Source: an uncultured Thermoplasmata archaeon
GTDB taxonomy: Archaea; Thermoplasmatota; Thermoplasmata; Lutacidiplasmatales; UBA184
Assembly: GCA_963773945.1 (NCBI GenBank)
Contig: CAVZDD010000005.1
Coordinates: 768,503 to 832,502 of the forward strand
Reading direction: 5' to 3'
DNA: 64,000 nt
Shown here: one piece after another, positions 1 through 64,000 of the stretch
Numbering within the stretch: the first letter of the stretch is position 1
Layout: the number at the start of each line of letters is the position of its first letter
Made by a program: the position numbers and the translations under genes
Notes under the pieces: generated by a model
Databases searched by the model: none
Told to the model about the DNA's origin: nothing
What the model saw: the letters and a program-made list of their open reading frames with translations, nothing else

Positions 1-265
1 TGTAGGTCGACTGGTGGACGGCACCCTCGTCGTCGACGATCGTGATGCATTCCCCTTTGCATTCGAAGAGGTAGGCATCGCACATGATGCAGTCGGGGCC
101 GTTGATGACCCAGGATTGTTCCGCCCGGATCTGGAACTTCGTAACGACGAGGGCCTCGTCGGTAGCCCCCTCGAAGCGGTCCCGAGCCCGCATCTCGAAC
201 ACGTTCACAGGGCAGGCGTTACGGCAGTAAGTGCTCCCAGTGCACTTCCCATGCGCCACTTCCAC
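1..265 (-). CDS. ferredoxin-type iron-sulfur protein (5' partial; continues past window start)
   Basis: Reverse-strand translation from a GTG near 265 gives VEVAHGKCTGSTYCRNACP...CIMCDAYLFECKGECITIV with no stop before position 1. The Cys spacing resembles C-x5-C-x3-CP and CxxC...C cluster motifs. Not in the ORF track because it is truncated by the window edge. Confidence 0.5.
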   Translation of the reverse strand, partial: MEVAHGKCTGSTYCRNACPVNVFEMRARDRFEGATDEALVVTKFQIRAEQSWVINGPDCIMCDAYLFECKGECITIVDDEGAVHQSTY

Positions 266-370
266 TGAAACCTTCTCTATCTTCGCCGGCCGCCCCTCGG
301 GTGTCGATAGGGATTACGGCGGTGAATTTCCGCCCGTTTCCCTCGTCCGGCTCGGCGACCCGTTCGTAGT

Positions 371-945
371 TCAGCGGACAGTTTTCGGGCCGAGCGGGAA
401 GGGGGCCCCATGGCCGGGGACGATCCATTTCGCCAGGCCAGCGACCCGGACCCGATTTCGGTGGAGCGCGTCCGCGTTGTCGGCCAGCGGATCCTCTGCC
501 GGACCTGAACTATCCCACCACAGGTGGGTGAACGCGTAGGCCCCGGCCGGAGTCTCAATGAGCGTCGTGATGTCTTGCGGGGTGTGTCCCGGCGTCTCAA
601 GCAACTGAACGTGCGGCGAGGGTCGGAATCCCTCCGCGGGCCGGCTTTCCCACACATCGTTTCGATAGATCGCCCAGAAGTCATGGAAGCGAGCCCGGGG
701 GAAGAGGGCGGCGTTGAGGGTGTGGTCGGGGTGGTGATGCGAGAAGATTACGTCAGTGATCTGCTCGGGTCTCACTCCCAGTCGGGCGAGCGGCCCCAGG
801 ATCGCTGAACGCCGGGGGACCATCCCCGGATCGATAACGATTCGACGGGCACCATCGCGAATGAGGCCGACGGTCCCGGCGACCCCCGGATCCGATACCC
901 TTCGAAGAGGACGTCGACGTGGGGATCGGAGGTGGACCGGGGGTT
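371..945 (-). CDS. MBL-fold metallo-hydrolase
   Basis: The C-terminal ~190 aa of ORF 371..1402(-) carry VIDPG...SHHHPDHT...TPGHTP...PGHG metallo-beta-lactamase motifs. The upstream 150 aa of that ORF is R/S/T/P-rich nonsense. Start estimated, probably a GTG/TTG near 945. Confidence 0.65.
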
Positions 946-1049
946 GGGGCGGGTGCCTACGGGAGACATATCGCTCCGCTACGCCATCCGGTTGAAGAGT
1001 CTTCCGAAGGATTCCTCCTGGGTCCGACCGTCCGGGCCGTTTCCTTAAG

Positions 1050-1919
1050 ATGCACGACGCTTGGCGGGACCGAACGATGACAGAAAGATCGTCCACCGCT
1101 GGCTCGTCAGTGACCGGAACCCCATCTGGACGGTCGGTCGCTCTGGTCACGGGTGGGGGAACCGGGCTGGGTCGGGTGATCGCCGAGCACCTCGGACAAG
1201 CGGGATTCGACCTGGTGATTGCCAGTCGTTCGGCCGAGCATCTCGTCAGGGGGGCGGAGGTGTTGCGACAAACCGGCGCTCGCGTCGTTACCGTTCCGAC
1301 CGATGTCCGGAACTTCGAGCAAGTCGAGGCGCTGATGGCGACCGCTCGACGAGAGTTCGGCCGGCTCGACGTGCTCGTGAACAACGCGGCCGGTAACTTC
1401 ATCGCTCCCTCGGAGCGAATTACCCCTAACGGCTGGCGGGCTGTGGTGGGAATCGTCCTGGACGGTACGTTCTACTGTTCGAAGGCCGCGTTCCCTCTCC
1501 TGTGCGAGGCGCCGGCGCCTGCCATTGTCAACATCGTGGCCGCCTACGCGTGGATGGCGGGACCGGGGACGGCCCACTCCGCCGCCGCCAAGGCCGGCGT
1601 CCTCGCGCTGACTCGAACGCTCGCCGTCGAGTGGGCGCCTCACCGGATTCGGGTCAATGCTGTAGCTCCTGGCCCCGTCCGCACGGAGGGGACGGACCGC
1701 CAACTCTGGCTCTCGGAAGATCTCATTCATCGAATCGAGCGCGACATCCCGATGCGCCGGTTCGGAACGCCCGACGAGATCGCCGACGCCGTCACATTCC
1801 TGGCCGGGCCTCGGGCCTCGTACGTGACCGGCCAGGTTTTGGCGGTCGACGGAGGGCAATGGTTGGGGAACGGAATCATGGACTTGCTGAGCGAACTGCC
1901 GACCGACCGACCTGCGTAG
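1050..1919 (+). CDS. SDR-family oxidoreductase (short-chain dehydrogenase/reductase)
   Basis: ALVTGGGTGLG Rossmann motif, NNAAG, and the Y-x3-K catalytic region (AAYAWMAGPGTAHSAAAKAG). The true start may be the Met at 1077. Confidence 0.85.
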   Translation: MHDAWRDRTMTERSSTAGSSVTGTPSGRSVALVTGGGTGLGRVIAEHLGQAGFDLVIASRSAEHLVRGAEVLRQTGARVVTVPTDVRNFEQVEALMATARREFGRLDVLVNNAAGNFIAPSERITPNGWRAVVGIVLDGTFYCSKAAFPLLCEAPAPAIVNIVAAYAWMAGPGTAHSAAAKAGVLALTRTLAVEWAPHRIRVNAVAPGPVRTEGTDRQLWLSEDLIHRIERDIPMRRFGTPDEIADAVTFLAGPRASYVTGQVLAVDGGQWLGNGIMDLLSELPTDRPA

Positions 1920-1940
1920 CGGCCGCCACGGCGGGGACTT

Positions 1941-3191
1941 GTGGCGATCGACTCTGCCCACCCCCCGGTACAGTCGCTCGTTCCCGGGTCCCAAACGCGA
2001 CGGGTCCAAGTTTACGCCTATGCCGCCACCGCCTTCTGGGGATTCTCGCTTGGGCTGCTGACCGTCACGCTTCCGTTCCGGTTTCTCCAGCTCGGAATAC
2101 CGATCTTCGAGTACGGAGTGACGCTCAGCGTCTATGCGGCCGGGATGCTCCTCACCGAATCGTTGTGGGGGGTCCTCGCGTTCCGGCTCGCTCGGCCGGC
2201 GACGATCATCGGGCTGGGGAGCGTGGTCGGATTCGCCACCCTGCTCCTCGGCTTCGCGCAGACCTTTCCCGCGTTCCTCCTCGCCGAAGTGCTGCTCGGA
2301 GCGGTGGGGGTCTACCTCGCCCCGCTCCTACGCTGGGTTGCGCTCAGCTCGGGCGGACCGGGCGCGGAGGGACGCGGTGCTGGCCGATGGAGTTCGGTGT
2401 TCGGTCTGGGCATCGCCGTCGGCGTTACGCTCGGCCCGCTCGTTTTCGTCATCTACGGGTTCCGTGACGTGGCCATCACATCGATCGGTGTGCTGGCCAT
2501 TGCCGTGGCCGCTGCCGCGGCACTTCCGTGGTCGCTGGCCGCACTACCGACGGCCGTCCGAAGCCAGCGACGAGCTTTGAGGGCTCTCGCGACCCGTCCG
2601 TTTCTCATTGCCCTCGTGCTCGTCCTAATCGCGTACATTGCGACGACCTTCGCGTCGAATTTTTTTCAATACTACTCGACCGTCCTCTTCGGGGGAACGG
2701 TCACCGAGGCGGGATACGTGCTTGGCGGCGCCCGGTTGCTCTCTCTGGTGGCGGCGTTCGCGCTGGGAACGGTGGTCGACCGCGGGGGCCCCGCCCGCTC
2801 CATCCCACCGGGCTTTGCATTACTACTGATCGGTGCCTTGGCAACGTGGGCCTCCCACTCGTACGACGAGATGGCGGTCGCGACGTTGGTCTTCGCGGCC
2901 GGCACCGGCTGGCTCGCGGCGAGCGTGCTTCCGTTCGCGGTGGAGGCGATGCCGAGGGTTCATCAAGGTACTGCTATCGGCGTCTTCGGTTCGACCGAAG
3001 ACGCGGGGCTCTTGATCGGCCCGCTCCTTTTTGGGGCTGCCTGGACCACCTATGGTCCGACCAGCATCTTCCCGGTCGCGACGGCTGTCGCCGCGGTGGG
3101 GCTCGTTGCCAGCCTGATGGTTTTTGGCCAGAACCGGCGACCGCGCCGGATCGCCGCTAGTCCCGAAGCCGCCGCCGGTGACCCCGATTGA
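1941..3191 (+). CDS. MFS transporter
   Basis: 416 aa, about 12 predicted hydrophobic helices, and a composition typical of the major facilitator superfamily. Confidence 0.75.
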   Translation: MAIDSAHPPVQSLVPGSQTRRVQVYAYAATAFWGFSLGLLTVTLPFRFLQLGIPIFEYGVTLSVYAAGMLLTESLWGVLAFRLARPATIIGLGSVVGFATLLLGFAQTFPAFLLAEVLLGAVGVYLAPLLRWVALSSGGPGAEGRGAGRWSSVFGLGIAVGVTLGPLVFVIYGFRDVAITSIGVLAIAVAAAAALPWSLAALPTAVRSQRRALRALATRPFLIALVLVLIAYIATTFASNFFQYYSTVLFGGTVTEAGYVLGGARLLSLVAAFALGTVVDRGGPARSIPPGFALLLIGALATWASHSYDEMAVATLVFAAGTGWLAASVLPFAVEAMPRVHQGTAIGVFGSTEDAGLLIGPLLFGAAWTTYGPTSIFPVATAVAAVGLVASLMVFGQNRRPRRIAASPEAAAGDPD

Positions 3192-4863
3192 GCGGCGACG
3201 TGTCCTAATAGTTGCCGTTCTTCGAGGGGGCGGAGAAGGGACTTCTCTGCCGGCCCCCACGTTCATCTTGACCAACGCGCGGATCTGGACGGGGGACCCG
3301 TCCGTTCCCGAAGCGGAGGCTCTCGCGGCCGTGGGAGGCCGCATCATGGCACTCGGGTCGCGTCGGGAGATCGAACGGAGTGCGGATTCGAAGACCGAGA
3401 TTCTGGACGCGGCCGGGCGGCGCGTGATCCCGGGCCTGATAGACGCGCATGTTCACCTGATTTGGGCCTACGAACTCGGTCACTGGATCGACCTGTCAGA
3501 CCATCCTCCGATATTGGAGGTGCAGCGGCGGGTGCGCGAGTACGCCCATGCGCACCCCGACGAGGAGATCATCGTCGGACACGGATTCGATTATGCCGCC
3601 CTCGGCGGCGAAGGGTTACCCACCGCCCAGGATCTCGACACGACGGTCTACGACCGACCGGTGCTGCTCACCTCGTGGGACGGTCACACGGGGTGGGGAA
3701 ACTCCCGGTTCGTCGAGCGTGCACAGGCCGTCCTGGCCAAGGCGAAGCGGGACGTTGGGGGGATGCAACGAGACCCGAAGACGCGCAAGCCGACGGGCAT
3801 CTTCACCGAATCCTTCGATCTCGAAGCGTTGCTGCCCGAGTTCGACCGCCGGAAATCCATCGAAGGGCTCGAACGCATCCTCACGGCGGCCAGCGGATAC
3901 GGGATCACGACGGCCTTTGACGTCCAGGTTCCGCTGGAGGCGTTGAGCGGGTACGAGCAGCTCCGGAATCGTAATGCCTTGCCCGTTCGAATTCGTGCGG
4001 CGATCTATCATCCTCGGGGAACCGCGAAGCACCGATACCCGGAATTCATGAACGCAGTCGCCAAGGCGCACGACGATTGGTTCGGGGTGGGCGCGATCAA
4101 ACTCTACATCGACGGCGTTCAAGAGACCGGAACGGCGGCGCTGCTGGAGCCGTACTCGAACGACCCCTCCTCGCGCGGCAAGACGGTCTACCCCGTGGCG
4201 GAGTACGAAGCGATCGTCCAAGATCTCGACCGACGGGGATTCCAAGTGCTTACGCATGCGTGCGGCGACCGAGGCGTACGGATCGCCCTCGACGCCTATG
4301 AGAAGGCCTCGGCGATCAACCGGATGCTGGGACGACGGCACCGGATCGAGCATTGTGAGAACCTGGCAGAGGAGGATATTCCCCGATTCGCCCGCCTGGG
4401 CGTGATCCCGTGCATGATGCCGCGCCACTCGGCCCCCGAGCTCACGCGCCGCTGGAGGACCGCGGTCGGTCTTCCCCGTACGCGGCGCGCCTTCCCCTGG
4501 AGCACGCTGCTCGCCTCGGGAGCCGACCTCGCCTTCGCGAGTGACTGGCCGGTCGCCGAACTCAACCCGTGGGTGGGAATCCACGCCGCGGTCCAGCGAA
4601 CCGATCCGTCGGGCGAGCCGTCGCCCTTGCGGCTTTCCTTTGCCCAGGCGCTCGCCGCCTACACGAGAGGCGCCGCGTTCGCGACGCACTGCGAGACGAC
4701 GCGGGGAACCTTAGCGGTGAATAAGTACGCCGATTTGGTCGTGGTTGCCCCGGACCCCTTCGAGGTGCCGGCCGAGAAACTGGCCGGAATCCGGACCATC
4801 GCAACGGTGATCGACGCGCGGACGGTGTTCGCCGACCCCGAGAACGGCCCCCGACCGGACTGA
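3178..4863 (+). CDS. amidohydrolase-family protein (Amidohydro_3-like), possibly Tat-exported
   Basis: The ILTNARIWTGD N-terminus and GLIDAHVHL metal-binding motif are typical of the amidohydrolase 3 family. A GTG at 3178 gives an RRRVLIVAVL twin-arginine-like leader. The gene overlaps the MFS stop by 14 nt. Confidence 0.75.
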   Translation: MTPIERRRVLIVAVLRGGGEGTSLPAPTFILTNARIWTGDPSVPEAEALAAVGGRIMALGSRREIERSADSKTEILDAAGRRVIPGLIDAHVHLIWAYELGHWIDLSDHPPILEVQRRVREYAHAHPDEEIIVGHGFDYAALGGEGLPTAQDLDTTVYDRPVLLTSWDGHTGWGNSRFVERAQAVLAKAKRDVGGMQRDPKTRKPTGIFTESFDLEALLPEFDRRKSIEGLERILTAASGYGITTAFDVQVPLEALSGYEQLRNRNALPVRIRAAIYHPRGTAKHRYPEFMNAVAKAHDDWFGVGAIKLYIDGVQETGTAALLEPYSNDPSSRGKTVYPVAEYEAIVQDLDRRGFQVLTHACGDRGVRIALDAYEKASAINRMLGRRHRIEHCENLAEEDIPRFARLGVIPCMMPRHSAPELTRRWRTAVGLPRTRRAFPWSTLLASGADLAFASDWPVAELNPWVGIHAAVQRTDPSGEPSPLRLSFAQALAAYTRGAAFATHCETTRGTLAVNKYADLVVVAPDPFEVPAEKLAGIRTIATVIDARTVFADPENGPRPD

Positions 4864-5074
4864 CCATCGTGTCCCGCCCGGCGGGGCACGGGGGACTCTA
4901 CGTGGCACGCGAACTAGTCGACGGAAGGGGTGTCGGGGAAATAGAGGGGTAGAACGGGTTGGGGAGACGCGGAGCTGGTTCGATTCGCTCGTTTCTGCAT
5001 GTTGGAGCGGCCCCCTCCTGGTACCGGGCCGACCTAGCCATCGCGTCCCGCGATATACAAACTCTGTTCGTCGA

Positions 5075-6064
5075 TCAGAGCTCGGTCGGGGGGGCCGAGG
5101 CAACCCCGAGGGCGGTCAAATTCAACCAGACCCGACCCGAGCCACCGGGGACGAACTCAAACCCCAGACTCTTGTAGAGACGGACCGCCGCCGCGTTCCA
5201 CCTTGTGACGACCAATCGCGGGACTTCGAACCCGGCAGCGCGCAGGGCTCCAATCGTGGCGGGCAGCAGCTGGCGGGCGAGGCCTTGCCGGCGGAACGAG
5301 GGGTCGACGCCGACCTCGGTGATCAACCCTCCCTCCAATTCATTGGCTAGGGTATGAGCGATCAAGCGACCCCCTTCTTCGATGCCGAAGGAAGCGTCGG
5401 GGAGCCAGCGCCCGACGTTCCCGTGGAGCAGGTCGTGGGTTCCCAACCGCGCGTCTTCTCGCTGGTCGAGCGTGGTCGCAAAGAGCGCCCGCTCCGGGCT
5501 TTCCGCGTAAGCGCGGAACAGGAGATCCGCAATCAACGACTCGTCCGCAACGGTCAGGCTTCGGGGGGCGAACCCCGGCCGAGGGGGTGGCCGGGGGGGA
5601 TCACGCCCCTTGGGAAGGTGCATGTCGGACCGGACCGCCGGAGAGAATCCCCGGCCACCGAACACCGCCGCGCGATCTCCGTCGGAGACCCCGGGAACTT
5701 CGTCCGCCCAGCTGACGAATGGAAGGTCGGGAGGAACGCTCGCTTCGAGACGGTGGAGGAACTCCTCGAGGACCACGCGCCGTTGGTAGCCCTCGGCGAG
5801 ATACAGGAACCCCCGGCGGCCGAGTGTTCCTGCCCGCTCCCAACCGGCGAGACCCACGGCCTCGTCCCCCGGCCCCGTCCAAAGCAGGCCCAGGAACGAC
5901 GAGTCCTCCACTTTTCGGCGAAGGTGCCCGGCCGCGTAGTCGGCCCAGCTCTTTCCGTCCCGTCGAAGCAGATCCCGGTACTCGACGATCAGACGGAGCG
6001 TCTCGGCCGGGAACTCGATGGCCGGGACCAGGGCTCTCATCGGGCTGACCGGTACGTCGCTCAT
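5075..6064 (-). CDS. tandem GNAT N-acetyltransferase (MshD-like architecture)
   Basis: Two acetyltransferase-like halves. The C-terminal half has VDPSFRRQGLARQLL...LRAAGF...AAVRLYKSLGFE acetyl-CoA-binding motifs. Confidence 0.75.
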   Translation of the reverse strand: MSDVPVSPMRALVPAIEFPAETLRLIVEYRDLLRRDGKSWADYAAGHLRRKVEDSSFLGLLWTGPGDEAVGLAGWERAGTLGRRGFLYLAEGYQRRVVLEEFLHRLEASVPPDLPFVSWADEVPGVSDGDRAAVFGGRGFSPAVRSDMHLPKGRDPPRPPPRPGFAPRSLTVADESLIADLLFRAYAESPERALFATTLDQREDARLGTHDLLHGNVGRWLPDASFGIEEGGRLIAHTLANELEGGLITEVGVDPSFRRQGLARQLLPATIGALRAAGFEVPRLVVTRWNAAAVRLYKSLGFEFVPGGSGRVWLNLTALGVASAPPTEL

Positions 6065-6170
6065 CCGACTGGGGCGGACGAGGGGAACCGGCCCTTAAGC
6101 ACGGCCCCTTCGCGGACCTAGCCGGGACTCCGCCCGGAGAATCCGTCGACGTCCCGCCGTCGTGAGCGGG

Positions 6171-6887
6171 CTAGATCCGGGTGTCGACCAGCAGCAACTC
6201 GGTGTCGCGATCGGCTACGACCCGAAGCGTAGCCTCGTCCACGAATTCCGCGGCGGCGAGCGCGACGAGGGGTTGTCCATTCGCCTGCACGGGTCCCCCC
6301 TCCAAGACGTAGAGGTAGGCCCCCCGACCCCGTTCGAGCGGATGGGAGATCGCCCGCCCGGCCTCGAGAAACGACGAAAAGACGCTTGCGTCGCTCCGGA
6401 GCGGAAGCGCCCCCTCGTGCCGGGGGCTGGCCAGCGGCAAGAACCCGTTGGTGCGTTCCGGCCGGGCCACCGCCTTCTGTTCGACCGACGGGTCCAGGTC
6501 GAGGCGTTCCGGGAGGAACCACATCTGAATGAATCGCATCGGTTGATCCGGCCGGTTGTTGATCTCGGCGTGCCACATCCCCCGGCCGACGGTCGTATGT
6601 TGAACCCCGCCCTGTTGGAGCACTCCGCCCAGACCCCGCTCGTCCTCGTGCCGGAACTCTCCCCCCGCGACGTACGTGACGACTTCGTTGTGGCGGTGGG
6701 GGTGGAGCGGCCAGGTCGCCCCGGCGCTGAGCGTGTCGTCGTTCAACACCCGGAGTTGTCCAAACTTCACGAACTTGGGGTCCGTATAGTCGTCGAAGGA
6801 GAAGTGCCAGCGGCCGCGGAAGGTGCCGTTCTGAATCTCCCCCTCGGCCTGGTGAATGGTCTCCGGCAGGCGAACCAGGATCGACAT
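6171..6887 (-). CDS. pirin-family protein (bicupin)
   Basis: HPHRHNEVVTYVAGGEFRHED... and WHAE cupin His motifs. Start taken at MSILVRLPE. Confidence 0.85.
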   Translation of the reverse strand: MSILVRLPETIHQAEGEIQNGTFRGRWHFSFDDYTDPKFVKFGQLRVLNDDTLSAGATWPLHPHRHNEVVTYVAGGEFRHEDERGLGGVLQQGGVQHTTVGRGMWHAEINNRPDQPMRFIQMWFLPERLDLDPSVEQKAVARPERTNGFLPLASPRHEGALPLRSDASVFSSFLEAGRAISHPLERGRGAYLYVLEGGPVQANGQPLVALAAAEFVDEATLRVVADRDTELLLVDTRI

Positions 6888-6980
6888 CGCGCTTCCCCCC
6901 GAGGATAGAGGGAGCGTCCAGCATATCAACGTAGGGACCGAGTTCGAGTCGAGGGGGCCCGACGGCGGCCCGAGGGCGCC

Positions 6981-8945
6981 TCAGCGTGAGGTTCGCTTGA
7001 GTTCCGCTTCGAGCTCCCGGTAGGCCCGGCGCGCCTCCTCGATGCTCGTTTCGTCCTCGAGGGTGGTTGTGTCTCCGAGCGGTCGGTCTTCGACCACGTC
7101 GCGGATCAGCCGACGCATGATTTTCGCGCTGCGAGTCTTCGGCACCTTGTCGACGAAGTAGATCGCCGAGGGGACCGCGATGGCCCCCATCGAGGACCGG
7201 ACCAGCTCGAAAAGTTCCTGCCGCAGCTGCGGACTCGCGGAGAAGCCCGGCTTGAGCACGACGCACGCGACCGGCACCTGTCCCTTGATTTCGTCGTGTC
7301 GGCCGATGACGGCCGACTCCGCCACGGCCGGATGGGTGATGAAAATGTTCTCCAGCTCGATGGTGGCGATGCGGTGGCCGGCGACCTTCAGGACCTCGTC
7401 GGCCCGTCCGAGGAGCCAGAGATAGCCGTCGGCGTCCGCCATGGCATAGTCGGCGGGATAGTACCACTTCGGGAAGCGGGAGAAGTAGACGGATTGGAAC
7501 CGGGCCTCGTCGTTCCAGAGGCCGATGAACTGGCCCGGCCACGGTTTTCGGATGACGATGTACCCCTTGCGGTCCGGCGGCAGCGGCACGCCGGCTTCGT
7601 CGACGACTTGGGCGTCCACGCCAGGAATCGGCAGGGTGGCGGAGCCGGGCTTGAGAGGAAAGTGCGCCGTACCCGGCTGGGGCGAGATCAGAATGCCGCC
7701 GGTCTCCGTTTGCCACCACGTGTCGACGATCGGGCACCGGGCTCCCCCGATTTCGCGGTAATACCAGTTCCAGGCCTCGGGATTGATCGCCTCGCCGACG
7801 GTCCCTAGCAGTCGGAGGGATGTGAGGTCGTGCATCCGGGGCCAGCGGTCGCCGTGCTTGATCGCGGCCCGGATCGCCGTCGGGGACGTGTACAGCGTCG
7901 TCACCCCGTACCGTTGGATGATGTTCCACCATCGGTCCGGTTGGGGGAAGTCCGGTGCCCCTTCGTAGATCACCGAGGATAGGCCGGCGAGGAGCGGTCC
8001 ATAGACGACGTACGTGTGCCCGGTGACCCACCCGATGTCGGCCGTGCACCAGAAGAGGTCGCGGTCCGTCGTGTCAAACACGACGCGCGTCGTGTAGTAC
8101 GCCCACAGCATGTACCCGCCCGTGGAATGGACGGCACCTTTCGGGCGGCCGGTGGTGCCGGAGGTATAGAGGATGAAACTCGGATGCGGTCCGGAAACCG
8201 GGGCGGCCGCGACCGTTCCCGAGCTGCCGGCCAGCGCGTCGTGGTACCACTCGTCCCGGTCCGGGTCCATCTGGACTTCGGAGCCGGTGCGTCGCACGAC
8301 GAGGACCTTTTCGACCGAGGGGGTCAGATACAGGGCGTCGTCCACGATGGATTTCAGCGCGACCACTTTTCCGCGCCGCCATCCGCCGTCGGCGGTGATC
8401 ACCAGCCTTGAGCCCGAATCGTTGATACGTTCGGCGAGGGCCGGGGCGGGGAACCCTCCGAAGACGACGGAATGAATGGCCCCCAGGCGTGCGGACGCGA
8501 GCATGGCGACCGGGAGTTCGGGGATCATCGGAAGGTAGAGCGTGATGCGGTCTCCGGGCCGGATTCCGGCCTCCTGGAGCGCCGCGGCCAATCGGTTGAC
8601 TTCCCGGTAGAGTTGAAAGTACGTCAACGCCCGATGGTCCCCCGGTTCGCCTTCCCAGTAGAACGCGACCTTGTGCCGTCGCGGCGACTCGATCCAACGG
8701 TCGAGGCAGTTGTACGCCAGGTTCGTCGACCAGCCCGGGAACCACCGGCCGTAAGGAGCCGCCTCGGTGGGTTCGAACAGCGGTCCTTGCCGATCGAACC
8801 ACGAGAGTTCGGTCGCGACCGGTCGCCAGAAACCTTCGGGATCCTCGAGGGCGCGTCGATTGAGTTCCTGAATCTTCAGGATGCCCGGCGAGACCGACCG
8901 GGTCGTTTGCAACGCGTTTCGAGGCGCGGGGTTCGGCTCCTCCAT
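6981..8945 (-). CDS. acs: acetyl-CoA synthetase (AMP-forming acetate--CoA ligase)
   Basis: 654 aa with a YTSGTTGRPKG AMP-binding motif. The WWQTETGG and C-terminal ..PKTRSAKIMRR motifs are characteristic of Acs. Confidence 0.9.
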   Translation of the reverse strand: MEEPNPAPRNALQTTRSVSPGILKIQELNRRALEDPEGFWRPVATELSWFDRQGPLFEPTEAAPYGRWFPGWSTNLAYNCLDRWIESPRRHKVAFYWEGEPGDHRALTYFQLYREVNRLAAALQEAGIRPGDRITLYLPMIPELPVAMLASARLGAIHSVVFGGFPAPALAERINDSGSRLVITADGGWRRGKVVALKSIVDDALYLTPSVEKVLVVRRTGSEVQMDPDRDEWYHDALAGSSGTVAAAPVSGPHPSFILYTSGTTGRPKGAVHSTGGYMLWAYYTTRVVFDTTDRDLFWCTADIGWVTGHTYVVYGPLLAGLSSVIYEGAPDFPQPDRWWNIIQRYGVTTLYTSPTAIRAAIKHGDRWPRMHDLTSLRLLGTVGEAINPEAWNWYYREIGGARCPIVDTWWQTETGGILISPQPGTAHFPLKPGSATLPIPGVDAQVVDEAGVPLPPDRKGYIVIRKPWPGQFIGLWNDEARFQSVYFSRFPKWYYPADYAMADADGYLWLLGRADEVLKVAGHRIATIELENIFITHPAVAESAVIGRHDEIKGQVPVACVVLKPGFSASPQLRQELFELVRSSMGAIAVPSAIYFVDKVPKTRSAKIMRRLIRDVVEDRPLGDTTTLEDETSIEEARRAYRELEAELKRTSR

Positions 8946-9009
8946 CCGTCAAGCCGAGGGTACCGAAACGCTCCGAAGTAACTTACGGAAGGACCGGCGC
9001 GGGCTTCAG

Positions 9010-9153
9010 CTAGGGGGTGGGCGGGAGCACGCGCATCGTACAGGGCATGGTCACCCCGCACTCCCCGCAGAACCAGCCCTCCTCGGTCGTCCAGAGGAAC
9101 TCCCCGCAGCGGTCGCACCTTCGGGGGTCCCCCGAGTCGTTCCGGCACGTCAT
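9010..9153 (-). CDS. small zinc-ribbon protein (47 aa), not in ORF track
   Basis: ATG...TAG ORF on the reverse strand: MTCRNDSGDPRRCDRCGEFLWTTEEGWFCGECGVTMPC..., with CxxC-x12-CxxC spacing. It lies between the acs and OsmC genes. Confidence 0.4.
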   Translation of the reverse strand: MTCRNDSGDPRRCDRCGEFLWTTEEGWFCGECGVTMPCTMRVLPPTP

Positions 9154-9226
9154 CCAGCGGCCGTCGTCCTACGCACCAGAGGTTTCGCGCTCACCCAGCT
9201 CGCGTCCCGAGGGGTGGCACCCCCCC

Positions 9227-9670
9227 TCAGGACCCACCTGTCGCCAGATGAGTGTTCAAGCGGATCTCGACGTTCCCCTTGATGGCGTTCGAGATCGGGC
9301 AGCCCTCTTTGGCGCCCCAGGCGAGCTCGTCGAACTTTTCCTTGGTGATCTTGGGGACTTCCCCGGTGACCGTCAATTCCATCGTGGTTACGCGCCACGC
9401 TTCGCCGACCTTGTCGAAGGTTGCCACCGCCTGAACCGTCAACCGGTCCGGAGGGGTGCCGTTGCGACCGAGTCCCCCGGAAAACGCCATGCAATAGCAG
9501 GCCGCATGGGCGGCGGCGAGCAGTTCCTCGGGGCTGGTCTTGCCGTTCGAAGCTTCGGTCCTCGAGGCCCAGCTCACAGCCACCTCGGGCACCGCGCCGC
9601 TCTTGAATCGGACGTGACCGCTTCCCTTCAACAGGTCGTGCTCCCAAACAGCTTCCGCGGTGCTCTTCAT
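9227..9670 (-). CDS. OsmC/Ohr-family peroxiredoxin-like protein
   Basis: 147 aa with the AAHAACYCMA two-Cys active-site region conserved in OsmC. Confidence 0.85.
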   Translation of the reverse strand: MKSTAEAVWEHDLLKGSGHVRFKSGAVPEVAVSWASRTEASNGKTSPEELLAAAHAACYCMAFSGGLGRNGTPPDRLTVQAVATFDKVGEAWRVTTMELTVTGEVPKITKEKFDELAWGAKEGCPISNAIKGNVEIRLNTHLATGGS

Positions 9671-9747
9671 GGTCGTCGGCAGGTCGAAACCTCCGAGGGC
9701 CTTAAGCTTCGTTCAAGCGGCGTGCGGCGAAGCGTTCCGATAGAGCG

Positions 9748-10425
9748 CTAGACTCGTTTCGAGCGCTTCGGGGCCGCGCCCTTCCGCTTCTTCGGGGCCG
9801 ACGGTTTCGCGGGGGTCCGGCGCAGCGCCTTGTCCACCATTTCACGCACAGCGCCTTCGGGCGACGAGGGATTCCGGTCGGTGGCCCAGACCTTCTCCCC
9901 GGCCCGTATCGGCACCGGAAGGTCATTCTCCGCCGGCGGGAAGCTGCACTCGAACGAGTCGGTGTAAGCCGAGTAGGGGTTGAAGGCGCGATTGAAATCC
10001 AGGTCGTATTCGTCGGTTTCGTTCAGGTCGATCGTCAGGTAGCGACCCGGCCCGTAGGTGTCCCTGCCCGACGTCCGGTCGCGGAACGGAACGAACACGG
10101 AGGTGCTCGCTGAACCGCTCGCATGGTAGACTCCGAGGCTCAAGGCGCGACCGACGAGCGTAAATCGTAAATGGCCGACGAGGCGCATCTCAGCCTGGTT
10201 GTCCCGGTTCGTCCGCAAGTAGGCGTATTGGGGCGGATCGACCCGTTTCAGGACGGCCGGAACTCGATATTTAGGGTCGGGCGGGAAGTACTGGAGTCCC
10301 GCAAACCCCGGAACGTGGGCGTCGACGAATGGCGACTCCGGGTGCTCGGTCATGAAGCGGTCCTTGAGCCGACGCTCTTCGCCGAGCTCCGTGAGGTAGC
10401 GGCGGTCCAACGCCGGCGGTGCCAT
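9748..10425 (-). CDS. DUF1684-family protein
   Basis: YL..LGEERRLKDRF N-terminus and overall composition match DUF1684. The C-terminus has a basic tail. Confidence 0.6.
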   Translation of the reverse strand: MAPPALDRRYLTELGEERRLKDRFMTEHPESPFVDAHVPGFAGLQYFPPDPKYRVPAVLKRVDPPQYAYLRTNRDNQAEMRLVGHLRFTLVGRALSLGVYHASGSASTSVFVPFRDRTSGRDTYGPGRYLTIDLNETDEYDLDFNRAFNPYSAYTDSFECSFPPAENDLPVPIRAGEKVWATDRNPSSPEGAVREMVDKALRRTPAKPSAPKKRKGAAPKRSKRV

Positions 10426-10500
10426 TGGGGCCGCGAATCGACCCGCGCCTTAAGTTCTCGGGGGCGACGGGCGGGGCCTTCCCCGGGGCACCGAGGGGGG

Positions 10501-13011
10501 TTAGTGCGAAATCGGCGCGCGATGGCCCGGTGGTCCGCCGGGGGTCGGCGTTGAATCTCCGGACGGACGCCCGGGGGGTCGGGCGGACCCGTCGAGCGCG
10601 GGAAGGCGCTTTCGAAGGACTTCGAGCTTGGGGAAAAGGTCGGCCCGGATGGTCTGGATATGGGCCTCCTCGGCGGCCTGGATCTGTCGGCGAGCCTCGT
10701 CCCAGTCTCCCGTCCGGACCGCCAGTTGGGCGATCCGATAGCGCACCTCGAGCACGTCGGGGATCATTTCGAGCTCCTCGACGAGGCGGAGCGCCTCCCA
10801 GTATCGGTCCCGGGCCCGGGCGAGGTCGTCCTCGTTCTCGAGGACCATGCCATCGATCATCGTGATCTGTTCGTCCGAGAGCCGATCACGGAGACGCACG
10901 TTCAGTTCCCGGGCTTTCTCCATCAGCAGCCGGACCCGCGTCGTTTCGCCGCCCTCCGCCCGGAAGACCGCTTCGTTCAACATCGTATAGACCCGCCAGA
11001 GGAGGGATCCGGATTCCTCGGCATGCACCTCCGCTTGGGCTACCTCTCGAAGCGCCTCCTCCCGACGGTCCAGGTTGTGCAACAGGATTGAGCGGTTCAT
11101 TCGAACCCGAGCCAGGGAGGCGTGGTCCGCCGACGATTGGAACAGCCCCGCCGCGCGGTCGTACAGTTCCAGCGCCTCCTCGGAGCGGGTGGGTCCGGAG
11201 TACAGCAGGACGTTGGCCAGGTCGATGTAGGCATGCGCTTCCACCCGAGAGTTACCGGCCGCGAGCGCCAGGCGTGCGGCCTCCCGGTGATGGTGCTCGG
11301 CGCGCTCGAAATTCCCGGTGTCCCAGTCGCCCCGTCCCAGCACGCGGTGCGCGATGGCGGTACCGGTCGTGTTGGAAGCTCGTTCGAACAACTCGAGGGC
11401 CGCGACCGCCAACTCCCGGGCCTTGGCATGCTCCCACAATTGGCCGTGGGCCGAGGCGGCCCATAGCATGGCCACCGGCAGCTCCGACGCCAGTCGGGGG
11501 TCATCGCGGGCTCGGGCCACCGCCGCACTCAGGACCTCGATGGCCGGACGGAGCTCGCCCAGCTCGAAGAGAATGCGTCCGAGGTCGGTATCGACGCTGA
11601 ATTCTACGATGGGGTCGAGCGACGGAAGATTGCGGGCGCATTCGAGCGCCCGTTCGAGATGGAGCTTCGCTTCCGGGAAAGCGAAAGCGGCGGCGGACAG
11701 GTCCGCCGCTTTTCGGCAGTATTCGAGGGCACGACCCCACTCCCGGGCCAAGTAGAAGTGGCGGGCCAGCTCGAACACCGCCTGGCTGCCCTCGGACGTA
11801 GTCTCCTCCAGGGCTTCGGCGACTTTTCGATGGAGGATCCGGCGACGGCTCTCGGTCAGCCCTGCATAGGCCTCCTGGCGGAACGACTCTCGAATGAACT
11901 CGAAGGTCGCCGGCCGCGCTTCCCGAATGAGGCCGCCGTGCACGAGCTGTTCGATCGCGACGGACAGCTTGTCCGCGTCTTGTCCCACGGCGCGGGTCAA
12001 CGTTTCGAATCCGAATTCGTTTCCGATAACAGCCGCGTAACACAGCACGCGCTGGGCTTCGTCGGAGAGGGTCTGGGCCCGGGCGCGGTCCACCACGTCG
12101 AGGGGCCGGCCCCCTTCCTCCGGGGTGGTCGTGACGAGGGCGGCGAGTGGGGTGCCCCGGAGCATTTGTTCCAGGGCGAGCGGGTTGCCTTTCGTTCGCC
12201 GGTGCCATCGGAGCGCGTCATCGGGCGAGGAGGGGATGCCCGCCCGGAACCAGTTCAGCAGTTCACCGGTTTCGGTCGGCGTCAGGGGACGAGCCTCCAC
12301 CCACCGCGTGCTCGGGAGGTGCCGGACCGATTCGAGGAATCGCTTCGGCCGGGCCCGCGCACTCGTTAGGGGGCCGGCCAGGAGCCCGAGCACGATCCGA
12401 CGGCCCTCGATGTGTCGCTGCAGCTCTGTGACAAACTCGAGGGACGAGGCGTCGATGAACGGAAAGTCATCGACGCCCAGAAAGAGGGGTTGTTTCGCCG
12501 CGAGGGTGGACAGGTCTTCGATCAATCGGTCGATAAGGAGGAAGCGGCTCTGGTCATTCCGACGGGGCAGCTCCGCGAGGGCGGACAGCAGACGGCGGGT
12601 CTCCTCGCCGGTCGTGGAATCCTTGGATGCCACGGTGGCGGCGCCGGACCCTTCCCGCCGGTCGAGCGGCGCCAACAGGAGGGAGAAGACCTCCCCCGAA
12701 TCCCCCGCGGAGTCCGGACCCCCGCCGGAGGGATCGCGGAAGGACTGAAGCATCTCTTGGACCGCGGCGAAGGGTCGCGGGAATTCCGTGGGCGGCGCCC
12801 GTGTCGTTCCGACACGGAATCCCGCGGCCTGGGCCTGTTCCGTCGCGTAGGATAGGATCGTGCTCTTTCCGACGCCCTCCTCGCCCGCGATCACGAGGAG
12901 GGAGCCGCGACCGGCCTGGGCGGAGGCCAAAGCGTCGGCGATCGCGGACCGGACCTCGGGTCGGCCGACCAGGGGGCGGCGGGTACTGGACAGCATTTCG
13001 CGCGCGGCCAT
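10501..13011 (-). CDS. STAND/AAA-type ATPase with C-terminal TPR repeats (836 aa)
   Basis: N-terminal P-loop GEEGVGKST and a Walker B-like LLIDRL. A long C-terminal helical-repeat region (TPR-like) has repeated A/L-rich 34-residue units. No DNA-binding domain is detected. Confidence 0.7.
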   Translation of the reverse strand: MAAREMLSSTRRPLVGRPEVRSAIADALASAQAGRGSLLVIAGEEGVGKSTILSYATEQAQAAGFRVGTTRAPPTEFPRPFAAVQEMLQSFRDPSGGGPDSAGDSGEVFSLLLAPLDRREGSGAATVASKDSTTGEETRRLLSALAELPRRNDQSRFLLIDRLIEDLSTLAAKQPLFLGVDDFPFIDASSLEFVTELQRHIEGRRIVLGLLAGPLTSARARPKRFLESVRHLPSTRWVEARPLTPTETGELLNWFRAGIPSSPDDALRWHRRTKGNPLALEQMLRGTPLAALVTTTPEEGGRPLDVVDRARAQTLSDEAQRVLCYAAVIGNEFGFETLTRAVGQDADKLSVAIEQLVHGGLIREARPATFEFIRESFRQEAYAGLTESRRRILHRKVAEALEETTSEGSQAVFELARHFYLAREWGRALEYCRKAADLSAAAFAFPEAKLHLERALECARNLPSLDPIVEFSVDTDLGRILFELGELRPAIEVLSAAVARARDDPRLASELPVAMLWAASAHGQLWEHAKARELAVAALELFERASNTTGTAIAHRVLGRGDWDTGNFERAEHHHREAARLALAAGNSRVEAHAYIDLANVLLYSGPTRSEEALELYDRAAGLFQSSADHASLARVRMNRSILLHNLDRREEALREVAQAEVHAEESGSLLWRVYTMLNEAVFRAEGGETTRVRLLMEKARELNVRLRDRLSDEQITMIDGMVLENEDDLARARDRYWEALRLVEELEMIPDVLEVRYRIAQLAVRTGDWDEARRQIQAAEEAHIQTIRADLFPKLEVLRKRLPALDGSARPPGRPSGDSTPTPGGPPGHRAPISH

Positions 13012-13097
13012 TTCGGGGACCCAGCCCGTGGGGGCCCTACTATCAGTCGCCGGGGTAGGTTAAGAAATCTCCCGAAGGGGCCGGGGGGCGTCGTTCG

Positions 13098-13712
13098 TCA
13101 GTTGTCGTAGCGGGACCGCGGGCGGGCGTCGGGGCCGAGACTGAAGTAGGCCGTTCCGCCGGCTCCCGCTCCCGGCTGGACGACGCTGACCGCCTGGACC
13201 AGGAGCTCGTACGCGAGGGCTTCGGCCTCACCCACGTCACCCTGGTCGGCGGCGTCCGGAACGTAGACCCGGAGAATTCCCCGGTTCACCCCCAGAAGGA
13301 CCTGTCCGTATCCGTCTCTGCGCGCCCAAGAGAGGAGCCGGCGGCCTGGCTGTTCTACGACGCCCACCCAACGCAGGGACCCGAACCAACGCCCCGCGAG
13401 GCGAGCCAGCACCGTCGCTTCGTCAAGGTCTCGGGGAAGTTCGATGCGGGCGATCGGACGGAGGTCGGAAGTGATCGCAGGGTGTTCGAGGGCGTCCACC
13501 GCCAGCGATCGGTACCCCCCGTCGGCCCGTTCCACGAGTCCTTCCCGCTCCAGTCGACGGAGCGCCCGCGCCAATGATTCCGGATGCGCTCCGAGCTTCC
13601 GGCGCAGTCCGTTAAATGCCATCCGCCCGTGGAGTCCCTGAAGCGTCGAGAGGATCCGATCGTCGAGGGACCCTTGAATGGACGTCAAGCCGGTCGTAGG
13701 CTCGCTGGTCAT
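13098..13712 (-). CDS. winged-helix transcriptional regulator
   Basis: N-terminal ILSTLQG...MAFNGLRRKLG...SLARALRRLEREGLVER is a typical archaeal wHTH. The C-terminal ~110 aa is of unknown function. Directly upstream of the STAND ATPase on the same strand. Confidence 0.6.
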   Translation of the reverse strand: MTSEPTTGLTSIQGSLDDRILSTLQGLHGRMAFNGLRRKLGAHPESLARALRRLEREGLVERADGGYRSLAVDALEHPAITSDLRPIARIELPRDLDEATVLARLAGRWFGSLRWVGVVEQPGRRLLSWARRDGYGQVLLGVNRGILRVYVPDAADQGDVGEAEALAYELLVQAVSVVQPGAGAGGTAYFSLGPDARPRSRYDN

Positions 13713-13900
13713 CGACGGTTGTGGGGGTCGGAGGATTTAGGCATCGGGTAACCACCGCGCCAGTAAGACGGTCGGCGCTTCGAGGGCGTGGAGTCCCTCC
13801 CACGTCGTCGGTCGTTGTGACTGGTCTCCTCCGCACCCGCTCAATATCCCCCTCGGGAGAGTGGACCGCGATCGTCCATCGCGACGAGAGGAAAAATCAC

Positions 13901-14158
13901 ATGCCGCACGGGAACGACGTAGGAGAGCAATCGCCCCGAGAGCACTACGGTCCGTGGGTCTGGACCGCCTATCGCGCCTACAATGAGCTGCTTCGCGAGA
14001 AGATCAAGAAGCGCTTCGAGGCCCAGGAAGGGCCGTGGATGGACCGACTGTCGGAGGTCTTGGTGGAGATCGTGAACGCTCGCTGGGAAGGCGGCCGAAA
14101 GAAGGGCAAGGAAGAGAAACAGCTGTTGGCCAAGCTCGACCAGCTGCTTTCGGAGTGA
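13901..14158 (+). CDS. hypothetical small protein (85 aa)
   Basis: ATG at 13901 preceded by a gaggaaaaatcac purine-rich stretch. Translation MPHGNDVGEQSPREHYGPWVWTAYRAYNELLREKIKK... is K/E-rich and protein-like. In-frame with track ORF 13721..14158. Confidence 0.45.
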   Translation: MPHGNDVGEQSPREHYGPWVWTAYRAYNELLREKIKKRFEAQEGPWMDRLSEVLVEIVNARWEGGRKKGKEEKQLLAKLDQLLSE

Positions 14159-14298
14159 GGACCATGGAATCCCCACTGCCGCTGCAACCGTTCCCGCGGC
14201 CCCCGATGGGCCCGGAACCCCTCCCGACCCACCGCGCCTACACGGTGCGGTCCCCCCGGCCAAACTGGTCCGACGTTGTTCGAGGAGAGTGAGTTCCA

Positions 14299-15258
14299 AT
14301 GGCGCTCACCGAATTGGAGAACCGGATCATCTCGACGGTCGACTCGATCGCCCCCGGGGTCGCCAGTGTTGAAAGCGTCCGCGTGGGTCGACGCCGAGGA
14401 TTCGGTCCGTTCATGCAACCGTCGCAGGCCTCGGCGGTGGTGATCGACCCGAAGGGACTGCTCATCACGAATCAACATGTCGTGGACCAGGCTGCTCAAC
14501 TCCGAGTACACCTGGCCGACGGCCGCGAGCTTCCCGGAGAGATCATCGGAGGGGACCCCGTCACCGACGTGGCGCTCGTGAAAGTGGAGGCCGATGGCCT
14601 CGCCGCGGCGAAGCTTGGCGTCTCGGAGGAGCTTCGCGTGGGCCAGATCGTTCTGGCGATCGGGAACGCCTTGGGACTTCCCGGAGGGCCAACCGTTTCC
14701 ACGGGGGTGGTGAGCGCGCTCGGCCGCCCGCTGCCGGGCTCCGATTTCATCTTCGAGGGACTGATCCAGACAGACGCAGCGATCAATCCGGGGAACAGCG
14801 GCGGACCGCTCGCCGACCTCTCCGGTTCTGTGGTCGGGATCAACACCGCGATGGTCCCCTTCGCCCAGGGGGTCGGGTTTGCGATCCCGATCCACGCCGT
14901 CCGGCGCATCGTCGACGAGATCCGGCAGAAGGGACGTGTGGTGCGGCCCTGGATCGGCGTATCGGTGGCGGAACTGCGACCGGAGGTGGCGCGGCAATAC
15001 GACCTAGAGCCCTACTCGGGACTCTTGGTGGCAGAGACGGTCGCCCGGTCCCCCGCGCACCGCGGAGGCCTTCGGGCCGGCGACGTGATCACCCGGCTCG
15101 GACCGTTCGAGGTCCGAAAGGTCCGGGACCTTCTGGAGGCGTTGTCGAAATTCCCCGTCGGCTCGGACGCCGAGGTCCAGTTCCGACGCCGGACCACGAC
15201 CAGCACTACGACGGTTCCCCTCGAGGAGAATCCGGAACTGGAAGCGCGCGCGGACTGA
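14299..15258 (+). CDS. HtrA/DegP-family trypsin-like serine protease with PDZ domain
   Basis: H...D...GNSGGPL catalytic triad motifs and a C-terminal PDZ-like region. Confidence 0.85.
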   Translation: MALTELENRIISTVDSIAPGVASVESVRVGRRRGFGPFMQPSQASAVVIDPKGLLITNQHVVDQAAQLRVHLADGRELPGEIIGGDPVTDVALVKVEADGLAAAKLGVSEELRVGQIVLAIGNALGLPGGPTVSTGVVSALGRPLPGSDFIFEGLIQTDAAINPGNSGGPLADLSGSVVGINTAMVPFAQGVGFAIPIHAVRRIVDEIRQKGRVVRPWIGVSVAELRPEVARQYDLEPYSGLLVAETVARSPAHRGGLRAGDVITRLGPFEVRKVRDLLEALSKFPVGSDAEVQFRRRTTTSTTTVPLEENPELEARAD

Positions 15259-15273
15259 TCTCAACCCCTCGGG

Positions 15274-17121
15274 GTGGGTCTTCGGGCCCGCCCCGCTCCA
15301 CCCGTTTCGGACGCGCGTCCGTTGGCGTATTGGCGGCGGTGGGCGCGCCTCTTATGCCCACGCGGATTTGCAAGAACTGTGCCTGCCGGATCGATACCCC
15401 CGGACGGACGGCCGCTGACAGAGCGGGTGCGCCCCAGCAGCCTCGACCAGATGGCGGGGAATCCCGAGGCGATCGCCGAACTGCGGAAGTGGGCGAAGGC
15501 CTGGCAATCTTCTCGCGGGCCGCCCCGGCTGCGAGCCGCGTTGCTGGCCGGCCCTCCCGGCGTCGGGAAGACGACCGCCGCCCTCGCACTCGCTCAGGAC
15601 CTGGGCTGGGGTCTTGTCGAGATGAATGCTTCCGATGCGCGGAATCGGACCGCGATCGAAGAGGTCGCCGGCCGCGCGTCCCTCACGAACGCCTTCTCGA
15701 TGACCGGCGAGCTGCTGAGCACTCACCGTGGCCAGCACACCTTGATTCTGCTCGATGAGGCGGACTGCTTGTTCTCTCGGGATACGGAAAGCGCCGGTGC
15801 GGACGCTGCCCGCTCGATCTCCTTCCGAGAGTTTCTCCGCAGCCGCTACGGCAACGTCGAGGCCCTGGCAAAAGCCTGGGGACTGGGGACGAGTCCCGCG
15901 CCGGCGAAGTTCACGGAGTGGTCCGAAATCCCGGCCTCCGGCGGGCGGTCGAAGGCGTTTCGTCTGCCCGCCGCCCAGCGCGACCTCGCGGATTGGGGGG
16001 ACAGCAAGACCCGACCCGACCTCACCGACCGGGGAGGCCTCGGCGCCATTGCGATGCTGGTGCGGGAGACCCGGCAGCCGATCGTCCTGACGGTCAACGA
16101 CCCCAAGGCCCTCAGCCGCTACTCTCCGATTTTCCGTACGGGCGTCGCGAAGATCTCGTTCTGGCCGCTCCGGGCTGACGACCTCAAAACGGTCGTTCGA
16201 CGGGTCGCAGTCTCCCAGCACCTTGAGATCTCGTCGGCCGCGGCCGAGGCGATCGTCCACCGAAGTCGAGGGGATCTGCGTGCCGCGCTGAACGACCTCG
16301 ACGCGGTGGCCGCCCTCCCGCCGGGTCGGGAGCAGGAGGCTCTCCTTGGTACCCGCGATGTAACGGCGGATTTCTTCGACATGACACGGGAGATCCTGGA
16401 CACCCCACGGCTGTACCGGTCGGTCGAGATCCGAAATCGCCTGGACGCGACGCCGGACGACCTGCTCCCCTGGATAGAGGAGAATCTCCCGCGGTCCACG
16501 CGGGACCCGGGCACACGACTGGCGGCCTACGAGATGCTGGCCGATGCGGACCTTCTGTTGTCCCGCGCCCGTCGGTTCCGAACCTACGGACTCTGGAGCT
16601 ACGCTTCGGAGTTGATGACCGGGGGCGTCAGCCTCGCGCTCGCCCAGGGCGATGGTCACGCCCCCGACCGCATCGCCTTCCCTCAGTTTCTCGGAGAGAT
16701 GGGACGTTCTCGGGCCGCGCGGGCCGTCCGCACTTCGATTCTCTCCAAAGCGGGGCGGATGCTTCATATTTCGCGGCGAAAGGCCGGGGATTCGGCGCTG
16801 GACTTCCTCACGGTGGCGTTCCGCCCGGCGCTCGGACGGCGAGCCGCTCCGCGCGAACGCGACCTCGCACGTCGCCTTACGTCCTCCCTCGGGCTGACGG
16901 CCGAGGAGGTCGCCTACCTCGCGGGCGGACTGCCCGACGATGAGCGCGTGCAGGAGCTACTGGCTCCGGCCGACGCGGCCCCCGAACGTGAGAAGGCGGT
17001 CGAAACGCCGAGCGCCCCGACTGCTCTACCGGCCGAGCCGGCCATGCCGTCTGTAGTCGAAGCACCTCCGGAATCGGCGGGGGGTCCCAAGAAGACCCAG
17101 CGTCGGCTCGCCGATTACTGA
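15274..17121 (+). CDS. rfcL: replication factor C large subunit
   Basis: ERVRPSSLDQMAGNPEAI...LLAGPPGVGKTT...EMNASDARN...LILLDEAD matches the archaeal RFC large-subunit N-terminus and AAA+ core, with an acidic/Pro-rich C-terminal tail. The true start may be the GTG near 15379, since the ATG at 15274 gives an atypical N-terminal extension. Confidence 0.85.
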   Translation: MGLRARPAPPVSDARPLAYWRRWARLLCPRGFARTVPAGSIPPDGRPLTERVRPSSLDQMAGNPEAIAELRKWAKAWQSSRGPPRLRAALLAGPPGVGKTTAALALAQDLGWGLVEMNASDARNRTAIEEVAGRASLTNAFSMTGELLSTHRGQHTLILLDEADCLFSRDTESAGADAARSISFREFLRSRYGNVEALAKAWGLGTSPAPAKFTEWSEIPASGGRSKAFRLPAAQRDLADWGDSKTRPDLTDRGGLGAIAMLVRETRQPIVLTVNDPKALSRYSPIFRTGVAKISFWPLRADDLKTVVRRVAVSQHLEISSAAAEAIVHRSRGDLRAALNDLDAVAALPPGREQEALLGTRDVTADFFDMTREILDTPRLYRSVEIRNRLDATPDDLLPWIEENLPRSTRDPGTRLAAYEMLADADLLLSRARRFRTYGLWSYASELMTGGVSLALAQGDGHAPDRIAFPQFLGEMGRSRAARAVRTSILSKAGRMLHISRRKAGDSALDFLTVAFRPALGRRAAPRERDLARRLTSSLGLTAEEVAYLAGGLPDDERVQELLAPADAAPEREKAVETPSAPTALPAEPAMPSVVEAPPESAGGPKKTQRRLADY

Positions 17122-17146
17122 CCCGGGCGCCGACCTCGTCGTGAGT

Positions 17147-17572
17147 TTAGACGTATCCGAAGGAGCGCTTCGCGAGGTCCGACATCCGATCCGGTGTCCA
17201 CGGAGGCTCCCAGATCATATCCACGACCGCCTCTTTCACGCCCTCGGCGGATTGGACGGCCGCCTTGACCTCGTCGGCGAGGATTCCGGCCACCGGGCAG
17301 CCCGGGGCGGTGAGCGTCATCGTGACCGTTACGCTGGTGTCGCCCGTCCACTTGAATGCGTAGATGAGGCCGAGGTCGACGATGTTCATCGGAATCTCGG
17401 GGTCGAAAATTTTCTTCAGGTTCGTGAGAATCTTCTGCTCCGTCAGCGACTTGGCGTTTGCTGCGTCCCAGGCGGAGGGAGGGCCGATCTTCGCTCCGGT
17501 CCAGCCACTGGGCTGCACGGGGGTTTCCGTAGGGGCGTTCGATGGGGCCGGGGGTGGGGCGGTTCCGCTCAT
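17147..17572 (-). CDS. DUF59/MIP18-family Fe-S assembly protein (SufT-like)
   Basis: IFDPEIPMNIVDLGLIY...TLTAPGCP DUF59 core. The Met at 17572 gives a Pro-rich ~45 aa N-terminal extension. Confidence 0.7.
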   Translation of the reverse strand: MSGTAPPPAPSNAPTETPVQPSGWTGAKIGPPSAWDAANAKSLTEQKILTNLKKIFDPEIPMNIVDLGLIYAFKWTGDTSVTVTMTLTAPGCPVAGILADEVKAAVQSAEGVKEAVVDMIWEPPWTPDRMSDLAKRSFGYV

Positions 17573-17686
17573 CGGGGTAAGATGTCCGTTGGGGCTATTA
17601 TAGAGCGCCTTACCCGAACAGCCCGGGCACCGAATCCGCGCCTTCGCTAGAACCACTTTTAAGTCGTCCCGAGTACCGCCCTCCCC

Positions 17687-18598
17687 TTGAGAGACATCCA
17701 CGCGATGGAGCCGACGGCCGGTCGGTTCGAGCTCCACAAGGTCGGCGTTTCCGGGATCCGGAAGCCGTTAACGATTCGGAGACCGGACCGTCTCGTCACT
17801 CTAACAACCACGCTGGACGTCGCGGTCGACCTCCCGGCAACCCGGAAGGGTTCCGACCTCTCACGCAACGCGATCCTCCTCGCCGAGATCGTCGACGAAA
17901 CGGCGGTGCGGCCCGTCCCCAGCCTAGAGTCTGCGTGTGTCGCGATTGCCCGCGAGCTGCTCGAGCGGCACAAGTACGCCCGAGTCGCCACCGTGGACGC
18001 CTCGGCGGAGTACTTCCTCCGGCGGGGCATCGCGGAAGAACGCAAGAGCTTCGAGGACTACACCCTCCTCGCGTCCGCCCAGAGCGTCCGATCCGGCCCC
18101 GATGGACCGATCACGGTGACCAAGTCGATCGGGGCCGAAGCGGTGGGCATGACCGCCTGTCCCTGCGCGATGGAAACGGCCCGCGTAGCTCTTTCGGAGG
18201 AATTCCCGCTCTTGCGCGACCCCTCGATGAAATCGATGCCGATGATCACCCACAACCAGCGGAACCGCACCCGGCTGATGTTCGACCTGGCCGACAACGT
18301 TGAGATCGAAGTCGACGACCTCATCGACACGATCGAAGCCGCCCAGTCGAGTCCCACGTACGCGATCCTCAAGCGCGGCGACGAGGCGCAGATGGTGATT
18401 CAGGCCCACAAGCACCCCAAGTTCGTCGAGGACGTGCTCCGGGACTTGCTCCGGCGGGTCGCGACCGGGTTCGCCCAAGTGCCGGACACCGCCTTCGTCC
18501 GAGCCCGTACGGTGAGCGAGGAATCGATCCACAAGTACAACGTGGTCGCGGCCCACCAGGCATTGCTGGGCGAGTTGCGAAACACCTCGGCGGCGTAG
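17687..18598 (+). CDS. mptA: GTP cyclohydrolase MptA (FolE2/MptA family)
   Basis: 303 aa. The N-terminal region and the conserved Cys/His/Glu pattern (TACPCAMET) are typical of type-IB GTP cyclohydrolase. Confidence 0.8.
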   Translation: MRDIHAMEPTAGRFELHKVGVSGIRKPLTIRRPDRLVTLTTTLDVAVDLPATRKGSDLSRNAILLAEIVDETAVRPVPSLESACVAIARELLERHKYARVATVDASAEYFLRRGIAEERKSFEDYTLLASAQSVRSGPDGPITVTKSIGAEAVGMTACPCAMETARVALSEEFPLLRDPSMKSMPMITHNQRNRTRLMFDLADNVEIEVDDLIDTIEAAQSSPTYAILKRGDEAQMVIQAHKHPKFVEDVLRDLLRRVATGFAQVPDTAFVRARTVSEESIHKYNVVAAHQALLGELRNTSAA

Positions 18599-18619
18599 TC
18601 CGCCGCAGGAGCTTGGACG

Positions 18620-19927
18620 ATGCACTACTCGGCCGACGCGCTTCGCCGACGGCCCGGCCGCACCGCGCTCACCGCGTTGGGGATCGGGCTCGCGACGGCC
18701 CTGGTCCTCGTCCTGCTCTCTGTATCCGCGGGGATCCAGGTCAGCGCGTACCGGCTCGCCACCTCGAGCGGGGTCGACCTCCTGGGGACCAGCACGAACA
18801 CCTCCCTCACCTCGAGCAGTTTCCCGCCGGTTCCCGGCGCACACCGCCTAGCCCACGCCATTCCCGCGAGCGATTCGAATGTCGCGACGGCGAGCCCGTG
18901 GCTCGTCTCCTCACTCGTGTTCGCCAACGCGTCCTTGTTCGCCGCCAGTAACCTTTCGAGCAACGGCAGTGCCGTCCCGCCGGGATGGCAGCCCGCCAGC
19001 GCGACCTCTATCGGCTGGATCCCGGACGACAACGCCGGTTTGGAAGTACCCTCCCTCGTGACGGGGTCGAACCTCGCAGCACCGGGGGACCCTCACTATG
19101 CGAACGGGAGCTACACGGGGCCTCGAATCGACGACGTGGTGCTCAACACCGCGCTCGCTCAGCTGTTGCACGTCGGGCCCAACTCCACCCTATGGGCGAG
19201 CGCGCAGTCTCCTTCGGGTCCTTCGGCCCTGGCGAGCTGGTTCGCGCAAGCGACCTCCTTCCGAGTCGTCGGCCTGAGTGGACCGTTCTGGTTTCTCCCC
19301 TCCGCCGCGCTGGGTATGTTCTACCTTTCCGAGCTCCAGGAGGTGGTCGGTGGAGAGGCAGTTTCGGCCGACTACGCTTCGCTCGTTTTGATCCATTTGA
19401 ATGATCCCACTCTCGCGAGCCAGGACCAAGCGCGTCTCAGCGCCGCTTTCCCCGCGATCACGTTCTTCACACTCGGGAACGTTCTCGGCGCGATTCAGCA
19501 CGTGGTCGACCTGTATCGGACGTTCGGCACGCTGGTCGGGTTGATCGGGCTCCTCGTGGCCACCCTTTTCACGGCGACAGTCCTTCTGATGAGCGTTGAG
19601 GACCGGAGTCGCGAACTCGCCCTGCTTCGCGCGATTGGTTACTCCCGGGCCCAGGTCGGGGGATTCGTCGTCGAGGAGGGCCTCCTGCTTGCCGGCCTCG
19701 GCCTCCTGGTTGGCCTCCCGTTCGGGTTTGTCGGAGCCACGTTACTCAACGACTTCCTGAGCCGCTTAGTGTCCGGCCTTCCGACGGGATTCAGCTTCGT
19801 TTCGTTCAACGGGTCGGTAATCGGCGAGGGAGTCGTCGAGGTCCTGGTCATCGGACTGGTCGCATCGCTGATCCCACTGGTCCGGGCGCTCCGGATTCCC
19901 GTGGCGGAGGAGCTGCGCGCCGCATGA
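18620..19927 (+). CDS. ABC transporter permease, FtsX/MacB-like
   Basis: N-terminal TM helix, a large extracytoplasmic domain and a C-terminal FtsX-type 3-TM bundle. Confidence 0.8.
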   Translation: MHYSADALRRRPGRTALTALGIGLATALVLVLLSVSAGIQVSAYRLATSSGVDLLGTSTNTSLTSSSFPPVPGAHRLAHAIPASDSNVATASPWLVSSLVFANASLFAASNLSSNGSAVPPGWQPASATSIGWIPDDNAGLEVPSLVTGSNLAAPGDPHYANGSYTGPRIDDVVLNTALAQLLHVGPNSTLWASAQSPSGPSALASWFAQATSFRVVGLSGPFWFLPSAALGMFYLSELQEVVGGEAVSADYASLVLIHLNDPTLASQDQARLSAAFPAITFFTLGNVLGAIQHVVDLYRTFGTLVGLIGLLVATLFTATVLLMSVEDRSRELALLRAIGYSRAQVGGFVVEEGLLLAGLGLLVGLPFGFVGATLLNDFLSRLVSGLPTGFSFVSFNGSVIGEGVVEVLVIGLVASLIPLVRALRIPVAEELRAA

Positions 19928-21180
19928 ACGCGATCCGCTGGTCCCTCCGGTGGCGATCCCTCCGGCATCGGACGGCCCAGACCTTCCTCGCCGTGGCCGC
20001 GATCGGCGCTGCGGTGGCGCTCCCCGTGGTGCTGCTTTCTGTCGGCGGAGGCGTCTACACCCACGAACTCTCGTCGATCGAAGGGGCGGGCTTCTCGATC
20101 TCGGTAGATACGGCGGCGAATCACGGCATCGCCGATGCCCACGCGCTGACCAAACAGTTCGACGCGCTCAGCGGGGTCGCTGCAGCGTCGCCCCTCCTGA
20201 GCGTGCCCGTGGACCTCTTCCTGCCGGATGGGACGGCGGTCCCGGTGCTGGCCGAAGGCGTCATTCCTACCGAGTTCGCCGCCACCCAAAGCTCGGCGGA
20301 GCGTGCGCTGCTGCCCCCGTCGGTGACGCTCGGGGACCCCGATGATACGATTCACTACGCCAACGGAAACTATACCGGTCCGTCCAGCGACCAGCTCCTG
20401 CTCTCTACCCCTCTGCTACAGACGCTGAACGTCTCGATCGGTGCGAGCGTCGCGCTGTCCCCCACCTCGAACGCCAGTGCGGGAACCTCGTTTACCGTGG
20501 AGGGCGGCTTTGGGCTGCCGCCGGGACTACTGGGTCCGTCGCCGGTCTTCGTCGCCCTCCTGCCCCTTTCCCAGCTTCAATCGCTTGTCGGGTTCGCCCG
20601 CGGGTCTTCGGGGGCGATCCTGGACGACGCCGACAGCATTCAGGTGGCGATGGTCCCCGCCTTGGCGGCGAGCCCGACCGCAGTGCAACGCGTGGCGTCC
20701 GAGATCCAGGCGATGGTTCCGTACTATTCGGTGACCTCGCTCACTCAGCAGACCACCGAGATTCAAAACGCGCAGGCCGTGATCACAGGCTTCTACGTGG
20801 GCCTCTCGTCGGTGGGTCTCATCGTCGGCTTGCTGTTCCTCGTGATCATCCTACTGCGACGCGTCGAGCAGGAACGTCAGTCCATCGGCATTCGTCGGGC
20901 CATTGGGGTGCCGGCCTGGATGGTGGCCCGCGGCATCATCGCGGAAGCACTCGGCCTGACGCTCGGAGGGCTGGCGTCCGGCGTCACCGCGGGCATCGTG
21001 ACGGTTGAGTTGCTCGCCCATTACGGGTCGAGTACCGTGTCGGACATCGCCAGTCTGGCGGTCTTCAACCCGGTCGAATTGGTCGCCCTGTCGGCTGCCC
21101 TCGTGGGTCTCGCCCTCGTCGCGAGTGCGCTCCCGGTCCGCCGGGCCCTCGGACTGTCCCTCCCCGAGGTGCTGCGATGA
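19924..21180 (+). CDS. ABC transporter permease, FtsX/MacB-like (second copy)
   Basis: Same architecture as the upstream permease. Overlaps its neighbours by 4 nt on each side. Confidence 0.8.
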   Translation: MNAIRWSLRWRSLRHRTAQTFLAVAAIGAAVALPVVLLSVGGGVYTHELSSIEGAGFSISVDTAANHGIADAHALTKQFDALSGVAAASPLLSVPVDLFLPDGTAVPVLAEGVIPTEFAATQSSAERALLPPSVTLGDPDDTIHYANGNYTGPSSDQLLLSTPLLQTLNVSIGASVALSPTSNASAGTSFTVEGGFGLPPGLLGPSPVFVALLPLSQLQSLVGFARGSSGAILDDADSIQVAMVPALAASPTAVQRVASEIQAMVPYYSVTSLTQQTTEIQNAQAVITGFYVGLSSVGLIVGLLFLVIILLRRVEQERQSIGIRRAIGVPAWMVARGIIAEALGLTLGGLASGVTAGIVTVELLAHYGSSTVSDIASLAVFNPVELVALSAALVGLALVASALPVRRALGLSLPEVLR

Positions 21181-21875
21181 GTGGCCCGGTGACGATCCGG
21201 CTGGACAAGGTCCGTCGAGTCTATCATGCCGGAGAGCCGGACGAGGTTCGCGCCCTGGATGGGGTGGACCTCGCCATCGCTCCGGGCGAGTACCTCTCTG
21301 TCGAGGGACCTTCCGGCTCTGGCAAGACCACGCTCCTGAACCTGTTGGGCCTGCTGGACGTTCCGACCGACGGGCACGTCCTCTGGCAAGGCACCCCGGT
21401 CGAGCGGTTCGCGGAACGCGAGCGGACGCGCCTGCGTCGGACTGGCATCGGCTTCATCTTTCAACGATTCTATCTTCTGCCCACCTTGACCGCCCTCGAG
21501 AACGTCGAACTGCCGCTCCAGGCCCAGGGAGTCCCCGGGTCGGAACGCCGACGCCGGGCGAGCGCCCTGCTGGCGCAGGTCGGCCTCGCGGACCGGGAGC
21601 GGTCGTTCCCCCACCAACTGTCCGGCGGCGAGGAGCAGCGCGTCGCAATCGCCCGGGCGTTGGCCAATTCCCCGCAGCTGCTGCTCGCGGACGAGCCGAC
21701 GGGCGAACTCGACTCGGTCCGGGCTCAGCAGGTTCTCGACCTCCTCGAGGTGGCCCACCAGAGCACCGGCGCCGCGGTCGTCGTCGTGACCCACAACCCA
21801 ACGGTCGCGGCCCGCGCCGCGCGGCACCTCACGATGCGCGATGGTCGAATCGTCGGCGATACCGCGGGACGGTAA
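21177..21875 (+). CDS. ABC transporter ATP-binding protein (MacB/LolD-like)
   Basis: Walker [10 protein letters not shown], signature LSGGEEQR, Walker B LLLADEPT. Confidence 0.9.
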
Positions 21876-21879
21876 CCCG

Positions 21880-23658
21880 ATGGCCCGGATTGCCATTCTG
21901 CTCAACGACCGCTGCCACCCGAAGGAGTGCCAGTGGGAATGCCAAGCGTACTGCCCGCCGGTCCGGATGGGCCAGGAGTGCATTATCGAGGGACCCCTCG
22001 GCAAACCGATCATCTCCGAAACGCTGTGCATCGGCTGCGGGATCTGCGTCCACAAGTGTCCCTTCGACGCCATCAAGATCCTCAACACGCCCGAGGCCGA
22101 CGAGGCGGAGATCGTGCATCGCTACGGGTACAACGGCTTTCGACTGTACCGTCTCCCGTTGCCTGCGCCTCAGGGGATCGTGGGATTGCTGGGTCCCAAC
22201 GGTACGGGGAAGTCGACCGCGCTGCGGATCCTCGCCGGCGCGGAGGTTCCGAATCTCGGTGCCTATGACCGGCCGGGCTCCTGGGAAAACGTGGTCGAGC
22301 ATTTCCGGGGCACATCGCTGCAGAGTCACTTCCAGCGGATCGCCCGGGGGGAGCTACGGGCCGCGATCAAGCCGCAGTACGTCGACCAGCTCGCGGCAAC
22401 GGGGCAGATTGTCTCCGACTACGTGGGGGGGACCGGCGGCAATGCGTCCACCGCGCTCGCGTCCGTCGGGCTGGCCGGGAAGGAATCGAGACCCGTCAGC
22501 GAACTTTCCGGGGGCGAACTCCAGCTCGCGGCGATCGCTCGCACGCTCGCGACGGAGGCGGACCTGTACCTCTTCGACGAGCCGTCGAGCTACCTCGATA
22601 TCGTCCATCGACTCGAGATCGCCCGGGTTCTCCGCCGCCTGGGCCAGGTGAAAAGCGTGCTCGTGGTGGAACACGACCTCGCGCTGCTCGATTACCTGGC
22701 CGATAAGTCACACCTGCTCTATGGCGAGGAGGCGGCCTTTGGGGTTATCTCGCACCCGCTGCCCATGCGAACGGCGATCAACACGTATCTCACGGGCTAT
22801 CTGCGGGACGAGAACGTACGCTTCCGGACCGAGGCGATCCGCTTCACGGCCCACCCGCCCAAATCGGCCGCCTTCCGGAGTGCCAAGGTGGTCTTCGGGC
22901 CGATGGAGAAACAGTACCCCTCTTTCCGGCTCCGCGTCACCGGGGGCACGCTGCCGAAGGGGGAGACCATCGGGATCGTCGGCCCCAACGCGACGGGCAA
23001 AACCACATTCGTGAAGATGCTGGCCGGAGTCGAGCCGCCGACCTCCGGGACGCCTCCGAAGGGCGTGACGGTGAGCTACAAGCCCCAGTATCTCAAGGCG
23101 ACGCAGGCCGCCAGCCTGAGGGAGCGGCTCGTCGCCCTGGCCAGCGACCCCGAGTTCGACGTCGGCGCGCTCGAGAAGGAACTCATTCCCGCGCTCCGGC
23201 TGGACGGCGTGCTCGATGTGGCGCTTCCGGATCTTTCCGGCGGAGAGCTCCAGCGGGCTGCGGTCGCGCTCTCGCTGGCGCGCCGGGCCACGCTCTACCT
23301 GCTGGATGAGCCGTCGGCCTACCTCGACGCCGACGAACGAATGAACATGGCCCGATTGATCCGACGGCGGGTGGAACACGAGAGCGCCACGGCGCTCGTC
23401 GTCGACCACGATGTCTATTTCCTCGACCTGGCGTGCGATGGCCTCATGGTGTTCGTGCCCGACGGGCCCGACGGAAGCGCGGGACGTGGAGAGGGTCCCT
23501 TCGCGATGCGGGAGGGGATGAATCGCCTCCTCCGACAGGTCGAGGTCACGTTCCGGCGAGATCCCGAAACGCTCCGGCCGCGGATCAACCAGGAAGATTC
23601 CGTGCTCGACCGGGAACAGCGGGCCAAGGGGGAGTACTACTACGAAGCCGTCGCCTGA
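21880..23658 (+). CDS. abcE1: ABCE1 (RNase L inhibitor / ribosome recycling factor Rli1)
   Basis: N-terminal Fe-S domain CHPKECQWECQAYCP and CIGCGICVHKCP, followed by two NBDs (GPNGTGKST, GPNATGKTT, two LSGGE signatures). Confidence 0.9.
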   Translation: MARIAILLNDRCHPKECQWECQAYCPPVRMGQECIIEGPLGKPIISETLCIGCGICVHKCPFDAIKILNTPEADEAEIVHRYGYNGFRLYRLPLPAPQGIVGLLGPNGTGKSTALRILAGAEVPNLGAYDRPGSWENVVEHFRGTSLQSHFQRIARGELRAAIKPQYVDQLAATGQIVSDYVGGTGGNASTALASVGLAGKESRPVSELSGGELQLAAIARTLATEADLYLFDEPSSYLDIVHRLEIARVLRRLGQVKSVLVVEHDLALLDYLADKSHLLYGEEAAFGVISHPLPMRTAINTYLTGYLRDENVRFRTEAIRFTAHPPKSAAFRSAKVVFGPMEKQYPSFRLRVTGGTLPKGETIGIVGPNATGKTTFVKMLAGVEPPTSGTPPKGVTVSYKPQYLKATQAASLRERLVALASDPEFDVGALEKELIPALRLDGVLDVALPDLSGGELQRAAVALSLARRATLYLLDEPSAYLDADERMNMARLIRRRVEHESATALVVDHDVYFLDLACDGLMVFVPDGPDGSAGRGEGPFAMREGMNRLLRQVEVTFRRDPETLRPRINQEDSVLDREQRAKGEYYYEAVA

Positions 23659-23716
23659 ACCCACGGCGTCGGCGGCCGGCAAAGGTCCCCGCCCCAAGCG
23701 TCCTCCGTCGTACCGG

Positions 23717-24205
23717 ATGCCGGCCAAACTGTCCGCGGGCGTCATTGGGCTCTATCTGGTTCTCATGGGACTGCTCGCCTATCTGGGCTCGGAGCGACTC
23801 CTCAACGCCCTGGTGGCGGAGGCACTGGTGGCGGCGCTCGTCCTGTACCTGGGACGGTACCTCTCGACGCGGTACCGATTGACCCATTACAGCTTCATGG
23901 CGCTGCGTTTGTTCGGCAGCCGCCGTATCCCGCTGGAAGAGATCCGGCACGCCTCCCATGCGAGCCTTCGAGACCTCGCGCCGGTGAGTTTCATCGGCAG
24001 CTGGGGCTGGCGGGGCCGGATGTGGAGCCCCCGGATGGGCCATTTCGATACGGTCCACACGACCTCGGAGGGCTTGCTCATCTCCGGCGGCGAGGGAGTT
24101 CCGGTCTTCATCTCCCCGCAGGACCCGGACGCCTTCCTGGCCGAACTGTCGCGGCGAGTCCGCTCCTACAATCCCGACATCGATATCGAGACCACCGCCG
24201 GGTGA
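23717..24205 (+). CDS. membrane protein with PH-like (bPH_2-type) domain
   Basis: Two N-terminal TM helices followed by a ~100 aa soluble domain. Confidence 0.5.
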   Translation: MPAKLSAGVIGLYLVLMGLLAYLGSERLLNALVAEALVAALVLYLGRYLSTRYRLTHYSFMALRLFGSRRIPLEEIRHASHASLRDLAPVSFIGSWGWRGRMWSPRMGHFDTVHTTSEGLLISGGEGVPVFISPQDPDAFLAELSRRVRSYNPDIDIETTAG

Positions 24206-24215
24206 GTCGGTCGGA

Positions 24216-24506
24216 TTACTTCGTTTCGGGTTCGGAGCTGTTCTCCGACGGAGAGGCCGAGGCCGCCGGCGTCGCGCTCTTGGACTGCCACGCGGTCATC
24301 CCCGACGAATGCTTCCGGAGGTAGCGGGCGCCCAGCCAAACGCCAAACAACCCGAAGACCACAGCGAATACGAGGGCGAAGACGACGAGATAGATGATCC
24401 CGAGCAGGAGGCTGCTGAGGTCCCAGAATCCAAACTGCTGGCCCAAGAACACCAGGCACAGGCCCACGACGAGCCCGCTTCCCGCTCCACTACTGCCCGC
24501 GCCCAT
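24216..24506 (-). CDS. small hypothetical membrane protein
   Basis: 96 aa with 2-3 hydrophobic helices and a Ser/Pro/Glu-rich tail. Confidence 0.4.
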   Translation of the reverse strand: MGAGSSGAGSGLVVGLCLVFLGQQFGFWDLSSLLLGIIYLVVFALVFAVVFGLFGVWLGARYLRKHSSGMTAWQSKSATPAASASPSENSSEPETK

Positions 24507-24507
24507 C

Positions 24508-25296
24508 TTAGGTCTTCTCCGGCGGTGAGGAGGAGATGTCGGTCGGGGTCTCGGTCTCTTCCTCTTGACCGGTCTTCGTCGGCGGGACCTTCCGGGTCTT
24601 GTCCATCGCCCGGGGGCCGACGGTGGCGATCATGTAGAGCTCGGCGATCGTGAGGAGGATCAGGCCCACGGTGGCCGCCACGAGGTCGTACGGTTGGGCG
24701 ACCCGGACGTAGAAGTTCTCACTCCAAAGGGTGTTGCCGGCCGGATTCTCGAGGTAGGCGTGGACCTCGTAGACGCCCTGAAGGTACCACTTGAACTCGG
24801 TCAGGTCGTACGTCATACTGATCGTTCCGCCGGATGCCCCGAAGGGCGTGGACTCGACCTGTTGCTTCGTGTAGGCCGGGAACCCGAGGAATAAGATTAC
24901 CAGAAAGGCCTGGGAAACCCCTGTCCCGGTAGTGGGGCCCGTGAAGACGAACTGCACCGTCGCGATAGTAGAGAACGTCCAGCTGATCGCAGCAGCGTCG
25001 CTGACGGCGGTGTCGGTGTTGACTCCGTTCCACAGCACCATGCCCGTGACTCCGGTCTGGGCCGGAATAAGGGTCGAGCTTGCGCCACGGGCTTGGGACA
25101 GCACGCCCACCCCGTACGGAGCGAGAAAAACGACCGCCAACGCCACCGAGAGCAAGGGAAGGAGTCTCACTCCTCTCCGGGCCGAAACTCGAAAAGACTG
25201 CCGCACGGCGCGAGCAGTCTCCTCGGGGCTAAGAATGTATGGGTTCCACCTTCGGCGAAGCTTCCGACCGTCAGTACCGAGGCATCGTAGGGTCAA
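24508..25296 (-). CDS. hypothetical secreted/membrane-anchored protein
   Basis: Signal/TM-like LLPLLSVALAVVFLA, several N-x-S/T sequons and a C-terminal TM helix. Start uncertain; the track start overlaps the next gene. Confidence 0.45.
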   Translation of the reverse strand: MTLRCLGTDGRKLRRRWNPYILSPEETARAVRQSFRVSARRGVRLLPLLSVALAVVFLAPYGVGVLSQARGASSTLIPAQTGVTGMVLWNGVNTDTAVSDAAAISWTFSTIATVQFVFTGPTTGTGVSQAFLVILFLGFPAYTKQQVESTPFGASGGTISMTYDLTEFKWYLQGVYEVHAYLENPAGNTLWSENFYVRVAQPYDLVAATVGLILLTIAELYMIATVGPRAMDKTRKVPPTKTGQEEETETPTDISSSPPEKT

Positions 25297-26770
25297 TTTT
25301 CTCGGCCCAAGCCTCGATCCCGCCCTTCAGACTCGATACGTGCGTGAACCCCAGCTCGAGGAGCATCTGAGTGCCCTGGGCCGACCGGCGCCCGGAGTGG
25401 CAGTAGAGAACCACCTCCCTGGCATGCGCGAGTTCGGTGACGCGTTGCGGCAGCTCTCCGAGCGGGATCAGCGTCGCGCCCGATAGGTGGGCGATCTCCC
25501 ATTCTGACGGGTTACGTACGTCGATCACGAGCGGCGGGTCCTCCCCCGAGAGCCGGGCCGAGAGAGCTTCCGGCGTGATCTCGGGGATCTCGTCGGTCGC
25601 TGCGAGGTCTCCGGCCGCTGTGACGCCGCAGAAGGCCGGATAATCGATGAGGCCGGTCTGCGTCGGATGCGTACCGCAGATGACGCAGTCCGGATTCTTC
25701 CGGAGGCGAAGCTCGCGGAACCGCAGGGTGAGGGCATCGAACAGCAGCAGCCGGCCGATGAGGGGCTCCCCCACGCCGAGGAGGAGTTTCACCGTCTCGG
25801 TGGCCTGGATCGTCCCGATGAGCCCCGGTAGCACGCCGAAGACCCCGCCCTCGGCGCAGGACGGGACGAGACCCGGAGGTGGAGGTTCGGGGTACAGGCA
25901 CCGATAGCACGGGCCCCGGCGCGAGTCGAAGACGCTCGCCTGCCCCTCGAAGCGGTATATCGAACCGTAGACATTGGGTTTTCCGAGAAGAACCGAGGCA
26001 TCGTTCACGAGGTATCGCGTGGGAAAGTTGTCTGTTCCGTCGAGGATCACGTCGTACGGCCGTAGCGTTTCCATCGCGTTCTCGCTCGTGAGATGTTGCT
26101 CGTAGGTCCGGACGGTCACATCCGGATTCAGGTCCGTGAGCCGGTCCCGCGCCGCCTCGAGCTTGGGCCGTCCCACGTCCCGGGTTCCGTACATCACCTG
26201 GCGTTGCAGGTTCGAGGCCTCGACCCGGTCGAAATCGACGAGACCAATCTCGCCGACGCCGGCCGCCGCCAGATAGAGGGCGGCGGGGGAAGCGAGTCCA
26301 CCGGCGCCGACCAGCAGAACCTTCGACGCGCGGAGCCTGCGCTGACCCTTCACGCCGACTTCTGGCAGGAGGAGGTGCCGACTGTACCGTCGCATCTGAT
26401 CCCGGGTGAGCGGGGGACCTAGCCCCTCTGCGTCCGAGTTCAAACTGACGAGAGGAGCGGGACGGCCCGCGGAGCGAACCGACTCCGCAGGGGAACCGCC
26501 GGCGATCGCGGGGACGATGCTAAGGACGTCTCCCGGGTGAACGGGAGTTGCTTCCTGCTGGAGATACCGTACATCCTCGTCGTTCAGGTAGACGGTGACG
26601 AAGTTCCGGAGCTGGCCGGCGGTACCATAGAGATGCTTCTCGAGCCCGTGATGCTCCCGTACGAGTCCCCGGAGGACTTCGCCGACCGTGGACCCTTCCG
26701 CTTCGGAGACGGAGGCGCCGCCGGTGAAACTGCGAAGGGGAGTCGGGACTTTGACCTGCACTTTCGACAT
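25271..26770 (-). CDS. MoaD/ThiS-like ubiquitin-fold domain fused to MoeB/ThiF-type E1 and C-terminal rhodanese
   Basis: The first 92 aa are MoaD-like and end ...VPAIAGG. They are followed by an E1 Rossmann motif (LLVGAGGLASPAALYLAAAG...DFD..E.SNLQRQ), zinc CxxC pairs (CYRC, CVIC) and a rhodanese active-site loop (YCHSGRRS). Confidence 0.85.
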   Translation of the reverse strand: MSKVQVKVPTPLRSFTGGASVSEAEGSTVGEVLRGLVREHHGLEKHLYGTAGQLRNFVTVYLNDEDVRYLQQEATPVHPGDVLSIVPAIAGGSPAESVRSAGRPAPLVSLNSDAEGLGPPLTRDQMRRYSRHLLLPEVGVKGQRRLRASKVLLVGAGGLASPAALYLAAAGVGEIGLVDFDRVEASNLQRQVMYGTRDVGRPKLEAARDRLTDLNPDVTVRTYEQHLTSENAMETLRPYDVILDGTDNFPTRYLVNDASVLLGKPNVYGSIYRFEGQASVFDSRRGPCYRCLYPEPPPPGLVPSCAEGGVFGVLPGLIGTIQATETVKLLLGVGEPLIGRLLLFDALTLRFRELRLRKNPDCVICGTHPTQTGLIDYPAFCGVTAAGDLAATDEIPEITPEALSARLSGEDPPLVIDVRNPSEWEIAHLSGATLIPLGELPQRVTELAHAREVVLYCHSGRRSAQGTQMLLELGFTHVSSLKGGIEAWAEKIDPTMPRY

Positions 26771-26824
26771 GGGAGGAAGTGTCCCCGTGGGCCGGCTGAT
26801 ATTACTCCCTCCCTTACCCATTCT

Positions 26825-27295
26825 TCACCTCGACGCGGTTTCTAAGCGCTCCGCGGTCCACGACACGGGGGAGAATCGGCGCAGGTCGGGGTCGAGCTCG
26901 AAGGCCCCGATGTCGCCGGCCCGTCCGTGATCGACCGCAAGCACGAGGTAGGTGTACCAAGGCCAAGCATGCTCTTGGTCGAAGAGCGACGGAACGGCCG
27001 GGTGGTCCGGATGCGAGTGGTAGAATCCGACGACCGCTTCTCCCGTTCCTTCGAGGGAACTCTCGAATTGGCGGAGCGTTTCGGGTGGTATCACGAATCG
27101 GCGGCCCCGAGGGCCTTCCACTTCGTTCTCCATCGGCGTCACTCGAACGAGTCGCCGAATAGGGTGAGTCTCGCCCGCCGGCTCCCGCGCCACGAGGAAG
27201 CCGCAGCACTCCTCCGGGTAGGTGGCCTCCGCGTGACGGCGGATTGTTTCTACGAGTTCGGGGGAAAGGGAGACGTTCACGGAGCTTCCTCCCAA
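26825..27295 (-). CDS. JAMM/MPN+ metalloprotease (Mec+/CysO-peptidase-like)
   Basis: EECCGFL...GFYHSHPDHPAVPSLFD contains the E...HxHx7Sx2D JAMM motif. Confidence 0.8.
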   Translation of the reverse strand: MGGSSVNVSLSPELVETIRRHAEATYPEECCGFLVAREPAGETHPIRRLVRVTPMENEVEGPRGRRFVIPPETLRQFESSLEGTGEAVVGFYHSHPDHPAVPSLFDQEHAWPWYTYLVLAVDHGRAGDIGAFELDPDLRRFSPVSWTAERLETASR

Positions 27296-28257
27296 TGCCG
27301 CTCGGAAAGGTAGCGGTCTCCCCCATCGGGGAGGATCGTCACCATGACGGCCGGAACGCTGAGCGTTGCGGCGATGGAGAGCATCGCCGCGACGACCGCG
27401 CCGGACGAGGTGCCCACGAAGAGCCCCTCTTCACGGGCGAGTCGACGGGTCATCAACTGGGAATCTTCCGTGGACACCCGAACTGTTTCGTCAATCCACC
27501 GTTCATCGTAAGTCCCCGGCCGCAGGGCGGTGGGGAGGTGTTTCAATCCCTCGATACCGTGCATGGGTCCTTCCGGCTCCACCCCGATGACCCGAACGTT
27601 GGGGAATACCTGCTTTAGGAAACGGCCGGCGCCCGAGATGGTCCCGCCTGTCCCCACCCCCGCTACGAAGTGGGTCACGCGTCCCGACGTTTGCGTCCAG
27701 ATCTCGGGCCCGGTGCCGGTGAAGTGCGCTTCGGGATTGGCCGGATGATTGTACTGGTCGGGGTAGTAGTATCGCCCCGGCTCGGCGGTGGCGCGTCGTC
27801 GGGCTTCGCGTTGGGCCCCATCGGTTCCTTCCGCAGGATCGGTGAAGAGAATCTCGGCGCCATAGGTCCGGAGTCGCTGCACCCGCTCGGGACTCGCGTT
27901 GCGGGGAAGGCAGACCGCGACCGGGAAGCGGAGGCGCGCCCCTAACATCGCATAGGCGATGCCAGTGTTGCCGCTCGTCGCGTCGATGAGAGTCCTGCCG
28001 CCTCCCAGCGCGCCGGACGCAAGGGCGCTGCGGACAATCCCGAACGCGGCCCGGTCCTTGACTGAACCCGTGGGATTGAGGAATTCGGCCTTCCCCCAGA
28101 GCTCGTGCGTGGGCGGAAGGTCGTGACCGATCCGCTCCAGTCGGAGGAGAGGTGTGTTCCCCACGGTGCCAATCGAAAGGTCCGGTCCGGTCGGTGCGGG
28201 TCCCAACGCGGCGTTGGCCGCCGTGGAGTCTACCGAAGCTGGATGAGATGCGTGCAC
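27277..28257 (-). CDS. cysM: PLP-dependent cysteine synthase (CysM/CysK family)
   Basis: PLP lysine motif SVKDRAA, glycine loop GTGGT, 326 aa. Operonic with the JAMM and MoaD-E1 genes. Confidence 0.85.
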   Translation of the reverse strand: MHASHPASVDSTAANAALGPAPTGPDLSIGTVGNTPLLRLERIGHDLPPTHELWGKAEFLNPTGSVKDRAAFGIVRSALASGALGGGRTLIDATSGNTGIAYAMLGARLRFPVAVCLPRNASPERVQRLRTYGAEILFTDPAEGTDGAQREARRRATAEPGRYYYPDQYNHPANPEAHFTGTGPEIWTQTSGRVTHFVAGVGTGGTISGAGRFLKQVFPNVRVIGVEPEGPMHGIEGLKHLPTALRPGTYDERWIDETVRVSTEDSQLMTRRLAREEGLFVGTSSGAVVAAMLSIAATLSVPAVMVTILPDGGDRYLSERHWEEAP

Positions 28258-28407
28258 GTCCGTCCCACCTCAGGGACGGCGCCGCTCCAATAAGCCCTGC
28301 TGGTGTCCGGTTCAGCGAGTCCGATATCGACGCCCTCGTCGCCTGGGTCGCCCGCAACCCGCCCGCTCGAACAGCCCTAAGGAATCCGACTAAGCCAACC
28401 CGTTCTC

Positions 28408-28437
28408 AGGCGGGGGGCAACCCCCGCCTATTTTTCC
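28408..28437 (+). terminator. GC-rich hairpin (9-bp stem, GCAA loop) followed by T5 run
   Basis: aggcggggg-gcaa-cccccgcct-atttttcc in the cysM / small-ZnF divergent intergenic region. Confidence 0.3.
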
Positions 28438-28483
28438 TGACACCGCGGATCTGCTGCGGTCAGATCCACGAAGCCGGGGGGCC

Positions 28484-28846
28484 GTGCCCTTGACGCGACG
28501 GACAATCCTGGCGTGTCCGGTCTGTGGACTCGAGATCAGCGGCTACAAAGGCGCGCTGGTGGACCACCTTCGCGACGTTGACGGACGCGAGGACGCCGAA
28601 ATTCTTGCGGTCTTCGTCGTCCGAACCCGGCGCACGACCCTCTCCCTCTCACCCCCGGACCCGCCGAAAACCGACGGTGGACCAATCACCATCGGGCCGG
28701 ACATGCCGGCGCGCGACGCCGGTCGGATCTACCGGGCGCAGTCCCGGGTGAGCGCGAAACCAAAGGCCGTAGGAGGCGGCCGTCGGAGGAAGTCGACCTT
28801 CGAGAGCTCGTCGCCCGGATCCCGTGGCGAGCTCGAGGTCGCATAG
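28484..28846 (+). CDS. hypothetical small protein with CxxC motif
   Basis: GTG start, 120 aa, LACPVCGLEISGYKGALVDHL. No recognisable family. May belong to the host or to the adjacent element. Confidence 0.45.
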   Translation: MPLTRRTILACPVCGLEISGYKGALVDHLRDVDGREDAEILAVFVVRTRRTTLSLSPPDPPKTDGGPITIGPDMPARDAGRIYRAQSRVSAKPKAVGGGRRRKSTFESSSPGSRGELEVA

Positions 28847-29083
28847 AGACGGGCCGTCCTCAGCGCCACTTCCCTCCGAAGCAGGAGGAAGGGTGCCAGC
28901 TCATCCGGCAGGTCGTGACGATCGAGACCTGGACTGATAATCAGCATGGAACCTGGACTCTTGAACCTTCGGCACGACGGCGCGGGCCACGCACGTGAGT
29001 GTGTGTACAATCCCTGGGGCTTGGCAACCCCAGGAGCCGCCGTGTTCGCAAACCGCGGGGCAGCGGGCTTAGAGGACGGTCCA

Positions 29084-29118
29084 TCGATTTTCCTCTGTTT
29101 CTCTCTCGATTTTCCTCT
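29084..29118. repeat. 13-bp direct repeat tcgattttcctct x2 (22-bp period)
   Basis: Copies at 29084-29096 and 29106-29118, in the lower-GC left-end intergenic region of the element, 55-90 bp upstream of ORF 29171. Confidence 0.5.
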
Positions 29119-29170
29119 ACATGGAGGAGCAACCGACGGTCCGCGATATTCACACACACCAGGAGAAACG

Positions 29171-29527
29171 ATGGCACCACGAAGAAAACTGGACCGAAGG
29201 AAGCTCGAGCTGATGGCCGAACGAGTAAGGGACGCGGGGACCGCGGGCGTGCACCGCTCGATCCTGGCGGTGGCCTATGGGATCTCCCCGTCGACGCTGC
29301 GCGTCGAGTACGACGCGGTCCTATTGGACGTCGCGCCCGACCTCTACCGGCACGGCGCGACGTACTACGTCGACTCGGACAAGAGCGCGCAGCTTCTCAA
29401 CGCGCTCGTCCTCGAACGACAGGGGGACGTGGGGGGTGCGTTCGAGATCCGCCAACAGCTCCGCACGGGGCGGGCCCCCGTGACGGTCGGGCAGCGTACC
29501 CTCGACTCCGAGGAGGCGGGCTCGTGA
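29171..29527 (+). CDS. hypothetical protein (element ORF)
   Basis: ATG at 29171 with GGAG 7 nt upstream. 118 aa, MAPRRKLDRRKLELMAERVRDAGTAGV... The basic N-terminus may bind DNA. Confidence 0.5.
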   Translation: MAPRRKLDRRKLELMAERVRDAGTAGVHRSILAVAYGISPSTLRVEYDAVLLDVAPDLYRHGATYYVDSDKSAQLLNALVLERQGDVGGAFEIRQQLRTGRAPVTVGQRTLDSEEAGS

Positions 29528-30048
29528 GCGCCCAATCCGTAACATCCTCTCGGCGGAGGCGTGCAACACTTCGCCGTCGGGTCTGCGAGGCCTGCGGAAT
29601 CGACTTCCGCGCCCGACGAAGGAGCGCCAGGTTCTGCTCCACTCGGTGCAGGGTCAGCTCCATGAGGTGGCGGCGTTCCGACCCACTGCTCCGTTTGATC
29701 GCCGCCGAACGGTTGCTGCGCGAAGCGGCCGCGGCCTTTCGGGCCCGTGTCGACCACGACCCGGGAGATTCCGCTCAGATGAGAGCCGAAGCGAGGTTGG
29801 GGGCGCGAGTCTACCAGCTGGCGCTCGAGGTATGGGTACGATCGGCACACACCGCTGGCATCCCCCTCAGTGACTTAGGCGGCGCGCCCAAAAACAACCC
29901 CGAGCTTCGGGAACTTTGGATCCTGGGAGGCATCCCCTCGGCCCGATTGAGTGAATTTATCCAATTCGTCCAGCGGAGGTGTCTCACTGTCGCTGACAAC
30001 CGATTCAACATGAACCCACTCGGGCCGAAGTGGGAGGCGAGCTCGTGA
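29524..30048 (+). CDS. hypothetical protein with CxxC...CxxC zinc-binding motif (element ORF)
   Basis: GTG start overlaps the upstream stop (GTGA). Contains RRRVCEACGIDFRARRRSARFCSTRC. Confidence 0.45.
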   Translation: MSAQSVTSSRRRRATLRRRVCEACGIDFRARRRSARFCSTRCRVSSMRWRRSDPLLRLIAAERLLREAAAAFRARVDHDPGDSAQMRAEARLGARVYQLALEVWVRSAHTAGIPLSDLGGAPKNNPELRELWILGGIPSARLSEFIQFVQRRCLTVADNRFNMNPLGPKWEASS

Positions 30049-30404
30049 GGCGTCGGGGACCGCCGCGGCGGCGGGGCGACAGGGCGGACTGGAGCGCGCT
30101 CCAACGGGAGCTCTCCAGGACGGAAAGGTCGGTTCGTCGGCTCGGGCCGGTGTTGGACACGCTGGAGGAAAGATACTCTCCCGCGAAGAACGCTCCCAAC
30201 GTGGGAGCGTTCTCTCCCCGACCCGAGACCTACACGGTACAAGTCTGTACCTGGTGCCATCACAGGGCAGCCCACCACCGCCGAGGGGATTGCGACGTGG
30301 AAGACCCAAGGACGTTGACTGGTCGGTGCACGTGCAAAGCCGCCGCGGTACGTGACAAGAACGGGAGCTGGGTCATCGTGGTCCGCCCGAAGGGCCAGCC
30401 ATGA
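30030..30404 (+). CDS. hypothetical protein (element ORF)
   Basis: ORF of 124 aa, basic, with Cys/His cluster CTWCHHRAAHHRRGDC. Start uncertain. Confidence 0.35.
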   Translation: MGGELVRRRGPPRRRGDRADWSALQRELSRTERSVRRLGPVLDTLEERYSPAKNAPNVGAFSPRPETYTVQVCTWCHHRAAHHRRGDCDVEDPRTLTGRCTCKAAAVRDKNGSWVIVVRPKGQP

Positions 30405-30411
30405 AGACCGC

Positions 30412-30606
30412 TCAGGCGAACCGCGCGATCATGTCGCCCCACTTCTGGTTCAGCACGTCGATTCGGTGGAAGAACTCCCCGATGTCGGTCAACATCTTAT
30501 CCCGCTCGACGGGGGACTCGGGGACCTCTATCTCGTTCAGGATGCGCAACATCTCGTCGGCGAGCTCGTTCATCTTCACGACGGGGGAGCTCCCGTTCTC
30601 GGGCAT
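30412..30606 (-). CDS. hypothetical small protein (64 aa, element ORF)
   Basis: ATG..TGA on the reverse strand in a lower-GC patch. MPENGSSPVVKMNELADEMLRILNEIEVPESPVERDKMLTDIGEFF... is acidic and protein-like. Convergent with the upstream + ORF. Confidence 0.4.
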   Translation of the reverse strand: MPENGSSPVVKMNELADEMLRILNEIEVPESPVERDKMLTDIGEFFHRIDVLNQKWGDMIARFA

Positions 30607-30631
30607 GGAGCCCGCGATGGCGGGGATGTAG

Positions 30632-30814
30632 ATGGCGAAGAGGGGGACCAGGTGGACCGTCACGGTCACGTTCGACTTCGATGAGGAGAGCTTCACCTTC
30701 ACGACCGACACCCGCTTGCTGCTCGACCGGCTCAGGCTGCTCCTGGACCACGACGACTTCCCGAACTGCGTGGTGACGATCTCGAAGTGGACGCCCCAGA
30801 ACTTGGACGGGTAG
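30632..30814 (+). CDS. hypothetical small protein (60 aa, element ORF)
   Basis: MAKRGTRWTVTVTFDFDEESFTFTTDTRLLLDRL... with regular codon-3 GC. Confidence 0.4.
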   Translation: MAKRGTRWTVTVTFDFDEESFTFTTDTRLLLDRLRLLLDHDDFPNCVVTISKWTPQNLDG

Positions 30815-30820
30815 TAGCAG

Positions 30821-30970
30821 ATGACGCTGAACGTTCTCAGCAAGGAGCTCCAGGTGGTCGCCGCCAAGCACGGGTACGTCGTCACGAAGCAGTACAACCT
30901 GGTCCGCCTGAACTCGGTCACGGTCTACGTGCGGCTCGACAAGACCCACGCCGGGCTCGTGGAGAAGTAG
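30821..30970 (+). CDS. hypothetical small protein (49 aa, element ORF)
   Basis: MTLNVLSKELQVVAAKHGYVVTKQYNLVRLNSVTVYVRLDKTHAGLVEK. The stop abuts the resolvase start. Confidence 0.4.
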   Translation: MTLNVLSKELQVVAAKHGYVVTKQYNLVRLNSVTVYVRLDKTHAGLVEK

Positions 30971-31567
30971 ATGTTGGAGCCGGCGACCCACGCGAGCCGC
31001 CCGCTCGTCGTGTTCGTGCCGACACGCGCCACGACGGCGCTCCTCTTCCTGAGGTGCAGCACGTCCGAACAGGACTACACGCGACAGCGTGAGGACCTGG
31101 AGCGCGACGCCGCACGGCTCGGTTGGGAAGTCGTCGGCACGATCGGTGCGTACGTCTCGGGCACGTCGAACGAGAACGAGCTCAACGAGCTCCGCGCCCG
31201 GGCGGCCCGGCACGAGTTCGATGTCTGCATGGTGTGGGAGCTCTCCCGGCTGTCCCGGAGAGGCCCGGCGGCCGTTTTCGAGCTCCTGACGCAGCTCGAA
31301 CGATTGGGCACGCGCGTTTGGTCGCACTCCGAGACGTGGCTCGACCAGGACGGCCCTGCGCGTGAGCTCCTGATCTCGGTCTTCAGTTGGTGGGGCGCGA
31401 TGGAGCGCGCGGCCATTTCGGCGCGCACAAAATCCGGCATGGCGTCAAGGAAGGCGCTTGGGATCCACGTCGGTCGGCCGCAGGGCGCGAAGGACCGGCG
31501 GCCCCGCAAACGCCGAGCGACAAGGGGACCCTTCTCCCGGCTTGAGTTCGCGTCGGGGTCTCGATAG
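30971..31567 (+). CDS. serine recombinase (resolvase/invertase catalytic domain)
   Basis: LRCSTSEQ nucleophile-Ser motif near the N-terminus, ELSRLSRR and ERAAISARTKSGMASRKALGIHVGRP motifs of the resolvase catalytic domain. Short basic tail; no obvious C-terminal HTH. Confidence 0.75.
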   Translation: MLEPATHASRPLVVFVPTRATTALLFLRCSTSEQDYTRQREDLERDAARLGWEVVGTIGAYVSGTSNENELNELRARAARHEFDVCMVWELSRLSRRGPAAVFELLTQLERLGTRVWSHSETWLDQDGPARELLISVFSWWGAMERAAISARTKSGMASRKALGIHVGRPQGAKDRRPRKRRATRGPFSRLEFASGSR

Positions 31568-31664
31568 CAAATCGGGGGCAGAGCTGAGGGGTCCCCCTTT
31601 TTGGAGCCCGATTTTCCTACCCCTTTTTCTACGGGTTGGTGCGTGGGCTTGCTTGCTACTACCC

Positions 31665-31970
31665 ATGCGGAGAAAGAACAAGGCGTGTCCTGAGGGCTGC
31701 AATCGCTTATTCAGCGGCCAAGGTCTCGTCGGTCACTTACTTTTTGTTCACAAAATCAAGCTGGTTCGGACGATCCCGACCCCCCCCACCCCCGTGCCAT
31801 TGAGATATGTTCTTCCCGAAGACGAGCCGCGCCTTCACGATGAAATCCGGATGGCAGCGAGGCCGTCGTTCACCTCCGCGCCGGCTTCGCCACCGGCACG
31901 GGCCTCGCCGCCCTCCGTGAGATCACACCGCTTCCCAGTCTCTATCGACTTGGGGGAGGCTCCTCGATGA
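31665..31970 (+). CDS. C2H2-type zinc-finger protein (element ORF)
   Basis: MRRKNKACPEGCNRLFSGQGLVGHLLFVHK gives C-x3-C-x11-H-x4-H with conserved hydrophobics. Pro-rich C-terminus. Lower-GC upstream region. Confidence 0.55.
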   Translation: MRRKNKACPEGCNRLFSGQGLVGHLLFVHKIKLVRTIPTPPTPVPLRYVLPEDEPRLHDEIRMAARPSFTSAPASPPARASPPSVRSHRFPVSIDLGEAPR

Positions 31971-32329
31971 GCGGCACGGAGCTCGCGACGGGCCGAAACC
32001 GCAGGGTGGCAACCTTCTCTCCATCGGCCTTGGAGCAATCCCGCGATCATTTGCTTCAGGGTTTACTCGAACAGGACCGGGTGTTCCTCGAGGCGTGCGC
32101 GCAGACGGGCACCGACCCACGCGCATCCGTGCGTGTAGCCGTAGGGGGGCCTGGGCTCGTCGCGGTCTCAATCAAGCCTGAGTGCGTCGCGAATCTCCTG
32201 CGGTTTGTGCGGAGCGCGCCCCGGCGACTCGAGCTCGATTTCACGGAAGCGCCGGTCTTCGACGACGAGCCCACGCCTTCACTCCCTCCTCCCTCACTGT
32301 CCAAACCAACGGACAAAAACAGGAGTTGA
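31967..32329 (+). CDS. hypothetical protein (element ORF)
   Basis: ATG overlapping the upstream stop (ATGA). 120 aa, no recognisable motifs. Confidence 0.4.
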   Translation: MSGTELATGRNRRVATFSPSALEQSRDHLLQGLLEQDRVFLEACAQTGTDPRASVRVAVGGPGLVAVSIKPECVANLLRFVRSAPRRLELDFTEAPVFDDEPTPSLPPPSLSKPTDKNRS

Positions 32330-32333
32330 AAAC

Positions 32334-32639
32334 ATGGCAAGACTGAGCTACGCCTTTCCCGATGGAGAGTTCGACCGACCGATGGGACCGATGGCGACGC
32401 TGGGCGACCCGCTCCGAAGTGAGCTGTCAATCGGCGCACGCCGGGCGTGGGACAGTCCCACCGGGCAGGCGCGACGCGAGCAACTACGCGCCGCGGCCAG
32501 AGGCCCCGCTGGCGAGATGAGCCGGGCGATCGCGCCGTTCCGGGCCCAGATCTCGAACGCCTTTCGGCGTGTGGGTCCGTCGCTGTCGACCGCCTACCGG
32601 TCGATCTGGAGCGGCTACGGATACGAGAGCCCCTTCTGA
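32334..32639 (+). CDS. hypothetical protein (element ORF)
   Basis: ATG at 32334 with AGGAG upstream. 101 aa, MARLSYAFPDGEFDRPMGPMATLGDPL... Confidence 0.4.
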   Translation: MARLSYAFPDGEFDRPMGPMATLGDPLRSELSIGARRAWDSPTGQARREQLRAAARGPAGEMSRAIAPFRAQISNAFRRVGPSLSTAYRSIWSGYGYESPF

Positions 32640-32671
32640 ACGGAAAGGTGAATCGTAAGGAGGTTCAGAGC

Positions 32672-33070
32672 GTGGGAGCCGGAGGGGTTGTCGCCGGTGG
32701 CCTTGTCGCGGGCGGGATCGTGTACGGAGTGGGACTCCATTTCGGCTGGTGGGAACTACCGACGTGGCTCCAGCCACCGGCCGCGCCGGCCGCGGCGTCG
32801 CAAGCCTCAGCGGAGGGAGCACCGCCGGCGCGATACGGACTGAGGTTCACCCAAGAGGGGCAAACGAACACCGATGTAGGTCCGAGCGCGCGCTACCCCG
32901 GAGCAACTGAGCGCCGCGCAAGGTTCAGCTACGTGCAATCTCCGCCGTTCGTGGTCGAGCCCGAGGGCGCCGCCGCGGCGCGTAGGTCGTTTCAGGCCAT
33001 AGAATCCGGACGGACGAGCCAAGAAAACGCCGTCGTGCTGCGAAGATTATTCGCTACGCCGTTCGGCTGA
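32672..33070 (+). CDS. hypothetical membrane protein (element ORF)
   Basis: GTG start with GGAGG upstream. Gly-rich N-terminal TM helix VGAGGVVAGGLVAGGIVYGVGL. Confidence 0.4.
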   Translation: MGAGGVVAGGLVAGGIVYGVGLHFGWWELPTWLQPPAAPAAASQASAEGAPPARYGLRFTQEGQTNTDVGPSARYPGATERRARFSYVQSPPFVVEPEGAAAARRSFQAIESGRTSQENAVVLRRLFATPFG

Positions 33071-33090
33071 GTGTGGCACATTGTGGCACA
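33071..33090. repeat. tandem 10-bp repeat gtgtggcaca / ttgtggcaca
   Basis: Two adjacent copies, 9/10 identical, directly after the stop of ORF 32672..33070. Confidence 0.5.
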
Positions 33091-33297
33091 ATCACTCGAT
33101 GATCGACAAAGGGGTCGACTTGCACGGGGTCGTCTTCGGCGTCGAGAACGTGGCGCCGGTTGTTCCGGTGAGCTCCGTCGCGGCGCCCCCACCAACGACA
33201 GGTTGATCGGAGCTCTCTCGGAAAACGTATGAACTACTTTCGCTTCCTCGATTCAGTGTCGACTGTCAGCGGCACGGGTGATGCGCCTCGGCGCCTA

Positions 33298-33321
33298 CCC
33301 GCGATTCTGACAGATCGCGGG
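33298..33321. promoter_or_regulatory. perfect 8-bp inverted repeat cccgcgat-N8-atcgcggg immediately upstream of integrase start
   Basis: The repeat lies 12 bp upstream of the TTG at 33333 and is flanked by ggcgcc-tc-ggcgcc. Confidence 0.35.
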
Positions 33322-33332
33322 CGGGCGCCCCC

Positions 33333-34517
33333 TTGACTTCTGAGTTGGTCCGCGGCGTTTCGGGCGAGTTCTGGACCTCGTCCCACGATGGGACCAGGTT
33401 CCGGCTGTGGGTCCCGACCGAAGCAACCCCGGCGCCGACGCCGTCCAAATCCACGCTGGCCTTCGAGACGATCCTGCCCTCACCGTCGTCACTCTCCCGA
33501 CTTGTCGAGGTGAAAACGGCCGGTCCCCCGCCACCTTGTACGCCTTCATGCGCATCACCGACAGAAACAGTTTCATCAACCGTTTCGAGGAAGTTCGTGC
33601 CCTACAAGGAGCGCGGACTGTTCGAGCAGGTAGAGAAGTGGTCACGAGAACAGGGTGGAGACGAGGGAACGGTGGACACCCGGGTCGACCGGGTCCTTCT
33701 GTTCAGCCGCTCGGTCGCCACCCTTGGGTTCCCCCAACCGTACAGCGGGCGCGACGTAACGCGCTCAATGGTGGAGAGGTTCAAACACGACGGGATCTCG
33801 CCGCCGACGCCGCACAACATCCAGCACCATTGCGCCGGGCGGAGGCTCGCCCCGAACAACATTCACAACACGCTGCCCGAGGTTCGGTCTTGGCTAATCT
33901 CGTGCGGCAACCCGCTGGCCGCGGATCGCCGACTCTGGAAGATGGTCGGCCGCGCGCAGTCGCTCTACGTGGACCAGATGAACGAACCACGCGAGCTACG
34001 CGAGTACCTGAACGCGATGGCGCACGACGCGCGCCTCCAGGCGGAGGTCATCCTGATGGGGCCGGTGCAGATCCGTACCGAAGCGGCGCTGCACGTCCCA
34101 CCGGAGAACCTGTCTCTTTCGGCAGACCCAAGAGTGTTGTCGACCGTTCTGGTGTTGGACGAAGTCAAGTTCGGGGAGTCGTACCGGACCGGCGTCCCTC
34201 CGCAGGTCGTCGCGGCGCTGATGAACGCGGTAGTGGGGATGGAGCCGGGCAAGCCCATCTGGAGGACGTCGACGTCCGACTTCCGCCGCAGGTACAAGTG
34301 CGCGATCGCCGCCCGTGGGCTGAAGTACTACGCCCCCCGAGAACTCCGGAGTTCGGTCGCGACGTTCGCGGTGGAGGCAGACGTCCGCCCCCAGGTTCTA
34401 CAGGGGCAGATGAACCACGCCGAGTACGGAACTACGGCGAAGTTCTACGCCAAGGTCCGGCCGAAGACGCGCCTCGTGGACCTGGAGAAGTTGGGCCGCT
34501 ACCTCATGGAGGAGTAG
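33333..34517 (+). CDS. int: tyrosine recombinase / integrase
   Basis: C-terminal PRELRSSVATFAVE...LQGQMNHAEYGTTAKFYAKV gives the R...H-x-x-(E/R)...Y tyrosine-recombinase catalytic pattern. The coding frame was confirmed by codon-3 GC against the two other frames. The N-terminal ~100 aa is low-complexity, so the true start may lie downstream. Confidence 0.8.
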   Translation: MTSELVRGVSGEFWTSSHDGTRFRLWVPTEATPAPTPSKSTLAFETILPSPSSLSRLVEVKTAGPPPPCTPSCASPTETVSSTVSRKFVPYKERGLFEQVEKWSREQGGDEGTVDTRVDRVLLFSRSVATLGFPQPYSGRDVTRSMVERFKHDGISPPTPHNIQHHCAGRRLAPNNIHNTLPEVRSWLISCGNPLAADRRLWKMVGRAQSLYVDQMNEPRELREYLNAMAHDARLQAEVILMGPVQIRTEAALHVPPENLSLSADPRVLSTVLVLDEVKFGESYRTGVPPQVVAALMNAVVGMEPGKPIWRTSTSDFRRRYKCAIAARGLKYYAPRELRSSVATFAVEADVRPQVLQGQMNHAEYGTTAKFYAKVRPKTRLVDLEKLGRYLMEE

Positions 34518-34538
34518 ACCATGCCCGGGCGGCGTCGT

Positions 34539-35186
34539 TCACCTCAACTGAATCAGGTGCGTGCACGTCAGCCCGCCTCGCGTGATCGAATCCTCGAGCT
34601 GCAGGCCCGACTGTCCGAGAAGGGCCTCGGTGAGATTCTTGTCGAAGACCTCGCAGAGCAGGTAGGCGTGGGTCAGTGCGGTGTGCCGGAACACGCAGTT
34701 GGTCCGGTTGATCCGAACCTCTCCGTCCGGCAGCGTCTGAACCTGGGCACGGAAACCGAGCTTGTTGAGGGCGTCCGCCAGCGCGACGATCCGTTCCTCC
34801 CTCGTTCCCTCGGGAGGGATTTCCGCCGCGATCTGACGCGCCATGCGACGGGCGGCCTCGGCGAACAGCGCGGAGGTGTATCCCTCTCCTTCCTGGGCGA
34901 GGAGTTCCTCCATGACGGAGTCGAGCAGGAACTCGTACCGACGGGGAAACAGATCCTGGCCCTGGGAGGTGAGCACGTACCGCTTTTTCGGGCGGCCGAC
35001 GCCTTCGCGATGGAAGGAAGGACTGACGAGGCCCCGATCCTCGAGGCGGTCCAGGTGCCCCCGAACGGCGCTCTCCTGTATTCCGAGGTTACGAGCCAAG
35101 TCGCGCGCGCTGCGGGGGGAGACGGCGAGCGCCTCGATGATCTTGCCGCGGGTGTTGTCGGTCAGCATCAGGTCGCCAGTTGCCAT
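34539..35186 (-). CDS. winged-helix transcriptional regulator with Cys-rich C-terminal domain (SufR-like candidate)
   Basis: N-terminal wHTH (IIEALAVSPRSARDLARNLGIQESAVRGHLDRLEDRGLV). C-terminal CVFRHTALTHAYLLC...GGLTCTH offers 3 Cys plus His ligands. Divergent from sufC. Confidence 0.6.
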   Translation of the reverse strand: MATGDLMLTDNTRGKIIEALAVSPRSARDLARNLGIQESAVRGHLDRLEDRGLVSPSFHREGVGRPKKRYVLTSQGQDLFPRRYEFLLDSVMEELLAQEGEGYTSALFAEAARRMARQIAAEIPPEGTREERIVALADALNKLGFRAQVQTLPDGEVRINRTNCVFRHTALTHAYLLCEVFDKNLTEALLGQSGLQLEDSITRGGLTCTHLIQLR

Positions 35187-35254
35187 CCGTTCGCCTGGCG
35201 GAGAAGAGGGGCCGCGCTATATGGCCTTTCCCGACTTTACACACCACAATATGC

Positions 35255-35261
35255 TTTAATA
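35255..35261 (+). promoter_or_regulatory. putative archaeal TATA box (TTTAATA) upstream of sufC
   Basis: AT-rich heptamer 32 bp upstream of the sufC ATG, in an otherwise GC-rich intergenic region. Confidence 0.35.
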
Positions 35262-35292
35262 GGCGACCGGGCTCGAATCCCTGGGGCCAAAG

Positions 35293-36075
35293 ATGTCGTC
35301 CGCCGGGGCAATTCAGCACACCCTCACGATAACCGACCTGCACGCCGAGATTGCCGGCAAGCAGATCCTGAAGGGCGTGTCGATGGAGGTCAAATCGGGC
35401 GAGCTCGCCGCGATCATGGGCCCCAACGGTTCCGGCAAGAGCACCCTCGCATACTGCCTCATGGGGCACCCGAAGTACAAGGTTACCTCCGGTTCAGTCG
35501 CGCTCGACGGGAAAGACGTCCTGAAGCTGCCGGTCGACCAGCGCGCGAAGCTCGGTCTGTTCCTGGGCTTTCAGTACCCCCAGGAGATCTCGGGGCTGTC
35601 GATGGCCAAGTTCCTCTGGACCTCGTATGCCCAACGTCATCCCGGTCCGGACGTCGACACGACCGCCTTTGACGAGAATCTCACGACGCATCTCGGATAT
35701 TTGGACATGGACAAATCGTGGCTTAAGCGGTCTCTCAACGAAGGCTTCTCCGGGGGCGAGAAGAAGCGGTCCGAAATCCTGCAAATGGCGACCCTCAACC
35801 CGATTTTCGCCGTGCTGGACGAGCCGGATTCGGGGCTTGACATCGACGCGGTCAAGGCTGTGGGCGAGACGGTGTCGAAGGTCCAGAAGGAGAGCCCCGA
35901 AATGGGGATCCTCGTCATCACCCACTACCAGCGGATTCTGAAGTACCTCAACCCCGACAAGGTCCATGTGATGGTCGACGGCGTCGTCGCACTTTCGGGG
36001 GGCCGCGAGCTGGCCCTAGAGCTCGAGGCCCGCGGTTATGATTGGGTGAAGCCCCCCGCGACCCCCTCGGCCTAG
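35293..36075 (+). CDS. sufC: Fe-S cluster assembly ATPase SufC
   Basis: GPNGSGKST Walker A, LSGGEKKR, ILDEPDSGLD, and the canonical SufC length. Confidence 0.9.
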   Translation: MSSAGAIQHTLTITDLHAEIAGKQILKGVSMEVKSGELAAIMGPNGSGKSTLAYCLMGHPKYKVTSGSVALDGKDVLKLPVDQRAKLGLFLGFQYPQEISGLSMAKFLWTSYAQRHPGPDVDTTAFDENLTTHLGYLDMDKSWLKRSLNEGFSGGEKKRSEILQMATLNPIFAVLDEPDSGLDIDAVKAVGETVSKVQKESPEMGILVITHYQRILKYLNPDKVHVMVDGVVALSGGRELALELEARGYDWVKPPATPSA

Positions 36076-36131
36076 GGAGCACCGGCGACCCAACTCGGGA
36101 ACCAGGGGCGTCCGAGGATTCGAACCTGTCC

Positions 36132-37361
36132 ATGGATGTCGACCGAATCCGCCAGGATTTTCCGATCCTCCAACGGACCTTTCACAGCCATCCGCTGGCC
36201 TACCTCGACTCCGCGGCCTCCTCCCAGAAACCGTCGGTCGTAATCGAAGCAGAACGGGAGTTCTATGAACACCGCAACGCCAACGTTCACCGGGGAGTCT
36301 ATAGCCTCTCCGAAGAAGCGACCGATGCCTACGAGAAGGCCCGCGAGCGGATGGCCCGTTTTCTGAACGTGCGGGACCCGGAAGAGATCGTTTTCGTTCG
36401 CGGCACTACGGAGGCCCTCAACGTCGTGGCCTCCGGGCTGGGCCAAACGCGTCTCCGGCAGGGCGGCCGTGTCGTCACTACCGTCATGGAGCATCACTCC
36501 AACATCGTCCCCTGGCACATGCTCCGGGAGCGATCCGGGGTCGACCTCCGGTTCATCGATATTGACGAAGAGGGAGGGCTCAAGCTCGATCAGTACGATT
36601 CCGCCCTCGACCGCACCGCCAAGGTCGTGACGCTCTCCCACGTCTCGAACGTCCTCGGAACCGTCAACCCCGTACGGGAGATCGCCGACCGGGCCCACGC
36701 CGCCGGGGCTCTCGTCGTCGTCGATGCGGCGCAATCCGCTCCGCATCGACCGGTCGATGTCGAAAAGCTCGGCGCCGACTTCGTGGCGTTTTCCGGCCAT
36801 AAGGCCCTCGGACCGATGGGAATCGGGGTATTGTGGGGCCGGGGCGAGCTGCTCCGGGAGCTTCCTCCCTTCATGGGCGGAGGGGAGATGATCCGTTCCG
36901 TCCACACCGACCGGGTGGATTACGCGGACCCGCCCGCCCGATTCGAAGCCGGTACCCCGAATGTCGCCGGGGCCGTGACCCTCTCCGTCGCGCTTGACTA
37001 TCTGGAACGGGTCGGTTGGGAAGAGCTGGCAGCCCACGAACGCGCCCTTCTCGAGCGGGCCGTCCGAATCGCCAGCGACCGTTTCCCGGACACGATCCGC
37101 ATCTATGGGCCTTCCATCTCTTCAGGGCATGAGTCTGTGCTCTGCTTCTCTTTGAAGGGGGTTCACCCGCACGACGTGGCATCGATCCTCGACCAGGAGG
37201 GCATAGCGATCCGCAGCGGCCATCACTGTGCGCAACCGCTCATGGAGCGCCTCGGGGTGCCGGCGCTCTGTCGCGCCAGCGTCTACCTCTACAATACGCC
37301 AGAGGAGATCGACCGGCTCTTCGGCGCCCTCGAGAAGGTCCACAAGGTCTTCGCGGTCTGA
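36132..37361 (+). CDS. sufS: cysteine desulfurase SufS
   Basis: FSGHKALGPMGIGVL PLP-lysine motif, RSGHHCAQP active-site Cys loop, and the N-terminal IRQDFPIL motif. Confidence 0.9.
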   Translation: MDVDRIRQDFPILQRTFHSHPLAYLDSAASSQKPSVVIEAEREFYEHRNANVHRGVYSLSEEATDAYEKARERMARFLNVRDPEEIVFVRGTTEALNVVASGLGQTRLRQGGRVVTTVMEHHSNIVPWHMLRERSGVDLRFIDIDEEGGLKLDQYDSALDRTAKVVTLSHVSNVLGTVNPVREIADRAHAAGALVVVDAAQSAPHRPVDVEKLGADFVAFSGHKALGPMGIGVLWGRGELLRELPPFMGGGEMIRSVHTDRVDYADPPARFEAGTPNVAGAVTLSVALDYLERVGWEELAAHERALLERAVRIASDRFPDTIRIYGPSISSGHESVLCFSLKGVHPHDVASILDQEGIAIRSGHHCAQPLMERLGVPALCRASVYLYNTPEEIDRLFGALEKVHKVFAV

Positions 37362-37457
37362 GCGACAAGGACCCACCGTCAGGGCGGCCCGGGTGTGTCG
37401 GTCCCGGCACTACGCCGCATTTAAATACCGACAGGTGATGGAATTACTGGAGTCGTT

Positions 37458-38870
37458 ATGGCGCAATCTGTTGCCCAGTTCCAGCCCTTGGATTACACGC
37501 GGTACGACTTCAAGAATCCGGAGACGTACAAGGTTCGGACCGCAAAGGGCCTTTCCCGCGAGATCGTCGAGCAGATCTCGAAGATCAAGGAAGAGCCTCA
37601 GTGGATGCTAGACTATCGACTTCGGGCCTACGAGACGTTCGTCGAGAAGCCCATGCCGGACTGGGGGCCGGACCTCTCGGACATCGATTTCGAGGCGTAC
37701 ACGTACTACGCGAACCCGCTCGCCGAGGGGGACACGAAGAAGAGCTGGGACGACCTTCCCGCCGACATCAAGAACACGTTCGACAAGCTCGGGATTCCCA
37801 AGGCCGAGCGCGAGTTCTTCGGCGGCGTTGGGGCCCAGTACGACTCGGGGACGGTCTACCACAAGATCCGGGCGGACCTCCAGGCAAAGGGGGTCATTTT
37901 CACCGACACCGACACCGCGGTGAAGGAGTACCCGGATATCCTGCAGAAGTACTTCGGGAAGATCGTTCCGTTCAACGACAACAAGTTCTCGGCGCTCAAC
38001 TCGGCCGTCTGGTCGGGTGGGAGCTTCGTCTACGTTCCGCCCGGTGTGGACGCCGGCATTCCGCTCCAGGCCTACTTCCGGATCAACGCGAAGAACGTCG
38101 GCCAGTTCGAGCGAACGCTGATCATCGCGGACCGTGGCGCCAAGGTCCACTACATCGAGGGTTGCACAGCGCCCGTCTACTCCACCGATTCCCTGCATGC
38201 CGCCGTCGTCGAGGTGATCGCCGAACCGTACGCCAAGGTTCGGTACACGACGGTGCAGAACTGGTCGAAGAACGTCTACAACCTGGTCACCAAGCGGGCC
38301 GTCGCCGAGGAGGGGGCGCTGGTCGAATGGGTCGACGGCAACATGGGATCCAAGGTGACGATGAAGTATCCTTCCGTCTTCCTCAAGGGGCGGGGCGCGC
38401 GGGCCGATATTCTCTCGGTCGCCTTTGCCTCGCAGGGCCAGATCATCGATTCGGGGGCGAAGGCCGTCCACCTCGCGCCGGACACCTCGAGCAAGATCAT
38501 CTCCAAGTCCATCGCAATCCGAGGCGGCCAGACCAGCTACCGGGGTCTGCTCCGCGTCGCGAAGGGCGCGAGCGGCGTGAAAGCGGCCGTCCGGTGCGAC
38601 GCCTTGCTCCCCGACGAACTGAGCCGGTCGGACACCTACCCCTACAACGAGATTCACGAAGAGGATGCGACGATCACGCACGAGGCCGTGGTCGGCAAGA
38701 TCGGCGAGGAGCAGATCTTCTACCTCATGAGCCGTGGGCTCAACGAGAACGATGCCATCCACCTGATTCTGATGGGCTTCCTCGCCGAGTTCGCGAAGGA
38801 ACTCCCGATGGACTACGCCCTCGAGCTCAACCGGCTGATCCAGCTCGAGATGACCGGCGCGGTCGGCTGA
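37458..38870 (+). CDS. sufB: Fe-S cluster assembly protein SufB
   Basis: 470 aa with the conserved SufB core. Confidence 0.9.
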   Translation: MAQSVAQFQPLDYTRYDFKNPETYKVRTAKGLSREIVEQISKIKEEPQWMLDYRLRAYETFVEKPMPDWGPDLSDIDFEAYTYYANPLAEGDTKKSWDDLPADIKNTFDKLGIPKAEREFFGGVGAQYDSGTVYHKIRADLQAKGVIFTDTDTAVKEYPDILQKYFGKIVPFNDNKFSALNSAVWSGGSFVYVPPGVDAGIPLQAYFRINAKNVGQFERTLIIADRGAKVHYIEGCTAPVYSTDSLHAAVVEVIAEPYAKVRYTTVQNWSKNVYNLVTKRAVAEEGALVEWVDGNMGSKVTMKYPSVFLKGRGARADILSVAFASQGQIIDSGAKAVHLAPDTSSKIISKSIAIRGGQTSYRGLLRVAKGASGVKAAVRCDALLPDELSRSDTYPYNEIHEEDATITHEAVVGKIGEEQIFYLMSRGLNENDAIHLILMGFLAEFAKELPMDYALELNRLIQLEMTGAVG

Positions 38871-38883
38871 GCCGCCGCCGCGT

Positions 38884-40284
38884 CTACCGCAGCTTGGTGT
38901 CGAACCGCCACTCGTTGCCGCTCTGGACGCCGAGCAGCTCGAGCGCCCCCAACGCCGGGTAGCCGCCATCGGTCCAGGCGACCTGGCGACCCTCCCATCG
39001 GGTCGTGAGGTGGGGGTACAGGAAGTCGCGGAGTCCCTCGATCGGGGCGCGGTCGAAGACGTAGGAGAGGAACCCTTCACTGATCATCCGGATGGCGGCT
39101 TGGCGGGGGATGCCCCGGGACTCCAGGTAGAAGATCCGCTCGGGGTCCACCGGCGCCACCGACGAAGAGTGGGTGGCCTTCACGTCGCGGCAGAGGATCT
39201 CGAGCACCGGAATGGTGTCCGAACGAGCGCCCTTGGAGAGGAGCATCGCGTGTTCCGAAAGATAGCTGATGGTCCGGCGGGCCTCCTTTTCCATGCGCGC
39301 CATGCCGCGGCTGACGCCGCGGGATTCGTCGCGGAATACGCCGCGCGTGATCGACTGTCCGTGGGTGTCGGTACCGACGTGCCGTATCTGGACGTAGCTG
39401 TCGTAGGCCTGCTGGTTGTCGCCGTAGAAGGACTGGAGGTCGCTCAGGTCGCCGCCGTTGCCGGTGATATCGGAATAGTTCCGGCTCCGGGTCCGGAATC
39501 CGCCGTATGCGGCGGAAACCCAGGAGAGCTGAGAGTTCGGCCCGACGGTCGCGTTCCGGGAATAGGAGGCCACCACGCGCTCATCCGGCGCGTGGACCGA
39601 AAGGTAGGCCAGCCGCGCCGTATCGCCGGTATCCGCCTGGACGAGCGACCCGTAGTATCGTTGCCCTTCAGCGGCCCCGGTGCTGTAGACCTCCTCGGAG
39701 ACGATCACCCGGGTCTGTTCGCCGGCGTGGATGCGTCGCCGGACCACGAGCGCTTCGGCCGGGCGCGAAAGCACCGTGATGTCTTGCAGACGAACGGTGG
39801 TCGGGCACCGGTCGGGCACCACGAGGTCGAGTCCCCGATTGATGAACGCGGTGCTCAGGGCCTCGAATTTGTCGGTTCGGGAGCCTTTGAGGTCAAGCCC
39901 GTGGAGAAAGGCGGTGGTCGTTTCATCCCCCGCGTGCAGGATCTCCGGCAGGGTGCGGACTCTCGCGCCGGCGCCGCGAAGCTCGGGAGACATCTCGACT
40001 CGAGAACCCGAACCGTCGTGGACGACTCGGATGACCTGCGCGGGAAGCGGCGGCAGGCCCACCGGGGAACCTCCCGAACTGGGGGAAACGCCGGTCAGGT
40101 CGGTGCCCCGGAAGTACGCGTACTTCCGGTACAACGGGTCCGGCTCGATCGGCAGCTCAAGGAAAGCTTCGAAGGCGGTCTTCCGGAGCGCCGCAAAGGC
40201 GGGCGGGTCGTTAAGCTCTTTCGAGAGCCCAGCGACCTGGGATTCCTCGAACCAACGTCCGTACGCAGGGGCGGCGGCGTCCAT
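38884..40284 (-). CDS. sufD: Fe-S cluster assembly protein SufD
   Basis: SufB/SufD beta-helix family, ~467 aa, convergent with sufB. An AT-rich TTATAAA lies upstream on the reverse strand (~40310). Confidence 0.8.
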   Translation of the reverse strand: MDAAAPAYGRWFEESQVAGLSKELNDPPAFAALRKTAFEAFLELPIEPDPLYRKYAYFRGTDLTGVSPSSGGSPVGLPPLPAQVIRVVHDGSGSRVEMSPELRGAGARVRTLPEILHAGDETTTAFLHGLDLKGSRTDKFEALSTAFINRGLDLVVPDRCPTTVRLQDITVLSRPAEALVVRRRIHAGEQTRVIVSEEVYSTGAAEGQRYYGSLVQADTGDTARLAYLSVHAPDERVVASYSRNATVGPNSQLSWVSAAYGGFRTRSRNYSDITGNGGDLSDLQSFYGDNQQAYDSYVQIRHVGTDTHGQSITRGVFRDESRGVSRGMARMEKEARRTISYLSEHAMLLSKGARSDTIPVLEILCRDVKATHSSSVAPVDPERIFYLESRGIPRQAAIRMISEGFLSYVFDRAPIEGLRDFLYPHLTTRWEGRQVAWTDGGYPALGALELLGVQSGNEWRFDTKLR

Positions 40285-40417
40285 CGAATATACGCACAAT
40301 TACGTGTTTATAACTTCAGCGGGGCGGGTCGGGGGGGAATCGATTCTTGGAGGAGATTTAGAAAAAAGGGGGAAGGGGTTAACGGGGCCAGCGGGGGGGA
40401 ACCGCCGGCCCCTGGGT

Positions 40418-41908
40418 TCAGCGTGCTACTCGCTTCGACCCGCCTCTTTCACCACAGGTTCCCGAGGGGGTCCGAGGGTTGCTGCGGGGGGGCGCGCGGG
40501 GGCGGCGCGAGTTGTCCAGCGGCTCCAGCCGGAACGCGGCCCGACGGGCTCGGGACGCGCACGGGCGGGGGGGCCCGGGGCGCCGGCCGACGGCGACCGC
40601 GAGCACGGCGACCAGAGCCACCAGGCCCACTGCCAACGCGACCAGCTCAAAGAGGGTCGTGTGGAAGAAGCCGTTCTGGTACCAGGGCACGCTCGTCGCC
40701 GCGCAGGACCCGCCGCTGACGAGGGTCGCCGCGCAGGCTTGCGCGGCGGGGACGGTCATCGGCTGGGCCTGGATGTCTCCGCCCGAGGTGGAGGTTGCCA
40801 TCGGGCTGAGGGCTGGAGTCGGGACGGCGCCTGAGACTCCAGGGGCGAACGAGGTGGCGGCCGACACGATGCGGCCGGTGCCCGAGTCGTAGTCGACAGC
40901 GCTGGTGGAAGCTTCGGGGGCAAAGCCGAGGCCTTGTCCGCCGAGCGCCTTGGGGTCGCCGCTGAAGACGTTCCCCATGTGCGGCATGATGATCACGCCA
41001 TCAAACACATCGAAGGGGCCCGAGAGCGAGAGCAACAGGACGTGGGTGTGTTCTTTGTTGTTGAGCTGCAGATCCTGGCCGTATGCACCCAGTAGGGTGA
41101 CGGTGCCGTTGGCCGAGATCGTGCCGCTGGGGTTCCCGCTCGCCTGCGCGTGGGGGCCGATGTACTCCCACGACAGCGCGTAGCTGCCCGACAGGACGAA
41201 AGCGGCCGAACTGTTCCACGTCTCACCGGTGGTCAGGGTGGTGGGGATCAATCCGAGTTCCGGGTCGAACGAGACCTGCGCCTGGGCCGATCCGGTCACG
41301 TTGAAGAACCACTCCGAAGTCAATCCGTGCGGCCCCGTCAGCGTGAGCTTGGAGTGGAGCGCGTCCTGGGTGGCGCCCGAGCCGTTCAGGAAGCCCAACG
41401 CGGGCGTCGCGATATCGTCGACGTAGACGATTCCGTCTCGCGTGAAGTTCCCGAAAGCGGTGCCCATTTCGGAGGCACTCGCCGTGTAGTTCCCGGTCCA
41501 GTTGGCTGCCTTACAGTTGGGCGTGCAGAGGTTCACGGAGAGCTCGGCGGCCGCGGTGCGCTGCGCCTCAAGCTGGAATCCGGTGTTCGTGGAGTTGTTG
41601 GTCTGAGTGACGACGACGGTCCAGCCGTAGAACGCGTGGTACTGGAGTTCGAATCCGTTCCCATTGGAGCCGGTGACAGAGATGTCGCCGGAGACCGTCT
41701 TGGAGCCGCCGTATGCCCATTGCTGGACGGCCGGATTCATCTCGGGTACGAGGGCGATCGAGGCCGCGCTCGAAGCCGCTGGCGCGGAGATTGGGGTCGC
41801 GAACAGGGGCAGCGCGAACAGCATCAGCATGCTCGCAGCCACTACGACCACCGTCGCCAGGACGGGAAGTGTTCGGGACTTGGAGGGCGCTGGGGTCTGT
41901 TCGCTCAT
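40418..41908 (-). CDS. cell-surface glycoprotein candidate (signal/TM N-terminus, C-terminal TM anchor)
   Basis: N-terminal hydrophobic LPVLATVVVVAASMLMLFAL, ~10 N-x-S/T sequons, S/T/G-rich beta-rich body, C-terminal TM LFELVALAVGLVALVAVLAV followed by a basic tail. Confidence 0.55.
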   Translation of the reverse strand: MSEQTPAPSKSRTLPVLATVVVVAASMLMLFALPLFATPISAPAASSAASIALVPEMNPAVQQWAYGGSKTVSGDISVTGSNGNGFELQYHAFYGWTVVVTQTNNSTNTGFQLEAQRTAAAELSVNLCTPNCKAANWTGNYTASASEMGTAFGNFTRDGIVYVDDIATPALGFLNGSGATQDALHSKLTLTGPHGLTSEWFFNVTGSAQAQVSFDPELGLIPTTLTTGETWNSSAAFVLSGSYALSWEYIGPHAQASGNPSGTISANGTVTLLGAYGQDLQLNNKEHTHVLLLSLSGPFDVFDGVIIMPHMGNVFSGDPKALGGQGLGFAPEASTSAVDYDSGTGRIVSAATSFAPGVSGAVPTPALSPMATSTSGGDIQAQPMTVPAAQACAATLVSGGSCAATSVPWYQNGFFHTTLFELVALAVGLVALVAVLAVAVGRRPGPPRPCASRARRAAFRLEPLDNSRRPRAPPRSNPRTPSGTCGERGGSKRVAR

Positions 41909-42045
41909 TCTTGGTCTGCTCCTGGAGCCTTCCGAGGCTGCCTGGCGAAGAAAATAACGCCGACAGGCTTACATCAAGAAATGTCCAAGGAGGGAGCGCC
42001 CGAATTGGACTCATCGTTACGGGGGAGGGCACGAGGAATGGTTCG

Positions 42046-43110
42046 ATGCGGGCATTGACGGAAGCGGAGGCCCGGCTCATCCGCGCGCTGGTCGCCGCCC
42101 CCGGGGACAGCGAGCGGGAGTTCCTCGAGGAGACCAAGCTCCCCCGTTCCACCTATCATGCCGTCCGCAAGCGCGTGTACGACGAGGGGTGGCTCCGGAT
42201 CCGGTTTCTGCCCCACCCGAGTTGCTTCGATCTTCCGCTGGTGACCATCGTCATCGGGCATCCGTTTGCCGAAAGCGCCGTGGCCTTGATGGAACGCTGG
42301 AGTCAACCCGAATCCAACGTCGTCTTGTGGGGCGGCGCCGGACTGGTGTTCGCGGTCTACCTCCATCGGTCGCGAGAGGAAGCCCGACGATTGACCGCGA
42401 GTCTCGCCGACGAGGCGATGCGACCGCGGAGCTTTTTCCTGACCACGGACACCGGAAGCGGGTCCTTGCCGGTCTACTTCGACTTCGAAGGGGTCTGGTC
42501 TCACCTGGCGGGGATCCCGGGGAGCTCGCAGTACCCCCGATCCCTATCTCCCGCTTATCCTCCGGGAAGTCACCTGCCGACCGGCCCGCCGTCGCCGGGT
42601 CTACGTCGGGCGGCCCGGAACCTCGTCTTACGCCCCATTCTGGCGGATCACGAGGGACGGTCCGGCCACTTCCTGGGACTCCTCGGACTCACCCGTCCGG
42701 AGCACCGGTTGCTCGACGACGGTTGGGTGTTCCGGCGGGTGCTACCGGATTTCCGGGTGGTCCCTCCGTACCGGGACCGGAAGGCCGACCAGGCGGTCTT
42801 CGTCCGCGGTGAGATGCTCGAGGGGAAGGATCCGAATCTGCTGCTGCGAGCGCTGACGGAGAAGTGCCGCGTGTATCCCTTCCTGCTCGCCCACGACGAA
42901 AAGAGCCTGGTCGTGGGGACCGTCGGGCAATCTGGACCCCCGGCGGCCGTTGCGCAAGAGAACCGGCCCTCCGTGATCGGGACCCTGCAGGAATACTTGC
43001 ATCGGATCGAGGTCGACTCGGAGTGGGTGTCCGGACTAACCCCCGTTGTCGACCACCGCTACGATCGGGTGTTGGGCGACGTGCCGGTCAAGACCCACCG
43101 GTCGAAGTAG
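42046..43110 (+). CDS. hypothetical protein with N-terminal HTH-like segment
   Basis: The Met at 42046 (in-frame within track ORF 41713..43110) starts the protein-like region LTEAEARLIRALVAAPGDSEREFLEETKLPRSTYHAVRKRV. Two internally similar halves. Confidence 0.5.
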   Translation: MRALTEAEARLIRALVAAPGDSEREFLEETKLPRSTYHAVRKRVYDEGWLRIRFLPHPSCFDLPLVTIVIGHPFAESAVALMERWSQPESNVVLWGGAGLVFAVYLHRSREEARRLTASLADEAMRPRSFFLTTDTGSGSLPVYFDFEGVWSHLAGIPGSSQYPRSLSPAYPPGSHLPTGPPSPGLRRAARNLVLRPILADHEGRSGHFLGLLGLTRPEHRLLDDGWVFRRVLPDFRVVPPYRDRKADQAVFVRGEMLEGKDPNLLLRALTEKCRVYPFLLAHDEKSLVVGTVGQSGPPAAVAQENRPSVIGTLQEYLHRIEVDSEWVSGLTPVVDHRYDRVLGDVPVKTHRSK

Positions 43111-43188
43111 GGCGCTCGCCCGCGCGTCGGCCGGTTCTTATAAAGCCCCTCGTGTAACATCGAGCGCGCGCGGGGGAGGGACGGTCCG

Positions 43189-43590
43189 ATGGCTTACGAC
43201 ATGTACCAGGAACGCATCCTTCAACACTATCGCGCCCCGAAGAACTTCGGCCAGCTCGACCATCCGGATTATTCCGGTGAGGAGAGCAACCCGCTGTGTG
43301 GGGACCGCATTCGGATGGAGCTAAAACTCGACCCCAGCAAGGCCAATGTCGCCGAGATCCGCTTCTCGGGGGATGGGTGCGCGATCTCCATGGCGAGTGC
43401 TTCGATGCTTACGCAGAAGCTGGCCGGGCAGCCGCTGGCCGCGGTGGAGAAGGTCACCCGGGATGACGTGCTGCAGCTCGTCGCGATCCCGCTGTCCCCG
43501 GTCCGCATCAAGTGCGCGCTCACGGGGTTCGCTGCACTCGGCCGGGCGCTCCACGGTGGTCCGCCTCCGGACGAGCCCGCCCAGGCCTGA
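43189..43590 (+). CDS. sufU: SufU/NifU-family Fe-S scaffold / sulfur-transfer protein
   Basis: ILQHYRAPKNFG...NPLCGD...GDGCAISMASASM...RIKCA: three conserved Cys of SufU/IscU. Confidence 0.8.
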   Translation: MAYDMYQERILQHYRAPKNFGQLDHPDYSGEESNPLCGDRIRMELKLDPSKANVAEIRFSGDGCAISMASASMLTQKLAGQPLAAVEKVTRDDVLQLVAIPLSPVRIKCALTGFAALGRALHGGPPPDEPAQA

Positions 43591-43593
43591 AAC

Positions 43594-43809
43594 GTGAGCG
43601 AATCGGCGACGATCCAGGTCGACGCCGGTACGTGTGTGCTCTGTGGCCTGTGCACCGGCGTCTGTCCGCCGAATGCGTTGGAGCTCTCCCCGACTCGGCT
43701 CGTCGTGTTATCGAACTGTACCGGCTGTGGATGGTGCATTCCCTACTGTCCCGTCGGGGCACTCTCCGGGGGACGAGGGACGCCTCCTCGACGAGGCCGC
43801 CGGGGCTGA
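43594..43809 (+). CDS. 2x[4Fe-4S] ferredoxin
   Basis: CVLCGLCTGVCP and CTGCGWCIPYCP cluster motifs. Confidence 0.75.
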   Translation: MSESATIQVDAGTCVLCGLCTGVCPPNALELSPTRLVVLSNCTGCGWCIPYCPVGALSGGRGTPPRRGRRG

Positions 43810-43810
43810 G

Positions 43811-45328
43811 ATGAGCGCCGTCACCCCCTCCGCACAGTCCCCCCCGGCGGATGCGCCCCGGGTCCTCCTCGTCGACCCGTATGTTTCCCGGGAAGATCCG
43901 ATGGAACGGAAGTTCGTCGAGCTCTACCCCTCCCTGGGTATTCTGACTCTCGCCGCCTGGCTCCGGAATCACGGCATCCGGACCGAGGTGACCGACCTCA
44001 CCTTCGCCCGGGACGCCGAGCCCGTGACGCACCAGATTCGAAGATTCCGCCCCCACCTGGTCGGCGTCCACACCAAGACCCTGACGATGCCGCGAGCGCT
44101 GGAGATCGCCGCGCGCGCTCACGCCGAGGGCGTCACCGTCCTCGCGGGCGGCCCCGATTCCGCGACGCGACCGGACCGATACCTCGCGGAGGGGTTCGAC
44201 GCCGTCGTCCCGAGCGAAGGGGAAGCCACGCTCGTGGAGGTCGCTTCGAGAGTCCGTGATGGACAGCCGATCGCCGGGTGCCCGGGCACGGTCGTCCATT
44301 CGGGGAACCGGACCGTCCGAGGCCCGACTCGGCCCTTTCTCCGCGACCTGGACGAGCTGCCGCTGCCCGCGTGGGACCTCATCAACATGGAGGCGTACCT
44401 CGGAGCCTGGCAGGAACGCACCGGCGAACGGCGGGCGGCGATCCTGACCTCCCGCGGCTGTCCGTTCGACTGCTCGTGGTGTTCCAAGCCGACGTTCGGT
44501 CGAACGTACCGACAGCAGTCGGTCGGCCGGGTGCTCGCGGAACTGGACGCGCTGCAATCGCAACACCGGGTCGATTACGTCCGGTTCTGCGACGACGTGT
44601 TCGGTGTCGACCGCCGGTGGCTCGAGGAACTTCTGGACCGGATGATCTCCGACGGGCCGCATCTCCGATTCGAATGTCTGGCTCGCGTGGACCTGCTGAA
44701 GCCGGACCTTCTGGACCGGATGAAGAGGGCCGGCCTCCAGCGAGTCTACCTCGGCGTGGAGTCGGGCAGCCAAAAAATGCTCGACGCCATGAACCGAGGC
44801 ACCCGTCTCGCCCAGATCGAGAAGGTCGCGGCGAGCCTGCGGGCCCACCACGTTCGCCAGTTCTGGTTCCTGATGCTGGGCTACCCGGGCGAGACGCTCG
44901 AGGACATTGAAGCGACGCTCCAACTGTTCCGCCGATTCTCCCCCGAAGAGTACTCGGTCTCGATCGCGGTGCCGGTGCCCGGCACCCGGTTCTACGACGC
45001 GGTGAAGGACCGGCTTCGAGGACGCGCGCGGACCACCAGGGGCTCCGGCGGTGTGTCGCTTCTGTATGAGGCGGCCTATCCGGAATCGATGTATCGCTGG
45101 CAGCAGGTCCGCTTTTCCTGGGAGGCCCGGCTGCGTCGCATCCGAGAGCGCTTCTCTCCGGAAGTCGCGGACCGCCTCTCGCGCGCCGTCGACGAACTCC
45201 ACCGCCGGGTCGCGAAACCGCTGCTGCTCGGCCGGAACGGTACGCAGGAAGCGACCGAACCAGATCTCGTATCCGACCCCTTGCCGATGGTGACCGACAG
45301 CCCATCGAGCGACGGGCGCTCGGTGTGA
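43811..45328 (+). CDS. B12-binding-domain radical SAM protein (class B rSAM)
   Basis: N-terminal Rossmann-like B12-binding region (RVLLVDPY...LGILTLAAWLR...), radical SAM CxxxCxxC (SRGCPFDCSWC), 505 aa. Confidence 0.85.
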   Translation: MSAVTPSAQSPPADAPRVLLVDPYVSREDPMERKFVELYPSLGILTLAAWLRNHGIRTEVTDLTFARDAEPVTHQIRRFRPHLVGVHTKTLTMPRALEIAARAHAEGVTVLAGGPDSATRPDRYLAEGFDAVVPSEGEATLVEVASRVRDGQPIAGCPGTVVHSGNRTVRGPTRPFLRDLDELPLPAWDLINMEAYLGAWQERTGERRAAILTSRGCPFDCSWCSKPTFGRTYRQQSVGRVLAELDALQSQHRVDYVRFCDDVFGVDRRWLEELLDRMISDGPHLRFECLARVDLLKPDLLDRMKRAGLQRVYLGVESGSQKMLDAMNRGTRLAQIEKVAASLRAHHVRQFWFLMLGYPGETLEDIEATLQLFRRFSPEEYSVSIAVPVPGTRFYDAVKDRLRGRARTTRGSGGVSLLYEAAYPESMYRWQQVRFSWEARLRRIRERFSPEVADRLSRAVDELHRRVAKPLLLGRNGTQEATEPDLVSDPLPMVTDSPSSDGRSV

Positions 45329-45334
45329 AATCCC

Positions 45335-46251
45335 ATGGAAGTCCGGGAATTTGCGAGCGGAGACGGACAGCCGGTCCGCCGGCTCTGGGACGATCTCGGG
45401 GGCTGGTATCGGAACACCTCCCCGGCCTCGAACGGAGACGTGGACCGGGCGATCGGACAACTCTTGCGACAGGCGTTGACGGGCCATGGCCCGCGGCGGG
45501 GGAATCCCGCCGAAGGGGGATGGGTCGCTACCTCCCACGGGTCGATCACCGGGTGGCTGTACGCCCGGGCCGACCCCGAGCAGAATTACATCGTACCCTT
45601 GGTCCCCCCGGAGGACACGACGGGCTCATTTGCGGCCCTGCTCGGCACCGCCCGGGAGTGGTTTCGGAACCAGGAGGCTCGGCGGTTCGTGGTCGACATC
45701 CCCGACGGGCGTCCGGACCTGAGGGCCGTCGCCCAACCGGCGGGACGGGTCCTGTGGCATCGGGCGGTCTTCGACCGGGACCTCAATCCCCTCCCGACCG
45801 CCTCGGCGGTTCGTGCGGCGGTGCGCGAATTCAGCCGGGGGACGTCGCACCCGCGCAGTCCCTCTTCGGTCGGAGGCACCCGGAGACCCCGCCGCCTCCG
45901 ATTCCCGTCGCCTTCCTCCAACTGCGCGGGAGCTGGTTCCGGGACCCGGCGTGGGACTTGCAACGAACGATTTGGATTGCCGGGCCGCGCCAGGACCTTC
46001 TCGGAGTAGCCGGCGGCACGCATCGACCCCGGGCCCCGATCGGATTCCTGGGTCCGTGGGTGCTGTCGGAGGCCGCGAGCCCACCCGTCGCGACGGAACT
46101 CTTGAGTGCCGTGCTCAACTGGTTGCGCGGGGTCAACGCGGAGAGAGTACGCACGACGGTCCCGACCCCTCCGGGGGACGATGCGCAGGCGCTGCTTCGG
46201 GCCGGGTTCACCGCGATGGCGGAAAGCGACCTGTTCGAGCTGAAGGTCTGA
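45335..46251 (+). pseudogene. tandem GNAT acetyltransferase with apparent frameshift (frame A 45335..~45840, frame B ~45840..46251)
   Basis: The protein-like N-terminal half in frame of ORF 45335..46009 loses protein-like composition after a GGGGG run at 45837-45841. The overlapping frame (ORF 45325..46251) becomes protein-like from that point, with a GNAT C-terminal motif ...NAERVRTTVPTPPGDDAQALLRAGFTAME. Confidence 0.5.
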
Positions 46252-46282
46252 GCCGGGCGGCGGGCTAGGATACCGGCCGGCC

Positions 46283-47593
46283 GTGCGCCGGACACGGCCG
46301 CTTCAGGCGACAGTAGCGGCAGTGCTCGGGCTTGACCGGTGGGATCGGTTTCTGGAGCCGGCCGTACTTCCGACGTGGCACGGTGATCGTTCGCGGGCAG
46401 ACCGGGGAGTGCTCGAGCGCATCGTCGACCCCCGGGGATCTCGAGTATCGGGGAGAGCTTTTGAGCCGCCACGACTGCAAAGGACCGTGTCCCGGTTATC
46501 GGGGGCGGCGACTCCCGCAGGCACCGGCCGGTTTGTTGAGCGGGCGGTCCAACACCACGAAATTCCGGCGACGCACTTCCGGGCGGCGCCGGGGGGTTTG
46601 CATCTCTCTTCGATGGGGCTGGGGACCTACATCGGCCCGCCGGACCGATTCACCGACGAAGCGGTGGAGCAGGCGACCCAACTCTGCTTGCAGTCCGGCC
46701 GGATCAACGTTCTCGATACGGCGATCAACTACCGGTATCAGCGGGCCGAGCGGTCGGTCGGTCGGGGTCTCGCTTGGGCCATCGATCATGGGCCCGTTCA
46801 ACGGGACGAGGTCTTCGTGGCGACGAAATGTGGGTATCTCGCCCCGGATGGCGAGTCGAAGACGCCTCCGGACCGCTGGGTCGAGACCGAGCTGGTCGCC
46901 AAGGAGGTGCTCGACCCGGCCGACATCGTCGACGACTGTCACGCGATGAGCGTCTCGTATCTCCGGGACCAGTTCGAACGCAGTCGGGTCAATCTGTCCC
47001 TGGAGACCATCGACCTCCTCTACCTGCACAATGCGCCCGACGCCCAGCTCCCCGTGGTGGGCCACGACGAGTTCGCGCGTCGACTGGTCGAAGCGTTCAG
47101 GTTCCTCGAGGAGCTCCGGTCGGCCGGCCGGTTGGGCGCGTACGGGCTGGCGACGTGGGACTGCCTCCGGACTGCCCGGGGAACGGCCGGTTACTTCTCG
47201 GTCGAGGAAGCGGTCACCGTGGCCCGGGGAGTCGGCGGAGAGCACCACGGATTCCGTTTCATCCAGTTCCCGTTCAGCCTCGGCATGCCGGAGGCCGCCG
47301 TCCAGCGGAACCAGACCGTGAGGGGCGAGAAGGTCACGCTGTTCGATGCCGCGCATCGGCTGGGTCTCGGTTGCTTTACGAGCGTGCCCCTCCTGCAGGG
47401 CCAGCTCGCCCGGGTGGGGCCGGTCTCCGATGGCCTGTCCGCGGCTCAGACCGCCATCCAATTCGCCCGGTCCGCACCCGGAACCATCGGACCGCTCGTC
47501 GGACAAAAGGAACCGGTGCATCTCGCGGAGAACCTCAAGCTCGCCGGCCGCGCGCCGTGGGAACCCCACGAATTCCAGAGCTACTTGGCTTGA
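46283..47593 (+). CDS. aldo/keto reductase
   Basis: LSSMGLGTY...LDTAINYR...GL.WDC AKR motifs. The true start is probably near 46520, as the first ~80 codons are R/G-rich. Confidence 0.75.
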   Translation: MRRTRPLQATVAAVLGLDRWDRFLEPAVLPTWHGDRSRADRGVLERIVDPRGSRVSGRAFEPPRLQRTVSRLSGAATPAGTGRFVERAVQHHEIPATHFRAAPGGLHLSSMGLGTYIGPPDRFTDEAVEQATQLCLQSGRINVLDTAINYRYQRAERSVGRGLAWAIDHGPVQRDEVFVATKCGYLAPDGESKTPPDRWVETELVAKEVLDPADIVDDCHAMSVSYLRDQFERSRVNLSLETIDLLYLHNAPDAQLPVVGHDEFARRLVEAFRFLEELRSAGRLGAYGLATWDCLRTARGTAGYFSVEEAVTVARGVGGEHHGFRFIQFPFSLGMPEAAVQRNQTVRGEKVTLFDAAHRLGLGCFTSVPLLQGQLARVGPVSDGLSAAQTAIQFARSAPGTIGPLVGQKEPVHLAENLKLAGRAPWEPHEFQSYLA

Positions 47594-50262
47594 GACGGAG
47601 CCTCCCCCAACGCCACCGCGTCGAGGTCGGACAGTCGCCGGATCCTCCGGCGGCGCGGGGTTGGGGCCTGTGGCCCGGGGGGAGCGTGACTCGTAAGTGT
47701 CGATGGGGGGCCGGTTTCGGGAAGTCGGTCGATTTCCTCGATCAACGACACCCCGTCCTTCTTCCGTACCCGGACCACGCGGTCCGCGATTCCTTCGAGC
47801 TGGCGTTCGTGGGAGACGAGGATCACCTGCGGAAGACCGAGGCTCTCGAGCAGGTCTCCCATGCGGAGCGTCTGTTCCTGGGAGAACCCCTCCGTCGGTT
47901 CGTCCAGTATGAGGGTTTCGAGGGCGAGGCGGCCCGCGTCCCGGACCGTCCGGCCGAGCGCCAACCTGTAGGCGAGCGCGAGGGCGGTCCGTTCGCCGCC
48001 ACTAAGCGCTTCCGCCGGGGTGGGCTGACCCGCAATATCGACCCACGGAGCGAACGTCTCGTCGACCCGGGCGTTCAGGGATGGGTCGTCCACGAGCGCG
48101 GCGAAATACTGGGCGAACCAGCGCTCGAACTGGAGGCGCCCCTGCTGCAACCGTCGGCGCTCGAGCTCGAGCATCGCGTTCCGGAACTGTTTGTCGATCC
48201 AATCGGCCAAGCCGCGGAGTTCCGACGACTGACGGTCTAGCGCCTCCCGCTCGCGTAGACGTCGAGCGAGGTCTTCGAGGCGGGTCGTGGCTTCGACGGC
48301 CCGGCCGCGCGGCTCAACGGCGTCTCGAAGGAGCGACTCGAGGGTTTTCCCGAGCGCGTCCACGCGGGTCCGGCCGTCGCTCCACCTTTCTTCAAGGTCA
48401 TTGGGCGCTGGGAGTCGCGCCCTCGCGACGGCGATCTGGCCGAGGACCTCCGCCCGGGTCGTTTCTCGTTCCGCGGCATTCCGCGCTCGCGTGTCGATCT
48501 CGGCCTGAACCTCGGGAATCTGTCGCAGGAGCGCCGCCAAGCGTTCCTTCCGGGCCGCCAGCAGGCGGGCGTGATCTTCCGCCGCCCGGAGGTCCCGTTC
48601 GATGGTCGCGAGATCCGTCTGCGCGGGCTCGTAGGCGGTGAGCTGCTGCTCCAGCGCCTCGCGACGTGTGTCGAGAGCGGCCTTCTCCCCTTCGAGCTGG
48701 GACTCGAGCCGGTGTTCCGCCTCGCTCCGGAGGCGTACCGCGTCTTCTCGCTGCCGGAGCTCCGTCCGACGAGCGTGCAGCTCCACCCACCGGTCATGCA
48801 ATCGTTCGTGTTCGACCTGGGTCAACATTCGCTGATCCGCGGCGTGGAGACGTTGCGTCGCGGTCTCCACTTCGACCTGGAGGCCGCTGACGAGCGTTTC
48901 CTGTTCGCGCCGGTGCGCCTCGAACTCGGACGGCTCAACGGAACGGTGGCATCGTGGACACACGCCGTCTCGAACGATCTCCCCGAGTTCGCTGAGCTCC
49001 GCGGTGGCTGTCGCCCATCGGCGGTCGAAGTCTTGCCGCTGGTCTTCCAACTGGTTCCGCTCGGCCGCGAGTTGCAACGGGGCGCGGGGGTCGGGCGGCC
49101 GAGGTTCTTCGACGGGGGGGCTCGCATCGGCGCGCGCGCGGTCCGCTTGGACCTTTTCGAGTTCGTGTCGGGTCGCCTGGAGTCGTGCCTTGAGCTCTCG
49201 ATCCCGTTCGGTCCACAGGACGAGCTGCTCGGCCACCATGAAGGTCTGCCCGCGGAGTCCTTCCAGTCCGGAGAGTCGATGGGCGGCTTCGTCCCGACGC
49301 GTTCGAAGTGGTCCCACGGCGAGCGCGTTCTCCTCTTCCGAAGAGTAACCGGTGGATTCCCGGACCCGGTCGGCTTCGAGCCGCCCGAGATGTTCGCGCG
49401 CGGCCCCGACCGCGGCCTGGTCCTGCTGGATACTTCGCTCCAGTTCTCGCGCTAACCGCTCCTGGTGCGCGACCGCTTCCCGAACGGCGGCCGATTCCCG
49501 TCGCAGAACTTCGAGCTCTTCCAGAGAAACCCGGGCCCGGCGGACTTCGTCCCGCAGTTTCTGTTCCCGACCGTCCAGGGCCAGGATCTGCTGTTGCGCG
49601 ACCCCGGCCTGGTCCCTCCATCGGGCGGCCTCGTCCTCCACCCCGCGATGCCGGGCGGCCTGTTCGAGGAGCGTGGCCGCCCGTTCCTGGAGGGCCCGGG
49701 TCATTCCACGGGCGTTCTCCCCGGCGAGGCGGTACTGCTCGACGCCCAGGGCCTTCCGGACCGTCTCCATTCGGGCGTCCACGTCCGGGTCGAGGACATC
49801 CCGCATTCGTTCCTGGGCGAGATACACCGCCCACCGCCACACATCCGAGTGTGCTCGCGGGTTCGGATTATCCGGAAAACCGAGCAGTTCGATCGTGCGT
49901 CGCCGGAGTTCCGTGGCGGAGTACGCGGCGCGTTGTCCATCGACGGCGAGGGAATTCTCCGTGGGCTCGAAGGTATCCCGACCCTTTCGGGCCTTGCGCA
50001 CGAATCGACGGCGGAGTTCCCACCGATGGGTTCCATCGGTCAGCGTAAGGGACACTTCGGCGTCCTTCGCGCCGTGGCGCACCAAATATCCGGGGTCCAC
50101 CTCGGCAAATCCGAAGAGGGCCATTTCCATCGCATAGAGGAGTGAGGTCTTTCCGGAGCCGATGTCTCCCGTGAGCAGGGTGGTCCCCGGGTCGAGATTG
50201 AGGTCGGCCGTCCGGTAGCTTCGGAGGTTCCGGAGCCCGACGTGGGCGATCCGCATCGTCAT
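47581..50262 (-). CDS. rad50: DNA double-strand break repair ATPase Rad50
   Basis: Walker A GDIGSGKTS, long coiled coil with central CPRC zinc hook, signature LSGGERTALALA, D-loop LILDEPTEGF. Confidence 0.9.
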   Translation of the reverse strand: MTMRIAHVGLRNLRSYRTADLNLDPGTTLLTGDIGSGKTSLLYAMEMALFGFAEVDPGYLVRHGAKDAEVSLTLTDGTHRWELRRRFVRKARKGRDTFEPTENSLAVDGQRAAYSATELRRRTIELLGFPDNPNPRAHSDVWRWAVYLAQERMRDVLDPDVDARMETVRKALGVEQYRLAGENARGMTRALQERAATLLEQAARHRGVEDEAARWRDQAGVAQQQILALDGREQKLRDEVRRARVSLEELEVLRRESAAVREAVAHQERLARELERSIQQDQAAVGAAREHLGRLEADRVRESTGYSSEEENALAVGPLRTRRDEAAHRLSGLEGLRGQTFMVAEQLVLWTERDRELKARLQATRHELEKVQADRARADASPPVEEPRPPDPRAPLQLAAERNQLEDQRQDFDRRWATATAELSELGEIVRDGVCPRCHRSVEPSEFEAHRREQETLVSGLQVEVETATQRLHAADQRMLTQVEHERLHDRWVELHARRTELRQREDAVRLRSEAEHRLESQLEGEKAALDTRREALEQQLTAYEPAQTDLATIERDLRAAEDHARLLAARKERLAALLRQIPEVQAEIDTRARNAAERETTRAEVLGQIAVARARLPAPNDLEERWSDGRTRVDALGKTLESLLRDAVEPRGRAVEATTRLEDLARRLREREALDRQSSELRGLADWIDKQFRNAMLELERRRLQQGRLQFERWFAQYFAALVDDPSLNARVDETFAPWVDIAGQPTPAEALSGGERTALALAYRLALGRTVRDAGRLALETLILDEPTEGFSQEQTLRMGDLLESLGLPQVILVSHERQLEGIADRVVRVRKKDGVSLIEEIDRLPETGPPSTLTSHAPPGPQAPTPRRRRIRRLSDLDAVALGEAPSQAK

Positions 50263-51638
50263 GGGGCGTCGGCCTCCGTCGCCGGGCGGCGCACCCCCAG
50301 GACCCGCAGACCCGCGTTCACCCGGGCCGTCCGATAGTCCTCCTTCGCCTCGCCGTCGCCGGGGGGGGTGCCGAGTTCCCGGACGAGCTCACGAATCCGC
50401 CGCGAGGCTTCCTCGGGGGAAAGGCCCGGAAGAGGGAGTGGCGTCAAGCTCCCGAGTGTCTCCAGCACGAGGTCCTCGAGCTGGGTCTCGGTCTCGGGCC
50501 CCGCGACCCGATCGCTCGTGCCGGGGGCGAGGTCCGCCACATCCCAGTGGACGCTCGCAGCGCCCCGAGCGGCGGCATCGGAACTGGAATCTTGGAGGCC
50601 AAGTTCCGCGGCCCGCGTCGCATCGCTCACGCCCGTCAGATGCGGGAAGAGGAGCACCCCGGGAACGGAGTGGGCCCGCACCTCGTCGCGGACCGTCGTA
50701 CGGGCCTCGTCGGCGGACTTTCCGGAAAGGTCGACATCGAACACGTCGACGCTTCCCGGACGGAGCGTCTCCACAAACTCTAGGGACGGAACCCCGGACC
50801 GGACCGTCACGACCACGAGACCACGGTGGCTCCGGCCGGCGGCCCCTTGGACGATGTCGGGAAGGCTAGTCCCGAAGACGGCTCCGGGGTTGACCAGGAG
50901 GCCCCCGGATGGTCCCAGTCCGGTGTAGCTGGCGTGGATATGGCCGCCCGCGTAATAATCCGCGTCGGGCGGCAAGTCGGCCCGGCTGACTCCCCGTACG
51001 TGTGCCTGGAGTCCCGGGGGAAGGTACTCTTGAACCGCGGCGTGGAACATGAAGACGTGGAAGCCAGGGGTTCGGACGTAGTCCGACGGGTCCATCGATC
51101 GATAGTATTCGCGGTCGAGTCCGTGAGACCGACCGGAGATCCCAGCGATGACGGCACCGGTCGGCGCGTCGATCAGGAACGGAAGCTTCCACCGTTCCTC
51201 GCCCGAACGGACCGCTTCCGGCGCGACGCGGACGAATAGTCCGGTTTCCGCAAGGACATCCAGCCAGCTGGTCCGATGGGCCACGTAGTCATGGGACCCA
51301 AAAATCACGTACACCCGGACCCCCCGGTCCGCCAGGTCGCGCAGGGCGGCGGCGATCGGAGCCACCTCGTCGGGGTCCGGCACCGGAGTGTGGAACAAGT
51401 CGCCCGAGATGACAAGGAAATCCGCGGACCGCTCGGTCACCGTTCGGAGCGCCGCGAGGACGCTCTCCCGGAGCGCGGCTCGTACCGCGGGGTCGCGCGG
51501 CCACGCGCCGACGTGCGCATCGGCGAGGTGCGCAAAGACGAAGTCTCGCGGGGCCACGGGACGCCCCCTAGGATCGTCCGCTACCCGGAGCTGTGGTCGA
51601 GGGGCGGGTCGGCGCAGAGGGTGCCGGCGCCTGGGCAC
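50259..51638 (-). CDS. mre11: DNA repair nuclease Mre11
   Basis: Phosphoesterase motifs HLADAHVG, ISGDLFH, IFGSHDY, GGHIH. Overlaps the rad50 start by 4 nt. The true start is likely downstream of 51638 (near VAPRDFVF). Confidence 0.85.
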   Translation of the reverse strand: MPRRRHPLRRPAPRPQLRVADDPRGRPVAPRDFVFAHLADAHVGAWPRDPAVRAALRESVLAALRTVTERSADFLVISGDLFHTPVPDPDEVAPIAAALRDLADRGVRVYVIFGSHDYVAHRTSWLDVLAETGLFVRVAPEAVRSGEERWKLPFLIDAPTGAVIAGISGRSHGLDREYYRSMDPSDYVRTPGFHVFMFHAAVQEYLPPGLQAHVRGVSRADLPPDADYYAGGHIHASYTGLGPSGGLLVNPGAVFGTSLPDIVQGAAGRSHRGLVVVTVRSGVPSLEFVETLRPGSVDVFDVDLSGKSADEARTTVRDEVRAHSVPGVLLFPHLTGVSDATRAAELGLQDSSSDAAARGAASVHWDVADLAPGTSDRVAGPETETQLEDLVLETLGSLTPLPLPGLSPEEASRRIRELVRELGTPPGDGEAKEDYRTARVNAGLRVLGVRRPATEADAP

Positions 51639-52029
51639 GCTTCATCAGGGCGGCGAGGAGGCCGGCTCCGAGGGCCAGGAACAGCAGGCCTTCGCCCCAC
51701 GGGTCGAGATTTTCGACGGCCGCAATGGCGGCCGGGGTGACGGTCGTGGCTCGAGGGGGAGTCCGCGCTGCCATTCGCGACGCGGCGGAGGCGGGGGAGG
51801 CGGCCGCGGCGGCGAGGGCGTTGGAGCGCGCCATGAGGACCTGCACCTGGCGCCGTTGGATCGCAAAAAGCTCGGTCGCCTCCTCCATCGTGATCTGACG
51901 GTTCCGGAGTCGGCTCACGAGGTAGGGGTAGCGGGGGGCACCCACCGGCTCCTCGGCCTCCTCGACCGGGGGCGGGGGAGGAGGGGACGGGGCCGACGGA
52001 GGGTTGCCGCCGTAGGCTGGGTTGTACAC
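51568..52029 (-). CDS. hypothetical Pro-rich protein with C-terminal TM helix
   Basis: 153 aa with a PPPPPP tract, RNRQITMEEATELF, and TM GLLFLALGAGLLAAL. Upstream of mre11. Confidence 0.35.
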   Translation of the reverse strand: MYNPAYGGNPPSAPSPPPPPPVEEAEEPVGAPRYPYLVSRLRNRQITMEEATELFAIQRRQVQVLMARSNALAAAAASPASAASRMAARTPPRATTVTPAAIAAVENLDPWGEGLLFLALGAGLLAALMKRAQAPAPSAPTRPSTTAPGSGRS

Positions 52030-52142
52030 AGACGCCTCGGAGGGTTCGATGCCTCGGTCCTATTCAAGCGTTCTCGGCCGGTCGGGGGTCGGCGTCCAGC
52101 GCGCGGGGAGGAGTTATAGGTGGATGCGGGCGTTTCTCGGCT

Positions 52143-52511
52143 ATGCCCCCTACCTCCGCTCCTTCGCCGCCGGACGATACCCCACGTCGCCACCTCCACG
52201 TTCGGCTCGCGGACGACCACGCCTCAATCTTCGACCACGTCACAGAGTACCTTCAAGAGGCTGGCAAGGCGCCGGATTGGTACTGGCGGACCGCCGGCCG
52301 GCTCGAGGGCGAGGAAGATGCCGAAAACCTGGAGGAGCTATTGTTCAGCGCGTTCGAGGCGGGCGCTTCGCTCGCCCACGACCATCCGGAGGAGCTGCGC
52401 TTTGATTGGGTGACCGACGACGAGTGCGAGCGCCAGCGGCAGGCCGAGGAGAAAGGCAACCAACGCGACGACGCCCGCAAGGAACGCACTTCGCTGAGTC
52501 ATTACGCGTAA
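52143..52511 (+). CDS. hypothetical acidic protein
   Basis: 122 aa, D/E-rich, regular codon usage. Confidence 0.4.
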   Translation: MPPTSAPSPPDDTPRRHLHVRLADDHASIFDHVTEYLQEAGKAPDWYWRTAGRLEGEEDAENLEELLFSAFEAGASLAHDHPEELRFDWVTDDECERQRQAEEKGNQRDDARKERTSLSHYA

Positions 52512-52536
52512 ACCGTGTTCCGCCGGTGAAGGCGGA

Positions 52537-53370
52537 CTATTCGGACGCGGGTTCGTCGACCCGCCAGTGGAGACTCTGCCCCCCGTCGACCACCAGGACT
52601 TGTCCGGTGATAAAGCGCGCCAGGTCGGAGGCGAGAAACAGGATCGCGGATGCGATGTCGTCGGGACGTCCCCAGCGGAGCAGCGGGGTGGTCGCGCGGA
52701 TCCGTTCGAACGATGTTCGGTCGGTCTGCTCCGCCCGGGTCATGTCCGTCTCCACCCAGCCCGGCGCCACGGCGTTGACGCGGACCTCGGGAGCCATCGC
52801 CAGCGCCAGGCAACGCGTCAGCATCGCGAGGCCGGCTTTCGACGCGCTGTAGGGCAGCTCCTGGGTCGACGGGACGAGCCCCGAAATCGACGAGGTCGAG
52901 ATGAAGGTCCCTCGGGCTTCCCGGAGCGCGCTTTCGGCGGCCTGTGCGAGCTCGAACGGCCCGACCAGATTCGTCTCCAAGGTCCGGATCCAGGAGTCGT
53001 GGTCCACCGCTTGCAGCGCGCCTGGTTCCGCGATCCCGGCGTTGGCCACCACGATGTCGAGTCGCCCCTTCCAGCTCCGGCCGAGGGCGACGAGCTCCCG
53101 CAGCGCCCCCGGCGTCCGCACGTCGCTTCGAACCATCTCCGCTTCTCGGCCCATCGATCGAATCGCCTGGGCCACGGTGTTCACTGCCGTCTCGTCGCGG
53201 CGATAATGGAGGACGAGGTCGGCCCCCGCGCCCGCGAACGCTAGAGCGGTGGCGCGTCCGATGCCGCGAGAGCTCCCGGTAACGATCGCGACGCGCCCTC
53301 GGAGCGGGGACTCGACGCTCATTCGAGACCGATGCCCCCATCGACGAGCAGGACGGCTCCAGTGATCCAC
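52537..53370 (-). CDS. SDR-family oxidoreductase (FabG-like)
   Basis: VAIVTGSSRGIG, NAG, Y-x3-K (YSASKAG). Confidence 0.85.
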   Translation of the reverse strand: MDHWSRPARRWGHRSRMSVESPLRGRVAIVTGSSRGIGRATALAFAGAGADLVLHYRRDETAVNTVAQAIRSMGREAEMVRSDVRTPGALRELVALGRSWKGRLDIVVANAGIAEPGALQAVDHDSWIRTLETNLVGPFELAQAAESALREARGTFISTSSISGLVPSTQELPYSASKAGLAMLTRCLALAMAPEVRVNAVAPGWVETDMTRAEQTDRTSFERIRATTPLLRWGRPDDIASAILFLASDLARFITGQVLVVDGGQSLHWRVDEPASE

Positions 53371-54071
53371 GAAGCTTCGTCACTGAGCAGAAACCGTACT
53401 GCCGGGGCGATATCCGCCGGTTCCCCCCAGCGGCCCAGAGCGGTGACCCGCTCGACATGGTGCCGGAACGACGGGTCCTCGTGCCCGCCGCGATTCATAT
53501 CGGTCCGAATGAAACCGGGGGCGACAGTGTTCACCCGCACCTTGGGCGCCAGCTCGAGCGCGAGGGCTCGCCCCATTTGTTCGATCGCCGCTTTGGAAGC
53601 TTGGTAGGGAACGGCGCCGGGAGAGGCCCGGGTAGCCAGAATCGAGGAAACCAGCACGACCGCCGCGTGGGAGGACCGCTCGAGCAGCGGGAGCGCGCGC
53701 TGCACGGTACGGAAGGCACCTCGCAGGTTCGTCCCGAGCATGGCATCCCAGTCGACCTCCGTCACCTGGGAGGTGGCGGGTCCGGCGTACACCCCCGCGT
53801 TCGCCACCACGAAATCGAGCTGGGGAGACCACCGCCGGACATCCTGGAGCAGCTTCACCACCGCCTGGGGGTCGGAGACGTCAGCCGCGAACGTTCCGAA
53901 GGCCCCGGGAGCCGACCCCAAGGAGCGAGCAAACTCGCGAAACTCGGGAGAAATGGTCCGGGCCTGCAAAGCGAGACGCGCCCCCGCTCCCGCCAGGTCC
54001 CTCGCAATCGCCTGGCCGATTCCCCGCGAGGCGCCCGTAACGAGGCCGACCCGGCCCTCGAGCGAGAACAC
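53319..54071 (-). CDS. SDR-family oxidoreductase (FabG-like), tandem paralogue
   Basis: VGLVTGASRGIG, NAG, YQASKAA. Confidence 0.85.
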   Translation of the reverse strand: MFSLEGRVGLVTGASRGIGQAIARDLAGAGARLALQARTISPEFREFARSLGSAPGAFGTFAADVSDPQAVVKLLQDVRRWSPQLDFVVANAGVYAGPATSQVTEVDWDAMLGTNLRGAFRTVQRALPLLERSSHAAVVLVSSILATRASPGAVPYQASKAAIEQMGRALALELAPKVRVNTVAPGFIRTDMNRGGHEDPSFRHHVERVTALGRWGEPADIAPAVRFLLSDEASWITGAVLLVDGGIGLE

Positions 54072-54220
54072 GGTCTCCGCACGACCGACCCGCTACATCC
54101 GTTCTAGGGAAGGTTGAGCAGGCCCACGGGCTCCTCAATACTAATATCACGTCGAATGCCTAACAGGGGTAGATTCTCAGGCTGCGGGGGACGCGGCGTC
54201 CCTGAGGATTCCGAGTATCG

Positions 54221-55759
54221 ATGCCGGGCGCGCGGAAGAAGTCGGCTGTTCCCCAACCCGCTGCGCACCGGGAAGCTCCCCCCCCTTCCTCTGCTCCGCC
54301 CCCCTTCGAGAGCGTGGGGGATTGGCATCTTCCGACGGAGATTCGTCGCTTCTTCCGAAGCCGGATCGGCCAATCCCTTTTGATCCGCGGGGCGCCCGGT
54401 ACCGGAAAGACGACCTTCGCCCTGAGCCTGCTCGCCGGGCTGAAGACACCGGGGTTCTACGTTTCGACGCGGGTCTTCTATCCCGAACTCGTTGAGCACT
54501 ATCCGTGGCTTCAGGACCAACTTCCCGAGGACCACGTGGTCGACGCCGAGGCCCTGTGGCCGGGCGCCGAGGGCCGAAAGGAGTATTCGACGCTGATCCG
54601 ACAGTTCACCCAGATGACTCCTGAGTCGGAGGAATTCGCGCAGTTGGACCGGTTCCTTACCCTCCCGCCGGGAGTTCAGGAGGTGTTCAGCCGGTTGCCC
54701 GCGGGCGATCGCTCCGCCCTGGTAATCGATAGTTGGGACGGGCTCATCGAGCCGTACCTGGGGACCGCCGGGGAGCCCCTCAGCAGCGTGCACCGACTCC
54801 GGCTTGAGAACGCCCTCATCTCGGTCCTATCGAAGGCCAACGTCCACACGATCCTCATCAACGAAACCGCCGCGTTCACGGCGCTCGAGTACCTCGTGCA
54901 CGGCGTCATCGAACTCCGCCGGGACGACTACGAGGGGATGGTGCTGCGCGAGCTCCTTTACCACAAGTTACGGGGAGTGCCCCTCCATTCGAGTTCGATC
55001 ATGTACTCGCTCGAGGGGGCGCGGTTCACGGCGGTCCCCCGACGATTCCCCCGGGCCGACGATGTGCCGGTGGAACCGTTCCAGGTTCGAGAGAACCCGG
55101 CCTACGGCCTGTCGAGCGGGCTGGCCGAACTCGACCGAACGATCGGTCCCTTGGCCGCTACGATGCCCGTGCTCTTCGAGTATGACCCGCACGTGGAACG
55201 AAGCTCGCTCCGTCCCATGGTCGAGTACATGGTGGCCCAAGCCATCCGGAGCGGCTGGGAGGTGACGCTGATGGCGGACGCCCCCTTCTCCTTCGGCTCC
55301 TTCATCGCGGAGATGGAGAAACTGGTCCCCCGGGCGATGCTCCTCGAGCATCTCAACTCGTTCAACCCCCCCCCGCTGGTCGCGTCCGGAACCCCCACAC
55401 CCCCGGCGACGCGTCAACTGATCGAACAGCTCAAGGAATCGATCACGACCAAGTCCCTGGTCGCTATCGTGCTCAATTCCTTGGAGTCCGCGTTCGGTAG
55501 CCGGGCGGAGTTCGTGGATGCCGTCAACTCCCTGTCTAGCCGCGCTCACGAGCGGGGCGGGATCCTGGTCTACACCGTCGCGAGCTCGGTGGCCGGGCTG
55601 GACGAAATCGCCTCGGCGGTCCGGGGACACTTCCGTTTCATCAGTCACCGGCGCACGACGCTCATGTATGGGGTTCGGCCCTCCACGCCGGCACTCGCGA
55701 TGCTCACGAACAACGTCCGGGGCGAAGCGCCCAGCGTATGGCTGCTTCCCATTCGTTGA
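54221..55759 (+). CDS. KaiC/RecA-superfamily ATPase, two-domain (second domain degenerate)
   Basis: SLLIRGAPGTGKTTFALSL Walker A in domain 1, DSWDGL Walker B-like. Domain 2 (~aa 300-512) has a RecA-like fold signature but no P-loop. Confidence 0.6.
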   Translation: MPGARKKSAVPQPAAHREAPPPSSAPPPFESVGDWHLPTEIRRFFRSRIGQSLLIRGAPGTGKTTFALSLLAGLKTPGFYVSTRVFYPELVEHYPWLQDQLPEDHVVDAEALWPGAEGRKEYSTLIRQFTQMTPESEEFAQLDRFLTLPPGVQEVFSRLPAGDRSALVIDSWDGLIEPYLGTAGEPLSSVHRLRLENALISVLSKANVHTILINETAAFTALEYLVHGVIELRRDDYEGMVLRELLYHKLRGVPLHSSSIMYSLEGARFTAVPRRFPRADDVPVEPFQVRENPAYGLSSGLAELDRTIGPLAATMPVLFEYDPHVERSSLRPMVEYMVAQAIRSGWEVTLMADAPFSFGSFIAEMEKLVPRAMLLEHLNSFNPPPLVASGTPTPPATRQLIEQLKESITTKSLVAIVLNSLESAFGSRAEFVDAVNSLSSRAHERGGILVYTVASSVAGLDEIASAVRGHFRFISHRRTTLMYGVRPSTPALAMLTNNVRGEAPSVWLLPIR

Positions 55760-55805
55760 GCTCCGAGGGTTCCGCGCCGCGGGAGTTGGGCCCCGAGGAG
55801 TCGGC

Positions 55806-57956
55806 CTAGAACCCGATCACGTGGTGCAGGACGATCAGTACCACGAACAGGATCGAGATCGTGTTCACGACCTTGATCAGCGGGTTGATCGCCGGACCCG
55901 CGGTGTCCTTGGTGGCATCCCCTACCGTGTCCCCGACGATGGCCGCCTTGTGAGCGTCGGAGTGCTTGCCACCGTACTTGCCGCTCTCGACGTACTTCTT
56001 CGCGTTGTCCCACGCGCCGCCGCCCGTCGTCATCATGAGGGCGAGGGGCAGGCCCGAGAGAATGACCCCGAGCAGGACTCCCGCGAGCGCGAACGGGCCG
56101 AGAAGAAAGCCCACCGCGAGGGGAACGACCACCGCGATCGCGGCGGGGACGGCCAACTGGCGAATCGCCGTCTGCGTGACGATGTCGACACACCGGCCGT
56201 ACTCCGGCTTCGTGGTGCCGGCCATGATTCCGGGCATCTCCCGGAACTGACGGCGCACCTCGAAGACGATCGCTTGGGCGGCCACGCCGACGGCGTTCAT
56301 CAGGAACGAGGTGAAGAAGAAGGGCAGCAGCGCGCCGAGGATCAGTCCAACGACCACGAGCGGGTTGGTGATCGTCAGGTTCGTGATCCACATCGTGTAG
56401 GTCAGTCCCGAAGCGTTGGCCGCGGCGAATCCGTAGGCGGCGAACAAGGCGAGCGCGGCCAGCGCGGCGGACCCGATGGCATAGCCCTTCGTTACGGCCT
56501 TGGTCGTGTTCCCCACGGCATCCAGCGGGTCGGTGACAGCACGAGCCTCCGCCGGAAGGTTCGCCATTTCGGCGATGCCTCCCGCATTGTCCGTGATGGG
56601 GCCGAACGCGTCGATCGAGATGATCATCCCGGTCACGGCCAACATGCTGGACGCCGCGAGCCCAATCCCGTAGAGACCGAAGTAGTCGAAGGGCGGGAGG
56701 TTCTGGAAGCTGCCGGTCGCCGACCATCCGAGCGCGAAGAACGATCCCAGGATCGCGCCGACGATCACGAGACCCGACACCCACGTGGATTCGAGGCCCA
56801 CCGACAGCCCGGCGATAACGACCGGTCCTCCGCCGGACTGGGACGCCTCGGCGATCTTTTTGACCGGACCGTACTCCGAGCTGGTGTAGTAGTCGGTCAT
56901 GAAGACGATGGCCACCATCACGACGAGCCCCAGCACCGTCGCGACGAAGACGCCGGGACTTCCGTTCATCAAGAGCGAATCGAGAACGTAGAGCCCGATG
57001 ACCCCCAGCGCGGTCGTGACGGCCAATCCCTGGTACAGGGCCCCCATGATGGAGCCGCCCGGACGCATCCGGACGAACGCGTTACCGACGATCGTCGCGA
57101 CGATCGCCCAGCCGCAAACGACCAACGGGTAGAGGACCGCATGAGGGAACATCGCGAGGATGGGGTAGATGGTGGTGCCGAACGGGCCGCCCACCTTGAC
57201 GAGGGCCGCGATGAGCATGGCGCTCATCGCCGTCACGACATAGGTCTCGAACAGGTCGGCGGCCATGCCGGCGCAGTCGCCGACGTTGTCCCCGACGTTG
57301 TCGGCGATGACCGCCGGATTGCGCGGGTCATCCTCGGGAATGCCGGCCTCGACCTTTCCGACGAGGTCCGCGCCCACGTCCGCACCCTTGGTGTAGATGC
57401 CGCCCCCGACCCTCGCGAAGAGGCTCATCAGGGAGGCGCCAAACAGGAGGCCCACCATCGCGGAGACGTTTCCGCCGAGAATCATGTAGAAGCCGACGAG
57501 CTCAAGCAGCGCGAAGCCGGCGACCGAGAGTCCGGTGACGGACCCGCCCCGGAACGCGAAGCGCATGGTGGCGGCGAGATTCCCGCCGCGGGCGTGAGCC
57601 GCCGTTCGGACATTGGCGCGCACGGAGACAAACATCCCCACGGCACCCGCCAGGGCGCTCCCCACGGCGCCCAGGATGAAGCCGGCCGCGAGGTCGCCGG
57701 CGAATCCGACCCCTTCGGCGCTGGCGAATCCGGCAAAGATAATCACCGCGAGAATCGCGGCCACGACGAAGACGGTAGTGTACTCCCGACGAAGGAACGC
57801 GTTGGCGCCTTCGCGGATAGCGAGGGAGATGGATTTCATCTTGTCATCCCCCTCGGGTTCGCGCAGGACGAGTACGGATTGAATCGCGGCGTAGGCCAAC
57901 GCCACCAAGGAAGCCGCCAGGACTGCGATCTCGAGTTGGAATGGCGTGAACATCAT
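55806..57956 (-). CDS. hppA: membrane-bound H+(or Na+)-translocating pyrophosphatase
   Basis: 716 aa polytopic protein with GGG...DNVGDNVGD and GNTTKA..KG.AIGSAAL motifs. Confidence 0.9.
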   Translation of the reverse strand: MMFTPFQLEIAVLAASLVALAYAAIQSVLVLREPEGDDKMKSISLAIREGANAFLRREYTTVFVVAAILAVIIFAGFASAEGVGFAGDLAAGFILGAVGSALAGAVGMFVSVRANVRTAAHARGGNLAATMRFAFRGGSVTGLSVAGFALLELVGFYMILGGNVSAMVGLLFGASLMSLFARVGGGIYTKGADVGADLVGKVEAGIPEDDPRNPAVIADNVGDNVGDCAGMAADLFETYVVTAMSAMLIAALVKVGGPFGTTIYPILAMFPHAVLYPLVVCGWAIVATIVGNAFVRMRPGGSIMGALYQGLAVTTALGVIGLYVLDSLLMNGSPGVFVATVLGLVVMVAIVFMTDYYTSSEYGPVKKIAEASQSGGGPVVIAGLSVGLESTWVSGLVIVGAILGSFFALGWSATGSFQNLPPFDYFGLYGIGLAASSMLAVTGMIISIDAFGPITDNAGGIAEMANLPAEARAVTDPLDAVGNTTKAVTKGYAIGSAALAALALFAAYGFAAANASGLTYTMWITNLTITNPLVVVGLILGALLPFFFTSFLMNAVGVAAQAIVFEVRRQFREMPGIMAGTTKPEYGRCVDIVTQTAIRQLAVPAAIAVVVPLAVGFLLGPFALAGVLLGVILSGLPLALMMTTGGGAWDNAKKYVESGKYGGKHSDAHKAAIVGDTVGDATKDTAGPAINPLIKVVNTISILFVVLIVLHHVIGF

Positions 57957-58092
57957 GAAACGGGCACCGAACTGACGGTCGGGCTGTCCGACAATTATTA
58001 AACACTTGCCGAGGCAACGGAAACTTCCCTCGGCGGGAGCTTCGGCCTGGGGAGAGGCCTTTCATACTCTTCCGTACCTCTTTAGTCGGCCG

Positions 58093-58290
58093 ATGCAATC
58101 GAACGCAATCCGGCCGCCCAGCCGCCGCACATTGCGGACCACGTGTCCTCGGTGCACCCGCCTGATGGAGCTTCAGCGGATGCGGGACCATCTGCGCGAG
58201 TCCCATCATCTCGAGAGTGCGGACTTGGATGCCGTGCTGCTCGTCGCCCGACGGGATGCGCTGCGCGGTCCGGCCCACGGCCGCCCCTAA
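58093..58290 (+). CDS. small C2H2-like zinc-finger ORF (65 aa)
   Basis: TTCPRCTRLMELQRMRDHLRESHH gives C-x2-C-x11-H-x5-H. Lies in the 330-bp gap between two reverse-strand genes. Confidence 0.3.
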   Translation: MQSNAIRPPSRRTLRTTCPRCTRLMELQRMRDHLRESHHLESADLDAVLLVARRDALRGPAHGRP

Positions 58291-59234
58291 GCGAGCGCCG
58301 CCCCTCTTCGACCGAAGAGTCGAAGGACGAAGCCGGCGAGTTCGTGCATCCGAACGCCCCCGAGGTCCTTCCGAGCGTCGACTCCAGAGACCGAGACCCC
58401 CGCAATCCGGAGGGTGCCCTCGGCGTTCCAGGTGGACAACTCTCCCACCAGCGTACGCATCCGTTCCAACGAAAGCCCGCCTCCAGAGGGGGCACCGGTC
58501 GCGACCGGAAATTGCGCGGAGTCCAGCACGCTGACGTCCAAGTGTAGCACCACTTCGGTTGTGCGTTGCGTGAGCCGGCCGAGTGCTCCCATGAATTCGG
58601 CCTCCCCACCTCCTCCCTGAAGTCGGTCCGGTGTGAGCAAAGCCACCCGACTTTGGACAAGGGCCGTGGCCTCGACCGTCGAAGCATCGCGGATTCCCGC
58701 CAAGAGGGTGTCTACTTCCTGAACCAACGGGAAGCGGTCCCGGGCGAGGTGCGTCAACGAGAGGTGACCACGCCCGGTCGCCAGAGCCAGCACCATCATC
58801 ACCAGATCTCCGCCGGGGGAATCGGCCGCGGTCTGAAAACGGGCGGCGCCATCCAACGCGAGAAGTCCCATCCGAGGGGCCGAAGGGCGCCCGTCATGCA
58901 AGCCCGCCAGGAGTCCGAGCAGTACGGTGGCGTCCCCTCCGAACATCACGGGGGTCGACCCCGACCGTACGGTGTCCGCGACATGCGAGGCTACGGTCAG
59001 GAGAGACTCGCGAACTCGGCCCTCATTCTTTGGAACGGGACCTCCGGCGAGAAAATCGGTCGCCCCCGGGGGCGGGAGGGGGATATCCCCGGCATCAACC
59101 GCCACGACGCCGGCCACCGATGCCCCAGAAACCGCGAAGGTCCTGAGGGGATGGGAGGAGCCTTCCGTCCCCTCCGTCGGAAGCGAGCTCCGGAGCGGGG
59201 CCCCTAGGAAGGCCAGTCGACTGGCGGCCGGCAC
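58287..59234 (-). CDS. arginase/agmatinase/formiminoglutamase-family ureohydrolase
   Basis: MFGGDATV, HLDVSVLD and SGGGLS metal-binding motifs of the arginase fold. Confidence 0.7.
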   Translation of the reverse strand: MPAASRLAFLGAPLRSSLPTEGTEGSSHPLRTFAVSGASVAGVVAVDAGDIPLPPPGATDFLAGGPVPKNEGRVRESLLTVASHVADTVRSGSTPVMFGGDATVLLGLLAGLHDGRPSAPRMGLLALDGAARFQTAADSPGGDLVMMVLALATGRGHLSLTHLARDRFPLVQEVDTLLAGIRDASTVEATALVQSRVALLTPDRLQGGGGEAEFMGALGRLTQRTTEVVLHLDVSVLDSAQFPVATGAPSGGGLSLERMRTLVGELSTWNAEGTLRIAGVSVSGVDARKDLGGVRMHELAGFVLRLFGRRGAALA

Positions 59235-59279
59235 GAGGAGGGAACTACGAGGAACGTATAGAATTCGCGGAGGGCCAAC

Positions 59280-61268
59280 CTAGGGATCGTACTCCCGGGC
59301 CGCAATCTTCGCGCGGAGGTGTTCAAGGACCTGGGCCGGGGTCAGACTCCGCTGCCCCTTCTGCCCATGCACGCGCAAGGCGACCGTGACCGCCGCGACT
59401 TCCTGCTCCCCGATCACCGCAATGTACGGAACGTGGGCGACCTCCGCCTCGCGGATCCGCTTCGAGAGCGTGTCCTGGCTATCGGTCGACTCGACTCGGA
59501 GACCCGCCTTGCGCCATTCCGCCGCGAGTTCGCCGACCCGTCCCACCTGGCGTTCGGTCACTGGAACGATCCGGATCTGAACGGGGGCCAGCCAGGGGGG
59601 GAGCCAGCCGGCGCAGTGCTCCAGGAAAACTCCGAAGAAGCGTTCCCACGACCCGAGGATGACTCGGTGGACGACCACGGGGGTGTGCAGCGCGCCGTCC
59701 GTCCCTTGGTATTGGAGTCCGAAGCGGGCGGGGATCAGGTAGTCCAGTTGGATCGTCCCGCATTGCCAGGACCTCCCGAGAGAGTCGCGGATGTGGATGT
59801 CGATCTTCGGCCCATAGAACGCGCCCTCCCCCTCGGAGATCTTGTATTTCGCGCCCGACGCGTCGAGGACGTTTTTGAGGGTCGCTTCGGCCCGGTCCCA
59901 CGTCTCCGGGGTGCCGAGGAACTTGGCCGGTCGGGTCGATAGTTCGGCGCTCCAGTCGAGCCGGAACGTCGCCAGGGCGTGCTCGATCCATTGGAAGAGG
60001 GTCTGGATCTCCGCGAAGATCTGGTCCTCGGTAACGAAGACGTGGGCGTCGTCCTGGACGAACTCGCGAGCTCGGGTGAGCCCATGGATCGTCCCGCTCG
60101 CCTCGAGCCGGTGGAGCGGGGCAAACTCGGCGAGTCGCATCGGAAGTTCCCGATAGCTCCGCGAGCGGGAACGGAACATCAGCATCGCGCCGGGGCAGTT
60201 CATCGGTTTGACGCCGAAGGGCCGGTCATCGACCGTCGTCAGGAACATGTTCTCGCGATAATGTTCCCAGTGGCCACTGGTCTCGTACACTGATTGCGGG
60301 TAAACCATGGGCGTTCGAATCTCCGAATAGCCGGCCTCGGCGAGATGCTCCTGCACGAACGCCTCGAGTTCCCGGATGACCACCATTCCCTTCGGGTGCC
60401 AGAAGGGGAAGCCTGGGATCTCCTCGGAGAACGTGAACAACTCGAGTCGCGGCCCCAGGGTGCGGTGGTCCCGGGCTTCGGCTTCGGCACGCCGCTTGAG
60501 GAAGGCGTCGAGCTCGACCCGCGTCGGAAAAGCCACGCCCCGGATGCGCTGGAACGTTGAGCCTGGCGCCGCGGTCTCAGGAGTGATCGCGGAGAAGCCG
60601 AGTATGTGGATGCCCGCCAGCCATCCGGCGTCGGGAACGTGGGGGCCACGACACAGGTCCGTGAACGTCCCCGTACGGTAGAGCGAGACGGGCTCCCCTT
60701 CCGGGACTTCAGCGATATATCGCAGTTTGTGGGGATTGTGCTGGAACAGTCGCTGGGCTTCGGGCTTGGAGACCTCGAATCGTTCGAAGCAGTCCTTATC
60801 GCCCACCGTTTCCAGGACCCTCGCCTCTAGCGCGGGAAGTTCCTCCGCCGTCAGGGGTCGCATTTCGAAGTCGTAATAAAATCCCTCCTCCGTCGGTGGC
60901 CCGACCGTCGGCAGCGCGGCAGGAATCAGTTCGGTGAGCGCCTTGGCCACCAGATGTGCGGCGGAGTGTTGGAGTATCTCTCGCCCTGCCGGGTCAGCGA
61001 AGTGGATTGGGGCGAGGGCACCGGGGTGGGTCAGCGGCCGGGCCAAGTCGATGGGGTGTCCGTCCAATGAGGCGGCGAGCGCGTGCTTGGCCTTCTCCCC
61101 ACTCCAATGGCGCAACGCGTCGCCTGCCGGGGTGCCTTGGGGCACCTCCGTCGAGGTGCCATCGGGCCAGTGAATGAGCACGGAGGGAGTTTCAAGGGGA
61201 GCCATACGTTGAGTTCGCCACGACCCGACTGGCGCCAAAAAGGTTTGGAAGGGCGCGCTGCGAGCCAA
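59280..61268 (-). CDS. thrS: threonine--tRNA ligase
   Basis: TGS-like N-terminus, class II catalytic core, HRVILGSWERFFGV motif 3 region, C-terminal anticodon-binding domain. The start may be the Met near 61205. Confidence 0.9.
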   Translation of the reverse strand: MARSAPFQTFLAPVGSWRTQRMAPLETPSVLIHWPDGTSTEVPQGTPAGDALRHWSGEKAKHALAASLDGHPIDLARPLTHPGALAPIHFADPAGREILQHSAAHLVAKALTELIPAALPTVGPPTEEGFYYDFEMRPLTAEELPALEARVLETVGDKDCFERFEVSKPEAQRLFQHNPHKLRYIAEVPEGEPVSLYRTGTFTDLCRGPHVPDAGWLAGIHILGFSAITPETAAPGSTFQRIRGVAFPTRVELDAFLKRRAEAEARDHRTLGPRLELFTFSEEIPGFPFWHPKGMVVIRELEAFVQEHLAEAGYSEIRTPMVYPQSVYETSGHWEHYRENMFLTTVDDRPFGVKPMNCPGAMLMFRSRSRSYRELPMRLAEFAPLHRLEASGTIHGLTRAREFVQDDAHVFVTEDQIFAEIQTLFQWIEHALATFRLDWSAELSTRPAKFLGTPETWDRAEATLKNVLDASGAKYKISEGEGAFYGPKIDIHIRDSLGRSWQCGTIQLDYLIPARFGLQYQGTDGALHTPVVVHRVILGSWERFFGVFLEHCAGWLPPWLAPVQIRIVPVTERQVGRVGELAAEWRKAGLRVESTDSQDTLSKRIREAEVAHVPYIAVIGEQEVAAVTVALRVHGQKGQRSLTPAQVLEHLRAKIAAREYDP

Positions 61269-61323
61269 GGTTCGAATAATCGGACTTTTTGTATCGAGCG
61301 ACTACTTCGCGGACGGATAATGG

Positions 61324-62869
61324 ATGGAAAGTATGGTCGAGCCCAATTGGGATGCGCTGGGCCAGCGCTGGTGGTCCCACATCCAATTTCTCGCCGACGA
61401 CTCGCTCGAAGGTCGCGACACCGGCAGCCGCGGATACGAAAAGGCCGCCGACTACATGGCTGAACAGTTCCAGGCCGCAGGTTTGCAGCCCGCCGGCGTC
61501 GGCGGTTACCGGCAGCCCATGGACCTGGACGTTGTTCGGATTGACGAACCTCGATGCCTTCTCGAATTAGTCCACGAAGGACAGGTCGAGCTACTGAAAC
61601 TGGGCGACGACGCCCTGATGGGTGTCAGTTCGCATTCCCCCGAGAATTTGGAAGCCGGCGCCATGTTTGCTGGCTACGGCCTGACTATCCCCGAACTCGA
61701 CTACGACGATTTCGCTGGCCAGGACGCGAAGGGAAAGGTCGTGGTCCTGGTCACCGGTGGCCCTGCGAGCATCTCCGGTCCGAGTAAGGCCCACTACCAA
61801 TCGGACGAAGAACGCCGAAGGGTCCTTTGGAAGGGGGGGGCCGTTGGTGCGATCTTCATACAGAACCCCAAGAGTGTGGAGGTGCCTTGGTCGTTGATTG
61901 CCTCATGGCGCTTTCAGCCGGGTATGGAACTGCGCGACCCCGGGGACGACGCGCCGCCCCCGCTCCCACTGGGGGTGCTGTTCAATACCGAGCGGGCCGA
62001 CAAGCTGTTCACGGGCAGCGGCCGTACGTTTCAGGAGGTTCTCGCGGCGGTCCACGCCGATGGACCGTTACCGCGCTTTCCGCTCACAGTGAGCGTCCGG
62101 GCGCGCACCGGGATGACGCGTTCTCAACTGAAGTCCGAAAACGTGGTGGGGGTTCTCCCGGGCATCGACCCGAACCTAAAGGACGAGTACGCTCGTCGTG
62201 AGCGCGCACCTGGACCATGTGGGAATTGGTGAACCGGTCAACGGCGACCGAATCTACAGCGGAGCGATGGACGATGCTTCGGGTGACGCATCGCTGATCG
62301 AAATCGCCCGCTCTCTCAAAGAATCCAGAGCAACGCCGAAACGCTCGATTCTTTTCCTTTCCGTGACGGGTGAAGAAAAGGGCTTACTCGGCTCTCAATA
62401 TTTTGCTACCCACCCGACTGTATCTGGCCGACTCGTCGCCGGCCTCAACATGGACATGTTCCTCCCCCTTTTTCCGCTCAAGTACCTCGAAGTCCAGGGC
62501 CTCTCGGAATCCAGCCTAGGCGATGACATTCGCGCCGTGGCCGAGTCGGCGAACGTGTCGGTGCAAGCCGACAAGGAGCCGGAGCACAATCGGTTCATTC
62601 GCAGCGACCAATACAGCTTCATCAAGCACGGCGTTCCCGCGCTCGCATTCAAGTTCGGTTACATTCCCGGCACTCCAGAGGAAGAGATATTCAAGGCCTG
62701 GTATGCCGAGCGCTACCACGCTCCGTCGGACGACCTCGACCAGCCGGTCGACTTGGTCGCCGCCGCGCAGTTCAACGCGATCCTTGAAAAACTGATACTC
62801 CGCGTCGCCAACGCCGTCCGGCGTCCAGAGTGGAAGCCTGACAGCTTCTTCCGCCGCTTTGCTATATGA
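61324..62869 (+). pseudogene. M28-family peptidase (PA + M28 domains) interrupted by apparent -1 frameshift near 62190
   Basis: ORF 61324..62232 ends ...NVVGVLPGIDPNLKDEYARRERAP*, while overlapping ORF 62198..62869 starts VSAHLDHVGIG... The canonical M28 motif NV.G...G......EY..(V)SAHLDH spans the junction, so one base appears to be missing at ~62188-62192. Confidence 0.55.
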
Positions 62870-63050
62870 CAACGGGTCCGTTTCGGACCCGCGGCCTTCG
62901 CCTACCGAGCTTACGGCTCCCCAGGGCATTTGAGGCGACCCAAGCCACAATCCTACCGGAGTGCCGTACTGCGGGCGTCGCCGCAACCACGGGAGGGTTG
63001 CCCCGACCGCGCGGCGACTCCTCATGCTCCACTGCGCTGCTCCAACGGGC

Positions 63051-63503
63051 CTAGGCCGACGTACGGCGGTTTCGAGCCGATTTCCGGGCCCGACTCGAAC
63101 CCGGTCGACGGGGGGCGGCGGTCTTGCCCGAGAGCTGGGATCGGTTGAAAAGTGCGGCGGCGCGGAACAAATCCTTCAGGGCGGCCTCGTTGATCTGATC
63201 CGGTTCCAAGATGTCCACCGCCCGCCACTCCTTCCCTCCCAATCCGTTGTTGAAGACTTTCTGGGGATCGGGGAGATGGGCACCCCGCGAGAAGGTGACC
63301 TTCACCTTCCCTTTCATCGGAGCCATAACGGCCATGACACCGTCGTGCGACCACGTGGGAGTACCCTGCCACTTCCACTCCTCGACGACATCGGGATCGG
63401 CTTCATGTATCAGACGGCGGATCTGCGCCATTCGATCGCCTCGCCAGTCATGGAGGCTGGCGATGTAGCGGTCGATGAAGTGTGAGGGAGGGGGTGCGCT
63501 CAT
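63051..63503 (-). CDS. DUF1801 (YdhG-like) family protein
   Basis: 150 aa, N-terminal IDRYIASL... and MAVMAPMKGKVKVTFSRGA pattern typical of DUF1801. Confidence 0.55.
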   Translation of the reverse strand: MSAPPPSHFIDRYIASLHDWRGDRMAQIRRLIHEADPDVVEEWKWQGTPTWSHDGVMAVMAPMKGKVKVTFSRGAHLPDPQKVFNNGLGGKEWRAVDILEPDQINEAALKDLFRAAALFNRSQLSGKTAAPRRPGSSRARKSARNRRTSA

Positions 63504-63521
63504 GGTCGGTCATCACCCCGG

Positions 63522-63944
63522 CTACTTCTTCCCCCAAGCCGAAGCCGCGGGGGGTTGATTCAAGGAGAAGAGGTTTCCATCAGGGTCGACAAAAGTGGCG
63601 GACGTGCCCCAAGGGTGCTCGAACGGCTCCTGGTGGAACTTCACGCCTCTCCCGCTGAGCTCATTGTGCATCCCCCGGCAGTCGGCCACTTTCATGACGA
63701 TAGGCGGGGACTTCCCGGGAGACCAACTTTTGGAGAGCTCCTTCTGAGAGGGGTCCGTCGTCCCTCCCACCTCCCAGAGCATTATCTCCAGGTCCTGGCC
63801 CTTTGGTCCGACGGTCACATACCGGGATGCCCCCCTGGGGGCGAAGTCCGTTTTGATCTCGAAACCCACTTTCTCGGTGTAGAACTCGACAGACTTCTCT
63901 TGGTTGCTCACGACGAGCGGGACACTCGCAATCTTGCCGTCCAT
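63522..63944 (-). CDS. VOC-family (glyoxalase/bleomycin-resistance fold) protein
   Basis: 140 aa with paired beta-alpha-beta-beta-beta modules. Confidence 0.7.
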   Translation of the reverse strand: MDGKIASVPLVVSNQEKSVEFYTEKVGFEIKTDFAPRGASRYVTVGPKGQDLEIMLWEVGGTTDPSQKELSKSWSPGKSPPIVMKVADCRGMHNELSGRGVKFHQEPFEHPWGTSATFVDPDGNLFSLNQPPAASAWGKK

Positions 63945-64000
63945 AGCTCTTACCCGCCCATCCGGGAGCCTAAAAGCATGTCCCGGAGGGCACGAATCCC

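Follow-up and report, generated by a model that had tools for sequence, protein, structure and literature searches.

How can a sulfur carrier serve its activating enzyme when it is translated as that enzyme's own N-terminal domain? The question is raised by a cluster found in a 64-kb stretch of DNA from an uncultured Thermoplasmata archaeon (hereafter the window). At positions 25271-28257, on the minus strand, a cysM gene and a JAMM protease gene accompany a single protein made of ThiS/MoaD, ThiF-E1 and rhodanese domains. We consider it likely that the cluster is a bacterial-type CysO thiocarboxylate module residing in an archaeon, whose carrier, joined to the N-terminus of its E1-rhodanese, would be freed by the JAMM protease.

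Organization of the cluster

The cluster consists of three co-directional ORFs, all on the minus strand: 27277-28257 (326 aa), 26825-27295 (156 aa) and 25271-26821 (516 aa). The first encodes a cysM-like PLP-dependent cysteine synthase (Pfam PALP, E 8e-72) and the second a JAMM/MPN+ metalloprotease (Prok-JAB, E 2e-22). In the third, Pfam recognises ThiS (residues 23-109), ThiF (146-379) and Rhodanese (416-507). An earlier reading of the letters alone (the sequence-only reading) had proposed both this single-polypeptide architecture and the identity of the two adjacent genes, and it is confirmed on each point.

Two start codons are plausible for the fusion: the ATG at 26821 has GAGGTG 4 nt 5' of the codon, and most homologues use the ATG at 26770. 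For the JAMM gene, the alternatives are TTG 27295 (156 aa) and GTG 27280 (151 aa); the latter, preceded by GGAGG and overlapping the cysM stop as GTGA, appears the more likely start.

In the closest relatives, cysM lies immediately downstream of an ArsR-type regulator gene on the same strand. In the window the two are parted by a 6.3-kb insertion, and in blastn comparisons with the loci L004, L005 and L006 window position ~34548 joins ~28260. The ArsR-type winged-helix protein (34539-35186, minus strand; Pfam HTH_5, E 5e-10) is a possible regulator of the cluster. SUF Fe-S genes are syntenic with the cluster in 10 of the 12 Thermoplasmata loci; if the rhodanese drew its sulfur from cysteine, the neighbouring SufS would make the cycle futile.

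The carrier domain and its Gly-Gly boundary

The carrier domain covers residues 18-109 (26495-26770, minus strand; Pfam ThiS, E 7e-14). Read directly, VPAIAGG occupies residues 103-109 of the 516-aa ORF; counted from the second methionine, M18, the Gly-Gly becomes residues 91-92, in agreement with the 92-residue domain originally delimited by this motif. In a profile search, M. tuberculosis CysO (3dwg_C) ranks first with E 9e-26, and the alignment runs end to end and stops at the GG. The AlphaFold model of the domain (pLDDT 87.6) has the CysO structures 4n6e_B, 3dwg_C and 3dwm_A as top fold matches, with TM 0.84-0.90 and 40-43% identity. The best matches by sequence and by fold are the CysO proteins of M. 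tuberculosis and Amycolatopsis, the alignments with both stopping at GG. Judged by sequence and model, the domain is a CysO-type beta-grasp sulfur carrier, and the fold expected of it is recovered.

Gly108-Gly109 (26495-26500, minus strand), the predicted cleavage and activation site, is kept in all 26 fusions of a 26-sequence alignment and is also invariant across all 83 loci compared, fused and split; 15 of 16 distant fused representatives have it, so that the conservation anticipated for orthologous fusions is borne out. The hypervariable linker that follows (residues 110-137; 26411-26494, minus strand) is predicted to be disordered. It has no conserved column in the same alignment, residues 105-132 have a pLDDT below 50, and its length varies from 7 to 38 aa across fused loci. 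The scissile bond is predicted to lie after Gly109.

The E1-rhodanese, the JAMM protease and CysM

The MoeB/ThiF-type E1 adenylyltransferase domain spans residues 138-400 (25622-26410, minus strand; Pfam ThiF, E 1e-82). The GAGGL nucleotide loop, the two CXXC zinc motifs, CYRC (305-308; C305/C308) and CVIC (379-382; C379/C382), and the crossover-loop Cys322 were read directly and are all invariant in the 26-sequence alignment. The presence of both CXXC motifs defines MoeB/MoeBR enzymes, not MoeZ/MoeZR (PMC3227635). Since both are retained here, the E1 is by sequence MoeBR-like and not of the MoeZ type found in the actinobacterial route with which it was first compared. The NCBIfam models MoeB PRK07411 (502.6) and MoeZ PRK07878 (483.3) both remain below their cut-offs, and among solved proteins Uba4, ThiF and MoeB come nearest. 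With E1s of Acidobacteriota, Gemmatimonadales and other bacteria, the domain shares 64-74% identity.

The C-terminal rhodanese domain (residues 416-516; 25274-25576, minus strand; Pfam Rhodanese, E 1e-20) has the loop YCHSGRRS, which contains the active-site cysteine noted before, Cys474; C474, G477, R479 and S480 are invariant in the 26-sequence alignment.

The JAMM protease combines Glu28 (EECCG) with HSHPDHPAVPSLFD, which reads directly as HxHx7Sx2D at 93-106, with H93-x-H95-x7-S103-x2-D106 as the matching residues. Its top PDB match is 2kcq_A, of the Mov34/MPN/PAD-1 family (E 4e-20). In CysM, the PLP lysine is K67. Its top NCBIfam model, cysM TIGR01138, scores 335.7 bits, under the cut-off of 394.2, and among PDB entries enterobacterial CysM comes first (241 bits), followed by M. 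tuberculosis CysM 3dwg_A (188 bits). Its sequence resembles the enterobacterial protein, which uses O-acetylserine, more than the M. tuberculosis one, whose Arg220 column is occupied by Lys239.

Fused and split loci

Of the 120 top-ranking homologues in the database (65-100% identity), at least 119 share the three-domain architecture; the lone exception, P0030, is truncated by a contig end. The fusion is present in each of the 12 Thermoplasmata loci examined and in 31 of 70 related bacterial loci, chiefly from Acidobacteriota with others from Gemmatimonadales and Chloroflexia, and these mostly keep the order cysM-JAMM-carrier-E1. Among 82 distinct related loci, which are phylogenetically non-independent, 43 are fused and 39 split, and the order cysM-JAMM-carrier-E1-rhodanese is widely retained; 41 of the 43 fused loci come from species-level genomes of several phyla. 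In a neighbour-joining tree of the E1-rhodanese, drawn with no support values, close bacterial relatives with fused and with split genes are intermingled, which points to fusion or fission having recurred while the system was kept. The fusion is thus one state of a fused/split polymorphism, and not a hard-wired invention special to this lineage.

Among the split carriers, 38 of 39 have 1-32 residues beyond the GG, which suggests that carriers throughout the clade generally need to be trimmed after GG. A JAMM gene lies directly upstream (at most 700 nt) in 43/43 fused loci, against 22/39 split ones. In Teredinibacter waterburyi the domains are joined in a single chain, JAB-ThiS-Rhodanese-ThiF, and a Pseudomonas sp. 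protein has the layout JAB-(Ubl)-ThiF-Rhodanese; Pfam did not find a ThiS domain in the latter, whose putative Ubl, ending in SGG, was recognised from the sequence.

Cleavage after GG has an experimental precedent in MoaX (PMC4326299), and further ones come from DRJAMM, which cuts MoaD-MoaE after GG (PMC8832034), and from QbsD/QbsE, the corresponding CxnF/CxnE step being proposed (PMC5925218). Linear SAMP1 fusions are cleaved by HvJAMM1, according to work cited in PMC8832034, and JAMM enzymes cut linear Ubl fusions whatever follows (PMC8832034). The release by JAB of ThiS/MoaD domains fused to other proteins was predicted already by Iyer et al. 2006 (PMC1779556). We infer that the adjacent JAMM cleaves after the GG; this is the most economical reading, and it is well supported by inference.

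It is improbable that a different protease or a JAMM paralogue cuts the precursor after GG, with the adjacent JAMM acting as a Mec+-type carrier-cysteine hydrolase only. This division of labour would agree with the characterisation of Mec+ for CysO-Cys hydrolysis only, with the 17 of 39 split loci that have post-GG tails and no JAMM directly upstream, and with M. tuberculosis, where the protease cutting MoaX has not been identified (PMC4326299). Yet JAMM adjoins the fusion in all 43 fused loci, P0136 and P0152 carry JAB within one chain, the sequence after the Ubl is of no consequence to JAMM enzymes, and the precursor and adduct reactions break the same type of bond.

Link to cysteine synthesis

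Activities and gene order match the thiocarboxylate route of CysO, E1-rhodanese, Mec+ and CysM, as the sequence-only reading had held; PMC3227635 describes the chemistry of CysO/MoeZR/CysM/Mec+. The link to cysteine synthesis does not extend to every locus. A linked CysM accompanies 29 of the 31 fused bacterial loci and 8 of the 12 Thermoplasmata ones; of the latter, L003, L007 and L009 have no adjacent CysM, and L001 has just an 81-aa relic. The pair of JAMM and fusion can apparently persist without linked CysM, and because CysM is missing or decayed in 4/12 Thermoplasmata loci, cysteine synthesis may not be the sole use of the module.

That its main role is instead sulfur mobilisation (for tRNA thiolation, molybdopterin or Fe-S) or Ubl conjugation with JAMM as deconjugase is unlikely: CysM is linked in most of these loci, the nearest characterised relatives of the carrier are CysO proteins, and the cluster is without E2-like or target genes. 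Such a role would nonetheless accommodate the four loci that keep JAMM and fusion alone, the SUF synteny, the invariance of Cys322 and the double service of M. tuberculosis MoeZR in Moco and cysteine synthesis (PMC3227635).

Very unlikely, too, is a fusion that stays uncleaved, its Ubl serving the E1 in a structural or regulatory capacity, as has been proposed for Campylobacter-type ThiF, and a separate free carrier being the true substrate. For Iyer et al. 2006, N-terminal Ub-like ThiF proteins beside stand-alone ThiS suggested a non-carrier role, and our carrier search covers 64 kb of the genome. However, no small independent ORF with a terminal GG exists elsewhere in this window, nor a free carrier gene in the operon; the domain is of CysO type and not of the family 'distinct from ThiS'; the GG is invariant precisely at its end and the residues beyond vary freely; and in sister bacterial lineages the domain has a gene of its own at the corresponding operon position.

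An assembly, frameshift or lost-stop artefact of one sequence, a general possibility in metagenome-derived data and nothing more, can be dismissed along with chance, given the uninterrupted ORF in at least 119 independent homologues of the same architecture, the 43 distinct fused loci and the Gly-Gly invariance.

Proposed mechanism

In the preferred reading, a CysO-type carrier released by the adjacent JAMM, the precursor is encoded by one ORF and the metalloprotease would hydrolyse the peptide bond after Gly109. The products would be a carrier of ~92 residues whose Gly-Gly carboxylate is free, and an E1-rhodanese that retains the disordered linker as N-terminal tail. A free C-terminal carboxylate is what E1 enzymes act on, so the uncleaved fusion could not be activated. 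The E1 domain would then adenylate the carrier's C-terminal glycine, and the acyl-adenylate would become a thiocarboxylate via a Cys474 persulfide or free sulfide, by homology with MoeZR, MOCS3 and Uba4.

CysM would make aminoacrylate from O-phosphoserine or O-acetylserine, and the thiocarboxylate would attack it; an S-to-N shift, as for M. tuberculosis CysM and CysO, would yield carrier-Gly-Gly-Cys. By homology with Mec+, a second JAMM cut after GG would free cysteine and recycle the carrier. Because precursor cleavage and carrier-Cys hydrolysis both cut after GG, the JAMM would perform two jobs with one bond specificity. Fused and split forms would be functionally interchangeable.

Comparison with known systems

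The four activities are those of M. tuberculosis CysO/MoeZR/CysM/Mec+, whose CysO, likewise ending in GG, is the closest characterised homologue of the window carrier, at about 42% identity and a fold TM of 0.85; JAMM and CysM in the same operon and an E1 with a C-terminal rhodanese are common to both systems. M. tuberculosis CysO is a free protein whose last residues are the GG, and the moeZ gene lies away from the mec-cysO-cysM operon. In contrast, the window carrier is fused to its E1, which is MoeBR-like with both CXXC zinc motifs where the M. tuberculosis enzyme is MoeZR; CysM is 37% identical, with Lys in place of Arg220; and the host is an archaeon.

Fused MoaD-MoaE synthases (MoaX; Deinococcus DR2607/DRJAMM; Haloferax SAMP1-MoaE/HvJAMM1) also have an internal GG and need cleavage for function, the cleaving enzyme in Deinococcus and Haloferax being a JAMM/MPN+ protease. 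In these synthases the carrier is joined to MoaE, the enzyme that accepts the sulfur, rather than to an activating E1-rhodanese, and the pathway leads to molybdopterin rather than cysteine. In QbsE/QbsD (thioquinolobactin) and CxnE/CxnF (chuangxinmycin), extra C-terminal residues mask the GG, which JAMM exposes before E1 activation; in HcyS/HcyD, from the Wolinella methionine route, the carrier tail is trimmed by the operon JAMM. Split relatives of the window locus have post-GG tails like those of QbsE and CxnE, whereas in the window a 407-residue enzyme takes the place of tails of 1-10 residues in the QbsE/CxnE/HcyS type; the end products of the Qbs, Cxn and Hcy systems differ as well.

With haloarchaeal SAMP1/UbaA/HvJAMM1, the module shares fold classes and the logic of Ubl, E1 and JAMM, and the sequence-only reading had taken it for an archaeal module of this kind. 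This attribution does not hold: the NCBIfam models of SAMP1, UbaA and desampylase all remain under their cut-offs on the window proteins, the carrier model fits SAMP1 with TM 0.86-0.90 yet only 23-26% identity, the E1 is of the bacterial kind described above, and the operon occurs widely among bacteria in fused or split form. SAMPs are free proteins that serve conjugation as well as sulfur transfer, and UbaA is, to our knowledge, without a rhodanese domain.

An N-terminal ubiquitin-fold domain on an E1 is found also in the Campylobacter-type and Pelobacter Ubl-ThiF and the Thaumarchaeota Ubl-E1-TBP fusions, the Pelobacter one sharing the linkage to a cysteine synthase. The Ubl of these fusions, known from comparative genomics, is described as distinct from ThiS, and a free ThiS is usually alongside; neither a rhodanese domain nor an argument for JAMM or GG cleavage was reported for them. 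As the layout seen in the window is common in soil bacteria, it would represent a variant of a known cysteine-synthesis pathway rather than a new system.

A carrier-E1-rhodanese fusion encoded beside JAMM and CysM

The segment 25271-28257 of the window carries three co-directional ORFs, all on the minus strand. The cysM-like gene (27277-28257) encodes a PLP-dependent enzyme of 326 residues, with a Pfam PALP match at E 8e-72 and cysM TIGR01138 as its best NCBIfam model. It is followed by a JAB/MPN+ protein of 156 residues, hereafter JAMM (26825-27295; Pfam Prok-JAB, E 2e-22), and by a protein of 516 residues, hereafter the fusion (25271-26821), in which Pfam recognizes ThiS (23-109), ThiF (146-379) and Rhodanese (416-507). 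The trio of fusion, JAMM and CysM proposed here by the sequence-only reading is thus confirmed: ORFs, Pfam domains and motifs are all present.

Read from the sequence, the JAMM catalytic motif E-xn-H-x-H-x7-S-x2-D is complete (Glu28, H93-S-H95-PDHPAVP-S103-LF-D106). In the fusion, VPAIAGG closes the carrier domain at residues 103-109 (86-92 when counted from the alternative start Met18); the E1 domain has a GAGGL loop, the CXXC motifs C305/C308 and C379/C382 and the crossover-loop Cys322; and the rhodanese domain places its active-site Cys474 in a YCHSGRRS loop. Two starts are candidates for the fusion: ATG 26821, with GAGGTG 4 nt upstream, and ATG 26770, which corresponds to the start in most homologues. 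For JAMM, the putative start GTG 27280 overlaps the cysM stop as GTGA and has GGAGG 8-12 nt upstream; it is the most likely start, predicting a protein of 151 residues and not 156, and the overlap together with the GGAGG suggests translational coupling of cysM and JAMM.

The ORF is conserved in 119 or more homologues and in 43 fused loci, which rules out an assembly or frameshift artefact. An internal start yielding a free E1 is likewise rejected, as M143, the sole methionine of the linker region, is not conserved.

On the 3' side of the fusion gene, and overlapping its end by 26 nt, lies the gene of a predicted 262-residue protein (24508-25296, minus strand) that has no Pfam match. Homologues, 26-70% identical, follow the fusion on its downstream side in 7 of 13 Thermoplasmata loci; no bacterial locus has one there. 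With no Pfam match and a synteny confined to Thermoplasmata, we set it aside as a component of the system.

A CysO-type carrier domain with an internal Gly-Gly

A carrier profile built from 22 such domains (alignment A2) was searched against all PDB sequences. M. tuberculosis CysO (3dwg_C, E 9e-26) ranked first and Amycolatopsis CysO (4n6e_B, E 5e-25) second, and both alignments run end to end, stopping at the terminal GG. Matches to SAMP1 (1e-6 to 8e-10), ThiS (0.01) and MoaD were far weaker. The AlphaFold model of the isolated domain has a mean pLDDT of 87.6 and a beta-grasp topology, the fold expected by the sequence-only reading; searched against the PDB with Foldseek, it again matches CysO structures best (4n6e_B, 3dwg_C and 3dwm_A; TM 0.84-0.90, 40-43% identity). 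Judged by profile and predicted structure, the carrier at the N-terminus is of the CysO type, and not MoaD, ThiS or SAMP.

In an alignment of 26 sequences (65-87% identity), G108 and G109 are invariant, which upholds the expectation that the GG would be conserved in orthologous fusions. The approximately 28 residues that follow vary in length and contain no conserved column. In the model of the full-length fusion, pLDDT is 81-89 across most of the carrier domain and below 50 at residues 105-132. The GG of the translated protein is internal, at positions 108-109 of 516 with 407 residues behind it, so that it would reach a free C-terminus only after proteolysis. A search of the window for a free carrier, as an ORF of 55-140 residues ending in GG, returned none.

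A MoeBR-like E1 in a relative of bacterial CysO operons

The order of E1 and C-terminal rhodanese (ThiF 146-379, Rhodanese 416-507) is that of MoeZ/MoeZR. In MoeZ/MoeZR, by definition, NYRD stands where the first CXXC motif would be, and the second is mostly absent (Voss et al. 2011, PMC3227635). In the fusion both motifs, CYRC (305-308) and CVIC (379-382), are present and invariant in the alignment. The NCBIfam models for MoeZ (PRK07878; 483.3 bits, cut-off 647) and for MoeB with rhodanese (PRK07411; 502.6 bits, cut-off 633) both score below threshold. The sequence-only reading, which calls the E1 MoeB/ThiF-type, matches the component set to CysO/MoeZ/Mec+/CysM; a MoeZR identity of the E1 fails on the two retained CXXC motifs, and PRK07878 stays under its cut-off. 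By the CXXC criterion, as read from the sequence, the E1 is MoeB/MoeBR-like.

The same reading had also seen in these genes an archaeal SAMP/UbaA/JAMM-like module. Membership in the haloarchaeal families is ruled out by three models below their cut-offs: SAMP1 for the carrier (51.9 bits, cut-off 60), UbaA for the E1 (333.4 bits, cut-off 450) and desampylase for the JAMM (69.9 bits, cut-off 130). No E2 or target genes are found within the cluster. An operon type of 'ThiS/MoaD, E1+rhodanese, JAB and cysteine synthase' was listed by Iyer et al. in 2006 (PMC1779556), and it is to these bacterial CysO operons that the module of the window is related.

CysM and its substrate

The window CysM reaches 335.7 bits with TIGR01138, below the cut-off of 394.2. 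It is 37% identical to M. tuberculosis CysM, whose reference sequence agreed with 3dwg_A, and scores 241 bits against enterobacterial CysM and 188 bits against the mycobacterial enzyme. The lysine aligned with the PLP lysine K51 of M. tuberculosis is invariant in 60 of 60 CysM sequences. Arg220 of the mycobacterial enzyme reportedly binds the O-phosphoserine phosphate; its position is occupied by lysine in 58 of 60 operon-linked CysMs (K239 in the window), a basic residue that is not arginine.

Three Thermoplasmata loci (L003, L007 and L009) all keep JAMM and the fusion with no CysM linked to them. In another, L001, an 81-residue ORF at 7218-7478, directly upstream of JAMM, matches CysM residues 226-313 alone, with 41% identity; the same is found in L002. 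From its sequence it looks like a decayed cysM, beside which L001 retains JAMM and the fusion. Since JAMM and the fusion are kept in the three loci without a linked CysM and next to this relic, cysteine synthesis may not be the sole use of the module.

Fused and split loci

A scan with the carrier profile over one genome per GTDB species gave at least 595 confirmed matches, of which the best 80 loci were kept. These belong to Thermoplasmata, many Acidobacteriota (Vicinamibacteria, Bryobacterales, Terriglobia, Blastocatellia), Gemmatimonadales, Chloroflexia, Ignavibacteriales and others. With tblastn, counterparts of CysM, JAMM, carrier, E1 and rhodanese from the window were located in each of 82 distinct loci, and reading-frame continuity was checked. 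Carrier and E1 are fused in 12/12 Thermoplasmata loci and 31/70 bacterial ones; in the remaining 39 bacterial loci, here called split, the carrier gene lies directly upstream of the E1 gene. JAMM is found within 700 nt upstream on the same strand in all 12 fused loci of Thermoplasmata, all 31 fused bacterial loci and 22 of the 39 split loci, and CysM is next upstream in 8, 29 and 23, respectively.

Nearly all split carriers (38/39) have an extension of 1-32 residues after the GG, for example R, AA, MY, NGDR or SSLRCICS. Split acidobacterial CysO homologues of seven loci (L039, L040, L041, L044, L074, L075 and L082) carry Cys-rich tails: SSLRCICS, SSFRCICS, SVTCCICS, LNLRCICR, ...CRTMCCCPACRCC, ...PVGCCPPACGR and LPRENMGACCQ. 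These sit just past the carrier match, at about 6265-6370 in most of those loci.

A neighbour-joining tree based on the E1-rhodanese region, calculated without support values, places Thermoplasmata in one all-fused clade beside bacterial sequences. Fused and split forms are interleaved among close bacterial relatives in the same tree, where fused L029 stands beside split L027 and L037, L068 beside L048 and L062 beside L051. The window E1 is 64-74% identical to bacterial E1s; this high identity suggests inter-domain transfer of the module, in one direction or the other.

Spread and other architectures of the fusion

Among the 120 best matches in a collection of 5.8 billion proteins, at least 119 combine ThiS, ThiF and Rhodanese, and all named members are labelled 'Thermoplasmata archaeon'. 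The sole two-domain match, P0030 (390 residues), begins 43 nt from a contig end; the gene is cut by that end, and it is ruled out as a naturally unfused Thermoplasmata homologue.

An exhaustive profile search over 1.84 billion representatives uncovered many more clusters of carrier-E1 fusions at less than 50% identity. The order carrier-E1-rhodanese is seen in P0121, P0122, P0131, P0139, P0174, P0201, P0126, P0128 and P0198, carrier-E1 in P0135, carrier-rhodanese-E1 in P0124, JAB-carrier-rhodanese-E1 in P0136 and JAB-carrier-E1-rhodanese in P0152. Pfam confirms the architectures of P0121, P0139, P0126, P0135, P0124 and P0136; the remaining ones rest on profile matches and sequences. In P0152, Pfam calls JAB, ThiF and Rhodanese and no ThiS, and the intervening stretch ends in SGG. 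A junction GG or SGG is kept in 15 of the 16 fused sequences read. Sources by name include Gemmatimonadales, Evtepia (Clostridia), Teredinibacter waterburyi (P0136, WP_188152452.1) and Pseudomonas sp. (P0152, WP_457339519.1).

P0136 unites a JAB protease, a ThiS-type carrier, a rhodanese and an E1 in one polypeptide. The hosts of P0136 and P0152 are named, presumably cultured bacteria, which makes both proteins practical for probing cleavage after the GG.

Genomic setting and a 6.3-kb insertion

The window is archaeal: it holds an ABCE1/RNase L inhibitor (RLI) homologue (21841-23658) and a pair of Rad50-like SMC ATPase and Mre11-like phosphoesterase (47581-51638), and aligned stretches of this region are 69-81% identical in nucleotides to Thermoplasmata MAG contigs. 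It also encodes a pirin (6171-6929), an acetyl-CoA synthetase (6981-8945), the GTP cyclohydrolase FolE2 (17687-18598) and a class II aminoacyl-tRNA synthetase (59280-61268).

In the closest relatives the gene order is sufB-sufS-sufC, a divergent ArsR-type HTH gene, cysM, JAMM, fusion, an uncharacterised gene, bPH and ABCE1, the last two being separated by a further gene in some loci. The SUF Fe-S genes of the window, sufC (35293-36075), sufS (36042-37361) and sufB (37458-38870), are divergent to the HTH-cysM-JAMM-fusion cluster, and SufS and SufB are syntenic with it in 10 of 12 Thermoplasmata loci (L003, L004, L006-L009, L011, L016, L023 and L026). The cysteine desulfurase SufS may be the persulfide donor to the E1-rhodanese, an odd choice for a pathway that makes cysteine.

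The window contains an insertion of about 6.3 kb (28261-34547), which its closest relatives, L004, L005 and L006, lack. The insertion lies between the copies of an imperfect 34-nt direct repeat (28232-28265 and 34541-34574; 76% identity) with the exact core GTGCGTGCACGTC, and encodes a serine resolvase (30971-31567) and a phage-integrase-like protein (33333-34517). The insertion parts the ArsR-type regulator (34539-35186) from cysM, whose start codon is overlapped by the left repeat. A tRNA gene was sought as integration target; the window contains none.

Probable release after the Gly-Gly and proposed mechanism

What E1 enzymes adenylate is a free carboxylate at the C-terminus, so that the carrier domain could not be activated as long as it is peptide-bonded to the linker. 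The strictly conserved GG, the disposable spacer, repeated fusion and fission and near-universal post-GG tails argue that the carrier serves one function whether fused or free, and that its release after the GG would be obligatory.

The natural candidate for this cut is the adjacent JAMM, because it is the sole component always adjoining fused genes (43/43), because P0136 and P0152 include it in their single polypeptide, and because its family offers precedents. DRJAMM acting on MoaD-MoaE is a precedent for JAMM cleavage of a carrier fusion (PMC8832034), and the reaction of HvJAMM1 on linear SAMP1 fusions, as cited in that paper, is of the same type (PMC8832034). QbsD acts on QbsE, and CxnF has been proposed to act on CxnE (PMC5925218). 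In MoaX, whose protease is unidentified, activity depends on cleavage of the internal GG (PMC4326299), and a general role of JAB proteins in freeing fused carriers was predicted by Iyer et al. in 2006 (PMC1779556).

We propose that the neighbouring JAMM would cut the bond Gly109|Ser110. If the steps follow those of the homologous M. tuberculosis pathway (PMC3227635), the carrier would then be adenylated by the E1 and thiocarboxylated, via the rhodanese persulfide or via sulfide; CysM would catalyse the addition of the thiocarboxylate to aminoacrylate, and JAMM would set the cysteine free. We hold this model of processing and carrier function, with its inferred mechanism, to be probable; that cysteine is its sole product is somewhat less so.

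Rather than a neutral variant of gene structure, the fusion could also be a zymogen-like switch. The uncleaved carrier would then occupy or block the E1, and cleavage by JAMM, possibly gated by sulfur or redox state via the neighbouring ArsR-type regulator, would activate carrier and E1 at a strict 1:1 ratio; in Thermoplasmata without a linked CysM, the released carrier would serve other thiolation or SAMP-like conjugation. That all of this holds jointly seems to us unlikely. If it were true, a bacterial-type module would have been turned into an archaeal ubiquitin-like system.

Discussion

Our literature searches on fusions of a CysO-type carrier to its E1-rhodanese brought up no paper describing or testing one: searches with CysO/MoeZ/JAMM fusion themes gave solely mycobacterial and comparative-genomics papers, and the latter mention other Ubl-E1 fusions. 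The principle is well precedented, and the fusion is a neat extension for the specialist, not a surprise: the JAMM protease that uncovers a sulfur carrier's Gly-Gly would here remove a mask that is the carrier's own E1. The processing-and-carrier model predicts a clean, testable cut at Gly109|Ser110 by the neighbouring JAMM.

The CysO-type module, otherwise typical of bacteria, is documented here in Thermoplasmata. Its fused layout is common in nature, from uncultured Thermoplasmata to Acidobacteriota, Gemmatimonadales and Chloroflexia. The fusion proteins are annotated just as 'MoeB' or 'adenylyltransferase/sulfurtransferase'; the 'MoeB' annotation hides the carrier domain, so that metabolic reconstructions of soil archaea and Acidobacteriota could miss a route of cysteine synthesis.

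Follow-up and report, generated by a model that had tools for sequence, protein, structure and literature searches.

A probable cryptic integrative element occupying the overlap of two host genes in an uncultured Thermoplasmata archaeon

Results

Borders of the element and its empty site

A segment of 6,297 bp (28261-34557) has been inserted into the genome of an uncultured Thermoplasmata archaeon from soil, exactly where two host genes overlap, and its own replacement sequence leaves both of these genes intact. We consider it very probable that the segment represents a cryptic integrative element of 6.3 kb, of plasmid-like nature or else a minimal provirus, which was placed by its own Xer-like integrase. 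All coordinates refer to the window, that is, the whole 64-kb stretch of DNA that was analysed. The initial annotation had suspected a mobile element of a poorly sampled archaeal lineage, and the origin of the host agrees with this.

The borders were obtained by aligning three sequences, the empty site and the two junctions. Two identical 12-bp direct repeats, TGCGTGCACGTC, bracket the element as the attL core (28249-28260) and the attR core (34558-34569); these are the only occurrences of the 12-mer in the 64 kb (0 expected). The left border had previously been put at 28847, 586 nt to the right of its actual position, and the right border at 34517, which is 40 nt short. Consequently, the small Zn-finger gene at 28484-28846 (o1), formerly taken for host DNA, falls inside the att borders and is encoded by the element.

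On one side the element is flanked by host genes cysM, JAMM and ThiS-ThiF-rhodanese, and on the other side by suf genes. cysM (27277-28257, minus strand; PF00291, E 7.7e-72) encodes a PLP-dependent cysteine synthase. The integration target is the 3' end of a gene for a SufR-type regulator of 215 aa (34539-35186, minus strand; PF01022, E 4.6e-10), which is divergent to sufC. The regulator has an ArsR-type HTH, a GRP motif and three Cys, and was typed by SufR features taken from bioRxiv 10.64898/2025.12.26.696629.

Alignment to genomes without the insertion revealed empty sites in conspecific strains, where the regulator 3' end and the cysM start overlap by 28 nt. Flanks are 99.1-99.7% identical between empty-site and occupied assemblies, the regulator protein does not differ between occupied and empty strains (100% identity), and the element of the occupied strain is 99.96-100% identical across its short-read and NCBI assemblies. 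Rather than being a syntenic core block of the lineage, the element is absent from 21 related Thermoplasmata species, all of which keep the sufC-regulator-cysM-JAMM synteny without any element ORF and have an invariant regulator tail, CTHLIQL. The proposal of site-specific integration at a gene 3' end is thus supported both by the empty sites and by the att repeats at the regulator 3' end.

Repair of both host genes

The crossover core spans the Cys-Thr-His codons of the regulator and the GTG start of cysM (28257-28255), and both arms of the element mimic the target site. The right arm (34518-34557), which restores the last six codons and the stop codon of the regulator, was compared with the empty-site sequence and found to recode them (HLIQLR plus stop) with 8 of the 21 bases changed, all synonymously. 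On the minus strand, 34539-34557 completes the His codon with its third base and then encodes Leu-Ile-Gln-Leu-Arg and the stop. The arm shows purifying selection. The non-coding left arm (28261-28483) was analysed by inspection and by terminator-like and repeat scans. The minus strand of this arm contains, ahead of cysM, GAGGTG (28271-28266) and a TTATT box (28293-28289), which would supply cysM with a new Shine-Dalgarno-like and a new TATA-like sequence and may serve as its promoter. On the plus strand of the arm, a T-run comes after a 9-bp G+C hairpin (28408-28439), and an inverted repeat is located at 28444-28470. No host gene has been lost, but the cysM-JAMM-ThiS/ThiF operon is severed from the transcription unit of the regulator.

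Two recombinases

The tyrosine integrase (306 aa; 33597-34517, plus strand) has an open frame that continues upstream to 33333. Its assignment in the initial annotation survives profile search: the protein matches PHROG_1 and PF00589, the latter with 30.1 bits, barely above the cut-off of 27.1 bits, and for the family profile the best solved match is archaeal XerA (5hxy, 4a8e; E 4e-16 to 2e-15). The catalytic set is complete, with R160, K191, RxxR251, H274 and Y284 conserved in the family alignment (A2), and the HxxR box begins with Arg both in the window integrase and in P0002. An N-terminal domain (PF02899/PF13495) was not detected. The family is very rare, with 14 matches in 1.84 billion proteins. 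The gene is intact and only 40 nt separate it from the att core; as noted before, its stop is close to that of the convergent regulator gene, at a distance of 21 nt. We infer that this integrase is the enzyme behind the junctions, and that it would have recombined the attP core of the element with the chromosomal attB core TGCGTGCACGTC, located in the 28-nt overlap of the regulator 3' end and the cysM 5' end.

The serine recombinase (198 aa; 30971-31567, plus strand) likewise retains its resolvase-type assignment under profile search (PF00239, E 1.5e-25). It aligns to residues 8-144 of Tn3/gamma-delta resolvase and consists of the catalytic domain and the E-helix, without an HTH domain, its C-terminus being a basic tail, VGRPQGAKDRRPRKRR. 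R28, S30, SRLSR and GRPxGxxD..PR are kept in the family alignment (A3), and the family tail of ~30 residues is conserved and basic, GRPxGxKD(K/R)xPRxRR. There are ~28 close homologues of 172-225 aa with the same HTH-less build; the named ones are from Thermoplasmata. A resolvase homologue is also located in a virus-like 33-kb contig. Judging by the alignments, catalytic residues are intact in both recombinases. The serine recombinase most likely resolves multimers of the excised circle or performs some other intramolecular reaction, and not integration.

Other genes and non-coding regions

The genes of the element are oriented towards the integrase and form about three units. Every unit is preceded by an (A/G)ATTTT(T)CCT motif with a putative promoter role, and none of the genes is frameshifted. 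No family matches were found for seven plus-strand ORFs: o1 (120 aa, Cys-x2-Cys; GC3 0.78), o2 (118 aa, predicted all-helical; 29171-29527; GC3 0.85), o6 (60 aa; 30632-30814) and o7 (49 aa; 30821-30970), which adjoin the resolvase gene and have a GC3 of 0.98, o10 (120 aa; 31967-32329; GC3 0.72), o11 (101 aa; 32334-32639; GC3 0.78) and o12 (~132 aa, start uncertain; 32672-33070). The last, recognised by translation and called as a gene in Logan contigs, has one hydrophobic glycine-rich segment and is a possible membrane protein. An N-terminal CxxC...CxxC zinc ribbon precedes an otherwise helical o3 (174 aa; 29524-30048, plus strand), and its weak PHROG matches to HNH/primase-associated families (E 1.6e-5 to 7e-3) cover the Zn-binding stretch only. 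AlphaFold models of o2 and o3 (pLDDT 54 and 52) are not usable. The Cys/His-rich C-terminus of o4 (124 aa; 30030-30404, plus strand) matches the Cas12f/TnpB zinc-ribbon domain below threshold (E 0.0012, 19 bits, cut-off 26), and is treated here as a generic zinc ribbon. The C2H2-type zinc finger reported earlier was found by motif scan in o9 (101 aa; 31665-31970, plus strand) as CPEGCNRLFSGQGLVGHLLFVH, C-x3-C-x12-H-x4-H, without a Pfam match.

The described chain of same-strand ORFs stands as far as their tight abutting is concerned, but at 30401-30631 a minus-strand gene is more likely. Here gene callers disagree between a 76-aa plus-strand ORF and o5 (30412-30606, minus strand), a probable 64-aa helical protein with an uncertain start; both codon-usage likelihood and the GC1>GC2 pattern speak for the minus strand as far as ~30660. 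The repeat-rich left intergenic region of ~320 bp noted before corresponds to the largest non-coding region (28847-29170, 324 bp), in which the repeat scan identified three short direct-repeat pairs (TCGATTTTCCTCT, ACCTGGACT and GACGGTCC, each twice) and a hairpin; it is a candidate regulatory or origin region. Three exact copies of CGATTTTCCT are present, only inside the element: two in this region and a third 56 nt upstream of o9, where it follows a GGGGG...CCCCC hairpin with a T-run (31574-31618, plus strand). The hairpin might act as a terminator and this copy as a promoter. Lower-GC patches mentioned earlier are not significant (GC 0.648 in the element vs 0.661 elsewhere in the window, ~1 sd), whereas in tetranucleotide usage the element deviates more than any other part of the window (r 0.95 vs 0.97-0.99).

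Related elements

The same sufR site has been reused by a second related element from another Thermoplasmata (L067; 6,088 bp). Its integrase is 42% identical, the shared core is 11 bp, AGGTGCGTGCA, the regulator-restoring arm is also synonymous (4 of 21 bases changed), and a block of ~30 nt of the window element (28463-28497) is conserved in it. The serine recombinases of the two sufR-site elements differ in type (34% identity, one with and one without HTH). A third integrase-family member belongs to a 4,837-bp element between 55-nt repeats (L046), with the integrase stop 34 nt from the repeat and no serine recombinase. The integrase gene adjoins the att site in all three elements with definable att repeats (window, L046, L067). 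A serine recombinase occurs together with the integrase in three of four on-contig contexts (window, L056 and L067, not L046), a count that leaves aside a fifth context, L068, cut by the contig end. C2H2-like ORFs are present in L046 and L056, and each element has one small membrane-type protein, namely o12 in the window, a protein of 89 aa with two helices in L067 and one of 153 aa in L046.

Discussion

Alternative explanations

Pfam and PHROG family searches of the element ORFs recognised no replication, partition, capsid, packaging or transfer/conjugation genes, bearing out the earlier remark on the missing capsid gene. There is nevertheless some chance, though a rather small one, that we are dealing with the provirus or satellite of an archaeal virus that is very small and has gone unrecognised, in which one of the small ORFs, hydrophobic or with a zinc finger, would code for a virion protein. 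Such an entity would be transmitted in particles, either by itself or with the aid of a helper. C2H2 zinc fingers and many small unidirectional ORFs, both seen here, are common in archaeal viruses; the membrane-type protein of each related element and the resolvase homologue in the virus-like contig point in the same direction. However, there is no PHROG or Pfam match to capsid, portal, terminase or packaging ATPase, IMG/VR contains neither integrase relatives, o3 relatives nor the attP junction, and GenBank phages give no DNA match. A virus or satellite is also compatible with an integrative element and does not exclude it. It is very unlikely that the serine recombinase inserted the element and that the integrase is an Xer-like dimer resolvase. 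DNA integration is within the ability of serine recombinases, the closest solved relatives of the integrase family are the XerA dimer resolvases, and the two recombinases often occur together. Against this, L046 has the same integrase family and 55-nt att repeats without any serine recombinase, the two sufR-site elements combine related integrases with different serine recombinase types, and it is the integrase gene that adjoins the att site. Furthermore, a DNA-binding domain of the site-choosing kind is missing from the 198-aa enzyme, and an 11-12-bp identical core with arms of extended similarity fits the habit of tyrosine integrases.

A dead remnant, that is, an immobile island transmitted by vertical descent only, also seems unlikely. 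In its favour are the unrecognisable replication module and the outcome of the search for a circular excised form: the attP junction (...AATCAGG-TGCGTGCACGTC-CGTCCCACC...) is absent from JGI metagenomes and IMG/VR, and every contig is colinear with the integrated arrangement. A noisy long-read, element-only contig (L053; 6,209 bp, 95% identical to the window element) looks like an assembly bubble because it ends ~40 nt inside both borders. Yet the element is polymorphic for presence among strains with >99% identical flanks, its 12-bp repeats are exact and undecayed, the catalytic residues of both recombinases are intact, no gene is frameshifted and the arm is under purifying selection. The integrative element that we favour would presumably also exist as a circle.

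Comparison with known systems

The Sulfolobus elements pSSVi and pXZ1 are integrative, 5.7-7 kb long, and carry a single integrase together with a few small ORFs; pSSVi is spread as a fusellovirus satellite. The window element resembles them in size, single integrase and few small ORFs, but lacks their large recognisable replication protein, SSV-type integrase and tRNA-gene target.

The window element is a new member of a kind that is already known among archaeal integrated elements. In Thaumarchaeota, cryptic integrated elements (CIE) such as NitEve-E2 are small and integrase-bearing and show no hallmarks of viruses, conjugation or replication (Krupovic et al. 2019, PMC6563490). The att median of Thaumarchaeota elements is 17 bp overall (13 bp in NitEve-E2), 14 of 68 elements are integrated in 3'-distal parts of protein-coding genes, and CIE borders were proven via the empty site, with a new gene end and stop codon derived from the element (PMC6563490). 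Small size, the lack of such hallmarks, short att, a protein-coding 3' target, empty-site borders and a supplied gene end are all shared by the window element. Unlike CIE, it resides in Thermoplasmata, has a different and much rarer integrase family and an additional serine recombinase, and targets an overlap of two genes, both of which are repaired; its tail is an exact synonymous recoding, whereas that of CIE is a non-homologous replacement. In the pT26-2 family of Thermococcales/Methanococcales (TKV, PHV1, MMPV1), a tyrosine integrase is already found alongside a PF00239 serine recombinase in archaeal integrative elements (Soler et al. 2010, PMC2926602), and therefore the pairing is not new. 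However, those elements are ~21 kb long, with large conserved core proteins, tRNA-gene targets and an SSV-type integrase split on integration (PMC2926602), whereas the window element has 6.3 kb, a protein-coding target, an unsplit integrase gene and no detected genes in common with this family.

The window integrase shares the tyrosine recombinase fold and catalytic set with archaeal XerA and the classical (pNOB8-type, class II) integrases (Badel et al. 2021, PMC8371274), and, as in the pNOB8 type, its gene is undisrupted by integration, following the lambda-like paradigm (PMC8371274). Unlike XerA, it is borne by an element and is not a chromosomal dimer resolvase. It also departs from both in lacking a detectable PF02899/PF13495 domain and in its rarity, and the Arg that opens its HxxR box matches neither the pNOB8 (YxxR) nor the SSV (KxxR) signature. 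The serine recombinase has in common with gamma-delta/Tn3 resolvase and Hin/Gin the catalytic domain, Ser nucleophile, Arg residues and E-helix, as well as the GRP motif where the DNA-binding arm begins. It differs from them in that the C-terminal helix-turn-helix is replaced by the ~30-residue basic tail and Asp67 of the DRLxR box is Ser.

Borders of the insertion and empty sites

When the regulator protein was looked up by exact sequence, two types of contigs were obtained. In the empty-site type (the 2.0-Mb contig L001, together with L004 and L005), cysM comes directly after the regulator gene and the two genes overlap by 28 nt, whereas in the occupied type (L002, L003 and L006) the element lies between the regulator (34539-35186, minus strand) and cysM (27277-28257, minus strand). 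Since the occupied contigs match the window at 100% and the empty ones match its flanks at 99.1-99.7%, the two types represent conspecific strains, with and without the insertion. The borders were defined from an alignment of the two junctions to the empty site, in which identity changes over at a 12-bp core. This core reads GACGTGCACGCA on the strand of the regulator and TGCGTGCACGTC on the plus strand. Exact copies of this 12-mer are present at 28249-28260 and 34558-34569, 6,309 bp apart, and nowhere else within the 64 kb, with none expected by chance. The element proper occupies 28261-34557 (6,297 bp). The initial annotation had recognized an integrated element here, but its left end was placed 586 nt too far to the right and its right end 40 nt short of the true border. 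As a consequence of the corrected start, the zinc-finger gene at 28484-28846 becomes part of the element.

The recognizable genes proposed initially are confirmed. The serine recombinase at 30971-31567 matches PF00239 (E 1.5e-25), the tyrosine recombinase ending at 34517 matches both PF00589 (30.1 bits against a cut-off of 27.1) and the PHROG_1 integrase family, and a second zinc-finger ORF, of C2H2 type and located at 31665-31970, carries C-x3-C-x12-H-x4-H. The flanks are likewise as first described: cysM, a JAMM protease and a ThiS-ThiF-rhodanese fusion on one side, and an ArsR-type regulator followed by sufC/S/B/D on the other. The 324-bp gap at 28847-29170, reported to be rich in repeats, does contain many short direct repeats. 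The GC content of the element (0.648) is not clearly different from that of its surroundings (0.661), the gap being about one standard deviation. Its tetranucleotide usage is the most deviant of any 6.3-kb stretch in the window (r 0.95 versus 0.97-0.99).

The order sufC-regulator-cysM-JAMM, or a close variant of it, is found in 21 species, none of which has any ORF of the element. With this synteny kept in the absence of element ORFs, and with the integrase and resolvase calls both holding under profile search, the block is not a conserved core of the lineage and its designation as a mobile element is retained. Integration into a tRNA gene can be dismissed because the site and its surroundings are free of tRNA and Rfam features; indeed, neither a tRNA nor a known RNA family was detected anywhere in the window. 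In GTDB species genomes, all relatives of the regulator belong to uncultured Thermoplasmata from soil and peat projects.

Target site and repair of the host genes

An ArsR-type HTH, a GRP motif and three cysteines characterize the regulator, whose gene is divergent to sufC. The same features have been described for SufR-type [4Fe-4S] regulators, including an archaeal group adjoining suf operons (bioRxiv 10.64898/2025.12.26.696629). The C-terminus, CTHLIQL, is invariant in all 22 species compared, and its cysteine, matched by position, would be the third cluster ligand of SufR. The att core spans the regulator codons Thr-Cys-Thr-His and, in another frame, the GTG start of cysM (28257-28255).

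After integration, the last six codons and the stop of the regulator gene are supplied by the element. The gene ends in CAT CTC ATC CAG CTT CGG TAG at the empty site and in CAC CTG ATT CAG TTG AGG TGA at the occupied one. These endings differ at 8 of 21 bases, and all the changes are synonymous, so that the regulator protein is 100% identical in occupied and empty strains. One might suppose that the arm had been copied from the sufR gene of another sampled species. However, the TTG AGG TGA ending is absent from every species represented by the contigs L007-L027, so the arm is not a recent copy of any sampled sufR. It is a diverged imitation of the regulator end, maintained by selection at the protein level. 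Because the element carries a synonymously recoded gene end, neither host gene is damaged. The start codon of cysM is also retained, and the DNA upstream of it now comes from the left arm of the element. This arm contains GAGGTG at 9-14 nt and TTATT at 32-36 nt upstream of cysM, which might serve as its ribosome-binding site and promoter, respectively. What does change, as read directly from the sequence, is the transcriptional context of cysM: overlap with the 3' end of the regulator in empty strains versus 6.3 kb of oppositely oriented genes in between in occupied ones.

It is tempting to go further and to view elements at the sufR site as more than passengers. Through their insertion precisely between the gene of the SufR-type Fe-S sensor and cysM, they could split the cysteine/sulfur-carrier operon (cysM-JAMM-ThiS/ThiF) from SufR-linked transcription and place it under an element-borne promoter. 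In parallel, the serine recombinase, which lacks an HTH and has an AT-hook-like tail, could represent a new minimal build of this enzyme, either recognizing its site in a GC-rich genome by contacting the minor groove or assisting the Xer-like integrase as its partner or directionality factor. We regard this combined reading as rather improbable. If it were true, integration and excision would switch sulfur and Fe-S physiology at the strain level.

An identical 12-bp attB core is present at the 3' end of the regulator gene in another Thermoplasmata species (L009:8600-8650), whose regulator is 92% identical. By its sequence, this species could be a permissive host for the element.

The tyrosine integrase and its relatives

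The integrase gene (33597-34517, plus strand) encodes 306 aa, with a possible upstream extension to 33333. The catalytic set appears in the expected order (R160, K191, R248-x-x-R251, H274 and Y284 in the 306-aa numbering), and R160, K191, R251, H274 and Y284 are invariant in the six-member family alignment, R251 lying within an R/H-x-x-R box. The match to PHROG_1 has an E-value of 1.7e-7, and the best structures for the family profile are those of archaeal XerA (5hxy, E 4e-16; 4a8e, E 2e-15). The N-terminal ~130 residues have no Pfam match, including to PF02899 and PF13495, the SAM-like core-binding domain of Xer/pNOB8-type enzymes; nonetheless, W15, G44, R56 and G81 within this region are conserved in the family.

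Archaeal integrases include classical (class II, pNOB8-type) and SSV-type enzymes, with the signatures R...YxxR...Y (pNOB8) and R...KxxR...Y (SSV1) (Badel et al. 2021, PMC8371274). The integrase gene studied here is intact when integrated, the att core beginning 40 nt downstream of it, which indicates class II (classical) rather than SSV-type behaviour. An SSV-type (class I, 'suicidal') integrase or one of the pT26-2 family would have its gene split by an internal attP, and this possibility is ruled out by the ORF being whole in the integrated state. The box signature is RELR in the element, RTLR in its relative P0002 and H/M-x-L-R in the other members, and fits neither published subfamily.

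The family is very small. No relatives were returned by a word-indexed search of 5.8 billion proteins or by scans of GTDB genomes and IMG/VR, and a scan of JGI contigs with P0002 gave no match either. Unlike the word-indexed search, an exhaustive HMMER search of 1.84 billion representatives did reveal a few relatives: only 14 matches at E<=0.001, five of them full-length with 26-42% identity.

P0002, which is 42% identical to the integrase of the element, is encoded on another Thermoplasmata contig (L067) and directly adjoins the 3' end of a gene for a 65%-identical SufR homologue. The corresponding element is 6,088 bp long and is bounded by repeats at 1756-1782 and 7844-7870 with the shared core AGGTGCGTGCA. 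Both copies encode CTHLIQLT*, and their 4 differences in 21 positions are synonymous. The presence of P0002 at the sufR 3' end together with a synonymous arm means that two diverged elements share both their target site and the trick by which it is repaired. A block of ~30 nt is common to the left end of the L067 element and window positions 28463-28497. The L067 element also has a MazE-like gene, a SAP-domain protein and an HTH-bearing serine recombinase.

A different location is occupied by the 4,837-bp element of contig L046 (L046:1-4892), which is bounded by 55-nt direct repeats. The integrase P0004 closes this block, its stop lying 34 nt from the repeat; the GC content is 61% versus 71%, and small zinc-finger ORFs are found inside. 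Another relative, P0015 (L068:566-2525), comes from a different MAG and shares with P0004 a neighbourhood of hisA/F-like (His_biosynth), ThrRS and H+-PPase genes, which suggests that this neighbourhood is a second recurrent integrase target. P0004 and P0015 belong to another branch of the integrase family. A further family member, in contig L056, lies ~8 kb from a resolvase homologue; att borders were sought for this element and were not found.

The serine recombinase

The serine recombinase aligns with Tn3 and gamma-delta resolvase residues 8-144 (5cy1/1gdt). The catalytic residues R28, S30, R93 and R96 (the serine nucleophile and the counterparts of Arg8, Arg68 and Arg71) are invariant in the family alignment, and Asp67 of the DRLxR box corresponds to Ser92 in the element's protein. 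The protein ends ~30 residues past the E-helix, and no HTH Pfam match was obtained for its C-terminus. Instead of such a domain, a short basic tail terminates 12 of 12 aligned homologues, its common form being HVGRPKGSKD(K/R)xPRxRR. The tail may act as an AT-hook-like minor-groove arm. There are ~28 close homologues (54-72% identity), all of 172-225 aa and with PF00239 only; the one homologue that carries a taxonomic label is from Thermoplasmata. An IS607-type serine transposon was considered as well and ruled out. The catalytic domain is preceded by ~23 non-conserved residues and not by an N-terminal MerR-like HTH, and the sole TnpB-like signal, as a candidate tnpB neighbour, is a sub-threshold zinc-ribbon match on a 124-aa ORF.

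Homologues occur in varied mobile contexts: together with a member of the integrase family described above (L056), near another integrase fragment (L064) and, in L058-L061, within an island next to tRNA-Ser that is rich in methylases. In L058 (2030-14124), the tRNA-Ser island includes MazE and an MmeI-type methylase. One more homologue resides in a virus-like 33-kb contig (L062:1-18398) with many DNA methylases and a PAPS reductase.

Archaeal elements of the pT26-2 family likewise combine a tyrosine integrase with a serine recombinase (PMC2926602), so this pairing has a precedent. Among the contexts of the present integrase family, a serine recombinase is also encoded in 3 of the 4 in which the contig includes the element. 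As to the division of labour between the two, the tyrosine enzyme appears to integrate the element and the serine enzyme to do something else, because the L046 element has att repeats without a serine recombinase. The two sufR-site elements point in the same direction, since they have related integrases and different serine enzymes, that of L067 being of another kind with an HTH present. So does the fact that the integrase always abuts the att site. The role of the serine recombinase is most likely the resolution of multimers of the circular form. No conserved res-like site adjoins the resolvase homologues, where only the terminator-like motif CCCCTTTT recurs.

Other ORFs and sequence motifs

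For 11 of the 13 ORFs, including ~10 further small ones, no family matches were found in Pfam, PHROGs, NCBIfam or PADLOC. An HNH/primase (PHROG) match on o3 (29524-30048) and a TnpB zinc-ribbon match on o4 (30030-30404) are weak and cover Cys-rich stretches only, and they were therefore rejected as functional calls. AlphaFold single-sequence models of o3 (pLDDT 51.6) and o2 (29171-29527; pLDDT 54.3) were too poor for comparison with structure libraries. The ORF at 30412-30606 (o5) is read on the minus strand according to GC1/GC2 patterns and codon likelihood, sense and antisense readings of the same region being compared.

The stretch 30400-31300, which covers o5-o7 and the start of the resolvase gene, has a GC3 of 0.95-0.98, compared with ~0.8 for host genes and 0.6-0.85 elsewhere in the element. 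Such a composition hints that the module may derive from a different source and that the element may be of mosaic origin. The 10-mer CGATTTTCCT is present in three exact copies, all inside the element, which precede o2 and o9 (31665-31970) by 56-86 nt. An imperfect copy is located past the hairpin at 28408-28429, ~50 nt ahead of o1 (28484-28846). Their positions would be consistent with promoter or operator elements of three transcription units.

Nature of the element

What kind of mobile element is this? A provirus would be expected to have structural or packaging genes and relatives in virus collections. The initial remark that no capsid gene is recognizable holds, as no PHROG or Pfam structural match to capsid, portal or packaging genes was obtained, although unrecognized archaeal capsid proteins could escape such a search, and IMG/VR gave no relatives of the integrase or of o3. 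An autonomous plasmid should have a replication initiator and a circular form. No ORF of the element has a domain of an RCR Rep, primase-polymerase, MCM or SF3 helicase in Pfam, PHROGs or NCBIfam. No conjugation gene was found in the element, and it has no whole-length DNA match among GenBank phages or PLSDB plasmids. As for an excised circle, every contig with element proteins is colinear with the integrated form, and the sequence expected across the attP junction does not occur in JGI metagenomes or IMG/VR. One contig, L053 (ENA ERZ25039587 contig_160615, 6,209 bp), consists of element sequence only, aligning to window 28301-34514 at 95% identity with 67 gaps. This contig, which derives from the project that also yielded the empty-site 2-Mb contig, is a noisy long-read fragment, and its two ends fall ~40 nt inside the borders. 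For these reasons it was not taken as an episome; a bubble formed during assembly of a mixed population is the probable explanation.

The element has an integrase and att repeats, is absent in close relatives and lacks viral, conjugative and casposon hallmarks. It thus fits the class of cryptic integrated elements, described in Thaumarchaeota, which have short att sites, frequently target 3' ends of protein-coding genes and were verified against empty sites (Krupovic et al. 2019, PMC6563490). One of them, NitEve-E2, provides a new stop codon from its own sequence (PMC6563490). Our element differs from those of Thaumarchaeota in its host phylum (Thermoplasmata), its very rare integrase family, its HTH-less serine recombinase and its target, which lies where two genes overlap and is restored by exactly synonymous sequence. 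Since both the element class and the strategy of targeting gene 3' ends are already known, there is no conceptual change. The case itself is well resolved, and the element may be either a plasmid or a virus.

Nonetheless, the locus is resolved to the base pair: its target site is known both empty and occupied, a second independent element uses this site as well, and a rare integrase family is thereby defined along with its attB. The locus also shows an integrative element targeting a conserved coding sequence, namely the codon of the cysteine positionally matching the third SufR ligand, that overlaps the start of a second gene. Few mobile elements seem to have been described for uncultured Thermoplasmata of soil and peat, and our literature searches returned no account of elements like these. 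Both the integrase with its attB and the family of domain-poor serine recombinases are small and well delimited, and they could be tested as genetic tools for GC-rich archaea.

Neighbouring genes

Next to cysM and the JAMM protease gene, a single 516-aa ORF (25271-26821, minus strand) combines ThiS, ThiF (E1) and rhodanese domains, unlike L067, in which ThiS and ThiF-rhodanese are separate genes. A ThiS domain joined in this way to the N-terminus of its E1 could serve as a sulfur carrier only once it had been cut behind its Gly-Gly, a step that the JAMM protein might perform. In L067, the SufB gene (10760-13240) encodes 826 aa with a faint intein-splicing match and may contain an intein.

Follow-up and report, generated by a model that had tools for sequence, protein, structure and literature searches.

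The AFV1p06 family of crenarchaeal viruses (PDB 2LVH) comprises small, stand-alone proteins with one classical-type zinc finger between disordered extensions at both termini, and 1:1 zinc binding as well as DNA binding have been experimentally demonstrated for AFV1p06 (PMC3541406). CPxCG-related proteins, which are very small, archaeal and often unannotated, are defined by CPxCG, CPxCx or CxxCG and a second Cys/His pair that is spaced by 2-3 residues and lies 7-40 residues away; the motif occurs in 8% of archaeal proteins of <100 aa, members of the class are numerous but frequently overlooked in gene calling, and Brz is known to regulate transcription (PMC2253796). On the level of whole elements, the cryptic integrated elements of Thaumarchaeota (PMC6563490) are small, encode an integrase, carry short att repeats and mostly orphan ORFs, are inserted at the end of a protein-coding gene and contain no recognisable virion or replication genes. 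All of these traits are shared by an integrative element in the 64-kb stretch of Thermoplasmata DNA analysed here (the window). This element contains a 101-aa ORF, termed ZnF1, which resembles the AFV1p06 family in its small, stand-alone nature, its single finger of classical type and its disordered-looking extensions, and the CPxCG-related proteins in its CP-beginning Cys pair followed by a second pair of the Cys/His type. With slightly better than even confidence, we interpret ZnF1 as a small, basic protein that regulates the element through a single finger and is encoded by the first gene of a rightward operon.

The element has a length of 6.3 kb (28249-34570), with a tyrosine integrase gene at the right end, a serine recombinase gene and otherwise orphan small ORFs, some of which contain zinc-ribbon-like Cys pairs. 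An exact 13-nt att core is present at both ends (Table 1). The sibling assemblies L015 (a 2.0-Mb contig), L017 and L018 contain the empty site, in which the HTH-regulator and PALP genes are directly adjacent; they are 98.8-99.7% identical to the flanks of the element, and their junction of 28271 with 34548 includes an overlap of 32 nt. The insertion point is a 28-nt overlap between the HTH-regulator gene (34539-35186, minus strand) and the PALP-family gene (27277-28257, minus strand). The element is polymorphic, being present in some members of the population and absent from those represented by the three empty-site assemblies. With integrase, att repeats and empty sites all found, it is a real element mobilised by a tyrosine recombinase, and the earlier note, which had assigned ZnF1 to an element, is borne out by these features and by the serine recombinase. 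No match to the whole element was found among plasmid records, and queries of the DNA collections with the recombinase, o120 and the integrase brought up no close relatives. Contig L013, which is 6209 nt long and spans almost exactly the element, is a 95%-identical copy and may represent a free or variant form.

Several further observations were made within the element. Its left 1.3 kb (28300-29600) are far more diverged in the L013 copy, with more indels than elsewhere. Owing to an extra C in L013 (window position 32439), the N-terminus of o101 (32334-32639) continues into the frame at 32447-33070 as a 245-aa ORF (P0039; L013 4028-4765); the difference is due either to a frameshift in the window copy or to an error in L013. 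The region 30400-30970 shows an extreme codon-position skew (GC3 0.97-0.98, with GC1 and GC2 of ~0.44) unlike other parts of the window, and ORFs on both strands whose third positions coincide. Gene calls differ for this region, with a 151-aa minus-strand gene in L001 and plus-strand genes of 76, 60 and 49 aa in L002, L004 and L013. Exact protein matches assign the window to contig JBAURT010000080 of MAG GCA_049581325.1, and a nearby RLI/ABCE1 gene confirms that the DNA is archaeal.

Table 1. Coordinates of the features discussed in the text (window positions unless a contig is named).
Feature	Coordinates	Strand	Evidence or remark
Left att core, GTGCGTGCACGTC	28249..28261	.	In 34-nt imperfect direct repeat 28232-28265, repeat family D1
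Serine recombinase, resolvase catalytic domain + GRP + short basic tail	30971..31567	+	Pfam PF00239, E=1.5e-25
Two T-rich boxes, GATTTTCCTAC and CTTTTTCTAC; putative TATA-like promoter of the ZnF1-o120-o101-o132 unit, or operator	31609..31632	+	
ZnF1, candidate gene	31665..31970	+	ORF list, composition, codon score
ZnF1 finger motif, C8-x3-C12-x11-H24-x4-H29, F16 and L21 in core	31686..31751	+	Regex scan, residue positions
o120, orphan, 120 aa, ATG overlapping ZnF1 stop	31967..32329	+	Gene call in L002 and L013; present in protein collection
Tyrosine integrase, right end of element	33597..34517	+	Pfam PF00589, E=2.5e-07; gene call in L001
Right att core, GTGCGTGCACGTC	34558..34570	.	In 34-nt imperfect direct repeat 34541-34574, repeat family D1
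ZnF2, 65 aa, C18-x2-C21-x11-H33-x4-H38-H39, chromosomal	58093..58290	+	GenBank hypothetical protein MFZ0830642.1
C2H2-like small called genes in related recombinase loci	L006 770-946; L010 7841-8152 (-); L012 8013-8198		

ZnF1 starts with ATG, ends with TGA and has the translation MRRKNKACPEGCNRLFSGQGLVGHLLFVHKIKLVRTIPTPPTPVPLRYVLPEDEPRLHDEIRMAARPSFTSAPASPPARASPPSVRSHRFPVSIDLGEAPR, which includes the finger peptide ACPEGCNRLFSGQGLVGHLLFVHK; both the ORF and the peptide quoted in the earlier note agree with the ORF list and the sequence. The predicted protein is strongly basic (pI 10.8) and consists of a basic arm, MRRKNK, at the N-terminus, one C2H2-like finger and a tail that looks disordered and contains 23% Pro over residues 38-101, as the Pro-rich tail of the same description implied. 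The ATG lies 7 codons ahead of the first Cys. The motif had been read as C-x2-4-C-x12-H-x3-5-H with a conserved Phe/Leu core. The core is present, with F16 at C2+4 and L21 at H1-3 filling the hydrophobic positions, whereas the spacing was miscounted: the central spacer is x11 and not the classical x12. A canonical C-x2-C-x12-H finger has an identical C1-to-H1 span of 16. A scan of the 64 kb in all six frames with the loose pattern C-x2-4-C-x11-13-H-x3-5-H returned two matches, ZnF1 and 58144-58209, each with the hydrophobic core. In first-order Markov simulations, the expectation per window was 0.48 matches for the loose pattern and 0.017 for the strict pattern (with core), compared with the two observed. 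The ZnF1 motif exceeds chance expectation, and since the strict pattern was defined after the sequences had been seen, this rarity is indicative only and is no formal evidence.

ZnF1 is a sequence orphan. No homologue was identified in 5.8 billion protein clusters, and a phmmer search of 1.84 billion representative proteins returned six matches, all of them tandem-repeat artefacts that owe their scores to weak alignments summed across repeats. The only one to align across the ZnF1 finger (40% identity, two one-residue gaps) is P0005, a eukaryote-like canonical C2H2 array; a profile of its fingers scores ZnF1 at 16.2 bits, P0005 itself having been picked by similarity to the query. Neither pattern-plus-tblastn scans covering contigs from genomes, viruses and metagenomes nor tblastn searches of phage/virus and plasmid records identified ZnF1, and the comparison with archaeal viruses to which the earlier note had pointed yielded no homologue in viruses, plasmids, genomes or metagenomes. 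Profile searches, likewise put forward as a check with PF00096 and PF12874, gave no match to these families: zf-C2H2-type Pfam families are absent at E<=1 for full-length ZnF1 and at E<=5 for its 38-aa finger, the sole Pfam match being DUF4729 (E = 0.065-0.34). ROS_MUCR did not match ZnF1 in the Pfam scan at E<=1, and PHROGs contain nothing for ZnF1 or the neighbours to its right. The AlphaFold2 model of ZnF1, built zinc-free from a single sequence, has a mean pLDDT of 60.5 and a low-confidence helix at residues 21-34 that spans both His; of the beta-beta-alpha finger that a structure prediction was meant to reveal, one helix is seen and the beta-hairpin is not. No PDB match to this model was found with Foldseek, and the search of PDB sequences was uninformative, with no match of the AFV1p06 type.

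Within the element, called genes leave a single gap of ~400 nt; ZnF1 fills it, reads in the direction of its neighbours and starts 97 nt downstream of the serine recombinase. Its TGA overlaps the ATG of o120 (ATGA), the pattern expected of coupled genes. Upstream, a T-rich TATA-like box, TTTTTCTA, ends 34 nt before the ATG; in confident genes of the host genome, such boxes end 27-32 nt before the ATG in an upstream comparison, and the box-to-ATG geometry of ZnF1 matches that of bona fide genes of the same genome. Four of the five plus-strand window matches to TTTT[CT]CT(0-2)AC lie inside the element (28432, 29110, 31612 and 31624), upstream of plus-strand ORFs; the copy at 29110 is kept in variant L013 and the copy at 28432 is not. 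ZnF1 is probably a gene, as its motif, placement, box and frame suggest.

On these grounds we infer that ZnF1 is translated and leads a rightward unit, ZnF1-o120-o101-o132, with the serine recombinase to its left and the tyrosine integrase to its right. The protein would chelate zinc via C8, C12, H24 and H29 in one finger of the C2H2 type, which would be flanked by the basic arm MRRKNK and a basic helix end, HKIKLVR, and followed by the putatively disordered Pro-rich tail. As in single-finger DNA binders, by analogy, a short DNA site would be recognised by the helix and binding strengthened by the basic arm, and ZnF1 could regulate the element's own promoters, probably as an autoregulator, with the T-rich boxes as candidate targets. 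This proposed role as a DNA-binding regulator draws on the precedents of AFV1p06 and Brz.

A substantial competing possibility, which we consider real without being the probable one, is that ZnF1 is a chance open frame in a ~400-nt non-coding control region and that its C2H2-like pattern is coincidental; the region could then provide the o120 operon with its promoter and leader, or hold a site for the recombinase or an origin of replication. ZnF1 sits in the longest low-GC stretch of the element (55-58% over 31560-31860; window G+C 65%), which is intergenic-looking. Its codon usage does not set it apart from spurious frames: among stop-to-stop ORFs with a length of 80-130 codons, a mostly spurious set, the ZnF1 score of -0.124 lies near the 70th percentile. 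The GC1/2/3 values of ZnF1 are 0.61/0.55/0.66, this GC3 being the lowest among the candidate ORFs of the element; GC3 is 0.85-0.98 in the recombinase, integrase and further genes of the element. The ZnF1 frame nevertheless scores best of the six local frames and is alone in showing GC3>GC1>GC2. A chance frame is also consistent with the missing homologues and profile matches, with a tail rich in Pro, Ser, Ala and Arg that is typical for spurious frames of GC-rich DNA, and with the gene callers, which left ZnF1 uncalled in every assembly seen, though its neighbours were called. By our calculation, a 101-codon open frame is ~7.5% likely per frame at the local base composition. Furthermore, the breaks of two independent assemblies at 31690 inside ZnF1 hint at structural heterogeneity. 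Coincidence would, in turn, have to account for a strict C2H2 pattern expected just 0.017 times per window, for an ATG placed 7 codons before the Cys, for the ATGA overlap and for a TATA-like box at the right distance. Neither repeats nor RNA structure explain the region, for which no stable fold (z = +1.48), Rfam family or tRNA was found, and 300-nt leaders are rare in archaeal mRNAs. Variant L013 differs within ZnF1 by one synonymous (L21) and one non-synonymous change (P73Q); it is nearly identical to the window over 29800-33900 and therefore powerless for dN/dS on ZnF1. The broken contigs, L003 and L005, both end 25 nt into ZnF1, and contig L004 ends at 31954. A search for repeats accounting for the ends at 31690 found none, and they may reflect strain heterogeneity or a drop of coverage in the low-GC stretch.

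Two further readings accept a coding function in this region and differ on the finger. ZnF1 might be translated without forming a beta-beta-alpha zinc finger, having another metal site or none and serving in protein-protein contacts, which we regard as improbable. Its x3/x11 spacing is non-canonical, Pfam offers no match, the AlphaFold2 models of ZnF1 and of the ZnF2 family (see below) are all helix with no hairpin, and several predicted haloarchaeal zinc-finger micro-proteins are reported not to bind zinc (PMC11241148). The C1-to-H1 span and both core positions nonetheless fit a classical finger, and the models carry little weight because they are zinc-free and built from one to four sequences. 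It is more improbable still, to the point of being negligible, that the finger belongs to the serine recombinase as its missing C-terminal DNA-binding domain, joined to it by a +1 frameshift (31458-31567) or separated by mutation. The ZnF1 frame is open back to 31458, where it overlaps the 3' end of the recombinase gene, and the recombinase has no HTH domain (no HTH_7 in Pfam at E<=1). This fusion was rejected, since homologues of 172-225 aa with <=72% identity align to residue 196-197 of 198 and end fingerless, stopping where the window recombinase stops; as they end at the same residue, the serine recombinase is complete as is. A small basic single-finger regulator at the head of a rightward unit remains our preferred interpretation of ZnF1.

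The second C2H2-like small ORF of the window, which the earlier note had also listed, is present and is here termed ZnF2. Homologues that are 78-80% identical were identified in two other Thermoplasmata assemblies (L020 743-940 and L021 1690-1887), with synteny kept between genes for an H+-pyrophosphatase (H+-PPase) and an arginase-family protein; ZnF2 is convergent with the latter, and their stops overlap. The family retains both Cys and three adjacent His, its codon changes are 26-33 synonymous versus 14-15 non-synonymous and fall mostly at third positions, and an upstream TATA-like box, CTTTCATAC, is kept in three genomes. ZnF2 is therefore a real, chromosomal and conserved micro-protein under purifying selection, whereas ZnF1 is an orphan in a mobile element. 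The AlphaFold2 model of ZnF2 shows two helices at moderate confidence and no hairpin, and has no match in the PDB. Members of the ZnF2 family (58093-58290; P0034, P0043 and P0044) resemble ZnF1 in the x11 spacer, H-x4-H, CP, a basic stretch ahead of the finger and the size class; the two fingers share 36% identity over 25 columns, a similarity without significance in hhalign (probability 2.5%, E = 0.019).

Homologues of the serine recombinase have 54-72% identity and originate from Thermoplasmata and metagenomes; all 27 homologues (116-225 aa) have PF00239 alone and no HTH_7. Those with 58-72% identity are located in other mobile-looking loci that have almost nothing else in common with the element, apart from its o118 ORF, which also occurs in L008 and L009. 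In three of four non-redundant related recombinase loci, a small called gene contains a C2H2-like pattern right after basic residues, and this layout, with a basic stretch just before the first Cys, is common to ZnF1, ZnF2 and the small genes of the related loci. The three motifs in 35.9 kb compare with 0.52 expected (P ~0.025). The L010 gene is fully canonical (C-x2-C-x3-F-x5-L-x2-H-x5-H), and the small genes of L006, L010 and L012 score far under the Pfam zf-C2H2 threshold. With the window counted, four of five non-redundant loci have a small C2H2-like ORF no more than ~2.5 kb away from the recombinase gene; in the window it is directly downstream. The motifs of the related loci lend modest support to the general idea of the earlier note that such fingers recur in these elements. 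The broader claim of the earlier note, that C2H2 proteins mark mobile elements, gains from the excess over chance in the related recombinase elements and is weakened because the validated example, ZnF2, is chromosomal; archaeal chromosomes, moreover, commonly encode small zinc-finger proteins (PMC2253796). That the HTH-less recombinases of this clade use a separate C2H2-like finger protein for site recognition, as a split two-component recombinase, is conceivable as a long shot.

Compared with the systems described above, ZnF1 is ordinary in kind. In place of the C-x2-C-x12-H-x4-E pattern and the conserved structural extension of AFV1p06, it shows C-x3-C-x11-H-x4-H and a Pro-rich tail; the two proteins share no detectable sequence similarity, and their hosts are a hyperthermophilic crenarchaeon and a mesophilic-type, GC-rich Thermoplasmata archaeon, respectively. 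With its CPEGC (x3) and H-x4-H, ZnF1 falls outside the definition of the CPxCG-related class. By strict sequence tests, it fails to qualify as a demonstrable member of the Pfam C2H2, AFV1p06, CPxCG-related or Ros/MucR groups, and it would nevertheless work like the proteins of these groups. The element differs from the thaumarchaeotal cryptic elements in its phylum and in the addition of an HTH-less serine recombinase. If real, ZnF1 adds a sequence orphan to the few C2H2-type proteins of archaeal mobile elements and takes the theme of fingers on such elements to uncultured, GC-rich Thermoplasmata, a gain that is modest because archaea are already known for many small, under-annotated zinc-finger proteins. 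Firmer by-products of the comparison are a cleanly delimited 6.3-kb integrative element with presence/absence polymorphism and a conserved chromosomal ZnF2 family, by which such proteins are seen not to be specific to mobile elements in this lineage.
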